Shown: in pieces, positions 1 through 32,000 of the stretch
Position numbering within the stretch: the first letter of the stretch is position 1
Layout of the letters: each line of letters starts with the position of its first letter
Source: Candidatus Methylomirabilis oxygeniifera
GTDB lineage: Bacteria > Methylomirabilota > Methylomirabilia > Methylomirabilales > Methylomirabilaceae
Assembly (NCBI GenBank): GCA_000091165.1
Contig: FP565575.1
Span: 1,590,001 to 1,622,000, forward strand
Length of the DNA: 32,000 nucleotides
Direction of reading: 5' to 3'
Translations under genes and position numbers: made by a program
Notes under the pieces: generated by a model
The model's database searches: none
What the model was told of the DNA's origin: nothing
The model's input: the letters and a program-made list of their open reading frames with translations, nothing else

Positions 1-1638
1 CTCAATCTCGCCGAGGCCGCAACCCTCGCCGGACTGCCGCGGGCGCCAAACTACTACTCTCCCATCGCCGATAAAGAGCGGGCGATACGCCGCCGCAACC
101 ATGTGCTGACCCGGATGGCCGAGGAAGGGTTCATCACCAAACAGCAGGCCGCTTCCGCCCTAGCCGTCACCTTCAATGAATTCCCGTTCGAGAAAACTCG
201 AAACCTTGGCCCCTACTTCGTGGAGTATATCCGCCAGCAACTGGAAGAGAGATATGGTACGTACGCTGTCTACCATGGCGGCCTGAAGGTCTACACCACA
301 CTGAATGTCGGCGCGCAGCGGAGCGCAGAGACGGCACTGCTCGAAGGTCTCCGGGAGATCGACAAGGCCAGAGGCTTTCGCGCTCCTCGCATCCGATCCT
401 CGTCCGCCGCAGTCACCCGCAAAGGCGCCCTCTCCTACCTGATTCCAAAGGCTGGCGAGACCCTCAGCGCCACCGTCACCAAAATACTGCCGAAGGCGGT
501 CACGGTCCAGGTAGGCGGGTATCAGGGCGATATTGCGCTTGACAAAGTGCCCTGGCTGGACAGTTCGCAACCGCGCCAACAGCTTCAGCCCGGTATGGAG
601 CTAAAGGTTCAAGTGTTGCGTGTCAACACACGAACAAAGATGCTCGATCTCAGCCTCGAACAAGACCCTGAGATTGAGGGCGCCTTCCTCGCCATCGACC
701 CCGGGGATGGCGGCATCAAGGCGATGATCGGCGGGTACGACTTCGAACGATCGAAATTCAACCGTGCGGTCCAGGCCAGGCGACAGCCAGGATCGGCCTT
801 CAAACCGTTTGTCTACGCGGCAGCATTTGATCGCGGGCTTACCCCTTCTACGATCATCAATGACGCGCCCGTCAGCTACCCGATCCTTGCGGACGGCAAA
901 CGGATCGAGTGGAGTCCAGATAACTACGACCGCAAGTTTCGAGGCCCAACCACATTACGATACGGGTTGGAACACTCCATCAACGTCGTCGCGGTGAAGC
1001 TTATCGAGCGGATCGGCGTCGATTCGGTTATCGAGTTGGCCCGTAACCTTGGGATCGAGAGCACCCTCCGTCGGGAATATGCCCTGGCCCTCGGCGTCTC
1101 GGAGGTCACATTGTCGGAGCTGGTCTCAGCCTTCGGCGTCTTTGCACATTCAGGGATCCGATTTTTGCCCTACGGCATCAGAAAGGTGACGGACAACAAG
1201 GGGGCGCTCCTGGAAGAGTACATCCCGGTCGGTCAGCAGACGATGAGGGAAGAGACGGCGTTTACCGTAACCAGCGTCTTAGCTGGTGTTGTGGAGCGGG
1301 GGACCGGGTCGCGAGCGCGCGTTCTGGGAAGACCTGTCGCGGGTAAAACGGGAACGACTCAGGCGGCGACTGATGCCTGGTTTATCGGGTATACCCCTCA
1401 CCTCGTCGCAGGGGTCTGGGTCGGCTACGATACCAAGCGATCACTCGGGCCACACGAATCGGCCGCTACCCTCGCCGTACCCATCTGGACCCGCTTCATG
1501 CAACGAGCTGTTCAGGACACTCCAACAGAAGAGTTCCCAGTACCGGCAAACGCGGCACCGGCGTTGGTCAACTATGTCTCGGGACGTCCCACCACCTCTG
1601 ACGATAAAGATGCCATCAAGGAGTTTGTCTTCAGGTAG
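1..1638 (+). CDS. mrcA: Class A penicillin-binding protein (PBP1A-type), C-terminal ~545 aa; the 5' end lies outside the window
   Basis: Frame 1 is open from nt 1 (LNLAEAATLAGLPRAPNYYSP, the end of a GT51 glycosyltransferase domain). Transpeptidase motifs are SAFKP (SxxK), HSINV (SxN) and GKTGTT (KTG). Stop TAG at 1636-1638. Confidence 0.9.
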   Translation, partial: LNLAEAATLAGLPRAPNYYSPIADKERAIRRRNHVLTRMAEEGFITKQQAASALAVTFNEFPFEKTRNLGPYFVEYIRQQLEERYGTYAVYHGGLKVYTTLNVGAQRSAETALLEGLREIDKARGFRAPRIRSSSAAVTRKGALSYLIPKAGETLSATVTKILPKAVTVQVGGYQGDIALDKVPWLDSSQPRQQLQPGMELKVQVLRVNTRTKMLDLSLEQDPEIEGAFLAIDPGDGGIKAMIGGYDFERSKFNRAVQARRQPGSAFKPFVYAAAFDRGLTPSTIINDAPVSYPILADGKRIEWSPDNYDRKFRGPTTLRYGLEHSINVVAVKLIERIGVDSVIELARNLGIESTLRREYALALGVSEVTLSELVSAFGVFAHSGIRFLPYGIRKVTDNKGALLEEYIPVGQQTMREETAFTVTSVLAGVVERGTGSRARVLGRPVAGKTGTTQAATDAWFIGYTPHLVAGVWVGYDTKRSLGPHESAATLAVPIWTRFMQRAVQDTPTEEFPVPANAAPALVNYVSGRPTTSDDKDAIKEFVFR

Positions 1639-1654
1639 CACCCTTTTGGAAGCT

Positions 1655-1748
1655 GTCAGCTTTCAGCCGTCAGCACCGAGCGTAAAAGGCTGAAGGTGGA
1701 TAGCCTGAAGGCTGAAGGAAGTAGGGAACTATACCTAAAAGCCTTCAG
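1655..1748. repeat. Cluster of short intergenic repeat units (GTCAGCtTTCAGCCGTCAGC forward; GGCTGAAGG and CCTGAAGGCTGAAGG reverse; GCCTTCAG forward) between convergent genes
   Basis: The 20-mer at 1655-1674 is 19/20 identical to 12395-12414. Opposite-orientation copies at 1688-1696 and 1703-1718 can pair with the forward copies to give hairpins. Confidence 0.55.
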
Positions 1749-1779
1749 TCTAAACTCCTGATGGTTATCTTCTGTGGAG

Positions 1780-2400
1780 CTAACTCGGCCAACCGATATA
1801 TTGCCCATCCTCCCACAGTTCGACCATCCTGTTCACGATGGTCAGTCGATCTTCAAATCGTTCACTTTGTGAAAGGGCGTGATCTAATGGACCGTGATCC
1901 TGAAGGTGAGGACGGGGGAGTTCGCTGAGACTGACGTAACTCTCACGAAGCCTCGCTAGCGCTGTCTTGTTACAACGAAGCAGGTTCGAGGTGGGGACGA
2001 TCAGCGGTTTAGGATTGTCGAATAGATGGCCCCAGTGAAGGCAGTCGCGGAGATTGATTCCCGTGAGGCGACAGACCAACCGCGCAAACTCCATAAACCA
2101 CTCGGTGGTACGAGCGCATACCAGACAGCCCGGGCAGTCGTCATGAACAACCACAGGAACATAGGCTTCCGCCATCGGCCCGCCTGTCAGGATCCACTGC
2201 ACACCCTGATAATGGTGAAAGCGCAGCTTCGGTAAAGCCGTCTTACTTCGACCACGAATCGACTCGTGTCGGCCCGCACGAACAGGCGCGACCGACCGTC
2301 TCTCACGAACAACAGCCAACAACGAGGTCGGTGGAACCTCTCTTGTCCGTTCGGCTCCATCCCCCAATTTCTTCACTATGCTGCCGCGTATCTTCTCCAT
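1780..2400 (-). CDS. Hypothetical protein (206 aa as drawn; the real start may be the internal MAEAYV.. methionine)
   Basis: Long ORF with no competing ORF. The C-terminal two thirds look protein-like (VVVHDDCPGCLVCARTTEWFMEF.., LHWGHLF). The N-terminal 75 aa are Arg-rich and low complexity. There is no clear SD at 2400. I recognise no family. Confidence 0.45.
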   Translation of the reverse strand: MEKIRGSIVKKLGDGAERTREVPPTSLLAVVRERRSVAPVRAGRHESIRGRSKTALPKLRFHHYQGVQWILTGGPMAEAYVPVVVHDDCPGCLVCARTTEWFMEFARLVCRLTGINLRDCLHWGHLFDNPKPLIVPTSNLLRCNKTALARLRESYVSLSELPRPHLQDHGPLDHALSQSERFEDRLTIVNRMVELWEDGQYIGWPS

Positions 2401-2513
2401 AACAGCACCGCGGTACGCTGACTGCCCGAGCCCGCACTATCCTTATCGCCGACGGTCGACATTGTCAAGACTCTCTTACACATTCTCTTCCCCATTCCTT
2501 TACGTACGCGGGG

Positions 2514-3641
2514 TCAAATCGTGCAGTCATTCCGCAAACCTTCTGAGGCGCTACGCTCACCCCACGGAAACAGGATCGTCCGAAGGGTCGTCCGTTCCTG
2601 TACCATTTCGAGCGCCTTCGGCAGCTCTATGAGCGGGAGGCGGGCAGTAATGAGCCGGGCAACCGGCACCTCGCGGCGAATGATGGCATGGACAGCGTCG
2701 GCGACATCCGCTGGAGTATGGTGATAGATCGGAACGATCCGGATCTCCTCATAATGTAACCGATACAGGTCGAGGGGAAGCACAGTGCCCTGAGCCACTC
2801 CTCCAAAGGGCACCAGTGTGCCGCCCCGACCCACCAGTTCAAACGCGTCCTGATGCGCCTGCGCGCTCCCCACCGCCTCAATCACGACATCGGCCCGTTC
2901 AACGCCAAGCGCCGTTCGCACGCTCGCGTTCTCCGGCCCTCCGGCGGTGTTCAACGCCGCATCCGCGCCGAAGCTCTTTGCCAGAGCCAGACGATCCTCA
3001 TGATGATCCACGCTGAGGAGACGAATCGACTGCCCATAACGATTGCGCAGGACGGCGATGAACATCAGGCCGATCGGTCCGGCCCCCACGATAACGACAC
3101 AATCTCCGCCGGAGATCTGCACGCGACGAACAGCGTGCATGACGCAGGCGAGCGGCTCAGCCAGGGCCGCTTCCTCAAAGGGAACCTGCGCGGGTAACTC
3201 ATACAGGTTCACCTCTGCGATCCGTCCGGGGACACGAATGTAGGGGGCGAAGGCGCCGTTGTTGTACAGAAGTCGTTCGCACATACCCTGACGACCGCGC
3301 CGGCACGCGCGACACCGGGCCGACGGTTCCGGATCGGTGCAGGGAGCCGAGTTCGCGGCGACCACCCGCATTCCCGGCTGCCACCGAATATCCGCCTGCT
3401 CCCCCCGCGCTGCCACAACCCCGGCCCACTCGTGCCCGAAGAGCCCGGGGATCGTAATCATCGGGTGCGATCCACGCAGATAGACCTTCCGGTCCGTAAA
3501 ATCAATAGAGGCGGCCTCGACTCTGGCCAGGAGATCCTTCGGGCCTATCGGAGGAATCGGCACCTCCTCCAACCGCACATCTCCCGGACCATGAAGCACC
3601 GCCGCTGCCATCGTCCGATTCAGGATCTCAACGGGAATCAT
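2514..3641 (-). CDS. Zn-dependent alcohol/polyol dehydrogenase (MDR superfamily)
   Basis: GHEWAGVV motif, Cys-rich loop CRACRRGRQGMC and Rossmann motif VVIVGAGPIGL. The ATG at 3641 overlaps the upstream stop as ATGA. Confidence 0.85.
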   Translation of the reverse strand: MIPVEILNRTMAAAVLHGPGDVRLEEVPIPPIGPKDLLARVEAASIDFTDRKVYLRGSHPMITIPGLFGHEWAGVVAARGEQADIRWQPGMRVVAANSAPCTDPEPSARCRACRRGRQGMCERLLYNNGAFAPYIRVPGRIAEVNLYELPAQVPFEEAALAEPLACVMHAVRRVQISGGDCVVIVGAGPIGLMFIAVLRNRYGQSIRLLSVDHHEDRLALAKSFGADAALNTAGGPENASVRTALGVERADVVIEAVGSAQAHQDAFELVGRGGTLVPFGGVAQGTVLPLDLYRLHYEEIRIVPIYHHTPADVADAVHAIIRREVPVARLITARLPLIELPKALEMVQERTTLRTILFPWGERSASEGLRNDCTI

Positions 3642-4678
3642 GCCGCGCCCGCTCCGTGTGCGTAAAACACGATCTTAGTGGCCTGCCCTTCTCGCTGGAG
3701 GCGTGCGCCCTCAGCGAACCGACTCAGGTCGAAGCGATGGCTGATAAGGGGGGCGGTCCGGATCCGTCTGGAGGCCAGGAGTCGAATCGCTTCTTTCAGT
3801 TCCACCGGCGTAGACGAATAGGTTGCCGTAAGAGACAGCTCCCGTCGGTAAAAGATACCAAGATCGATCGTCATGCGTCCGGCCTCACCGGCATCGGCAA
3901 ACAGGTTGATCGTTCCGCCGGCTCGTAGGGCGCCCAGCGCCGCTTCCACCATCGACGCGTTGACCGCAGTCAGAATAGCCCCATCGATCCCGTCCTCTTC
4001 AGTGACCGAGCGAAGCGCGCTTCGCGGATCCGCGCCGGCCACATTCAGGGTCGTCTCAATGTCGAGCGTTCGAGCCAATTCCAGGCGCTCCTCGCGAATA
4101 TCCACACAGATCGGCCTCGCGCCGAATACGGCAACGGCCTGCGCGACCAGCAACCCCATACCTCCCGCGCCGACCACCACGATCTGATCTCCAGCCTGCA
4201 CATCGGATCGCTTCACCGCCCGCAATGCGCAGGCCAACGGCTCCATAAAGATGCCGACGTCGTCCGGGAGTCTCTCAGGAAGCGCAAAAGCCGTCTGCGC
4301 GACATGCAGGGCTGGAATTCGGACATACTCGGCGAAACCGCCCGGATCGATGTTGGTCGCTTTGAACTGGGGGCACATCGAGTCGTTGCCGTGGCGACAG
4401 TAACGGCACCGGCCACACGGAACATGGTGCGCAATGGCCAGACGATCACCGAGGGCAAATCGCTGCATCCCCTCGCCAACCGCCTTGACCACCCCTACCA
4501 GCTCGTGGCCCAGCGGAACAGGCGGCTTCAACGGCGTCCCACCAAAGATCTTCCCCAAGTCGGAACCGCACAGGCCGCATGCCCGCATCTCCAGCAGCAG
4601 TTCCCCCGGTCCGACGGATGGAATCGGCAGCTCCGTCAGCTCAACGACCCCGGTTTCCAGCAGACGAATCGCTTTCAT
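3638..4678 (-). CDS. Zn-dependent dehydrogenase (MDR superfamily, threonine/sorbitol dehydrogenase-like)
   Basis: CGLCGSDL, GHELVGVV, structural-Zn loop CGRCRYCRHGNDSMC and VVVGAGGMGL. I chose the ATG at 4678 (MKAIRLLE..), 7 nt after the DUF971 stop. The ORF track begins at the GTG at 4720. Confidence 0.85.
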   Translation of the reverse strand: MKAIRLLETGVVELTELPIPSVGPGELLLEMRACGLCGSDLGKIFGGTPLKPPVPLGHELVGVVKAVGEGMQRFALGDRLAIAHHVPCGRCRYCRHGNDSMCPQFKATNIDPGGFAEYVRIPALHVAQTAFALPERLPDDVGIFMEPLACALRAVKRSDVQAGDQIVVVGAGGMGLLVAQAVAVFGARPICVDIREERLELARTLDIETTLNVAGADPRSALRSVTEEDGIDGAILTAVNASMVEAALGALRAGGTINLFADAGEAGRMTIDLGIFYRRELSLTATYSSTPVELKEAIRLLASRRIRTAPLISHRFDLSRFAEGARLQREGQATKIVFYAHGAGAA

Positions 4679-4685
4679 CCGATCG

Positions 4686-5048
4686 CTACTGCGCTGCTTC
4701 GGCGCCGACGCATTGTTCACAGGGGCAGTTCACCCGTAGAGATTCATACGTATAGATGCCGGTGTCGTGCCCATCGCTCCAGGTAAAGTTCAGCGCGTAC
4801 CAACCCACAGGGCGATAGCTGGTAATCTGCACCTCGCCAGGCTTCAGGACCGGACCGCTGAGAACCAGGAGCTCTCTACTGTTGAGCCTCTTGCTCCTCG
4901 CATCACTGCAAGAGGCGCATGGGCAGTCGCGCCGAAGATCATCGAACCGGTATACGCTGCGATGTTCGTCGCGCCATGTAATGATCAGGCTCCGCTCCTG
5001 CCGGTCAACGATCACCTCGGCCGGATCAGACGATCGCGTCTGTATCAT
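4686..5048 (-). CDS. DUF971 protein (gamma-butyrobetaine hydroxylase-like N-terminal domain family)
   Basis: Duplicated motif: ITWRDEHRSVYRFDDLRRDCPCASC and FTWSDGHDTGIYTYESLRVNCPCEQC. Confidence 0.75.
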   Translation of the reverse strand: MIQTRSSDPAEVIVDRQERSLIITWRDEHRSVYRFDDLRRDCPCASCSDARSKRLNSRELLVLSGPVLKPGEVQITSYRPVGWYALNFTWSDGHDTGIYTYESLRVNCPCEQCVGAEAAQ

Positions 5049-5058
5049 CGCTCGTCCA

Positions 5059-5394
5059 CTAGCCCTGAACTCTATCTATACCGCCGGGAAATACACGCTG
5101 TTGTCTGACTACTCGACCTCGAGAGATCGCCCGGAGGAGCAACTGCCCCTCATCGGTCCCCTGTTCGAGGTGAGGGATCAGGTCTCCATAGCGGATCACC
5201 ATCTCTCCTATCCTCACGAACACCTGATTTTGGTCGATCTTGTACCGCTCAATCCACCGCTTCACCTCAGCGATAGCCTCCTCCTTCGTCAATAGCGGGG
5301 GCTCACTCTCCTCAGTATTGGTCGGGATTGGCTCGCTATCCTTACGCTCCGACTCGTCAGCCACAACTTTCACCCCACTTTCGCCGACAGGCAT
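5059..5394 (-). CDS. Small hypothetical protein (about 101-111 aa)
   Basis: ORF between folD and the DUF971 gene on the same strand. The ATG at 5394 overlaps folD by 38 nt. The alternative GTG at 5364 overlaps the folD stop as GTGGCTGA and has GGGGTGA a few nt upstream. I recognise no family. Confidence 0.45.
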   Translation of the reverse strand: MPVGESGVKVVADESERKDSEPIPTNTEESEPPLLTKEEAIAEVKRWIERYKIDQNQVFVRIGEMVIRYGDLIPHLEQGTDEGQLLLRAISRGRVVRQQRVFPGGIDRVQG

Positions 5395-6223
5395 CCACCG
5401 TATTCTTTAAGAGCATGGCGACCGTCATCGGGCCGACGCCGCCCGGCACGGGCGTGATCAGCGAGGCCTTTTCCGCGACCTCCGGAAAGTCCACATCCCC
5501 CACCACCCTGCCGTCCGTCAGGCGATTCACACCGACATCGATCACCACGGCTCCATCTTTCACCATCGAGCCGGTCACTAAACCCGGTTTCCCTGCCGCC
5601 ACAACCAGGATGTCGGCCTGTCTGGTATGAGCGGCAAGATCGCGGGTCTTAATGTGGCAGATGGTGACGGTCGCGTGGTGTTGCAGCAGCAGAAACGCCG
5701 TCGGTTTGCCGACCACCACACTCCAGCCGACAATGACGGCATGCTTCCCCTCGATACCCACATTCGATCGATTCAGCAGTTCAAGAATACCAAGCGGCGT
5801 AGACGCCACAAAGAGGGGTTTCCCGACGAGCAATCCGCCGAGGTTCGCGGGGTGAAATCCGTCCACATCCTTTTCCGGGAGGATCGTTTCCAGGACTCGC
5901 TTTTCGCTGATGTGGGCCGGAAGCGGAAGCTGGACGAGAATAGCGTGCACGGTAGGGTCGCTGTTCAGGCGCGTGATTTCCTGAAGAAGCCACGCTTCCG
6001 GAAGATCGGCCGGCAGATCGATGCGCACCGAGGTAATCCCGACTTCCTTACACGCTCTGGCCTTATTCTGCACGTAGGTTGCCGAAGCCGGGTCATTCCC
6101 GACCAGGATCGCCGCCAGGCAGGGCACCACTCCGGTCTGCGCAGCCATTGCCGCGATGTCGAGTCGGACTTCCCGCCGAATCTCCGCCGCAATAGCCTTG
6201 CCGTCGATGAGTCGTGCGGACAT
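5357..6223 (-). CDS. folD: Bifunctional methylenetetrahydrofolate dehydrogenase / methenyl-THF cyclohydrolase
   Basis: 288 aa. MSARLIDGKAIAAEIR.., ..ILVQLPLP.., ..PGGVGPMTVAMLL.. are typical FolD motifs. Confidence 0.95.
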   Translation of the reverse strand: MSARLIDGKAIAAEIRREVRLDIAAMAAQTGVVPCLAAILVGNDPASATYVQNKARACKEVGITSVRIDLPADLPEAWLLQEITRLNSDPTVHAILVQLPLPAHISEKRVLETILPEKDVDGFHPANLGGLLVGKPLFVASTPLGILELLNRSNVGIEGKHAVIVGWSVVVGKPTAFLLLQHHATVTICHIKTRDLAAHTRQADILVVAAGKPGLVTGSMVKDGAVVIDVGVNRLTDGRVVGDVDFPEVAEKASLITPVPGGVGPMTVAMLLKNTVDACRRKWGESCG

Positions 6224-6232
6224 GCGACCGCC

Positions 6233-7009
6233 TCAGGGCTCCCGTTGAATCCGAAGGATTGAGGTGGAGCGACCTGTCCGTTCGTCGATCTCCACCACGA
6301 CTCCGCACAATCGAGGCGCCCCGGTAGCGGGTCGGTACTGCTTCGGAAGACCGGAGAGAAACTTCGCGATCGGCGCCTCAATACCCATCCCGATGACCGA
6401 GTCGTGCCCACCCGTCATCCCGACATCAGTGAGAAGCGCCGTCCCTCCTGGAAGGATCCGCTCATCAGCGGTCTGGACATGCGTGTGAGAGCCGATCATC
6501 GCCGATACCCGCCCGTCGACGTACCAGGCAAAGGCCTGTTTCTCCGCCGTCGCCTCGCCATGAAAATCGACGAAGATCAGCGTGGTCTCTCGACGCAGCC
6601 GGCCTATCTCACGGTCACCTACTCGGAACGGACAATCAAGCGCAGGCATAAATGCCCGCCCCTGCAGATTGAGCACGCCGACGAGACAGCCGCCTTTGTC
6701 CACCACCAGGCTTCCCCTGCCCGGCGCCGGATCGGGGTAGTTGGCCGGTCGCAGGAGCCGCTCCTCCTTTGCGATATACTCCTCGACCTCCTTCTTATCC
6801 CAGACGTGGTTCCCTGAGGTCAGGAGATCGACGCCAAGCACAAACAGCTCTTGCGCCATTGCGCCGGTGACACCGAAGCCACCGGCCAGGTTTTCGCCGT
6901 TCGCAATGACGAGGTCGATCTTCTGCTCCTCGGTCAGGCGCGGCAATACGGACGCCACAATCTCACGACCGGGCTTGCCGATAATGTCACCAATGAAGAG
7001 TATCCGCAT
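6233..7009 (-). CDS. ymdB: YmdB-family metallophosphoesterase (TIGR00282 type)
   Basis: MRILFIGDIIGKPGR, NGENLAGGFG, GNHVWD and GSHTHVQTAD. It lies directly downstream of rny, as rny-ymdB does in Bacillus. Confidence 0.9.
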   Translation of the reverse strand: MRILFIGDIIGKPGREIVASVLPRLTEEQKIDLVIANGENLAGGFGVTGAMAQELFVLGVDLLTSGNHVWDKKEVEEYIAKEERLLRPANYPDPAPGRGSLVVDKGGCLVGVLNLQGRAFMPALDCPFRVGDREIGRLRRETTLIFVDFHGEATAEKQAFAWYVDGRVSAMIGSHTHVQTADERILPGGTALLTDVGMTGGHDSVIGMGIEAPIAKFLSGLPKQYRPATGAPRLCGVVVEIDERTGRSTSILRIQREP

Positions 7010-7080
7010 GGCTTAGTATTTCGGGTTTCGCGATGAACTACCCCGCAGCAAGCTGCAGGGTATCGTCTTCTGTTCTGGCC

Positions 7081-7146
7081 CGTCATTCCGTACTTGATAC
7101 GGAATCCAGTCGGACCCTCTGGATACCGGCTTCCGCCGGTATGACG
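7081..7146. repeat. 66-nt palindromic element that folds as a perfect four-way junction (four 6-bp helices, no unpaired junction nucleotides)
   Basis: CGTCAT (7081-7086) pairs with ATGACG (7141-7146). The three hairpins are TCCGTA-cttga-TACGGA (7087-7103), ATCCAG-tcggaccct-CTGGAT (7104-7124) and ACCGGC-ttcc-GCCGGT (7125-7140). Coordinates were verified against ORF-track codons. Confidence 0.65.
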
Positions 7147-7240
7147 AACTCGCGGCAAGCCGCGGGGAATGAACCCCCCCCGTGGATTCAACACTGACCG
7201 AATCGAAGCTTCGGCTCGACACTCTGAACTCGAAACATTG

Positions 7241-8806
7241 CTATTTCGCGTACTCCACGGCCCTGGTCTCGCGGATCACGGTCACCTTGATATGACCGGG
7301 GTACTGTAGCTCCTCTTCAATTCGCTTTGCGATATCCCGCGCAAGCTGATATGCCTGTACATCCGATACCTCACCGCTTTCAACAATGATACGCACCTCA
7401 CGTCCGGCTTGAACCGCATAGGTCTTGCTCACGCCGGCAAAGGAGTTCGCGATCTTCTCCAAGCCTTCCAGCCGTTTGACGTAGCTTTCCAACAGTTCAC
7501 GTCTGGCCCCGGGCCTGGCCGCCGAAAGCGTATCGGCAATCTGAAGCACGACGGCCTCCAGACAGGTGATCTCTACGTCCTCATGATGGGCGGCAATCGC
7601 GTTCACCACCCTCGCGTGCTCGCCGTACTTCTTGGCCAACTCAGCAGAAATGGAGACATGAGTTCCTTCCATGTTGACGTCGGCCGACTTCCCGATATCG
7701 TGGAGTAAACCAGCCCGCTTGGCAATCCTGACATCGAGGCCCAACTCAGCCGCCATGACGCCGGCCAGTTGTGCGACCTCTATCGTATGCTGAAGCTGAT
7801 TCTGCGAATAGCTGGTCCGGTACTTGAGTCGCCCGACCAGGCGCACCAATTCGGGGTGGAGGTTGCTGATCCCCACCTCGAAGGTCGTTCGTTCACCGGT
7901 TTTCCTGATGTCGTCATCGATCTCGCCCTTCACCTTCTCCACTATTTCTTCGATGCGCGCCGGATGAATCCTCCCATCCGTGATAAGGCGTTGCAGTGAC
8001 TCCTTGGCGATCGCTCGCCGGATCGGATCGAAGCCGGACAGGATCACTGCCTCGGGGGTATCATCTACGATCACATCAATCCCCGTTGCTCGCTCAAAAG
8101 CCCGGATGTTGCGTCCCTCCCGACCGATGATCCGGCCCTTCATCTCATCGTTCGGCAGATCCACCACAGAGACCGTTGACTCCATGATGAACTCCGACGC
8201 GCACTTATCGACGGCAATAGTCAGGATCTCTTTCGCCTTCGCGTCTGCCGTCGCCCGCGCCTCATCCTCAAGCCGTTTGAATAAGGCAATCGACTCGATT
8301 CTCGCGTCCTGTTCCAGATTCTGGAGCAGAATCTTCCTGGCCTCTTCGGCGGTGAGTCCCGAGATACGCTCCAGTTGTCGCTGCGCATCATCCATCAACT
8401 GAGCGCACCGGGTCTCTTTCTCGGCGGCAGCCTGCTCCCTGTTGCCGAGATCTCTGGCCTGTGAATCCAGTTCACGGTCCCGTCGTTCCAACTGCTCCAG
8501 CCTTCGTTCGAGGACCTCTTCCTTCTGGTTCAACTGGCGCTGCGCGCTGTCGATCTCCTGGCGACGACTCTTGGTTTCCCGCTCCAGGTCGGCCTTTGCT
8601 TGAATAGCAAGTTCCTTGGCCTCAAGCTCAGCCCCGCGAACCTTCGTTTCCGCCTCTTTCTCGGCCTCGGTCAGGATGCGCTTAGCCAAGGTCTCTGCTT
8701 CGGCGACCTTACTTTCAACGACCTGTTTTCTAAGCAGGTATCCGACGATAACACTTGCAACCGCCACGACCAGAACGATCGCTAGCTGATCAAGTCCAAT
8801 TGCCAA
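7241..8806 (-). CDS. rny: Ribonuclease Y
   Basis: N-terminal TM helix ([16 protein letters not shown]), long coiled coil, KH motif [15 protein letters not shown] and HD motif LLHDIGK. I chose the TTG at 8806 because AAGGAGGTG lies 8 nt upstream. The ORF track starts at the TTG at 8851. Confidence 0.93.
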
Positions 8807-8974
8807 CGGAGGTCCACCTCCTTCCACGCTTCTTATGCCAACGCCATTCAATATATGGCTGGAAATACAACAAGAGGATCGCTATGTAAAATTAGATAAC
8901 GCCTTCGGATCGAGGCGAGAGGGGTACGAAAGGTGAGCGGCCCTGATAACGGGTGAGTACGCGATAGGGGAGGA

Positions 8975-9170
8975 AGGGAGAACCCCCTGCCTTTGTGCCG
9001 TTTGAGGGGTGAGGTTTGAACCTGGCTAACCAGGTGGCTGCCCGGGCAACGCTTCAGGCTCTCCCCACCTAAGTGGGGCTATGCACACCACGCTGCGAAG
9101 AGGGCCCCCGTTGTTTTCTGTTGGTTCAAAAAACGCACCCTCATCACGAACACGGCAGGGGGTCTCGCTG
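8975..9170 (-). ncRNA. ssrS: Candidate 6S RNA (about 190 nt irregular rod-like hairpin)
   Basis: Long-range pairings: 8983-8991 CCCCCTGCC with 9154-9162 GGCAGGGGG; 9003-9008 with 9138-9143; 9015-9022 TTTGAACC with 9123-9130 GGTTCAAA. There is a terminal hairpin CCCCAC..GTGGGG (9063-9078). On the minus strand a small hairpin CCUGGUUAGCCAGG is followed by UUCAAA, resembling the 3' bubble hairpin of E. coli 6S. It lies directly downstream of zapA, as in E. coli. Confidence 0.45.
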
Positions 9171-9215
9171 ATTTCATGCTGCGTACAATGATACACCGCA
9201 GCCCTCTTGCTCCAC

Positions 9216-9551
9216 CTATGCTCCACTGGCTTCGGATTTCTGATCAACGCCCTGAGGACCGCTCACTCCCTCTTCGAGGGCGGTTCTCAACAGCTCTGAC
9301 AGTGTACCCAACTTCACCGCGATCAATCTCTCGGACCGCTCTCGCTCCGTCTCTGCCTTAAAAAGCTCATCCGCAATATCGAGTGAGGCCAACACGATCG
9401 CCTTGGTGGGTGGGAGCGACTGGAATCTCTTGACAACTCCATCCAGTTTCGCGTCGACATACGCCGCAACCTCTCGGACATACGAGGGATCTTCTGCAGC
9501 ACGGATCGTGTACTGCTCCCCTCGAATGACGACGCTCACCAGTTGCTCCAT
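9216..9551 (-). CDS. zapA: Cell division protein ZapA
   Basis: MEQLVSVVIRGEQYTIRAAEDPSYVREVAAYVDAKL..PTKAIVLASLDIADELFK is a typical ZapA fold sequence. The ATG at 9551 lies 7 nt after the upstream stop. Confidence 0.85.
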   Translation of the reverse strand: MEQLVSVVIRGEQYTIRAAEDPSYVREVAAYVDAKLDGVVKRFQSLPPTKAIVLASLDIADELFKAETERERSERLIAVKLGTLSELLRTALEEGVSGPQGVDQKSEASGA

Positions 9552-9558
9552 ACGATTC

Positions 9559-9876
9559 TCACGCCCCGGATTCAACGGAGGTCTCAATCCGAGCGATCTC
9601 CTCCAGCAAGCGATCTACCTTCAGTCGAATCTCCTCACGTTCCTCCTGCATGTGAACGAGCTGCTCCTGATCCTTCTTACGTGCGGCCTCGAGCGCCCCC
9701 ACCTGCTCTGCTTGCGCCCTGACCACAGCCTGCAGCTCGTCTACCTGCCGCTCCAGAACCACCTTCTCTCCTTTGAGCTTCGTCGCGAGCGTAACCGCTA
9801 ACCTTACTCGACCTTCCAGTTCCTCCAGTTTTTCAGCAAGCATCGTCCGGCCCCGATCGGAAAAATCCTCCAGCAT
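9559..9876 (-). CDS. ZapB-like coiled-coil protein (about 105 aa)
   Basis: Almost entirely heptad-like (LEELEGRVRLAVTLATKLKGEKVVLERQVDELQ..). It lies directly upstream of zapA. The ATG at 9876 has GGAGA 5 nt upstream. Confidence 0.6.
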   Translation of the reverse strand: MLEDFSDRGRTMLAEKLEELEGRVRLAVTLATKLKGEKVVLERQVDELQAVVRAQAEQVGALEAARKKDQEQLVHMQEEREEIRLKVDRLLEEIARIETSVESGA

Positions 9877-9947
9877 GCAGTCTCCATGATGGTAGCCCAT
9901 ACCCGGCTGAGAGCCTACCAAAGCCATGCACCCTTGTAAAGTGAAAA

Positions 9948-12374
9948 CTATCCCCGAAGCCTCGCCCCGGTCATCTGCTGTAACTGCTGAATAATGCCGG
10001 ATTCGACTTGCCCTACTTCAGCATCGATCAGCGTATGATCCGGAGAACGGAACACCAGCCCGACGCCGCATGATTTATACCCTTGTGGCAGTTCCTTCCC
10101 ACGGAACAGATCGAACAGTTCAACCCGTTCGAGCAGCGATCCCCCGGCTTGCCTGACAGTCTCGAACAGGTCGGCGACCGGTACGCGCTCCGGAACGACA
10201 AGCGCCAGATCCCGTCGTATCGCGGGAAAGCGGGGCGGCGGCTCGATCCGTAAGAACCGTTCCCCGATCACGCTCAGAAGCTGTTCCAGATCGAACTCAG
10301 CCAGACAGACGGGAACTCGCACCTCAAAGTTGCGCGCAACCGCCGGGTGGAGCTCTCCCATCACTCCAAGCCGCACATCCCTCGAGTACACAGCCGTCGT
10401 TCGCCCCGGATGAAACGATTGCTGATCCGCAATCTGAATGAAGCGCGTCTCCCTGAGTTCCAGGCGATCGAGCAACTCTTCCACGACACCCTTCAAATCG
10501 TAAAAATCCAACTGCGCAGTCGTCCGACTCCACTGTCTCGGCCATGTCGGCCCCGCCATGCCGATAACCAGCATCTGCCGCTCCTGGGGCAAGTCGGCGT
10601 GGTGCGGCAGGTAGACCCGTCCGATCTCGAATAGACGCGGACCAGCCTCATCCTGACGAAGATTGTTGGTCAGGCAGTCCAGGAGGCTGGGGAGCAGCGA
10701 CATCCGAAGCATCTCCTGATCGGGGGTCATCGGATTCGCCAGGCAATATCCATCCGGCATCTCAGCGCCTCGCCCCGACATCATCTTATTCAGGAGGCGT
10801 CGACCGATCAGCGAGTACGTAATGACCTCGTGCAGGCCGCAGCCCACAAGCAGGTCACTGAGTCGTTCGGTAAGACAACGCATCGGTTGCGGCGGGTAAT
10901 CGGGCAGGCGGCCCGCCAGCGTGGTGGTTGGAATCCGGTCGTAGCCAACCAGACGCGCCACCTCTTCCACCAAATCGGCTGAGATCTGAATGTCGCTCCT
11001 GTGCGCCGGCGGCGTGACCCGCAGGGCGTTGCCGTCTTCCCGGCAGTCAAACCCAAGTCGGCCGGCCAGCACGTCCCGCATCTGAGCCGTTGTAAGATCA
11101 ATCCCCAAGACGCGCCGAAGCTCCGCCGGGGTCAGTGTGAACTCCATCGGCTCTCGTGGGGCGGGGAAGGCATCCCATAGTCCGCGTGCCGCCTTGCCTC
11201 CACAAATCTCAACGAGCAGCTTGGTCGCTCGTCTCAGTGCGGCGGTGGTAGTGATCGGCGGCAGCCCTTTGTCGAAGCGGAACGACGCCTCGGTCCTGAG
11301 TCGCAGCGCACGGCAACTCTGTCGGATCGAGCCGGGACTGAAGTTGGCCGACTCCAACAACACACTCTTCGTCGACGGAGTGACCTCTGTCTCTGAGCCG
11401 CCCATAATCCCGGCAAGCGCGACCGGACGATTCGCATCGGCAATGACCAGCATCTCGGATGAGAGCGTCCGCAAGAGACCATCCAGCGTCCGAAGCGATT
11501 CTCCATCCGTCGCACGCCGCACCACAACGCGCCTGCCATGAATCGTCTCGTAATCAAACGCATGCAACGGCTGCCCATACTCGAGCATGACGTAGTTGGT
11601 AACATCGACGACATTATTGATGGGGCGCACACCGGCCGCCATGAGACGCGTCTGGAGCCACGAAGGCGAGGGGCCGACCGTAACACCGTGCACGACCGAT
11701 GCGCCGTACCGCGGACACAGGTCTGGCGCCAGGATTTCAACCTGCACCTCATCCCGAACGTCGCAACCTTCCTCCCGATAGGACAGATCAGGCGGGTGCA
11801 GTGGCGCCTCAGTAATGGCCGCCACCTCGCGCGCAACCCCGAGCATCCCCAGGCAATCCGGTCTGTTCGGCGTCACTTCGAGATCGAGGATAGTGTCCCC
11901 CAACACCGCACTAAGCGGCGATCCGACCTCGGCCTCATCGGGAAGGATCAACACCCCTTCGTGAGCCTCCGACAGGCCCAGTTCCCTCTCGGAGCAGAGC
12001 ACCCCTCGCGAGGCAACCCCCTGAATCTGGACGACCTCCACCACGGTGGAGTGACCTGTGTGCGCATCGATCAGACTCGCGCCGACAGACGCAAAAGGCA
12101 CCCTGTCGCCGACTTTGAGATTCCCGGCACCGCTCACAATGGCAATTCTCTCGCCAGGTATCTCTAGGCCGACCAAGGAGAGCGAGTCAGCCGCCGGATG
12201 CGGCTCAATAGATGCGATCTGTGCGACAATAATCCCAGGCCAGCCGTTACCGCGCTCTTCAATTCCGCCTACCTCGGTTCCGCACATGGTCAGCCGATGG
12301 GCCAGCTCCTGAACAGGCAGAACCAAGTCGACATAGTCAGATAGCCATTTCAGCGATACTTTCATCGGGCTCAT
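9948..12374 (-). CDS. pheT: Phenylalanine--tRNA ligase beta subunit
   Basis: 808 aa. N-terminus MKVSLKWLSDYV.., followed by tRNA-binding, B3/4, B5 and C-terminal anticodon-binding-like regions. GAGGA lies 5 nt upstream of the ATG at 12374. Confidence 0.95.
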   Translation of the reverse strand: MSPMKVSLKWLSDYVDLVLPVQELAHRLTMCGTEVGGIEERGNGWPGIIVAQIASIEPHPAADSLSLVGLEIPGERIAIVSGAGNLKVGDRVPFASVGASLIDAHTGHSTVVEVVQIQGVASRGVLCSERELGLSEAHEGVLILPDEAEVGSPLSAVLGDTILDLEVTPNRPDCLGMLGVAREVAAITEAPLHPPDLSYREEGCDVRDEVQVEILAPDLCPRYGASVVHGVTVGPSPSWLQTRLMAAGVRPINNVVDVTNYVMLEYGQPLHAFDYETIHGRRVVVRRATDGESLRTLDGLLRTLSSEMLVIADANRPVALAGIMGGSETEVTPSTKSVLLESANFSPGSIRQSCRALRLRTEASFRFDKGLPPITTTAALRRATKLLVEICGGKAARGLWDAFPAPREPMEFTLTPAELRRVLGIDLTTAQMRDVLAGRLGFDCREDGNALRVTPPAHRSDIQISADLVEEVARLVGYDRIPTTTLAGRLPDYPPQPMRCLTERLSDLLVGCGLHEVITYSLIGRRLLNKMMSGRGAEMPDGYCLANPMTPDQEMLRMSLLPSLLDCLTNNLRQDEAGPRLFEIGRVYLPHHADLPQERQMLVIGMAGPTWPRQWSRTTAQLDFYDLKGVVEELLDRLELRETRFIQIADQQSFHPGRTTAVYSRDVRLGVMGELHPAVARNFEVRVPVCLAEFDLEQLLSVIGERFLRIEPPPRFPAIRRDLALVVPERVPVADLFETVRQAGGSLLERVELFDLFRGKELPQGYKSCGVGLVFRSPDHTLIDAEVGQVESGIIQQLQQMTGARLRG

Positions 12375-12394
12375 CAGATTCCTCGGAAAAAGAG

Positions 12395-12414
12395 GTCAGC
12401 CTTCAGCCGTCAGC
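12395..12414. repeat. Copy of the dispersed 20-nt intergenic repeat GTCAGCCTTCAGCCGTCAGC
   Basis: 19/20 identical to 1655-1674. Shorter matches occur at 13653-13664 (reverse), 15311-15329 (reverse) and 24252-24263. Confidence 0.55.
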
Positions 12415-12699
12415 CTCGGACAAAATCAACTTTACGGCTGCACTCGTGTTTTTGCTTACTCCATCGCGATCTGCTCAACATGCGACAAGGCCTTGGCGCC
12501 AGGCGATCCCTCTATTTCAAGTACAGCCACTACACCCACATAACCACTGCTACCGCCGGAGACTATGTCAATAGCCGATAAATGTCAACCAGCAAGGGGA
12601 GAACGTCGCATCACACAGGACATTTCACCTGCTAGCGGCAAAAAGCGTCTGTAGAATTCGCCCTCAAGAAGGAGGTATCCGGCTCAGATCCATGCGCAG

Positions 12700-13030
12700 G
12701 GGGGATCGCCACTGCGACATCTATCCCTGAAACTATTTCTTGGCCCTGAAGTCGGGAAAGGCATTGCATGAGCCGAGATGAAGGGCGTCAAGCGTCTTCA
12801 CCCCAGTCGTCTGGATGAGTTCCTAATAACTGCGATCCCTTCGAATACGGGAAAGGATTGTAGGTACGCCCACGGTGCAAGCATCAAGAGTCGTCGGCGG
12901 TGGGCCTTGAGTCTATCCCAGAGTATGGGCAGTTTCCGGCGCACCTGCCGCCGCAGATGTCCCATGAACTCAACGAGGTCATAGGCGGACTGAAGGCATT
13001 CACGGCTCGCACACGACGCCCTTCACGATC
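12700..13030 (-). pseudogene. Decayed remnant of an IS630/Tc1-like DDE transposase (C-terminal part only, with stops and frameshifts)
   Basis: Minus-strand translation of about 12798-12980 gives DLVEFMGHLRRQVRRKLPILWDRLKAHRRR..FPVF... This resembles the ..FL.HLL....GK..v.WDg...HR....FP.YAPELNP.. region of IS630-family transposases. It has no start codon, an upstream in-frame stop, and similarity that continues only after frame changes. I saw no terminal inverted repeats. Confidence 0.35.
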
Positions 13031-13034
13031 GACC

Positions 13035-13063
13035 TTGACTCATATGGACGGATAGTCCATACT
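13035..13063 (+). promoter_or_regulatory. Candidate sigma-70 promoter with an embedded operator palindrome for vapBC
   Basis: TTGACT (13035-13040), 17 nt, then CATACT (13058-13063). The inverted repeat TATGGAC-N5-GTCCATA (13043-13061) fills the spacer. There is no SD before the ATG at 13071, so the transcript may be leaderless. Confidence 0.4.
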
Positions 13064-13070
13064 TATATGC

Positions 13071-13271
13071 ATGAGAACGACACTCAATATTGACGATACC
13101 CTCTTACGTCGCGCAGCCGCACTCACCGGTGTTGACGAGAAAACCTCCCTCGTGCGCCTAGGGCTCGAAGCCTTGGTGGCCAAAGAAAGTGCCCGTCGCT
13201 TGGCGAACCTTGCGGGAACCGAGAAACGACTTCTGCCTATTCCAAGGCGTCGCTCCGCCGGACCCGCATGA
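13071..13271 (+). CDS. vapB: Type II antitoxin, VapB family
   Basis: 66 aa, MRTTLNIDDTLLRRAAALTGVDEKTSLVRLGLEALV... ATGA overlap with the downstream PIN gene. Confidence 0.8.
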   Translation: MRTTLNIDDTLLRRAAALTGVDEKTSLVRLGLEALVAKESARRLANLAGTEKRLLPIPRRRSAGPA

Positions 13272-13624
13272 TTCTCGTGGATACGTCGGTTTGGATCGAG
13301 CAGCTCCGAAGGGGGAGCGAACGTCTTCAGTCTTTGCTCTACGACGAGCAGGTCCTCTGTCATCCTTTCATTATCGGCGAGCTGGCCTGCGGGACGCTGC
13401 GGAATCGGCAGGAGATTCTCCGTCTATTGTCGGTTCTGCCTCAGGTTCTCGTTGCGGATCATGAAGAGGTCGTACATCTTGTGGAAGGACGGCACCTCTA
13501 CGGGCGCGGTCTAGGCTGGGTGGATGTCCATCTCTTGGCTTCATCGATCCTCACGAGATGTACCCTCTGGACACTCGACAAGCGACTGAGACAAGTCGCG
13601 GCCGCCCTCAAGATCTCAATGTGA
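13268..13624 (+). CDS. vapC: Type II toxin, PIN-domain ribonuclease VapC
   Basis: 118 aa with the PIN N-terminal signature MILVDTSVWIE, later acidic residues, and ..VDVHLLASS... Confidence 0.88.
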   Translation: MILVDTSVWIEQLRRGSERLQSLLYDEQVLCHPFIIGELACGTLRNRQEILRLLSVLPQVLVADHEEVVHLVEGRHLYGRGLGWVDVHLLASSILTRCTLWTLDKRLRQVAAALKISM

Positions 13625-13750
13625 CACGTAATGGTAACTACTCAGGTCGATAGACTGAAGGCTGTTAGGAACAGAAACCGAGAAGACCGTGAGTAGCTTG
13701 ATTCGTGCCTGGGGAGGTGATGGAGATCTACGGAGTCGCCAGGTTGGGTA

Positions 13751-14803
13751 TCAGGGGAACTGCTGGAGGAAGCGGAGGTCGTTGGCGTGGAAGAAGCGGA
13801 TGTCTTCGATGCCGTACTTGAGCATGGCGACACGCGCGGGCCCCAGGCCAAAGGCGAAGCCGGTGTAGCGCGCCGGGTCGTAGCCGACGCGCGTCAGGAC
13901 ATTCGGATGCACCATTCCCGCGCCTAAGATCTCCAGCCACCCGCTCATCTTGCATAGCCGGCAGCCTGCGCCCTTACAGCGAAAGCAGTCGATCGACATA
14001 TCGACACCGGGTTCGACAAACGGGAAATAATCGCACCGAAAGCGAATCTTCCGCTCGTTTCCGAAGAGGCGCCGTACGAAGGCGTAGAGCGTCCCCTTCA
14101 GATCGGCGAAGGTAATGCCCTCGTCAACCGCTAGTCCCTCGATCTGGTGAAACTGGCTCTCGTGACTGGCGTCGATTGCCTCGTACCGATAACACTTGCC
14201 TGGTACTATCACGCGGATCGGCGGCTTGGTCTGTTCCATGATGCGGATCTGCATCGGCGAGGTGTGCGTTCTGAGCAGCATCGGTTTGCTGATGTGGGCG
14301 CTGGTCGGATCGATCCAGAAGGTATCCCACATCTCCCTGGCCGGGTGGTCCTCCGGAATATTGAGGGCCTCAAAGTTATAGTAGTCCCACTCAACCTCAG
14401 GCCCCTCGATGACGGCAAACCCCATCTCCGCGAAGATCTGACAGATCTCGCGGATAATCTGGGTAAGGGGATGCAGTCGGCCCACGCTCGGTCTCCGCCC
14501 AGGCAGCGTGCCGTCGATCCGGTCTGCCGCCAGCACCTCATCACTCGGAACCGATTCCAGGGCTGTCCGCCTGGACGTGATACGCTCCTCAACCGCCTGT
14601 TTGACCTGGTTGGCCAGCAGACCAATTGCCGGGCGCTCCTGCGGCGGAAGTGTGACCAATTGTCGAAGGATCGTCGTCAATCTGGCCTTACGGCCGAGGA
14701 ACTGCACCCGCACCTGTTCGAGCTGAGCCAAGTCTACGCTCTGTTCAATCCGCGTAAGCGCCGCCGCCTTCAAATCCTCGAGTTCCTGCCGCAATGCCTC
14801 CAC
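13751..14803 (-). CDS. pheS: Phenylalanine--tRNA ligase alpha subunit
   Basis: Class II motifs FRCDYFPFVEPG and GFAFGLGPARVAMLKYGI. I chose the GTG at 14803 because the ORF-track ATG at 14845 sits inside the terminator-like hairpin and would add about 14 aa not seen in PheS N-termini. The start remains uncertain. Confidence 0.92.
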   Translation of the reverse strand: MEALRQELEDLKAAALTRIEQSVDLAQLEQVRVQFLGRKARLTTILRQLVTLPPQERPAIGLLANQVKQAVEERITSRRTALESVPSDEVLAADRIDGTLPGRRPSVGRLHPLTQIIREICQIFAEMGFAVIEGPEVEWDYYNFEALNIPEDHPAREMWDTFWIDPTSAHISKPMLLRTHTSPMQIRIMEQTKPPIRVIVPGKCYRYEAIDASHESQFHQIEGLAVDEGITFADLKGTLYAFVRRLFGNERKIRFRCDYFPFVEPGVDMSIDCFRCKGAGCRLCKMSGWLEILGAGMVHPNVLTRVGYDPARYTGFAFGLGPARVAMLKYGIEDIRFFHANDLRFLQQFP

Positions 14804-14812
14804 GTCTCCCCT

Positions 14813-14843
14813 ACAACAACAAGCCCCGACAAAAGGTCGGGGC
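14813..14843 (-). terminator. Intrinsic terminator/attenuator-like hairpin between rplT and pheS
   Basis: On the minus strand the RNA reads GCCCCGAC-cuuuu-GUCGGGGC followed by UUGUUGUUGU. It begins 28 nt after the rplT stop. Confidence 0.55.
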
Positions 14844-14870
14844 ATGTCTCGTCGAACAATGTCACGATTC

Positions 14871-15230
14871 TCAGGCCGCCAACTGCTCCCGGGCGGCCGC
14901 CGCCAGTTTCGTGAACGCCGACGGATCCTGGATAGCCAGATCGGCCAGAGCCTTCCGATCCATCGCTACACCGGCCTTCTTGAGACCACCCATCATCACG
15001 CTATACGACAGCCCGGACAAGCGCGCCGCCGCATTGATCCGTATGATCCACAGGCTGCGGAACTCCCGCTTGCGGGCCTTCCGATCGCGATAGGCGTACC
15101 GTTTTGCCCGATCGACCGCCTCCTGCGCGCTCCTGTAGGCCTTACTCCGTTTCCCAAAGTAGCCCTCGGCCTCTTTGAGGACCCTGTTCCTGCGACGTCT
15201 GGTCTTAAATCCACCTTTTGCGCGTGGCAT
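14871..15230 (-). CDS. rplT: 50S ribosomal protein L20
   Basis: [30 protein letters not shown]... The ATG at 15230 has GGAGG 7 nt upstream. The ORF track starts two codons earlier. Confidence 0.95.
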
Positions 15231-15254
15231 CCTCATTCCTCCAGATAAGACAGC

Positions 15255-15329
15255 GTTCAGCCCTCAGCGATTCGCTGGCTAATGTAGCATGGGATCTGTG
15301 ATTCCTGCAAGCTGAATGCTGACGGCTGA
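15255..15329. repeat. Repeat-derived inverted pair in the rpmI-rplT spacer
   Basis: GTTCAGCCCTCAGCG (15255-15269) and GCTGAATGCTGACGGCTGA (15311-15329). The latter is the reverse complement of TCAGCCGTCAGC plus flank, which relates it to the 20-nt repeat family. Confidence 0.4.
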
Positions 15330-15351
15330 TTACTGATCGCTACCCGTCCTG

Positions 15352-15549
15352 TTACAGATAGGGAATCAAACGCTCCATCCTGGCCGTGTCCGCCTTGGAC
15401 ACCAGACCGGGCTGACGCAGATTTCGTTTTCGCTTCCTCGACTTACCGGTCAGCAAGTGACTCTTGGACGCTTTGTTGCGTCTGATCTTACCGGTTCCCG
15501 TCATCTTGAACCGCTTCGCGGCCCCTTTGAGTGTCTTGATCTTCGGCAC
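15352..15549 (-). CDS. rpmI: 50S ribosomal protein L35
   Basis: [23 protein letters not shown]... The GTG at 15549 lies 5 nt after GGAGGAG. The ORF-track GTG at 15555 abuts the SD. Confidence 0.93.
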
Positions 15550-15564
15550 CGTCACTCCTCCCTG

Positions 15565-16074
15565 TTAATGCTTGGGGGTGAGGATCATCACCATGTTCCG
15601 GCCTTCCTGCCTGGGATACTGCTCCAACACAGCGATCTCCTTGAGCGCCTCTGCAAAACGGTCCAACTGCGCCTTCCCGCGCTCGATATGAACCATCTCC
15701 CGGCCTCGGAACATCAGGGTCACCTTGGTCTTGTTCCCCTCCTTCAAGAAACGCTCGGCATGCCTGGACTTGAACTGGAAATCATGCTCATCGGTCTTGG
15801 GTCGGAGTTTGATCTCCTTGATCTGGATGACCGTCTGCTTCTTCCTCGCCTCCCGCGTCTTCTTGTTCTGCTCGTACCGATACTTCCCGTAATTCATGAT
15901 CCGGCAGACAGGCGGCTTGGCGTCCGGCGCCACCTCTACCAGATCGAGCGCGAGCTTCTGGGCGGTCTCAAGGGCCTCCTGAATCGGCAGGATCCCCAGT
16001 TGCGCCCCCTCCGGACTGATCACCCTCACCTCTTTGATCCGAATCCGCTCGTTCACCCGAACACTTCTACTGAT
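15565..16074 (-). CDS. infC: Translation initiation factor IF-3, probably with a non-canonical ATC start
   Basis: ..RSVRVNERIRIKEVRVISPEGAQLGI.. and the C-terminal domain are typical of IF-3. AAGGAGGG lies 7 nt upstream of the in-frame ATC at 16074-16072. The ORF-track TTG at 16110 has no SD. Confidence 0.88.
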   Translation of the reverse strand: MSRSVRVNERIRIKEVRVISPEGAQLGILPIQEALETAQKLALDLVEVAPDAKPPVCRIMNYGKYRYEQNKKTREARKKQTVIQIKEIKLRPKTDEHDFQFKSRHAERFLKEGNKTKVTLMFRGREMVHIERGKAQLDRFAEALKEIAVLEQYPRQEGRNMVMILTPKH

Positions 16075-18109
16075 GGATCTTCCCTCCTTCAGATGAAGCC
16101 GGCACGGCAACCCTCAGAGCCGGCTTGAGTTCCTCTTGAATCGCGGCCGCGAATTGATCGATCGGCATCACGCCCATATCTCGCCCGCCGCGCCCTCGCA
16201 CCGAGACAGCGCCTGAAGTCGCTTCTTTTTCCCCTACTACAAGGATATAGGGGGTTTTCTGCATCTCCGCATCTCGAATCTTGTAGCCGACCTTTTCGTT
16301 CCGTACATCCGTTTCCGTACGTATCCCTGCAGCCCTGAGTTGCTCGGAGACCTGCTGGGCGTACGGCTGGAAACGATCCGCCACCGGCACCAGTCGCGCC
16401 TGTACCGGCGCAAGCCAGGTCGGGAAGGCGCCTGCATGATGTTCGACCAATACCCCGAAAAACCGCTCCAACGATCCAAGAATTGCGCGGTGGACCATGA
16501 AGGGTCGATGCGGTCGATTGTCCTCCCCGACATAGGTGATGTCGAAGCGTTCCGGCAGGTTAAAATCGAACTGGACTGTCGTGCACTGCCAGGCGCGGCC
16601 CAAGGCGTCTCTCACCTTAAGATCGATTTTCGGACCATAGAAGGCACCGCCCCCGTCGTCAATCTGATAGGCGAGGCCGGCATCGTCGGCCGCCCGGCGC
16701 AACGCCTCGGTCGCATCGTTCCAGAGTTCCTGATCCCCGATCGCCTTCTCCGGTCGCGTAGCGATATAGGCGTCGTACCGATCAAAACCAAAGCTGCTCA
16801 GAAAGGCCAGGCTGAAACTGACAGCACGGGCTACCTCGCTCACCATCTGCTGCGGCGTGCAGAAGATGTGCGCGTCATCCTGCGTAAACCCTCGAACGCG
16901 AAGGAGCCCATGCAGGACTCCGGCGCGCTCGAAGCGATAGACCGTTCCCAGTTCGGCGAACCGTACCGGCAGCTCCCGGTAGCTGTGGACCTTGGACTGA
17001 AATAGTTTGATATGGAAGGGACAGTTCATCGGCTTGACATAATAGTCATTCCCTTCCATCTCCATTCTCGGATACATGAACTCCTGATAAAAGTCAAGAT
17101 GCCCGCTGGTCTCCCACAACGTCGCCCGGCCGACGTGCGGGGTATAGACGAGATCATAGCCGTTCTTCAGATGCTGCTCGCGCCACAGATCCTCAATCAG
17201 CTTCCGGACCAACGCCCCTTTCGGATGCCACAGGACGAGCCCACCGCCGATCTCATCATGCACGCTGAAGAGCTCCAACTCACGGCCCAGACGCCGATGG
17301 TCGCGACGCTTCGCCTCCTCCAGAAGAAACAGGTGCGCCTCAAGCGCCTCCTGCGTTGGAAAGGCGATCCCGTAGATTCGGGTCAGCATCGGTCGCCGCT
17401 CATCGCCCCGCCAGTAGGCGCCGGCCAAATGGGTCAGTCTGAAAAACCGAACCACCGACGTATCCAGGACGTGGGGACCGCGGCAGAGATCGATGAAATC
17501 GCCGGTCGTGTAGAAGCTGGCCCGCTGCGCTGCCGGGTCTACCTCGTGCTCCAGCTCGTCCTCCTGGACGGGTCCGGATGGAGCCGTCACCCGGTCTCGA
17601 ATAGTCTCCAGGAGTTCAATCTTATACGGCTGGTTCAGCGCCGCCACCTTCGCAATCGCCTCGTCCAGCGGTACCTCGCATCTGACGAACGGCAGCCGCT
17701 GCTCCGAGAGCTCGCGCATCGCGGCCTCAATGGCCGGCAGATCGTCCTGGGTCAGTGGGCGAGGCGGCTCAATGTCATAGTAAAAACCATCCTGGATAGC
17801 AGGACCGATGGCAAATTTTGAGCTGGGCAGAAGCTTCTGCACAGCGGCCGCCATCAGGTGGGCGGCGCTGTGCCTGAGCATCGACAGGCCTTCCGGCGAC
17901 GTGATGCCGATTAACTCGACGCGAGCGTCTTCCTCGATGGGACTACAGAGGTCTACGAGACGTCCGTTGACGTTCGCGCCGATCGCTTCCTTCTTGGCTG
18001 CCGGATCCACGGCCTCCAGCACTGCCAGCACTGTCACACCCGAAGAGAATTCATGTCGTCGTCCGTCGTCCAGGGTGACAACAATCGATTGGGTTCGGGT
18101 CTCACTCAC
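16067..18109 (-). CDS. thrS: Threonine--tRNA ligase
   Basis: 680 aa with an N-terminal TGS-like domain, editing domain, class II core (..RGFTQDDAHIF..) and anticodon-binding domain. GTG start at 18109. Confidence 0.95.
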   Translation of the reverse strand: MSETRTQSIVVTLDDGRRHEFSSGVTVLAVLEAVDPAAKKEAIGANVNGRLVDLCSPIEEDARVELIGITSPEGLSMLRHSAAHLMAAAVQKLLPSSKFAIGPAIQDGFYYDIEPPRPLTQDDLPAIEAAMRELSEQRLPFVRCEVPLDEAIAKVAALNQPYKIELLETIRDRVTAPSGPVQEDELEHEVDPAAQRASFYTTGDFIDLCRGPHVLDTSVVRFFRLTHLAGAYWRGDERRPMLTRIYGIAFPTQEALEAHLFLLEEAKRRDHRRLGRELELFSVHDEIGGGLVLWHPKGALVRKLIEDLWREQHLKNGYDLVYTPHVGRATLWETSGHLDFYQEFMYPRMEMEGNDYYVKPMNCPFHIKLFQSKVHSYRELPVRFAELGTVYRFERAGVLHGLLRVRGFTQDDAHIFCTPQQMVSEVARAVSFSLAFLSSFGFDRYDAYIATRPEKAIGDQELWNDATEALRRAADDAGLAYQIDDGGGAFYGPKIDLKVRDALGRAWQCTTVQFDFNLPERFDITYVGEDNRPHRPFMVHRAILGSLERFFGVLVEHHAGAFPTWLAPVQARLVPVADRFQPYAQQVSEQLRAAGIRTETDVRNEKVGYKIRDAEMQKTPYILVVGEKEATSGAVSVRGRGGRDMGVMPIDQFAAAIQEELKPALRVAVPASSEGGKIHQ

Positions 18110-18238
18110 GCTCTATCTCTGCCGTTGAGCACAGAAGGGCACCAGTAACGATAAGATGCCCTTTTCTGCTTAGGTGATTCTACCCGGGACAACAACCTGT
18201 CCGCGTACCACGCATAGGTCGCCGGGTGCTGCAAGCAA

Positions 18239-18313
18239 TGGTAGGCGCGGGCGGTCTTGAACCGCCGACCTCTTGCGTGTCAAGCAAGCGCTCTCCCCCT
18301 GAGCTACGCGCCT
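18239..18313 (-). tRNA. tRNA-Val(GAC): tRNA-Val, anticodon GAC, with encoded CCA
   Basis: The reverse complement reads AGGCGCG-TA-GCTC-AGGGGGA-GAGC-G-CTTGC-TTGACAC-GCAAG-AGGTC-GGCGG-TTCAAGA-CCGCC-CGCGCCT-A-CCA. This gives a 7-bp acceptor stem, canonical arms and the anticodon loop TT-GAC-AC. Confidence 0.93.
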
Positions 18314-18434
18314 AAATATCCTCACCGCCTTCGCGGTCAACGACGCATATCTTCAATCACTTAGGCCCATCCTGTCAAGGGAAAAGGCGATCTTCCTCAC
18401 CCATCCCGGGTAAGCGACCCTGCACGCCGGACCG

Positions 18435-19817
18435 CTATGGGAGCTTGATCCCATATTTCTTCATCAGGCGATGGACTGTCTTTCGGTCCACACAGGCAGC
18501 CTTTGCGGCTTGCGAGATATTGCCGTCATGCCGCTTGAGGAGCCGGACCAGATAGTCCCGCTCAAATGAGCCGGCCCACACCTCTTTTGCCCGCTTGAGC
18601 GGCAGTTCATTCGGCGACACCAGCAAGGCGGCTTCGGCCTTTATGCGGATCTGTTCCGGTAGATCCTGCGGCCGGACCAGCTCGTGTTCGGCCAGGACCA
18701 CCGCTCGCTCCATGACATTCTGAAGTTCGCGAACGTTCCCAGGCCAACTGTGCGCCTCCAGGAGCCGCATTGCCTCCGGCGTGACGCCTTTGACTTCCTT
18801 CTCGCTGCCGGCTGCATATTTTGTCAGGTAGTGATGCGCAATCAACTGAATATCTCCCGCACGATCGCGCAGGGGCGGCAGCGGAAGCGAGATGACGTTC
18901 AGGCGATAATAGAGGTCTTCCCGAAATCTGCCCATGGCGACGGCCTGAGCCAGGTCGTGGTTGGTGGCCGAGATGACGCGCACGTCCACCTCGATCATTC
19001 GGTTTGAGCCGACCCGTCGCACCTGACGTTCCTGCAGGACTCTCAGCAGCTTCGCCTGAAGATTCAGGCTGATGTCGCCCACTTCATCCAGGAAGATGGT
19101 CCCACCGCTGGCAAATTCAAACAGCCCGGGACGAGTCGCCTGCGCTCCCGTGAACGCGCCCTTCTCGTGTCCGAACAGTTCACTCTCCAACAGGTTCTCC
19201 GGAAGCGAGACGCAATCAACGGGGATGAACGGACCGGTCGCCCGACGGCTGTTGACATGGAGACTCCTGGCGATCAGCTCTTTGCCGGTCCCGGTCTCAC
19301 CGATGATCAGGATGTTGGCCTCGCTCTTCGCCACCTTCTTGATGGTCTCAAAGACCTGGAGCATCGGCAGGCTCCTGCCGATGATATTGTCGAACCGATG
19401 GGTCTCGGTCAGTTGCTCCAGAAGTCGCCGGTTCTCTTCCCGCAAACGACGCCGGTCCATCGCCCGCTCGACACAGACCCTGAGTTGATCAGCCGAAAAC
19501 GGCTTGGGCAGATAATCGAATGCGCCTTCTTTGATCGCTTCGACGGCGGTCTCGATCGTGGCAAAGGCGGTGATCAGGATTACGGTCGCTTCGGGATCGA
19601 TTGCCCGAATCGCCTGGAGGACGCCCAGGCCGTCAAGGCCCGGCATGCGAAGATCGGTGAGCACCAAATCCGGCCTTTCCCGCTCGTACAGCGTGGCTGC
19701 CTTGCCGCTCTCGGCCTCGGTCATCGCCTCGTAGCCAAAGCGAGTGAGCAGCCTGGCGCAGTTTTCGAGCATGTCCACTTCGTCATCGATCACCAGTACT
19801 CGGCCTAGCTTCGGCAT
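18435..19817 (-). CDS. Sigma-54-dependent response regulator (REC + AAA+ + Fis-type HTH; NtrC family)
   Basis: RVLVIDDE..LVLTDLRMPG (receiver), GETGTGKE, GAFTGA, GGTIFLDEV and the C-terminal HTH ISQAAKAACVDRKTVHRLMKKYGI. The ATG at 19817 has GAAGGGA upstream. The GTG at 19841 would overlap the kinase stop. Confidence 0.9.
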   Translation of the reverse strand: MPKLGRVLVIDDEVDMLENCARLLTRFGYEAMTEAESGKAATLYERERPDLVLTDLRMPGLDGLGVLQAIRAIDPEATVILITAFATIETAVEAIKEGAFDYLPKPFSADQLRVCVERAMDRRRLREENRRLLEQLTETHRFDNIIGRSLPMLQVFETIKKVAKSEANILIIGETGTGKELIARSLHVNSRRATGPFIPVDCVSLPENLLESELFGHEKGAFTGAQATRPGLFEFASGGTIFLDEVGDISLNLQAKLLRVLQERQVRRVGSNRMIEVDVRVISATNHDLAQAVAMGRFREDLYYRLNVISLPLPPLRDRAGDIQLIAHHYLTKYAAGSEKEVKGVTPEAMRLLEAHSWPGNVRELQNVMERAVVLAEHELVRPQDLPEQIRIKAEAALLVSPNELPLKRAKEVWAGSFERDYLVRLLKRHDGNISQAAKAACVDRKTVHRLMKKYGIKLP

Positions 19818-19837
19818 CCTGTCCCTTCTCTCATCTT

Positions 19838-21163
19838 TCACGCGTCCTCCGCCGGCAACGTCATGACAAAGGTGGTCCCATTCCCGGCCTCGCTCCGGAC
19901 GTCCAGCCGCCCCCCATGCTCTTTGACGATTCCATAACTGATCGACAGGCCCAGCCCTGTACCGTTCTGCTTCGTGGTGAAGAATGGGTCAAAGATCTGC
20001 TGGACAAGCATCTCGGGAACCCCATCCCCGGTATCGGCGACCAGGATTTGGACAGTTCTGTCGTCTGCTCCTAAGCGGCTCTCCACACGGAGGCGGCCGC
20101 CGGCAGTCATCGCCTCGCGAGCATTGGTGAACAGATTCAGCAATACCTCCTCCAGTTGGCTGACGTTTCCCTTCACCTTCGGCAGCGAAGGCGCGAGGCG
20201 CCGTTCCAGAACGATCTGCTCTTTTTCAAGCTGTCGCTCGATCAGCAGCAGGCTCTCCTCGATCACTCCATTCATGTCCAAGGACAGCCGTTGTCCGGTA
20301 GCAGGCCGGGAGAAGGACAGCAGCCCTCGCGCCACGCGGGCTGCCCGCTGGGCGTGCTTCTCGATCACCTTCAGGTCATCAATGAACTGCTTCGGAATCT
20401 CTGTCTCCTGCGCATCCATCAAGGCCAACTCTACACGGGAAGTGATGATCCCAAGCGGGTTATTGATCTCGTGTGCGAGACCCGCTGACAGCGTCCCAAG
20501 GGCGCTCAACTTCTCGACCTGGCGCACTTGCCGCTCCAGGGCAACGCGCCTGGTCACGTCCTCCTTCAACTCGCGATTGACGGCTTCCAACTCGCGTCGA
20601 GCCCGCCGCTCCCGCTCGGAAAGGATGACAAGAGGCGCCACCACCAAGATCATAAAGCCCAACCGTAGAGAGACGATGCTCGCGGAGGTCGGTTGCCAGG
20701 AAGGCCAGATAACCATCACATACAGAAGCGAGGACGAGACCAGCACTCCGACGCCGCGCCGGAAGCCATAATAGTAGGCCTGGAGAGCGGCGATCAAATA
20801 GAGCGCCAGAAAAAATGGACTCTCGACTCCGCCGGTCAGCCGAATCAGGGCCAGGGAAAAACCCAGATCGATCATCAGGACCAGGAGGTTGAGTCGCTTC
20901 ATCCGCTCCTGGTGAGCCACAATCCAGGCATAGAGCAGGATACAGTACAGCGTGAAGGCGTGTAGAAGGAGGGTGACCGCACTTCGCTGGAGCTGGGGAA
21001 AAGGAGTCAGCAGGAGCCACCCATACCCCCCGATGATGGCCGCAACCCTGAGGGCCACAAAATCGTACATCGGAGACTGGCGATGTCCCCGTGTCAGGAG
21101 AGCCAGGATATTGTCGTCGCTTTTCGTTGACACTTTCTCTGTTGCCTCGACACCATTACTCAT
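19838..21163 (-). CDS. Sensor histidine kinase with a multi-pass membrane N-terminal domain
   Basis: About 5-6 hydrophobic helices, then H-box LSAGLAHEINNPLG, N-box LLNLFTNAREAM and G-boxes DTGDGV and GTGLGLSISYGIV. Confidence 0.9.
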   Translation of the reverse strand: MSNGVEATEKVSTKSDDNILALLTRGHRQSPMYDFVALRVAAIIGGYGWLLLTPFPQLQRSAVTLLLHAFTLYCILLYAWIVAHQERMKRLNLLVLMIDLGFSLALIRLTGGVESPFFLALYLIAALQAYYYGFRRGVGVLVSSSLLYVMVIWPSWQPTSASIVSLRLGFMILVVAPLVILSERERRARRELEAVNRELKEDVTRRVALERQVRQVEKLSALGTLSAGLAHEINNPLGIITSRVELALMDAQETEIPKQFIDDLKVIEKHAQRAARVARGLLSFSRPATGQRLSLDMNGVIEESLLLIERQLEKEQIVLERRLAPSLPKVKGNVSQLEEVLLNLFTNAREAMTAGGRLRVESRLGADDRTVQILVADTGDGVPEMLVQQIFDPFFTTKQNGTGLGLSISYGIVKEHGGRLDVRSEAGNGTTFVMTLPAEDA

Positions 21164-21231
21164 ATCATAATTTCACCTATTCAATTTTAACTATTTTAGT
21201 CTGCCCGGAGAACGCGGGTCAACCCCCGTAG

Positions 21232-21254
21232 CATTCCTCTGTCATCAGAGAATG
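21232..21254. promoter_or_regulatory. Imperfect inverted repeat upstream of candidate sigma-54 promoter P1
   Basis: CATTC(C)TCTG-tcat-CAGAGAATG. Its centre lies about 41 bp upstream of the -24 GG. Confidence 0.3.
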
Positions 21255-21282
21255 AGATCCGTTCCATCCCGCTGCCCCCACC

Positions 21283-21298
21283 TGGCCCAAGAGTTGCT
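21283..21298 (+). promoter_or_regulatory. Candidate sigma-54 (-24/-12) promoter P1
   Basis: TGGCCCaagagTTGCT compared with consensus TGGCAC-N5-TTGCW. GG at 21284-21285 and GC at 21296-21297 give exact GG-N10-GC spacing. It points at the ferredoxin-bEBP gene. Confidence 0.5.
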
Positions 21299-21383
21299 AG
21301 CGAGAAGAGGGGCAGGCGTGAGCCCCCCGATGCCGTCCGGCGTGCCCGCCGGACGGCAGGGGACCCCCCAGGAGTCCACGAGG

Positions 21384-23054
21384 ATGACGCGGATGCGCAA
21401 GGTCCGGTTTGAACCGCTGGGCATCACCATCGAGTGTGACGACACCGAGTCGGTCCTGCAGGTCGCCCTGCGCCAGGGCCTGCGCCTGGTCGATTACCGC
21501 TGCGCGGACGGCGAGTGCGGGGGCTGTAAGGCCCGCCTCCGCAGCGGCCAGGCCCACCTGGTCGCGCCGCCGGATCACGTGCTCTCCGCCAGCGAGCAGG
21601 CCCAGGGCCACGTCCTGCTCTGCCGCACCCACGTCCAAAGCGATCTGGTGATCGAGCTCTTAGCCGGCTCGCTCCTCGCCCCGCCGTTGCCCGACGTCCC
21701 GCCGGCGCGCGCTGCCGAGGCGCTGCTGGGGCCGCTCACCGCCGCCGCGGAGTTGCTCAGCGACGGCCTGCTGGTGCTGGATCCGCAGGGGCAGGTGCTG
21801 CTGTGCAATCGGGCCGCCGCGCACCTGCTGCAGCTCGACCCCGCCCGGCCCTCCGTCGCGGCGATCCCGGAGCTGGCCGAGGTCGGCCGCACCCTGCTGA
21901 CCCGTGCCCCCTCCAGCCCCCAGGAGGTCAAGGTCTACTGCGGGCGCAGCGGCCGGCTCCTTACGGCCTGGGGCCTGGCGCTCCGGCACGGCTCGCAGGT
22001 GGTCGCCGCCGCCGTGCTCTTTCCGACCGCCCGACTGGAGCCGCCCGTCCCCCGCAAGCCCAAGGCGATCGTGGTGGGGGCCAAGTACACCTTTGCCGAT
22101 CTGGTGGGGCAGTCCGCCGCCTTCCGCAACGCGACCAAGATCGGCCTCATCGCCGCCGGCAACACCCTCTCCGTCCTCATCACCGGGGAATCGGGGACCG
22201 GGAAAGAGATGCTCGCGCATGCGATCCACGCCAGCTCCCCCCGCGCCCCCAAGCCGTTCATCGCGGTCAACTGCGGTGCCATCCCCCGGGAGCTGATCGA
22301 GTCTGAGCTGTTCGGCTATGAAGACGGCACCTTTACCGGCGCGCGCAAAGGCGGCCGGTCGGGCCGGTTCGAAGAGGCCCAGGGCGGCACCCTCTTCCTC
22401 GATGAGGTCAGCGAGTGCTCGCCCAGCACCCAGGTGGCGCTCCTGCGGGTGCTGGAGCAGCAGGAGCTCACCCGACTAGGGAGCGGCCAGCCGGTCCCCC
22501 TCGATGTCCGCATCATCGCCGCGACCAATAAAGACCTGCTCAAAGAGGTGGCCAAGGGGCTGTTTCGGGAGGACCTGTACTACCGGCTCAATGTCATTTC
22601 GATCCACCTGCCGCCCTTGCGGGAGCGGCGGGAGGATATCCCCCTGCTGGCGGCCTCCTTCCTGGCCGATGTCGCCGCCGCCTTGCACTGCCCGGACCTG
22701 CGCTTTACGGAGGAGGCGCTGCGCGCGCTCGCGCTCACCCCGTATCCGTGGCCCGGCAATGTCCGGGAGCTGCGCAATGTCCTGCAGCAGGTGGGCGTGC
22801 TCCTGCCGCGGCCCGAGATCCGCTGGGACGACTTTCCCGAGGCGATTCGCACCCTGCGCGGGGAGGCCTCCGAGCGGCCGGAGCCCGGCGGCTGGCTCGC
22901 GCAGACCGAACGGCAGCTCATCTGTCAGATCGTCCAGCAATGTGCGGGGAATTTGTCGCAGGCCGCGGCCCAGCTCGGCATCTCCCGCAGTACGCTGTAT
23001 CGCAAACTGGAGCAGTTTGGTCTGAAACGACAGACGCAGATTGACTCAGTCTGA
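21384..23054 (+). CDS. Sigma-54 enhancer-binding protein with an N-terminal plant-type 2Fe-2S ferredoxin domain and a PAS-like domain
   Basis: VRFEPLGITIECDDTESVLQVALRQGLRLVDYRCADGECGGCKARL..GHVLLCRT gives C-x4-C-x2-C-x31-C spacing. The PAS-like segment is AELLSDGLLVLDPQGQVLLCNRAAAHLL. AAA+ motifs are GESGTGKE, GTFTGA and GGTLFLDEV. The HTH is LSQAAAQLGISRSTLYRKLEQFGL. I chose the ATG at 21384 (AGGAG 9 nt upstream). The ORF-track ATG at 21252 lies upstream of the putative promoter. Confidence 0.85.
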   Translation: MTRMRKVRFEPLGITIECDDTESVLQVALRQGLRLVDYRCADGECGGCKARLRSGQAHLVAPPDHVLSASEQAQGHVLLCRTHVQSDLVIELLAGSLLAPPLPDVPPARAAEALLGPLTAAAELLSDGLLVLDPQGQVLLCNRAAAHLLQLDPARPSVAAIPELAEVGRTLLTRAPSSPQEVKVYCGRSGRLLTAWGLALRHGSQVVAAAVLFPTARLEPPVPRKPKAIVVGAKYTFADLVGQSAAFRNATKIGLIAAGNTLSVLITGESGTGKEMLAHAIHASSPRAPKPFIAVNCGAIPRELIESELFGYEDGTFTGARKGGRSGRFEEAQGGTLFLDEVSECSPSTQVALLRVLEQQELTRLGSGQPVPLDVRIIAATNKDLLKEVAKGLFREDLYYRLNVISIHLPPLRERREDIPLLAASFLADVAAALHCPDLRFTEEALRALALTPYPWPGNVRELRNVLQQVGVLLPRPEIRWDDFPEAIRTLRGEASERPEPGGWLAQTERQLICQIVQQCAGNLSQAAAQLGISRSTLYRKLEQFGLKRQTQIDSV

Positions 23055-23120
23055 GACAGCTGTGGTGGGACAGCTGTCGCAGGGTGGGGCGAATTGGACT
23101 CGACGCTCTTATCACCCGTG

Positions 23121-23149
23121 TTACAGCGGGCAGCCCGCACAATTATAAT
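23121..23149 (+). promoter_or_regulatory. Candidate sigma-70 promoter for the outer-membrane protein gene
   Basis: TTACAG (23121-23126), 17 nt, then a perfect TATAAT (23144-23149), in an AT-rich spacer. Confidence 0.5.
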
Positions 23150-23218
23150 TAAAGGTTAGTGGATCAATGGAGCTTCACGACCGAGGGAACCATCACATCT
23201 TACCAAGGGGGGTGAATA

Positions 23219-24118
23219 GTGAAAATCTTAGGGACACATGTGGGCAAGACGGGCTGGACTGCGGTCGCACTTTTATTGTTTATGCCATTGTTTTCTCTCT
23301 TCATAGGGAATGCGGAAGGACAAACTCGCAGTGAACTGAACCAACTGAAGCAGGAGTTACAAATGCTGCGAAACGAAGTTCAAACGAAGAACAATATGAT
23401 TAACCGGATGCAGCAGCGTTTAGAGGCACTCGAGACGAAGATGCAGGCGGAAGTTCCGCGTCCCGTGGAAGAGAAAATGACCGCTCTGAAGGAGGAGATG
23501 AAGACTGAGTTGGCCGCGAAGGCGGCAAGCTCCGGACTGTCTGGGGGGCAGGTCTTCTTTAAGGGTGGATTTGTCCGCATGGATCATCCGCGGAGCAATT
23601 CACTCTTGACGGCCCAAAGCGATTCCGGCGATAAAGACGGTTGGCAGGTCGGAGGCGGAGTGGACCTGCCTATAATGACGATCTTCAACAGTACGCTTCT
23701 TGGGGAAATCTATGTTGAATATATTCAGACCCAGAAGACGAAAGGTGATTCGCCTGTCGAGGTAGAACCGGGAGCCCCGGGAAAGAAGCTCGCGGAGAAG
23801 AGGGGATTGGAAAACATTCTGACCGTGGGTGTCGCCCCAAAAATCCGGTTCGACAACCTGGGCTCCATCCGACCCTGGCTGGCCCCCTATCGGCCCTGGA
23901 TTATGCCTGTCGGCCTGACCTTCAATGTAAATACCCCCGTCAATAAGGCCATTACCAACATCAGCGTGGGTGGAGTCAGCGGATTTGGCGCTGAACGGCT
24001 TTTCTGGAACAACCGGGTTAGTCTTGGCGTCGACTTCCGCTACTATTGGGGTCCTGATATCCCGGATGAAAACCTCCGACACTTTACCACTGGGGGCTAT
24101 GTCGGGCTCAATTTCTAA
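23219..24118 (+). CDS. Putative outer-membrane beta-barrel protein with signal peptide and N-terminal coiled coil
   Basis: Signal-like N-terminus (TAVALLLFMPLFSLFIGNAEG), about 70 aa of heptads (LNQLKQELQMLRNEVQ..LEALETKMQ), then alternating-hydrophobic strands ending in YVGLNF (terminal Phe). GTG start with AGGGGGGTG upstream. About 52% GC on sampled lines. Confidence 0.65.
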   Translation: MKILGTHVGKTGWTAVALLLFMPLFSLFIGNAEGQTRSELNQLKQELQMLRNEVQTKNNMINRMQQRLEALETKMQAEVPRPVEEKMTALKEEMKTELAAKAASSGLSGGQVFFKGGFVRMDHPRSNSLLTAQSDSGDKDGWQVGGGVDLPIMTIFNSTLLGEIYVEYIQTQKTKGDSPVEVEPGAPGKKLAEKRGLENILTVGVAPKIRFDNLGSIRPWLAPYRPWIMPVGLTFNVNTPVNKAITNISVGGVSGFGAERLFWNNRVSLGVDFRYYWGPDIPDENLRHFTTGGYVGLNF

Positions 24119-24126
24119 CAGAACAG

Positions 24127-24147
24127 TTGTCTCACCCGCTGAGACAA
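24127..24147 (+). terminator. Hairpin directly after the outer-membrane protein gene stop (no U-tract)
   Basis: TTGTCTCA-cccgc-TGAGACAA, starting 9 nt after the stop codon. Confidence 0.35.
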
Positions 24148-24181
24148 GACATGATGCAAAATGAGATTGATATGTGTGGTA

Positions 24182-24221
24182 GAGAAGGGGGAGGCCGTCT
24201 TGGGGACGCCTCCCCCTTCTC
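24182..24221. other. Strong hairpin: 14-bp perfect stem with a 12-nt loop
   Basis: GAGAAGGGGGAGGC (24182-24195) pairs with GCCTCCCCCTTCTC (24208-24221). No adjacent T-tract on either strand. Confidence 0.5.
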
Positions 24222-24290
24222 GCAACGCGATGCCTACAGAGCTCGGCCCCTGTCAGCCTTCAGAATAATCGCTCTTATTTTGTTCCAGCT

Positions 24291-24306
24291 TGTGATTGTT
24301 ATCACA
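24291..24306. promoter_or_regulatory. Perfect 16-bp palindrome TGTGATTGTTATCACA
   Basis: It fits both the CRP-type TGTGA-N6-TCACA and the NifA-type UAS TGT-N10-ACA. Its centre is about 39 bp upstream of the -24 GG of P2. Confidence 0.45.
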
Positions 24307-24335
24307 TTTTCTGGATGGTTGGTGTGCTAACCCCA

Positions 24336-24351
24336 CGGCACCAATAGTGCA
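24336..24351 (+). promoter_or_regulatory. Candidate sigma-54 (-24/-12) promoter P2
   Basis: cGGCACcaataGTGCA. GG at 24337-24338 and GC at 24349-24350 give exact GG-N10-GC spacing. The next plus-strand gene starts at 24601. Confidence 0.45.
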
Positions 24352-24600
24352 TAGACAACACCATGCTTTTGTAACTGCAATGTGTGGGTTTATTCGCTTC
24401 TTCCCGATTCTCCCCTGGTCCGACACAACGCTCAATCCTTCAACATCCCACTGACATTACCCACCTCTCCCTTGTCAGCTGCCTCGGAAGTGTGGATAAT
24501 CATCACGCCAGCCTACTGGATTCCGGCAATGAGCGTTGGGTAAGAAGATCGTCGTCCGACAGGGACCAAAAGGGTCCGATTCGGCAGAAGGAGGAGTCGT

Positions 24601-25035
24601 ATGCATGTCACACTTGAACAGGCAGAGAAGGCAATTGCGGCAGCCATCGACAAGGCCAAAGAGCTTGGGACGTGTATGGATATTGCCGTCGTGGACTCAG
24701 GCGCCAACTTGAAGGCGTTCGTCCGGATGGACGATGCGTGGGTCGGGAGCATCGACATCGCCTTCAAAAAGGCGAAAACCGCGTGCTTCTTTGCGATGCC
24801 GACAGGACAGATCGGCAAGCTGTCCCAGCCCGGCGGCCCGCTCTACGGGATTGAGCACAGTAACGATGGGCTCATCACCTTTCCCGGCGGGCTGCCGATT
24901 GTCAACACGGATGGAGTCCTGATCGGGGCGATCGGGGTCAGCGGCAGCACGGTGGAGCACGATCATCTCGTGGCCCAGGCCGGCGTCAAGGTAATTGGTC
25001 TTGCCGATCTCCCGGTACACCCATGGCGGACATAG
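24601..25035 (+). CDS. GlcG/HbpS-like protein (DUF336, heme-binding family)
   Basis: 144 aa: [58 protein letters not shown]...[10 protein letters not shown]. Strong SD AAGGAGGAG. No signal peptide. Confidence 0.85.
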
Positions 25036-25128
25036 GATTCCTCTCCCCGCCTGGAGAGAAGATCGCGGTGATGGGGAGCCAACGTACCGATCTGCAATCT
25101 CATTGACGCGCCGTCGGTGCATGAGGCA

Positions 25129-25557
25129 TCACCTGATTGCGAGTTTCCCTTTATGGTCGAGCGGACTGATCCACGGGAACCTGGTGCAGCCGAACGCGAA
25201 GACTCCGGAACGCTCTGCCAGAAACTCAATGGTAATTTCCTGCCCCGGCTCGAGATAGCGCCTGACCTCCAGGTCGGGGATTGAAAACACATGCCTGGCG
25301 CCATCGCTGCGAATCGCGACCTTGACCAACGCCGACCTCCCTTCTCGATCCACCGCGACGACAGAGGGCTCACAGCGATAGTTCCGGGCGATCATCGTAA
25401 AAGACAGTCGTTTCGCCTCTACAGGGATACCGGCGGGAGGGGAGATTTCAGGGAAGACGGTCGCGCACCCTGTCATGACCACGACCGGGATCGCCAGTGG
25501 CCAGATTCGGAATCGGCGTATGAGCGTGCTGATTGAAAACCTTCCTATGCTTCGCAT
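25129..25557 (-). CDS. Cupredoxin-like lipoprotein
   Basis: Lipobox VVVMTGC. Cupredoxin-like layout ..ARHVFSIPDLEV..LEPGQEITIEFLAERSGVFAFGC...LDHKGKLAI. His, Cys and His ligand positions are plausible, but no obvious Met ligand. I chose the ATG at 25557; the ORF track starts at 25578. Confidence 0.6.
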   Translation of the reverse strand: MRSIGRFSISTLIRRFRIWPLAIPVVVMTGCATVFPEISPPAGIPVEAKRLSFTMIARNYRCEPSVVAVDREGRSALVKVAIRSDGARHVFSIPDLEVRRYLEPGQEITIEFLAERSGVFAFGCTRFPWISPLDHKGKLAIR

Positions 25558-25617
25558 CGTGCTATCGCACAATACCATAGGGTTGCAAAGGTTTTCAAGT
25601 GCGGCGACGAACGAGAC

Positions 25618-25646
25618 TTCACAAAACTGCAGAAAGCTCCTATGAT
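25618..25646 (+). promoter_or_regulatory. Candidate sigma-70 promoter for the response regulator / kinase operon
   Basis: TTCACA (25618-25623), 17 nt, then TATGAT (25641-25646), 40 nt upstream of the ATG at 25686. Confidence 0.4.
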
Positions 25647-25685
25647 AACCTAGGGCTGTTGAAGCCGCCCCCTCTCAAAGCGACC

Positions 25686-27068
25686 ATGACACAAACAAGA
25701 ATATTAATTGCAGACGACGAACCTGCGTCCAGAGCCGGCCTCCAAGAGCTCCTCGCAAGCTGGGGATACGAGGTCACCGCTGCTGCTGACGGTCAGGAGG
25801 CCCTGGAGAAGGCCTCTGAACTCCAACCGTCTCTCATTATCGCCGATCTCATCATGCCGAAAATGGACGGCATCGCTCTCCTTCGCGCCCTCAAGAGCGA
25901 TGCGATCCTTCCATCGCTGATCATTCTGACCGGCCAGGGGACCATCGAGACTGCGGTCCGGGCTATGCAAGAGGGAGCCTACGACTACCTGACCAAACCG
26001 GTCGATATCGGGCGGCTCCGCGTCCTTGTGGAGAAGGCCCTCGAACGTGGAGCGGTATTGAAGGAGGTCAAGCTACTGCGTCACCAGGTTCGTCATCTCG
26101 GCCGGTTTGGACAGTTGGTCGGCGAGACGTCCGCCATGAAGGAGGTCTACCGACTGCTTGAATTGGCGGCGCCCAGCGCTGCGCCCGTCTTCATCTGGGG
26201 AGAGAGCGGAACAGGAAAGGAGCTGGCGGCCAGAACGATTCACGATCTCTCTCCACGGAAACAGAGCCCTTTCGTCCCGATCAACTGTGCCGCTATCCCG
26301 GAGACGCTGTTGGAAAGTGAGATTTTTGGCCACGAGAAGGGAGCCTTTACCGGCGCTACCGAGCGAAGAATGGGATATTTTGAGCTGGCCGACAGCGGAA
26401 CTATTTTTCTTGATGAAATTGCGGAGATGAAGGTCTCCACCCAGGCGAAGTTTCTCAGGATCCTCCAGGAGGGAACCTTCCGCCGCCTGAGCGGAAGCAA
26501 AGAGATCCGCGTTGATGTCCGGGTGGTCGCCGCGACAAATAAAAACCCGGCGCAAGCAGTTCAGGATGGTCTCATCCGTGAGGATCTCTATTATCGGCTG
26601 AACGTGTTCAACATTCAACTACCTCCTCTTCGGGAACGGCGCGAGGATCTTCCTCTCCTCATTCGATCGTTCCTTGAGGAGTTCAAGAGGAAATACGATA
26701 CGGCAGTACGCAGCGTAGGCGCAGGGTCGCTCACCCTGCTGACCGAATACGATTGGCCCGGAAATGTTCGGGAGCTTCGAAATGTGCTGGAGCGGGCCGT
26801 CCTCGTGGCCCAGAGCAACACAATCACCCCAGATGATCTGCCGCCGAACTTTCCGAGTCACCGTCGTCGGTCAATCCGGGAGCCTGATCTTTCCGTCGGA
26901 ATCACAATCGATGCGGCAGAACAAGCCCTGATTCTCGCAACACTGGAACGAACACACCAGAACAAGACTAAGGCTGCGGAGATTCTTGGGATCAGTCTAA
27001 AGACGCTGCATAATAAGTTGACCCGCTATCGCGAAGAGGCCTCCTCGCCGGCGGATCCGCGGGAATAG
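25686..27068 (+). CDS. Sigma-54-dependent response regulator (NtrC family)
   Basis: RILIADDEP..LIIADLIMPKMDG (receiver), GESGTGKE, GAFTGA, SGTIFLDEI and the HTH KTKAAEILGISLKTLHNKL. ATG at 25686 (MTQTRIL..). Confidence 0.92.
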   Translation: MTQTRILIADDEPASRAGLQELLASWGYEVTAAADGQEALEKASELQPSLIIADLIMPKMDGIALLRALKSDAILPSLIILTGQGTIETAVRAMQEGAYDYLTKPVDIGRLRVLVEKALERGAVLKEVKLLRHQVRHLGRFGQLVGETSAMKEVYRLLELAAPSAAPVFIWGESGTGKELAARTIHDLSPRKQSPFVPINCAAIPETLLESEIFGHEKGAFTGATERRMGYFELADSGTIFLDEIAEMKVSTQAKFLRILQEGTFRRLSGSKEIRVDVRVVAATNKNPAQAVQDGLIREDLYYRLNVFNIQLPPLRERREDLPLLIRSFLEEFKRKYDTAVRSVGAGSLTLLTEYDWPGNVRELRNVLERAVLVAQSNTITPDDLPPNFPSHRRRSIREPDLSVGITIDAAEQALILATLERTHQNKTKAAEILGISLKTLHNKLTRYREEASSPADPRE

Positions 27069-27074
27069 GTTCAC

Positions 27075-28880
27075 ATGTCGTTCGGCCTCCGAGGCAAAGC
27101 GGTCCTCGGCATCAGTCTTCTGGTCTTCCTGATCGTCTCACTTACGGTGGTCGTTCACCTCTCCACCACCACCCGCTTGGTTGTTCAGCATGCGGCGGAA
27201 AAGGGCGCCATACAGGCACAGCACATCTTCTCCGGAAGCACCCGGGTCATGGCTCGCGCGCAGAGGAGCCGTTTAGGGGATGCGTTGCGCAACGATCGAG
27301 AACTCCGCGCGCTTCTCGACGCCAGCATCGGCTATTCCCCGCACTTGGTCTATGCCATGATTACCGACCGCTCGGATACGGTCCTCATGCACAGTCAGCG
27401 TTCCCGTGAAGGAAACAAGGTCCCACCCAGACCGAAGATTGAACAGTTGATGGCGATCAACCCTCTTCGTCAGCTCGCGGTACTGGCCGGCCAGCACCAG
27501 GTACTTGAGACCGTCCTGCCGCTCAGCCTCAACGATCGGCCTTTCGGGGCAATTCGGCTTGGATTGGCCGGCGGTCTCCTCTGGCGCGAACTCTTGCCCG
27601 CGGTTCGGCAAAGTGTGCTGCTGGCACTACTCGCTTTCCCGCTCGCCTGGATCGTCGCCCTTGTCCTGTCGAACCTGGTGGTCGCGTCGTTGCGTCAGAT
27701 TGCCCAAGGCGTTGATCGGATGGCACGCGGCGAGTTTGACACAGTCTTTACGTCCGACCGCGACGACGAGGTAGGACAGATTGCGGCAAAGCTCAATCTC
27801 CTGGGGCGGCAGGTCCAGGAAGACCGATCCTCCCTGATCAGCGAAAAGGTCAGATTGGAAGGGATCGTTCACCGTCTGGAAGACGCCATCATCCTGCTGA
27901 ATAGCGAACAGGCTATCATCTTCGCCAACCCCGCCGCCGAGATCCTGCTGGTCCGTCCACTCGTGCATGCTGTCGGTCAATCGCTGGCACATATCCTGGG
28001 GGAGACTCACCCATTAGTCGCGGCAACGGTCGAGAGTTTCCAGCGGCAAGCGCCCGTGCGAAACCTGACGCTTCAAATGAGGGAACACCGCGACGTCCCT
28101 TTAGATGTCCTAGCCTCCATCTACCCGGTGCTCGATAAGGATGGTATCGTCGGGGGAATGATCCTTCTCAAAAATACCGAACCACTCCGCCAGATCCAGT
28201 CACTCGTAGACTATTCCAGAAAGCTGGCCGACCTTGGGAGGCTCACCTCTGGGGTGGCCCATGAAATCAAGAATCCGTTGAACGCCATGATCATTCACTT
28301 AGAGCTGTTGAAACAGAAATTGAACGATCCTTCGGAGACGGTGGCGAAGAGTCTGGAATTTCTCGGGGGAGAGGTTCATCGCCTTGATCGTATGGTGCAA
28401 GGCTTTCTCCGATTTGTCCGTCCTCAAACGCTTGCGCTTCGACCCATGAGCCTCAATACCCTCCTCCAGGAAGTCGTCCGGTTGGCTGAGGCGCAAGGAG
28501 CGCATGCCGGGGTGACGTTTGTACTTCGCCTCGACGGCACGATCCCTCCGATCAATGGCGATCATGAGCTGCTTCGACAGGCCTTCCTCAACCTGGTCCT
28601 GAATGCGTGCCAGGCAATGCCGGATGGAGGAGCGGTCACCCTTGCCACGGATCGGAGCGCTGAGGGTGCCATCCGCGCCCACGTCATCGATCACGGCATA
28701 GGGATTCCCGCGGAAGACCTCGACAAGATATTCCGTCTTTACTACACTACCAAGCCGGACGGGAACGGGATCGGGCTGTCGTTGGTGTACCGAATCGTTC
28801 AGATGCACGGCGGCAGCGTCGAGGTCGACTCGAAGGTAGGACAGGGAACAACAATGGCGGTCACTTTTCCTGTAGCCTGA
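27075..28880 (+). CDS. Sensor histidine kinase (2 TM + periplasmic domain, HAMP, PAS, HisKA, HATPase_c)
   Basis: TM helices near aa 10-30 and 180-205, HAMP (LRQIAQGVDRMARGEFD), PAS-like (IVHRLEDAIILLNSEQAIIFANPAAE), H-box LTSGVAHEIKNPLN, N-box NLVLNACQAM and G-boxes DHGIGIP and GIGLSLV. Confidence 0.92.
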   Translation: MSFGLRGKAVLGISLLVFLIVSLTVVVHLSTTTRLVVQHAAEKGAIQAQHIFSGSTRVMARAQRSRLGDALRNDRELRALLDASIGYSPHLVYAMITDRSDTVLMHSQRSREGNKVPPRPKIEQLMAINPLRQLAVLAGQHQVLETVLPLSLNDRPFGAIRLGLAGGLLWRELLPAVRQSVLLALLAFPLAWIVALVLSNLVVASLRQIAQGVDRMARGEFDTVFTSDRDDEVGQIAAKLNLLGRQVQEDRSSLISEKVRLEGIVHRLEDAIILLNSEQAIIFANPAAEILLVRPLVHAVGQSLAHILGETHPLVAATVESFQRQAPVRNLTLQMREHRDVPLDVLASIYPVLDKDGIVGGMILLKNTEPLRQIQSLVDYSRKLADLGRLTSGVAHEIKNPLNAMIIHLELLKQKLNDPSETVAKSLEFLGGEVHRLDRMVQGFLRFVRPQTLALRPMSLNTLLQEVVRLAEAQGAHAGVTFVLRLDGTIPPINGDHELLRQAFLNLVLNACQAMPDGGAVTLATDRSAEGAIRAHVIDHGIGIPAEDLDKIFRLYYTTKPDGNGIGLSLVYRIVQMHGGSVEVDSKVGQGTTMAVTFPVA

Positions 28881-28886
28881 TCCATA

Positions 28887-29333
28887 GTGAAAGAGATCTT
28901 AGCGGCAACGTTCCGAATAATCGTCACGTTTCTATGCCTCATGCTGACGGCGGGTTGCACTCAGCTTAAGGCGGTATTCACACCAACCCGTTCGCCCTCA
29001 GGCGCCGGGCGCCCGGCGCGTCAGACACTACCACCAGGGTCTGCGCATCCGGCGCGTCAGGAGCCATCGCCGCGGCTGGCTCCCCAGGTAAGCTCTGATC
29101 GGGAAAAGCAACTGACGGAGGAGATCAATACAACGATCCAGGAGGTCGAACGGGCCCTTCTGTCGGTCGATCAGCGGAAACTGAAGGCCGACCAGACGGA
29201 GACGTACCAGACTGTTCAGAGCTTTCTTGCCCAGGCCAGGAAGGCACTCACCGACAAGGACCTCCAGAGGGCAATGAACTTAGCTCAGAAGGCACACATC
29301 CTTTCCGACGAACTCGCCAATATGGTCCATTAA
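28887..29333 (+). CDS. Lipoprotein with a predicted helical C-terminal domain, unknown function
   Basis: Lipobox LTAGC, a Pro/Ser/Arg-rich linker, then about 75 aa of helix-prone sequence (EINTTIQEVERALLSVDQRKL..LAQARKALTDKDLQRAMNLAQKAH). GTG start 6 nt after the kinase stop, with no clear SD. Confidence 0.6.
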   Translation: MKEILAATFRIIVTFLCLMLTAGCTQLKAVFTPTRSPSGAGRPARQTLPPGSAHPARQEPSPRLAPQVSSDREKQLTEEINTTIQEVERALLSVDQRKLKADQTETYQTVQSFLAQARKALTDKDLQRAMNLAQKAHILSDELANMVH

Positions 29334-29509
29334 TCGGCACAACGTCCCTTCTCCCACCGGACTTGGCCCTGCGCCTTATTTCAGGCGCAATAATGCGGGC
29401 AGGGCAGCCGCTTTCGCGTGTCTCCGCCTCATTAACCCAGGAAGAAATTACTCGCCACCCCCCATACTTTCGACTCTTCCTAAGAAACGATTAAGGTTAT
29501 CAGACATTG

Positions 29510-29533
29510 ATGCGGTAATGTAACTTACCGCAT
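29510..29533. promoter_or_regulatory. 24-bp palindrome ATGCGGTAA-tgtaac-TTACCGCAT, a candidate enhancer (UAS) for P3
   Basis: Perfect 9-bp arms. The centre lies 54 bp upstream of the -24 GG of P3. Coordinates were verified against ORF-track codons. Confidence 0.45.
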
Positions 29534-29573
29534 TTACAATGGTTGCACGTTTTTTGAATCACGGTCGGATTCC

Positions 29574-29589
29574 TGGCATACCGCTTGCT
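29574..29589 (+). promoter_or_regulatory. Candidate sigma-54 (-24/-12) promoter P3
   Basis: TGGCATaccgcTTGCT. GG at 29575-29576 and GC at 29587-29588. The predicted start is near 29600, followed by the SD AAAGGAGA and the GTG at 29622. Confidence 0.6.
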
Positions 29590-29621
29590 CCCTTTCCATT
29601 CTGAAGAAAGGAGATGGGGCG

Positions 29622-30062
29622 GTGAGCGCACGACAATTGCATTGTACAGGACAGAAGGTGCTCGTCGTAGATGACGATTCATCCTTCAGGGAACTCCTGA
29701 CCGAGCTTCTAGAAACGGCAGGCTACCACGTGTGGACTGCTCAAGACGGCCTGGCCGGCCTTCATGCCCTACACAACGGTCCATTCGATCTCATCCTGGT
29801 GGACTACCGAATGCCTGGAATGACCGGCCTCGACATGGCCGCACACATACGGAGGTCCGATACCGTGACTCCGATCATCCTTATCACGGGCGACTATTAC
29901 ATGCTTGACCCTGAGATCGTGACGCGGGCCGGGGTGACAAAGGTACTGCCGAAACCTCTTAAGATTAATGAGTTCTTAAACGTCTGTTCAATCGGAAAGC
30001 AACAATACAAATATGAACCATGCCTCGACAATCCGAGCAGAGGAGGGAGCTGGGATGCGTAG
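29622..30062 (+). CDS. Single-domain CheY-like response regulator (receiver only, short C-terminal tail)
   Basis: VLVVDDD, LILVDYRMPGMTG (phospho-acceptor Asp), IILITGD and KVLPKPL. No output domain. Confidence 0.85.
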   Translation: MSARQLHCTGQKVLVVDDDSSFRELLTELLETAGYHVWTAQDGLAGLHALHNGPFDLILVDYRMPGMTGLDMAAHIRRSDTVTPIILITGDYYMLDPEIVTRAGVTKVLPKPLKINEFLNVCSIGKQQYKYEPCLDNPSRGGSWDA

Positions 30063-30294
30063 GACATTGTCCAAAGGGATTGCATTAGGGGCGCTGGTAC
30101 TCGCGCTCACCACAGGGTGCGCCGGGATGTCGACACGCCAGCAACGTGCCTTGAGCGGCGGTGCCATCGGCGCGGCCGGCGGCGCAGCGATTGGGGCAAT
30201 GGCCGGCAGCCCGACAACGGGCGCCATCGTGGGTGGCGCGGTAGGAACGGCGACAGGCGCCCTGTGGGACGATATCAAGAAATCGCTGAAGTAA
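30055..30294 (+). CDS. OsmB-like glycine-zipper lipoprotein (79 aa)
   Basis: Lipobox LTTGC, then GGAIGAAGGAAIGAMAGSPTTGAIVGGAVGTATGAL. The ATG at 30055 has AGGAGGGA upstream and overlaps the receiver gene stop by 8 nt. Confidence 0.8.
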   Translation: MRRTLSKGIALGALVLALTTGCAGMSTRQQRALSGGAIGAAGGAAIGAMAGSPTTGAIVGGAVGTATGALWDDIKKSLK

Positions 30295-30335
30295 GCATTA
30301 CGGACTGACCCCGCACCCCCGGTCGGTCAGTCGTG

Positions 30336-30390
30336 ACGGCCTCTCTGATCGGACTTCCCGTCCCGCATCAGAGAGGCCGTCTTCTTTCCT
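30336..30390 (+). terminator. Rho-independent terminator
   Basis: 14-bp perfect stem ACGGCCTCTCTGAT (30336-30349) pairing with ATCAGAGAGGCCGT (30367-30380), followed by CTTCTTTCCT. Confidence 0.7.
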
Positions 30391-30441
30391 CAATCCCCTC
30401 TATCAATCCGGCCTATCTCGTCTTTCCGATCTGTTTCGTCG

Positions 30442-30457
30442 TTTGGTCCGGACCAAA
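30442..30457. promoter_or_regulatory. Perfect 16-bp palindrome TTTGGTCCGGACCAAA upstream of the ABC transporter genes
   Basis: Followed by a partial third half-site TGGACCAA (30458-30465). A possible promoter lies downstream: TTGACT (30528-30533), N18, TAGTCT (30552-30557). Confidence 0.35.
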
Positions 30458-30618
30458 TGGACCAACTGGATGATTTTCCGTGCAAAGCGTGCCGATAAGC
30501 TGAGTGAAGATCATAGGCTTTTCCGATTTGACTTATCGGATATAAGCTGCGTAGTCTTACAAAAGGTTCGTCTCGCATTGAAGACGGGATCGCATATTCA
30601 GCCATCAGGAGGGTTGCC

Positions 30619-31494
30619 ATGGGTCGGCGGTGGACCCTTGCCGGGTTATCAGGTGTGATAGCGCTTGTAGCGTGCCTCGGACTGCTTGGCCCTGCCTGGT
30701 CCGAGACGCCAAAGGTGTTGCGGGTGTCGGCCATCCCGGACGAGAATCCTACCGAGTTGATGCGGATCTACACCCCTTTCGCCGAGTATCTGAGCAAAGA
30801 GCTGGGCATCCCGGTCAAATATATCCCCGTGGTGGACTACGCCGCAACCGTCGAGGCCCTGGCGGCGAAGAAACTGGACATGGTGTGGTACGGCGGGTTC
30901 ACCTTTGTCCAGGCTCGAAAGCGGACAGGCAATGCGATCCCGGTGGTAAGTCGAGAGGAGGATCTGCGTTTTCACAGTAAATTTATTACCAGGCCGGACA
31001 CCGGCATCAAGACCCTGGCCGACCTGAAGGGCAAGAGCTTTTCATTCGGAAGTGTCAGTTCGACATCAGGCCATCTCATGCCGCGCTATTTCCTGCTGCA
31101 GAATGGGATTGACCCGGAAAAAGATTTTGCCACATTCAGCTTCAGCGGGGCTCACGATGCGACAGCGCTATGGGTAGAGAGCGGGAAGGTTGACGCCGGA
31201 GCTTTAAACGAAGCGGTGTGGGACAAGCTGGTTCAGGCCAAGAAGGTCGATCTCAACAAGGTGCAGGTCTTCTGGACGACGCCCCCCTATATCGACTATG
31301 TCTGGACGGTGCGAGGCGATCTGGACAGCAGTCTCGTCGAAAAGATTGCCGCAGCCTTCACCAGGCTGAACTACAGCATTCCAGCGGACAAAGCATTGAT
31401 GGACCTTCAGCGAACGAAGCGATACGTCCGCGTCAAGGCCGAGCAGTTCAAGCCCGCTGAAGAGGCGGCCATTGCTGCCGGGCTGCTTCAATAG
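30619..31494 (+). CDS. phnD: PhnD-family periplasmic substrate-binding protein of an ABC transporter (phosphonate/phosphite-type; substrate not determinable)
   Basis: Signal peptide, then LRVSAIPDENPTELMRIYTPFAEYLSKELGIPV..DMVWYGGFTFVQA..GSVSSTSGHLMPRY. SD CAGGAGGG upstream. Confidence 0.75.
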   Translation: MGRRWTLAGLSGVIALVACLGLLGPAWSETPKVLRVSAIPDENPTELMRIYTPFAEYLSKELGIPVKYIPVVDYAATVEALAAKKLDMVWYGGFTFVQARKRTGNAIPVVSREEDLRFHSKFITRPDTGIKTLADLKGKSFSFGSVSSTSGHLMPRYFLLQNGIDPEKDFATFSFSGAHDATALWVESGKVDAGALNEAVWDKLVQAKKVDLNKVQVFWTTPPYIDYVWTVRGDLDSSLVEKIAAAFTRLNYSIPADKALMDLQRTKRYVRVKAEQFKPAEEAAIAAGLLQ

Positions 31495-31508
31495 CGCCCT
31501 CCGAACCG

Positions 31509-32000
31509 ATGTACATACTCGATCGCGTCTCGAAGGTATTCGCCGGTCGGACGATCGCCGTGCACGAGCTTGATCTGAAGGTCCGAAAGGGCGAGCGGGT
31601 GGCGTTCATCGGCCCGAGTGGAGCCGGCAAGACCACGCTGTTCCGAATGTTGAATCTGACCATTCCCCCAACCTCCGGGACCCTTCTGTTCGACGGACTG
31701 GATGTCGGTTGCTTCTCAGGACGGCGGTTGCGAGAGGTTCGATGTCGAATCGGAACGATCTACCAGCAACACAACCTCGTCCCTCGCCTGCAGGTCGTTC
31801 ATAATGTACTTTCAGGCAAACTTGGTGCCTGGTCCATCTGGCAGGCCGCGCGCTCGCTGATCCGGCCGACCGAGATCGAGCTTGCCTCTGAGGCACTCAC
31901 GCAGGTCGGCATTTCCGACAAACTGTACGAGCGGACCGAAACATTATCGGGCGGCCAACAGCAGCGCGTGGCGATCGCCCGGACGCTGGTACAAAATCCG
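31509..32000 (+). CDS. phnC: ABC transporter ATP-binding protein, PhnC-like; the 3' end lies outside the window
   Basis: Hand translation from the ATG at 31509 is open to the window end. It shows GPSGAGKTTL (Walker A), IYQQHNLV (Q-loop) and LSGGQQQRVAIARTLVQNP (signature). Confidence 0.85.
   Translation, partial: MYILDRVSKVFAGRTIAVHELDLKVRKGERVAFIGPSGAGKTTLFRMLNLTIPPTSGTLLFDGLDVGCFSGRRLREVRCRIGTIYQQHNLVPRLQVVHNVLSGKLGAWSIWQAARSLIRPTEIELASEALTQVGISDKLYERTETLSGGQQQRVAIARTLVQNP

Follow-up and report, generated by a model that had tools for sequence, protein, structure and literature searches.

Three unrelated sigma-54 regulatory modules appear to have been drawn together in the window (the whole 32-kb stretch of DNA analysed here) by deletion of the operons that separated them, a reading which we consider probable from the sequence comparisons. 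The crowding of the regulators would stem from the loss of two respiratory operons that once lay between them. Their density is best accounted for if some 13 kb of intervening target operons has gone, rather than by a local cascade of the kind suggested in the first-pass annotation; these deletions were deduced by comparison with metagenome-assembled contigs, which can be chimeric around the 1.8-kb repeat described below. The source of the window is the Candidatus Methylomirabilis (NC10) genome of a Methylomirabilis-like methane oxidiser, and homologue comparison returned NC10 or Methylomirabilis names for its proteins. All three sigma-54 activators and both kinases already reported were found at the same coordinates and confirmed by their Pfam domains, and no rpoN gene was present in the 32-kb window or in the loci compared with it (labelled L), the scope being these loci only.

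In the cascade, HK1/bEBP1 would activate P1, Fer2-bEBP would activate P2 and the HbpS/GlcG-like gene, and bEBP3/HK3 would activate P3, each via a separate palindrome placed 39-54 nt before the GG. Every element of this scheme lies at the position given for it, but the evidence set out in the following sections makes it quite unlikely as a whole and leaves only the bEBP3 to P3 arm.

The three -24/-12 sites and their palindromes

21233-21254, unstranded: P1 palindrome, imperfect, CATTCCTCTG-TCAT-CAGAGAATG (direct sequence reading)
21283-21298, + strand: sigma-54 promoter P1 (TGGCCC-N5-TTGCT), 101 nt ahead of the Fer2-bEBP start (scored 13.9 by the matrix, second in the window; conservation)
24291-24306: P2 palindrome TGTGAT-N4-ATCACA, in the actA remnant (inverted-repeat search)
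24336-24351, + strand: P2, look-alike cGGCAC-N5-GTGCA (score 10.8; two consensus mismatches)
29510-29533, unstranded: P3 dyad ATGCGGTAA-N6-TTACCGCAT, arms 9/9 complementary, candidate bEBP3 enhancer (inverted-repeat search)
29574-29589, + strand: sigma-54 promoter P3 (TGGCAT-N5-TTGCT), 33 nt ahead of the receiver gene (scored 16.3 by the matrix, first in the window; conservation)

All three 16-mers occur in the window exactly as first quoted. They were scored with an approximate weight matrix based on the published consensus, so that the scores are themselves approximate. With both strands of the 32-kb window scanned, P3 and P1 were the top two matches, as the cascade would have it, whereas P2 ranked fourth, its score adjoining those of coding-sequence matches (10.2-10.5). 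In 300 Markov-simulated windows the expected number of matches per window was 0.043 at a score of at least 16.3, 0.47 at 13.9 or more and 3.8 at 10.8 or more (4 observed). With such a low expected count P3 therefore stands by score alone, P1 depends on its conservation, which is indeed observed, and P2 does not rise above chance. Thus, of the three promoters proposed, P3 is well supported, P1 is supported and P2 is not supported. The three palindromes are all present, 38.5-53.5 nt upstream of the GG, but only the P3 dyad is kept in relatives.

It could be argued that all three sites lack a function, being coincidental matches in a genome with 59% GC. A score of at least 13.9 was reached in 39% of the simulated windows, and two or more window-wide matches to TGGCACN5TTGCW with at most one mismatch were obtained in 15 of 100 shuffles; in the window itself only P1 and P3 match at this level (0.72 expected), and 18 sites match with at most two mismatches against 13 expected. 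P2, with its two mismatches, falls in this last class, which is not enriched. However, P3 and P1 are conserved base by base across orthologous intergenic regions with diverged flanks, both lie between genes, point the right way and stand 33-101 nt ahead of start codons, and no conserved matrix match other than P3 was detected in the six loci syntenic with its region. Coincidence for all three is accordingly extremely unlikely.

The bEBP3-HK3 pair and P3

25129-25578, - strand: cupredoxin-like protein, divergent from bEBP3 (Pfam; syntenic in relatives)
25686-27068, + strand: bEBP3, NtrC-type response regulator with receiver, Sigma54_activat (E 3.5e-68) and HTH_8 domains and GAFTGA (Pfam, sequence)
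27075-28880, + strand: HK3 sensor kinase, sCache_3_2-HAMP-PAS-HisKA-HATPase_c (Pfam)
28887-29333, + strand: small lipoprotein with an LTAGC lipobox, last in the bEBP3-HK3 operon (sequence; position conserved)
29366-29405: nested hairpins after the small lipoprotein (inverted-repeat search)
29622-30062, + strand: single-domain response regulator, receiver only (Pfam, orthologues)
30055-30294, + strand: glycine-zipper lipoprotein, 79 aa from the ATG at 30055, with a lipobox-like LTTGC (Pfam Gly-zipper families, sequence)

Orthologues of bEBP3 (460 aa) were found in five syntenic loci, and the synteny of bEBP3-HK3 with P3 is kept in every locus extending far enough upstream. The pattern TGGCAT[AG]C[CT][GA]CTTGC is invariant in 7/7 loci (the window and the six syntenic ones). 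The dyad, whose centre is 53.5 nt upstream of the GG, has a core TGTAA that is invariant in the 7 loci and remains in register, with 74.6% of cells paired versus 22-43% in shifted controls; its covariation was not above that of shuffles. P3 thus looks genuine, a sigma-54 promoter that has a conserved dyad of its own, stands beside a conserved regulator pair and, as had been proposed, precedes the receiver and lipoprotein genes. Most likely, bEBP3-HK3 activates P3 via the dyad. HK3 carries a Cache sensor domain on the periplasmic side, and P3 would drive the single-domain receiver and the glycine-zipper lipoprotein, whose gene overlaps the receiver stop codon. The lipoprotein orthologues measure 75-80 aa; some relatives have the lipoprotein fused to the receiver (223 aa).

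Two operons probably lost

23120-23149, + strand: sigma-70-like promoter GTTACA-18-TATAAT of the downstream outer-membrane-type gene (consensus scan, 10/12; kept in L022)
23219-24118, + strand: secreted protein with signal peptide, coiled coil and C-terminal ...GLNF (sequence)
24151-24330, + strand: 5' remnant of actA (multihaem cytochrome c), stopping after 58 codons (tblastn, ActA residues 1-58, 81% identity)
24307-24388, unstranded: window-specific junction DNA, 82 nt, holding P2 (blastn breakpoints, alignments)
24389-24454, + strand: actF 3' remnant, last ~22 codons (L022 homology back at 20059; ActF end at 20124)
24472-24500, + strand: sigma-70-like promoter TTGTCA-17-GATAAT, ~100 nt ahead of the HbpS/GlcG-like gene (scan, 10/12; kept in L022)
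24601-25035, + strand: HbpS/GlcG-like protein (Pfam PF03928, E 3e-39; after actF in L022)

In L022 the act operon is intact, with six genes from actA to actF, and the 251-aa orthologue of the secreted protein is the first gene of this Alternative Complex III (ACIII) operon, before ActA; no Pfam or NCBIfam family matched the window protein past its cut-off. Positions 12929-20058 of L022 (7.1 kb) are missing from the window, where the DNA alignment of the actA remnant continues to about 24306. The junction DNA that follows had no match in any compared locus, P2 is absent from L022 and L003, and L003 carries an independent deletion with other breakpoints. The ACIII operon would formerly have stood behind the window copy of Fer2-bEBP, its deletion leaving the junction that holds P2. 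The P2 palindrome was rejected as a regulatory site, being a remnant of actA coding sequence.

P2 might instead be a new functional sigma-54 promoter made by the ACIII deletion and driving the HbpS/GlcG-like gene via a 250-nt leader. Its GG-N10-GC spacing is correct, it is oriented to the gene, and it falls within the non-coding DNA of the junction, 6 nt past the truncated actA stop. Nevertheless, its score is no better than that of several coding-sequence matches, it has no conserved enhancer, no Rfam element was found in the leader, and a conserved sigma-70-like site lies only 100 nt from the gene, so that we hold this origin for very unlikely. The claim that P2 is a promoter was therefore abandoned in favour of a chance match in deletion-junction DNA, which removes the second arm of the cascade.

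The second loss concerns the other end of the region.

18435-19817, - strand: bEBP1, NtrC-type response regulator with receiver, Sigma54_activat (E 5.6e-72) and HTH_8 domains (Pfam)
19838-21163, - strand: HK1 histidine kinase, HisKA and HATPase_c, in operon with bEBP1 (Pfam)
21193-21222, - strand: sigma-70-like promoter TTGACC-18-TAAAAT of the HK1-bEBP1 operon (consensus scan, 10/12 matches)

The bEBP1 sequence has GAFTGA, its L022 orthologue starts at the equivalent position, and its top NCBIfam match (AtoC, 508 bits) is under the 714 cut-off. No Pfam domain was assigned to the 200 N-terminal residues of HK1, whose NC10 orthologues are mostly 550-590-aa PAS kinases sharing the C-terminal 54%. 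The GGTCAAC motif of the sigma-70-like site is also found in L031 and L032, and the pair is probably transcribed from a promoter of this type. In relatives, HK1/bEBP1 lies opposite a divergently transcribed molybdoenzyme operon of the NarG/Nxr-like type, which carries a strong -24/-12 site of its own: in L031, TGGCACGGCGATTGCT (score 17.5) is placed 46 nt ahead of the gene of a 1159-aa molybdopterin enzyme, and L032 has the same layout. Both loci share a GGGGCATCACAACCCCAG element ~190 nt upstream, of which L005 keeps a remnant. The operon, its promoter and this element are all missing from the window. The NarG/Nxr-like operon would be the ancestral target of HK1/bEBP1 and, because the facing operon, promoter and element were lost, the pair is probably orphaned in the window.

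Activation of P1 by HK1/bEBP1 had been proposed through the P1 palindrome. P1 adjoins HK1/bEBP1 in the window, L022 and L005; the last of these also keeps, 55 nt upstream of P1, what remains of the presumed bEBP1 element. However, neither the element nor the palindrome is kept with P1: the palindrome is conserved in a 95%-identical relative only and absent upstream of P1 in L023, L001, L002, L005, L006, L008, L009 and L031. Since P1 is moreover kept in contexts devoid of HK1/bEBP1, and the pair has its own target operon in relatives, this arm is not supported either.

The Fer2-bEBP cassette, P1 and pmoCAB

21315-23091, + strand: duplicated 1777-nt module comprising 5'UTR, Fer2-bEBP gene and post-stop repeats (70% GC, GC3 0.89)
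21331-21358, + strand: perfect hairpin with 12-bp arms in the Fer2-bEBP 5'UTR (inverted-repeat search)
21384-23054, + strand: Fer2-PAS-bEBP, with Fer2, weak PAS match, Sigma54_activat (E 7e-66) and HTH_8 (Pfam)
23055-23077, + strand: tandem repeats GACAGCTGT-N5-GACAGCTGT, right after the Fer2-bEBP stop, candidate Fer2-bEBP site

The start at 21384 agrees with those of the orthologues. The motif TGG[CA][CA]C-N5-TTGCT is kept upstream of Fer2-bEBP in 12/14 distinct orthologous regions, which lie behind four different upstream neighbours (HK1, thrS, a DEAD helicase or a NarJ-like gene), in support of P1 as a conserved sigma-54 promoter that would drive the window copy of the cassette. P1 is lost (GG gone) in L003 and L007 and missing from the pmo-linked copy of the same species, L034. 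Upstream of P1, conservation reaches only about 8-25 nt, and comparison of the orthologous regions revealed no conserved activator site.

P1 could be autoregulated, Fer2-bEBP looping back from the GACAG(G/C)TGT repeats 1.77 kb downstream or from weak look-alikes in the 5'UTR, which would make of the cassette a self-contained positive-feedback module. Bacterial activators of this class can act over 1.8 kb. In GCA_040960765.1, P1, gene and repeats are duplicated as one unit, whose two copies share 99.6% identity over 1819 nt and are sharply bounded 8 nt upstream of P1. No conserved site of another activator lies upstream, and in both the window and L022 direct reading gave a look-alike, GGCAGGCGT (2 mismatches), immediately after P1. 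On the other hand, such look-alikes were taken as within chance expectation, and the own-species repeat unit begins after P1, which the pmo-linked copy lacks. Autoregulation is possible, though less likely than not.

The better candidate target of Fer2-bEBP lies outside the window. The 1777-nt module is 99.9-100% identical to L034-L039, among which are a copy that precedes pmoCAB and some stand-alone contigs of 1777 nt; the L034 copy encodes a protein identical to the window Fer2-bEBP directly upstream of pmoCAB. The gene also adjoins pmoCAB in L005 and L007, and in L023 and L001 the same pmoC start comes after the bEBP. The GACAGGTGT pair, with a 14-nt period, follows the stop codon in 10/10 loci reaching that far. 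In the pmo contexts the pair was placed ~135-150 nt, and the repeats ~135-165 nt, upstream of a pmoC -24/-12 site, from which they are separated by a block with an IHF-like motif, and repeats, block and site are all conserved across loci; no sigma-54 promoter was found downstream of the repeats of the window copy. The 5'UTR fold (-47 kcal/mol) is strong in the window/L022 clade only. The pmoCAB promoter beside an identical second copy is a far better target than P2. Most likely, Fer2-bEBP would activate the particulate methane monooxygenase operon via sigma-54 in a redox-dependent manner, the window copy acting in trans.

The P3 dyad, at about -78, is nearer to its promoter than most characterised enhancers. 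Fer2-bEBP is an unusual iron-sulfur type of sigma-54 regulator: it has GTFTGA in place of GAFTGA, a variant kept in 20 orthologues, in which the four cysteines of its plant-type [2Fe-2S] ferredoxin domain (CX4CX2CX31C) are also invariant. In homologue searches the Fer2-PAS-bEBP family comprised NC10 sequences only, the N-terminal module matching one NC10 cluster alone among 1.84 billion representatives. The closest solved structure in the PDB to its Fer2 domain is that of MmoC (1JQ4, E 6e-10).

Regulatory genes and candidate promoters

The protein homologues of the region carry the names Candidatus Methylomirabilis or candidate division NC10, and the GC content of the window is 59%. The three sigma-54 activators and two kinases reported for the region by the first-pass annotation are real, their domain matches falling within the following genes.

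Genes of the region (coordinates in the window, strand, product)
16067-18109, minus, thrS
18239-18313, minus, tRNA-Val
18435-19817, minus, activator bEBP1
19838-21163, minus, kinase HK1
21384-23054, plus, Fer2-PAS-bEBP (ferredoxin-type activator, Fer2-bEBP)
23219-24118, plus, unknown secreted protein
24601-25035, plus, HbpS/GlcG-like protein
25129-25578, minus, cupredoxin-like protein
25686-27068, plus, activator bEBP3
27075-28880, plus, kinase HK3 (sCache-HAMP-PAS)
28887-29333, plus, small lipoprotein
29622-30062, plus, receiver-only regulator
30055-30294, plus, glycine-zipper lipoprotein
30619-31494, plus, phosphonate-type ABC binding protein

The Sigma54_activat profile (PF00158) matched bEBP1, Fer2-bEBP and bEBP3 with E values of 5.6e-72, 7e-66 and 3.5e-68, respectively, and the C-terminal HTH_8 (Fis-type) domains gave 6.5e-6, 3.9e-13 and 2.5e-11. 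Walker A (GE(T/S)GTGKE) and Walker B ((I/L)FLDE(V/I)) motifs are present in the three proteins. The sigma-54 contact loop reads GAFTGA in bEBP1 and bEBP3 and GTFTGA in Fer2-bEBP, a variant kept across 20 orthologues. Since none of the three reached an NCBIfam equivalog cut-off (AtoC, NtrC, ZraR, NorR, NifA, PrdR and others; best scores below cut-off were AtoC 508 and 438 bits vs 714 and PrdR 332 vs 795), all of them are generic members of the NtrC family. The kinase HK1 has a mosaic appearance: over its C-terminal 54% it shares 63-87% identity with PAS kinases of 550-590 aa from other NC10 genomes, and its N-terminal 200 aa are common only to a few close orthologues and to a paralogue set at ~50% identity.

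The three 16-mers proposed as -24/-12 promoters, P1 (21283-21298), P2 (24336-24351) and P3 (29574-29589), are present with an exact GG-N10-GC spacing. Both strands of the window were scored with an approximate -24/-12 weight matrix based on the published consensus. P3 (16.3) and P1 (13.9) were the two best matches, and P2 (10.8) ranked fourth, with coding-sequence matches at 10.2-10.5 close beside it. In 300 first-order Markov simulations, 0.043, 0.47 and 3.8 matches per window were expected with scores of at least 16.3, 13.9 and 10.8, respectively, four being observed in the last class. The motif TGGCACN5TTGCW with at most one mismatch is found in the window only at P1 and P3 (0.72 expected), and with at most two mismatches, the class of P2, at 18 sites vs 13 expected. 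P3 is thus significant on score alone, P1 is not significant by score alone, P2 is indistinguishable from background, and the overall enrichment of -24/-12 sites on which the first-pass annotation had reserved judgement is not observed. A search for the RpoN box in the window and the compared loci did not reveal rpoN, whose presence in the genome we infer only from the many NC10 bEBPs. The searchable literature contains no paper on sigma-54 control or bEBPs in Methylomirabilis.

P1 was compared in genomes and metagenome contigs. The start of Fer2-bEBP at 21384 is confirmed by the N-termini of its orthologues, which places P1 101 nt upstream of the gene. In 12 of 14 distinct orthologous loci the start is preceded, at 78-101 nt, by a TGG[CA][CA]C-N5-TTGCT element; the GG is lost in L003 and L007. 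The upstream neighbour in these loci is HK1 (window, L022, L005), thrS directly (L002, L008), a DEAD-box helicase (L023, L001, L006, L010) or a NarJ-like gene (L031), and this persistence before differing neighbours makes P1 a well-supported predicted sigma-54 promoter. Across these contexts only ~8-25 nt upstream of the TGG are conserved, so that the palindrome which had been assigned to P1 (21233-21254) falls outside the conserved unit. This palindrome, situated ~11 nt upstream of the -35 hexamer of a minus-strand sigma-70-like HK1 promoter (21193-21222), could equally be an operator of the latter.

P3 was examined in six loci of conserved gene order (cupredoxin on the minus strand, bEBP3, HK3, small gene, receiver, glycine-zipper gene, ABC transporter) whose receiver protein is 62-86% identical to that of the window; one of them, L030, begins ~600 nt upstream of the receiver gene and confirms the promoter and downstream genes only. 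The sequence TGGCAT[AG]C[CT][GA]CTTGC is invariant in the window and the six loci (7/7) despite diverged flanks, and is the only matrix match conserved across the six. Together with its score, this conservation gives good support to P3 as a sigma-54 promoter. Upstream of it stands the dyad ATGCGGTAA-N6-TTACCGCAT, the arms of which are 9/9 complementary with an invariant TGTAA core. The arms are symmetric in register (74.6% of cells complementary vs 22-43% with one arm shifted), and covariation, evaluated on seven sequences only, was not above shuffles. A sigma-54 enhancer (UAS) was defined here as a conserved repeat or dyad situated, as a rule, 80-200 nt upstream of a -24/-12 element. The dyad of P3 shows such conservation but is only ~54 nt from the GG. 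As a nested hairpin (29366-29405) occurs 3' of the preceding lipoprotein gene, P3 probably heads its own transcription unit, and the conserved adjacency makes bEBP3 a reasonable candidate for its activator.

The receiver and glycine-zipper lipoprotein genes (29622-30294) are separate and overlapping in the window and in many relatives; elsewhere they are fused into a protein of 223 aa. L027 was left out of the P3 comparison because its receiver homologue is a paralogue: this single-domain receiver (L027 6001-6405, 68% identical) is encoded among the cell-division (dcw) genes of a Methylomirabilis contig, flanked by an unassigned 122-aa gene after rsmH and by an ftsI-like gene.

Probable loss of two structural operons

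The locus L022, from assembly GCA_040960765.1, is 95% identical to the window at the DNA level and contains a complete Alternative Complex III (ACIII, actA-actF) operon between the genes of the unknown secreted protein and the HbpS-like protein. Window positions 13751-24305 align to L022 2340-12928 and positions 24389-26037 to L022 20059-21677, so 7.1 kb are missing from the window. The six-gene set of L022 (multihaem cytochrome c, 1019-aa molybdopterin/FeS subunit, NrfD, ActD, cytochrome c and 422-aa membrane subunit) is, in contrast, reduced in the window to fragments of actA (58 codons, 24151-24324, ORF stop at 24330) and actF (~22 codons). Two lineages have lost the ACIII operon next to this copy of Fer2-bEBP independently of each other, and GCA_040960765.1 has it intact: the deletion in L003 has other breakpoints (window 24151-24454 vs L022 12774-20124 and L003 12911-13013). 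No relevant publication on ACIII in Methylomirabilis was found in the searchable literature.

P2 lies within the 82-nt deletion junction (24307-24388), which has no match in L022, L003 or the other compared sequences, and P2 itself is absent from L022 and L003. The palindrome TGTGAT-N4-ATCACA, interpreted earlier as regulatory DNA of P2, is inside the actA remnant. A sigma-70-like TTGTCA-17-GATAAT (24472-24500), also conserved in L022, is nearer to the HbpS-like start (100 nt) than P2, and no riboswitch or sRNA was detected by Rfam in the 250 nt between P2 and this gene, the matches in the whole window being a 6S RNA and a tRNA only. Owing to this combination of junction, actA-derived palindrome, nearer sigma-70-like site and absence of an Rfam element, and with its chance-level score, P2 is best read as a chance match and was discarded as a sigma-54 promoter.

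Several other features were recorded along this alignment. The TGTGA-N6-TCACA sequence at 24291-24306 was considered as a CRP/FNR-type site and rejected, because in L022 it is part of the actA coding region. In the 5' part of the called actA frame (24182-24221), the window and L022 share a perfect GC-rich hairpin of 14 bp. Possible readings are an attenuator or terminator separating actA from the outer-membrane-type gene, or a miscalled start of actA. At L022 19298, inside actF and ~975 nt before the HbpS-like gene, there is a -24/-12 match of score 15.3, TGGCACTCAGTCTGCT; this segment is missing from the window. The 6S RNA (Rfam RF00013, 82 bits) occupies 8980-9164 (minus strand) between pheT and the gene of RNase Y. 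The ~1.4 kb between pheT and pheS (12375-13750) are devoid of a long ORF, and L022, whose homology starts only at 13751, differs there by small genes and an NTP_transf_5 gene.

The second operon was identified through HK1. In L031, where the HK1, bEBP1, thrS order is preserved and the HK1 orthologue is 86% identical to that of the window, the kinase gene diverges from an operon whose products are a molybdopterin enzyme of 1159 aa, FeS and EB_dh haem subunits and a NarJ-like chaperone. Beyond this operon, the contig ends with P1 and the start of a Fer2-bEBP gene. The molybdoenzyme gene is preceded at 46 nt by a very strong -24/-12 site (TGGCACGGCGATTGCT, score 17.5), and an element GGGGCATCACAACCCCAG is located ~190 nt further upstream. 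In L032, a PAS-kinase orthologue shows the same layout and the same element, with molybdopterin, FeS and NarJ-like genes and a weaker -24/-12 site in the same position.

NarG/Nxr-like type-II molybdoenzyme operon divergent from HK1-bEBP1
L031, 204-6640
L032, 1-6427

This unit is wholly absent from the window and L022. The alignment of the window with L031 breaks off at 21117 and starts again only at 21379, and no copy of GGGGCATCACAACCCCAG was detected in the window, even with four mismatches; in L005 a remnant of it, GAGGCATTACAACCCCAG, is left 55 nt upstream of P1. These alignments suggest that HK1/bEBP1 have lost their likely target operon.

The ferredoxin-type activator, its duplication and pmoCAB

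The N-terminal domain of Fer2-bEBP matched the Fer2 profile PF00111 with 42.7 bits (cut-off 21 bits) and contains a CX4CX2CX31C motif whose residues C40, C45, C48 and C80 are invariant in 20 orthologues. The nearest solved structure belongs to MmoC, the reductase of soluble methane monooxygenase ([2Fe-2S] domain, 1JQ4, E 6e-10), the PDB matches also including ferredoxins. When 1.84 billion representative proteins were searched, the full length of the 232-aa Fer2-plus-PAS region was matched by one NC10 cluster only, and the remaining matches cover the ferredoxin domain only. Pfam analysis identified the examined representatives as Fer2-FAD-NAD reductases of soluble di-iron monooxygenases, one stand-alone ferredoxin, a 346-aa protein with only a Fer2 match and a GAF-PAS protein matching the linker instead; the five longest matches from outside the NC10 family included no bEBP (0/5). 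Nothing relevant on ferredoxin-domain bEBPs was found in the searchable literature, and we could not find the ferredoxin-PAS activator outside NC10 in either source, which presents it as a new bEBP sensor architecture. The AlphaFold model (mean pLDDT 48.7) is of reasonable confidence only at ~residues 120-215, where a PAS-like strand/helix order is seen, and was not used for fold searches. The conserved cysteines point to a putative [2Fe-2S] cluster, via which Fer2-bEBP may sense redox or oxygen/NO.

The gene belongs to a duplicated module. GCA_040960765.1 encodes the same 558-aa Fer2-bEBP twice (L022 and L023), with DNA 99.6% identical over 1819 nt; the identity breaks off sharply 8 nt upstream of P1 and 34 nt downstream of the stop codon. 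The exact Fer2-bEBP of the window (556 aa) is also encoded on other contigs. The order in L034 is helicase, Fer2-bEBP, pmoC, pmoA, pmoB. Metagenome contigs, on which the comparisons of this study are based, can be broken or misjoined at the 1.8-kb repeat. Several contigs of ~1777 nt consist of the repeat alone, as expected when an assembler collapses a repeat; one comes from run SRR023516, which we take to be a run of the original M. oxyfera study. In the species of the window the repeat corresponds to 21315-23091 (99.9-100% identity) and begins downstream of P1. L034 has no P1, its helicase stop codon being joined directly to GCCCCCCGATGCC; the comparison with L023 suggests a ~45-nt deletion between short direct repeats. 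The window copy is consequently the only one seen in the species with a -24/-12 promoter in front. Module copies within a genome are 99.6-100% identical, suggesting ongoing gene conversion between them. The module (21315-23091) has 70% GC and a GC3 of 0.89 vs 0.64-0.73 in the neighbouring genes, values compatible with the speculation that GC-biased gene conversion produced this composition. A strong 5'UTR hairpin of Fer2-bEBP was not conserved outside the window/L022 clade.

A Fer2-bEBP orthologue precedes pmoCAB also in L005 and L007, and the same start of pmoC follows the gene in L023 and L001. Directly after the Fer2-bEBP stop, two GACAGGTGT repeats 14 nt apart are found in every locus reaching that far; in the window and L034 they read GACAGCTGT. 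In the pmo contexts, a conserved block GAAC..CTTGATT(T/C)CAC follows, the complement of which, in our reading, resembles an IHF site (AATCAAnnnnTTC). Next come an invariant -24/-12 site, GTTTGGCA(C/T)(C/T)ATCCTTGC(G/T)TA, ~135-165 nt from the repeats, and a conserved sigma-70-like TTGACA-N18-TAnnnT overlapping another GACAGGTGT-like copy. The pmoC gene lies ~330 nt downstream of the -24/-12 site.

Repeats, IHF-like block, -24/-12 site (GTTTGGCAYYATCCTTGCKTA) and sigma-70-like site before pmoC
L034, 2786-3270
L023, 11678-12170
Equivalents in L001, L005, L007 and L004

This layout corresponds to the usual enhancer, bend site and -24/-12 arrangement, and suggests activation of pmoCAB by Fer2-bEBP. 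At pmoC in relatives the GACAGGTGT repeats fit the enhancer definition; in the window no -24/-12 promoter comes after them, and they are followed only by a sigma-70-like site (23120-23149). A matrix match at 23066-23081 (TGGGACAGCTGTCGCA) was rejected as a promoter of the downstream gene: it corresponds to the second GACAGSTGT repeat, and L001, L005 and L007 do not preserve its GG and spacing. Nothing published on pmoCAB sigma-54 promoters or pmoCAB regulation in Methylomirabilis was found in the searchable literature.

On this basis we tentatively propose, giving it slightly less than an even chance, that pMMO expression in nitrite-dependent NC10 methanotrophs is under sigma-54 control. A lineage-specific redox sensor, a bEBP whose [2Fe-2S] ferredoxin input domain is related to that of MmoC, would bind the tandem GACAGGTGT repeats and fire the conserved -24/-12 promoter upstream of pmoC. 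Its gene would exist as two gene-converting copies, of which the P1-driven copy of the window, as the only one seen in this species behind a sigma-54 promoter, would supply the pmoCAB activator in trans. The identical second copy before pmoCAB is a testable lead on the control of a key enzyme in uncultured intra-aerobic methane oxidisers.

Three proposed modules and their known relatives

The simplest reading of these comparisons is an ancestral order thrS, bEBP1, HK1, divergent Nar/Nxr-like operon, P1, Fer2-bEBP, repeats, outer-membrane-type gene, ACIII and HbpS, from which the lineage of the window would have lost both structural operons. This loss would have brought three sigma-54 activators within 12 kb. 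The first-pass annotation had proposed a cascade in which HK1/bEBP1 act on P1 and hence on Fer2-bEBP, Fer2-bEBP acts on P2 and the GlcG-like gene, and bEBP3/HK3 act on P3. This annotation is borne out in part: its activators, kinases and 16-mers stand, P2 as a promoter does not, and with the P1 palindrome outside the conserved unit, P2 a chance match and the HK1/bEBP1 target probably lost, the cascade gives way to three independent modules. HK1/bEBP1 would be probably orphaned, the bEBP3-HK3-P3 module appears intact, and the target of the duplicated ferredoxin-type activator is likely pmoCAB, elsewhere in the genome. The apparent regulatory hub would then be a by-product of genome reduction, two respiratory operons having been deleted between their regulators, which calls for caution before a cascade is deduced from a gene-dense cluster of regulators.

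P1 and P3 add two ordinary cases to the textbook class of sigma-54 promoters. As in NtrB/NtrC-type systems (e.g. glnAp2, AtoSC, ZraSR), bEBP1 and bEBP3 combine receiver, AAA+ (GAFTGA) and HTH_8 domains and are encoded beside HisKA/HATPase_c kinases, and P3 has a dyad upstream of its TGGCAT-N5-TTGCT promoter. They differ from these systems by the dyad centre, only ~54 nt from the GG, by the P3 outputs, a stand-alone receiver and a glycine-zipper lipoprotein, and by the window bEBP1 being devoid of its presumed target operon.

Metal- or redox-sensing bEBPs are represented by NorR (non-haem iron, NO) and the oxygen-sensitive NifA. In these, a redox-active metal centre in the N-terminal or interdomain region gates the AAA+ domain, a mechanism which may also apply to the Fer2 domain. 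The latter, however, is a complete CX4CX2CX31C ferredoxin fold, and its nearest counterparts are the ferredoxin domains of reductases that serve soluble di-iron monooxygenases.

In proteobacterial methanotrophs, the operon of the soluble methane monooxygenase is controlled by the sigma-54 activator MmoR, which, like Fer2-bEBP, is a bEBP encoded beside a methane monooxygenase operon bearing a -24/-12 promoter. In contrast to MmoR, Fer2-bEBP is linked to pmoCAB, the operon of the particulate enzyme, in NC10 bacteria, its sensor is a plant-type [2Fe-2S] ferredoxin domain with a PAS-like domain and its loop is GTFTGA, and its gene is duplicated, the window copy not being beside pmoCAB.

Follow-up and report, generated by a model that had tools for sequence, protein, structure and literature searches.

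The window, by which we mean the whole 32-kb stretch of DNA that was analysed, carries an open reading frame (21252-23054, + strand) for a sigma-54 activator with a ferredoxin domain at its N-terminus (Table 1). We placed the start codon at 21384, giving a 556-aa protein that begins MTRMRKVRF, because homologues begin there and similarity is lost upstream of this position. The protein matches KAB2958315.1 exactly and is identical, except for the called start, to CBE68918.1 and CBE69526.1 of the closed Ca. M. oxyfera genome, both of which are labelled "GAF modulated". A Pfam scan carried down to E = 1 found no GAF family in the activator and a Fer2 domain in its place, which makes the public label "GAF modulated ... 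fragment" incorrect for the M. oxyfera proteins.

Table 1. Features of the activator gene, its cassette and the adjoining region (positions are those of the window)
Feature	Position	Strand	Basis or remark
Two-copy cassette, 1.8 kb (promoter, leader, gene and palindromes)	21275..23090	+	intragenomic repeat
Sigma-54-type -24/-12 element, TGGCCC-AAGAG-TTGCT	21283..21298	+	conserved position across loci
Perfect 12-nt inverted repeat in leader	21331..21358	+	lineage-specific
CDS, Fer2-PAS-AAA+-HTH_8 sigma-54 activator, 556 aa	21384..23054	+	ORF, Pfam, NCBIfam, family alignment
Fer2 domain, aa 10-84	21411..21635	+	Pfam 42.9 bits, AF2, Foldseek
Fer2 Cys codons	21501-21503, 21516-21518, 21525-21527, 21621-21623	+	predicted ligand Cys
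PAS fold, aa 109-215	21708..22028	+	marginal Pfam PAS_8, AF2, AcoR-like homology
Sigma-54 AAA+ core and lid, aa 240-495	22101..22868	+	Pfam, motifs
Walker A	22185-22208	+	GESGTGKE, aa 268-275
Sigma-54 contact loop	22326-22343	+	GTFTGA, aa 315-320
Walker B	22392-22409	+	LFLDEV, aa 337-342
Fis-type HTH_8 DNA-binding domain, aa 505-545	22896..23018	+	Pfam E 7e-13
Tandem palindromes GACAGCTGTGG-TGG-GACAGCTGTCG, candidate enhancer (UAS)	23055..23079	.	right after stop codon
Sigma-70-like promoter GTTACA-18-TATAAT of downstream 299-aa gene	23120..23149	+	sequence pattern
299-aa secreted, OMP-like ORF after cassette, non-pmoC context	23219..24118	+	ORF

The N-terminal domain matches Pfam Fer2 (PF00111) over profile positions 4-76 of 77 with E = 4.6e-11 and 42.9 bits, against a curated cut-off of 21 bits, and the family member P0025 is also above this threshold. 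Its cysteines C40, C45, C48 and C80 show the spacing C-x4-C-x2-C-x31-C, which bears out the plant-type Fer2 signature read at the N-terminus in the initial annotation. Conservation of these cysteines among homologues had been named there as a check, and all four were found in 22 of 23 sequences of the family (alignment A5), the one departure being P0028, with Gly at Cys48; they are likewise invariant in alignments A1 and A7, including against the Fer2 domains of reductases. The domain most resembles the ferredoxin domains found in monooxygenase reductases, MmoC for example. Of the sequences with a solved structure, the MmoC Fd domain comes closest (1JQ4, E = 1.3e-10); its chain residues 42/47/50/82 align with the four cysteines of the activator, and the top database relatives are Fer2-FAD_binding_6-NAD_binding_1 proteins. 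Together with MmoC, the monooxygenase/dioxygenase reductases T4moF (4WQM), BenC (1KRH) and GcoB (5OGX) are the best solved matches by both sequence and fold, with the four Cys aligned; in these proteins Fer2 is joined to FAD/NAD domains, whereas here it is joined to a transcription activator.

An AF2 model of the Fer2 domain alone reached pLDDT 84 and pTM 0.76, and in Foldseek it matched solved [2Fe-2S] ferredoxins with target-normalised TM of ~0.7-0.84, query-normalised TM of 0.64-0.73 and rmsd of 1.6-1.8 A. Confidence is confined to this domain-only model: in the full-length model the Fer2 part has pLDDT <50, which we put down to its input alignment, where Fer2 sequences were mixed with GAF N-termini not homologous to them. 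From its sequence the domain is predicted to bind a [2Fe-2S] cluster. Conceivably, Fer2 is not the cluster sensor and serves as a cluster-less remnant, or as a docking module for a ferredoxin partner, the signal then coming from the PAS domain or from a partner. Such a role would fit a descent from reductase Fer2 domains, whose normal business is docking and electron transfer, the absence of any FAD or NAD domain in the Pfam matches of the activator that could reduce a cluster, and the fact that PAS is often the sensor in related bEBPs. However, the four ligand Cys and the surrounding Gly are under strong constraint, the fold model resembles holo-ferredoxins, and even docking would normally need a cluster; we therefore regard a non-sensing Fer2 as improbable. 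Since FAD/NAD domains are missing, reduction of the cluster, if any, would come from a separate partner or a small molecule.

The remainder of the protein had been described as a PAS-like segment, a complete sigma-54 activator core and a Fis-type HTH, and Pfam, the motifs and the AF2 PAS fold all agree with this description. The PAS_8 match is partial (aa 120-155) and marginal (22.7 bits vs a cut-off of 21.8); AF2 predicts for the region a helix and five strands at pLDDT 67-89 (H109-122, E128-132, E138-141, helices, E180-186, E191-202, E205-213), and similarity to the PAS of AcoR-like bEBPs, whose GAF stands upstream, starts at aa 125. The AAA+ core gave a full-length match to Sigma54_activat (PF00158, aa 240-408, E = 6e-66), followed by AAA_lid_14 (aa 413-495), and Foldseek matched its fold to ZraR, FleQ, NtrC1 and DmpR. 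The motifs GESGTGKE, LFLDEV and GTFTGA, the last being GAFTGA with an A-to-T variant at position 2, are unchanged across the family, and HTH_8 is nearly invariant within it. In NCBIfam, the nifA model and other equivalogs matched the core only, partially and all below their cut-offs. The protein belongs to the one-component bacterial enhancer-binding proteins (bEBPs). Its nearest non-family relatives are AcoR-type bEBPs (GAF-PAS-AAA+-HTH_8, e.g. P0038 of Thermacetogenium phaeum; 44% identity from PAS to C-terminus), which have the PAS / AAA+ / lid / HTH_8 scaffold in common with it and presumably also ATP-driven sigma-54 remodelling, but bear at the N-terminus a GAF domain whose place Fer2 has taken here.

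As far as the literature searched is concerned, the Fer2 / PAS / sigma-54 AAA+ architecture is uncharacterised, and it is rare. The family comprises ~23 clusters at 65-97% identity, every one with Fer2 and Sigma54_activat, and the detected members all come from Methylomirabilota (NC10); the next-best matches drop to 43% identity and lack Fer2. The whole Fer2+PAS sensor was matched by a single 50%-identity cluster among 1.84 billion (1.84e9) representatives, Sigma54_activat occurred among the best 149 Fer2 matches listed in the family itself only, and a search of 185,579 species genomes returned 2 loci, both from Methylomirabilota. No close homologue was found outside NC10. A bEBP with a ferredoxin-fold sensor, singled out in the initial annotation as unusual, is accordingly rare in the databases, and we found no characterisation of one in the literature searched, which also held nothing relevant on the regulator, on sigma-54 with pmoCAB or on the neighbouring DAMO locus tags.

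The activator gene belongs to a repeated cassette whose limits coincide with a GC-rich patch. In one metagenome-assembled genome, the loci L003 and L004 share 1,819 bp at 99.6% identity between unrelated flanks, their 7 differences all being confined to its edges; the corresponding stretch of the window spans 21275-23088 against L004 and 21280-23091 against L009. Two genomes, one of them the closed M. oxyfera genome, were found with two copies coding for identical proteins. Between the window and L003, identity in the repeat (94.5%) is about equal to that of their flanks. Within-genome copies thus encode identical proteins and orthologous copies are ~5% apart, which points to Methylomirabilis genomes holding the cassette twice, with the copies kept identical by gene conversion. 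Chimeric assembly across the repeat could account for part of the mixed flanking-gene combinations; the repeat breaks or scrambles Methylomirabilis assemblies immediately beside pmoCAB. Neither the duplication nor the linkage to pmoCAB was mentioned in the initial annotation.

At the 5' edge of the cassette, 85 nt 5' of the start codon, the activator gene has a -24/-12 element of its own, which by window count alone is at chance level; 18 of 20 loci carry the pattern TGG-N9-TTGC at this position, with a spacer and leader of variable sequence. The inverted repeat in the leader was considered as a conserved RNA element and rejected, as RNAalifold returned zero pairs in 13 family leaders. At the 3' edge, the tandem palindromes contain GACAnnTGTC, which occurs a single time in the 32-kb window (0.4 expected) and once each in L001, L005, L007, L008 and L009, always just past the stop codon, and their ACAGnTGT core is invariant in alignment A3. 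The second palindrome, TGGGACAGGTGTTGCA, has a sigma-54-like score in L003 and L004; L007, L008 and L006 lack its GG, and we therefore read it as an operator and not as a promoter.

What follows the palindromes differs between loci. In the window, L001, L003 and L013, a homologue of the OMP-like gene, and not pmoC, comes after the cassette; its 299-aa product matches no Pfam family. The window copy lies in a thrS / HK-RR context away from pmoCAB, and no sigma-54 promoter was found 3' of it between 23054 and 25600 when sites had to have both GG and GC and to match in 10 or more of 12 positions. In relatives, the other cassette copy is placed immediately 5' of pmoCAB: pmoC or pmoCAB directly follows the activator in L004, L006, L007, L008, L009, L011, L015 and L017, and the contig of L014 ends after the pmoC-type promoter. 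No mmo genes were seen in any locus, the linked operon being pmoCAB. All 9 of the 9 pmoC-linked loci carry TGGCA(C/T)-N5-TTGC(G/T) ~140 bp past the palindromes. This element (TTGGCAYYATCCTTGCG) is near-invariant, with two variable positions, in a five-locus intergenic alignment that averages 71% identity, and it ranks among the best-conserved intergenic blocks.

The pmoC leader, in which no Rfam match was found, also contains an invariant CTTGACA box resembling a sigma-70 -35 element, so that sigma-70 may be the main driver of pmoCAB, as has been described for the pmoCAB operons of proteobacterial methanotrophs. The adjacency to pmoCAB could then be non-regulatory, the activator controlling only itself or unlinked targets and the palindromes forming a transcription stop or a stability hairpin in the activator's own mRNA. 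This box apart, such an arrangement would agree with the ability of the window palindromes to fold into a hairpin with a 9-bp stem, with the presence of the cassette at the four loci away from pmoCAB and with the conserved sigma-54 element of the activator gene itself. It is difficult to reconcile, however, with a sigma-54 promoter strongly conserved before pmoC in every linked locus, the strict pattern of which has no further match in the first six loci, or with a spacing between UAS and promoter that is typical of bEBPs. The hairpin itself is not conserved, since the units are direct repeats in L003, L004 and L006; no T-run follows it, and what is conserved is the internal dyad of each unit. 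We consider a non-regulatory adjacency unlikely.

The composition of the locus had been estimated in the initial annotation at ~69% GC, against ~57-60% in the flanks and ~52% in the next gene, and the computed values agree: 0.700 for the activator gene, 0.596 and 0.555 for the flanks, 0.529 for the next gene and 0.585 for the rest of the window. The long ORFs in all frames reported for the patch were found there and nowhere else in the window; as overlapping genes they were rejected, since none of 6 gave a Pfam match, and they are therefore by-products of high GC. GC3 is 0.89 in the activator vs 0.58-0.75 in 17 other ORFs, and GC at four-fold sites (GC4) is 0.97 vs 0.73 in neighbouring genes. 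The excess is almost entirely synonymous, and the Gly+Ala+Pro+Arg share falls among the values of the other genes in the window. It is found in every family member (0.65-0.73 vs 0.54-0.60 in the flanks), and GC4 stays at 0.80-0.99 across members that are saturated at four-fold sites (identity 0.48-0.57). A bias that is family-wide, synonymous, persistent despite saturation and bounded by the repeat is thus maintained and locus-specific rather than the waning trace of recent transfer. The extreme synonymous GC is best explained by a maintained force acting on this locus, for which GC-biased gene conversion (gBGC) between the copies is, at low-to-moderate confidence, the leading candidate, proposed on the basis of the one genome whose two copies were both examined at the DNA level.

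The suggestion that the gene is compositionally foreign and possibly horizontally acquired is not supported in that form. A donor origin of the composition would account for a step from ~0.585 to 0.70 GC with sharp limits at 21275 and 23090, for the nearest non-family relatives of Fer2 being reductase domains of other, Ala/Arg-rich proteins, and for the recombination event of some kind that creating the fusion needed, but it is unlikely given a gene with no close homologue outside NC10 and an anomaly common to all members down to 65% amino-acid identity, synonymous in nature, still present at saturated sites where amelioration should have erased a donor signature, and limited exactly as the intragenomic repeat under conversion is. 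Recent horizontal transfer is not supported; an ancient acquisition is conceivable.

Cumulatively, our findings suggest that the protein is most likely an activator of pMMO that senses redox, NO or O2 through a [2Fe-2S] cluster, and a Fer2-bEBP encoded on a two-copy cassette, with pMMO driven by the state of the cluster, is overall the best and a probable explanation. We infer the DNA target, the dependence of pmoCAB on sigma-54 and the kind of signal as follows. HTH_8 would bind the 3'-terminal palindromes of the cassette, so that at the copy upstream of pmoCAB the bound activator would sit ~140 bp 5' of the conserved sigma-54 promoter. The state of the [2Fe-2S] cluster (its redox state, or its damage or nitrosylation by NO/O2) would be relayed via PAS to the AAA+ domain and there release or impose control; ATP hydrolysis by the AAA+ ring would then open the sigma-54 promoter for transcription of pMMO, whose expression would in this way be tied to the NO/O2-linked redox state of the intra-aerobic pathway. 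For the window copy, whose downstream neighbour has the sigma-70-like promoter, we propose action in trans, since it encodes an identical protein. A more specific version, in which the activator is a dedicated NC10 switch of pMMO reading NO/O2/redox and gBGC between the identical cassettes has driven synonymous GC to ~97%, we put forward only tentatively.

Several known systems resemble parts of this arrangement. The sensors known for bEBPs are REC, GAF, PAS, V4R, ACT and FHA. MmoR of proteobacterial methanotrophs is a sigma-54 activator beside the sMMO operon with its -24/-12 promoter and is thus, as here, a bEBP next to a methane monooxygenase operon; it lies beside the mmoX sigma-54 promoter and acts together with MmoG. 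Its target is sMMO and not pMMO, we know of no Fer2 domain in MmoR, and no MmoR model was among the best 25 of the 46 NCBIfam families matched. SoxR carries a [2Fe-2S] cluster that switches transcription on a change of redox state or on nitrosylation. SoxR is, however, a sigma-70 activator of the MerR family with a C-terminal CX2CXCX5C motif and no Fer2 fold, and the activator described here has no MerR family match in Pfam and a different Cys spacing. VnfA and AnfA of Azotobacter vinelandii are sigma-54 activators in which conserved N-terminal Cys, possibly holding an Fe-S cluster, affect activity (PMC9542535, citing Nakajima et al. 2010). VnfA differs in that its putative cluster, given as [Fe3S4] by reconstitution, is located in a GAF domain whose Cys motif is short and which lacks the ferredoxin beta-grasp fold, and in its nitrogenase targets; an N-terminal GAF with such a motif is absent from the Pfam matches of the Fer2 activator. 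NorR responds to NO through an iron centre of its regulatory domain, which lifts repression of the AAA+ domain (PMC2941729). Unlike the centre predicted here, that of NorR is a mononuclear non-haem iron in a GAF domain. By analogy, NorR and SoxR together offer a precedent for each half of the proposed mechanism.

The cassette is a natural case of concerted evolution, with a GC4 of 0.97 in a genome of 58.6% GC, and is useful for testing gBGC in bacteria. The proposed circuit is testable, as it consists of a purifiable Fe-S domain of 100 residues, a 25-bp candidate operator and a conserved -24/-12 element before pmoCAB. If it is true, the ferredoxin fold would join the sensor repertoire of bEBPs, and Fe-S chemistry would feed directly into sigma-54 transcription. 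The control of pMMO is a long-standing question in methanotrophs, and the literature searched proposes no regulator of it for the nitrite-dependent Methylomirabilis; the Fer2 activator would be the first candidate for a switch of methane oxidation in these organisms.

Judged by every sequence feature tested, the 556-aa product of the gene at window 21384-23054 (+) is a member of the bacterial enhancer-binding protein (bEBP) family. Pfam matched Fer2, PAS_8 (marginally), Sigma54_activat and HTH_8, all three sigma-54 core motifs (GESGTGKE, GTFTGA and LFLDEV) were found, and cysteines C40, C45, C48 and C80 have exactly the C-x4-C-x2-C-x31-C spacing, which bears out the initial annotation of a plant-type ferredoxin domain followed by a PAS-like segment, an activator core and a Fis-type HTH. 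The start codon at 21384 (MTRMRKVRF), with AGGAG 11 nt 5' of it, was accepted as correct because homologues begin with these same residues and the upstream sequence is unrelated between copies in different contexts. The long ORFs in other frames remarked on earlier were also seen in our ORF call; they arise because stop codons are scarce at high GC and, having no family support, were rejected as genes.

Features of the regulator gene, its protein and its surroundings
Feature	Position or locus	Strand	Description
Open reading frame	21252-23054	+	ORF call of the subject gene
Fer2	aa 10-84		Pfam, E 4.6e-11, 42.9 bits vs cut-off 21
PAS_8	aa 120-155		Pfam, marginal and partial, 22.7 vs cut-off 21.8
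Sigma54_activat	aa 240-408		Pfam, E 6e-66
AAA_lid_14	aa 413-495		Pfam
HTH_8	aa 505-545		Pfam
Cassette equivalent	about 21275-23090		coincides with GC plateau (100-nt steps)
Gene's own -24/-12 element	21283-21298		TGG(C/A)(C/A)C-N5-TTGCT, cassette 5' end
Tandem palindromes	23055-23079		GACAGCTGTGG-TGG-GACAGCTGTCG
Sigma-70-like promoter	23120-23149		GTTACA-18-TATAAT, 3' of window copy, own promoter of 299-aa ORF
299-aa OMP-like ORF	23219-24118		signal peptide, coiled coil, C-terminal ...YVGLNF typical of beta-barrel outer-membrane proteins
pmoC-pmoA-pmoB	L006, L007, L008		directly 3' of cassette
pmoC-pmoA	L009, L015, L017		directly 3' of cassette, then fetched DNA ends
pmoC at contig end	L004, L011		directly 3' of cassette (L004: 81% identical N-terminus)
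pmoC-type promoter	L014		3' of cassette, then contig end

Among solved structures, the [2Fe-2S] domain of MmoC, the reductase of soluble methane monooxygenase (1JQ4, E 1.3e-10), is closest in sequence to the Fer2 domain, followed by P450 reductase GcoB, plant ferredoxins, T4moF and BenC. The four cysteines align to 1JQ4 chain residues 42, 47, 50 and 82, which we take to be the cluster ligands of MmoC. The Fer2 region was poor in a full-length AlphaFold model because the alignment included non-homologous N-termini; a second model of the domain alone, built on a Fer2-only alignment, showed beta-grasp topology (pLDDT 84, pTM 0.76) and, superposed on solved [2Fe-2S] ferredoxins, reached TM values as high as 0.84, with an rmsd of 1.6-1.8 Å for the best matches. 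By HMM, ligand pattern and predicted structure, the sensor is thus a bona fide Fer2 fold. The full-length model also contains a PAS fold at residues 109-215 (pLDDT 67-89), and the AAA+ part matches ZraR, FleQ, NtrC1 and DmpR. Outside the family, AcoR-like GAF-PAS-AAA+-HTH proteins are the nearest relatives, and since homology to such a relative begins at query residue 125, corresponding to its residue 229, Fer2 occupies the position of the relatives' GAF domain. The protein is distinct from GAF-modulated bEBPs, and it is of neither the VnfA nor the SoxR type. It matches KAB2958315.1 exactly and is encoded twice in the closed Ca. M. oxyfera genome (CBE68918.1 and CBE69526.1), where both entries have starts called 18-22 residues too early and are labelled 'GAF modulated sigma54 specific transcriptional regulator, Fis family (fragment)', although neither contains a GAF domain, the N-terminal domain being Fer2; the JGI pipeline label adds '/ferredoxin'.

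The architecture, flagged as unusual from the outset, proved to be rare. A word-indexed search of the full protein against 5.8 billion clusters yielded some 23 clusters (65-97% identity), all with Fer2 and Sigma54_activat and, wherever the source was named, from Methylomirabilis, NC10 or Methylomirabilota, with the exception of one partial sequence labelled Verrucomicrobiae; beyond them the score drops sharply to proteins of 43% identity without Fer2. The proposed ligands are conserved among these homologues, C40, C45 and C80 being invariant and C48 present in 22 of 23 sequences; in the remaining cluster, P0028, Gly replaces this third ligand, either through sequencing error or as a natural cluster-deficient variant. 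When the 239-aa sensor was scanned exhaustively (HMMER) against 1.84 billion representatives, Fer2 and PAS were both covered in a single protein, a family member, and the remaining hits matched the Fer2 part only. A sigma-54 domain occurred in one of the top 149 Fer2 hits, a list reaching the closest Fer2 domains only, and this one was the family itself; most of the others were Fer2-FAD-NAD reductases, and a few were diiron-hydroxylase fusions. Among the Fer2-domain relatives P0132-P0279, a diiron hydroxylase domain is found in three and MmoB/DmpM in one, and two of the closest carry an MmyB-like transcription-regulator ligand-binding domain (MLTR_LBD), which hints at another, unrelated Fer2-regulator fusion. 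Two loci were found in 185,579 species-representative genomes, both in Methylomirabilota MAGs. A full-text literature search found nothing on this regulator, and pmoCAB, the particulate methane monooxygenase (pMMO) genes, are listed in a paper comparing Methylomirabilis genomes that names no regulator (PMC6094997).

The gene lies in a cassette of about 1.8 kb together with a sigma-54-type promoter and tandem palindromes. Among loci with a visible downstream side, nine are pmoC-linked, whereas four (the window, L001, L003 and L013) have the OMP-like gene instead. The window cassette itself sits between a divergent HK/REC-sigma54 pair adjoining thrS and the secreted OMP-like ORF, in which Pfam found no family match and the coiled-coil segment weakly matches the FapF N-terminus; from close relatives, the second M. 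oxyfera copy would adjoin pmoC. The left flanks differ (a DEAD helicase, a NarJ-like gene, or thrS, which may or may not be accompanied by the HK/RR pair), giving at least six flank combinations: DEAD/pmoC, thrS/OMP, NarJ/pmoC, NarJ/OMP, DEAD/OMP and HK/pmoC (L001, L009, L013 and L015 vs L003 and L004). This variety fits recombination between copies, but some combinations may be assembler mis-joins (chimeras) across the 1.8-kb repeat next to pmoCAB.

Several other features were observed around the cassette. A stretch of about 8.6 kb contains three sigma-54 activator genes (18435-19841, 21384-23054 and 25599-27068), two of them paired with histidine kinases. Just 3' of the REC-sigma54 regulator (25599-27068) and an sCache-HAMP-PAS histidine kinase (27075-28880) is a stand-alone receiver-domain gene (29622-30062), and a near-consensus sigma-54 promoter, TGGCAT-ACCGC-TTGCT (29574-29589), ends about 30 nt 5' of its start codon; together these probably form a separate sigma-54 circuit. 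At 24151-24306 a QrcA-like multihaem cytochrome gene is cut down to its first 52 codons (87% identical), after which stop codons follow, and in comparison with L003, a closely related MAG locus, about 7.1 kb (L003 12929-20058) is absent. That segment encodes an ACIII/Qrc-like complex (cytochrome, fused QrcB/QrcC-like 1,019-aa subunit, NrfD, ActD, cytochrome c and a 422-aa membrane subunit), an operon also present in L001.

Directly after the stop codon, every copy carries two adjacent ACAGnTGT-type palindromes. The 32-kb window has a single GACAnnTGTC motif, where 0.4 would be expected, and five other loci have one apiece; all of them stand at this post-stop site. As the internal dyad of each unit is conserved, while inter-unit RNA hairpin potential is not and no T-run follows, a candidate protein-binding site is favoured. 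In all nine pmoC-linked loci, a predicted sigma-54 promoter reading TTGGCA(C/T)(C/T)ATCCTTGCG (ending in TTGCT in L017) lies about 140 bp 3' of the palindromes, beyond an AT-rich tract, and about 330 bp 5' of pmoC; the block is invariant save two positions in an intergenic alignment whose mean identity is 71%. Some 100 bp 3' of this block, an invariant CTTGACA suggests an additional sigma-70 promoter. This CTTGACA lies upstream of a near-invariant block, AAACCTGTTACGTnAGTGGCGACAAAGGAGGTGAGAA, about 130 nt 5' of the pmoC start (L004 12030-12070, with equivalents in L006-L009 and L011); Rfam matched neither element, and they are possibly a leader RNA element or second promoter. No sigma-54 promoter was found 3' of the window copy.

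The gene's own -24/-12 element is kept in 18 of 20 loci, with spacer and leader varying freely, which suggests that transcription of the regulator gene, too, depends on sigma-54, with activation by its own product or, where the context is that of the window, by the neighbouring REC-sigma54 regulator. Its GC-rich leader contains a perfect 12-nt inverted repeat with a 4-nt loop (21331-21358); close relatives have similar but different GC-rich dyads, with no consensus structure across the family. In L007 (3424-3818), some 330 bp with terminal inverted repeats TAGTGTAGTGTTTCATAAAT ... ATTTATGAAACACTACACTA have been inserted into the leader; the insertion looks like a MITE.

Two contigs of MAG GCA_040960765.1 (L003 and L004) carry the gene. 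Between unrelated flanks they share 1,819 bp at 99.6% identity, a segment that starts 108 bp before the start codon and ends 34 bp beyond the stop; all seven differences fall at the segment edges and the CDS interior is identical. The proteins of the two M. oxyfera copies are likewise identical. The window and L003 have the same chromosomal context, collinear over 10.6 kb, and their divergence in the cassette (5.5%) is similar to that of the flanks (94.9% and 96.5% identity). Copies group by lineage, not context: L004, in the pmoC context, is 95.6% identical to the window, L010, in the thrS context, only 83%, and both contexts recur in divergent genomes. Together, lineage clustering, recurring contexts and identical copies indicate concerted evolution by gene conversion. 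Six contigs (L002, L005, L010, L016, L018 and L020) end at or inside the gene, as expected of a collapsed repeat.

The computed GC profile agreed with the deviation reported initially: 0.70 in the gene, 0.596 and 0.555 in the flanks, 0.529 in the next gene and 0.585 across the remainder of the window. For the gene, a GC2 of 0.479 and a Gly+Ala+Pro+Arg fraction of 0.348 are inside the range of other genes, whereas GC3 is 0.89 vs 0.58-0.75, and four-fold degenerate sites are 97% G+C (A 1%, T 2%) vs 73% in 11 neighbouring genes. The suggestion that the gene is compositionally foreign and possibly horizontally acquired fared less well. All family members are GC-rich (GC 0.65-0.73, GC3 0.78-0.93; flanks 0.54-0.60), and four-fold-site identity between the main clades (0.48-0.57) is near chance for this composition, so that synonymous sites are saturated. 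GC at these sites is nevertheless 0.80-0.99 in all main clades; a donor signature should have decayed, and some force therefore maintains the bias at the locus. The composition thus does not look like recent transfer but like a locally maintained synonymous bias. Because bias and conversion unit have the same boundaries, GC-biased gene conversion between copies is the obvious candidate, an argument drawn, like that for conversion itself, from one genome with both copies as DNA and one with both as proteins; selection on synonymous sites or ancient transfer may instead explain the bias.

Going beyond the observed architecture, ligand conservation, fold, duplication, pmoCAB synteny and conserved promoter and operator candidates, we propose a model in which HTH_8 would bind the palindromes, the protein would oligomerise, and its use of ATP would open the pmoCAB sigma-54 promoter, the Fer2-PAS module gating the AAA+ domain by the state of a [2Fe-2S] cluster. 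Since its protein is that of the pmoC-linked copy, the window copy would act in trans. Methylomirabilis probably derives from NO the O2 that its pMMO uses, and a sensor of NO, O2 or redox state before pmoCAB would therefore be physiologically sensible; the choice of signal is speculative. Precedents for halves of this mechanism are SoxR, with its [2Fe-2S] redox and NO switching, and NorR. In the latter, NO controls a bEBP through an iron centre (PMC2941729); VnfA is a precedent for Fe-S in a bEBP, but its possible cluster is placed in the GAF domain (PMC9542535). What is new here is a bEBP with a sensor fold undescribed for bEBPs, tied to an operon, that of pMMO, for which no such activator has been described.
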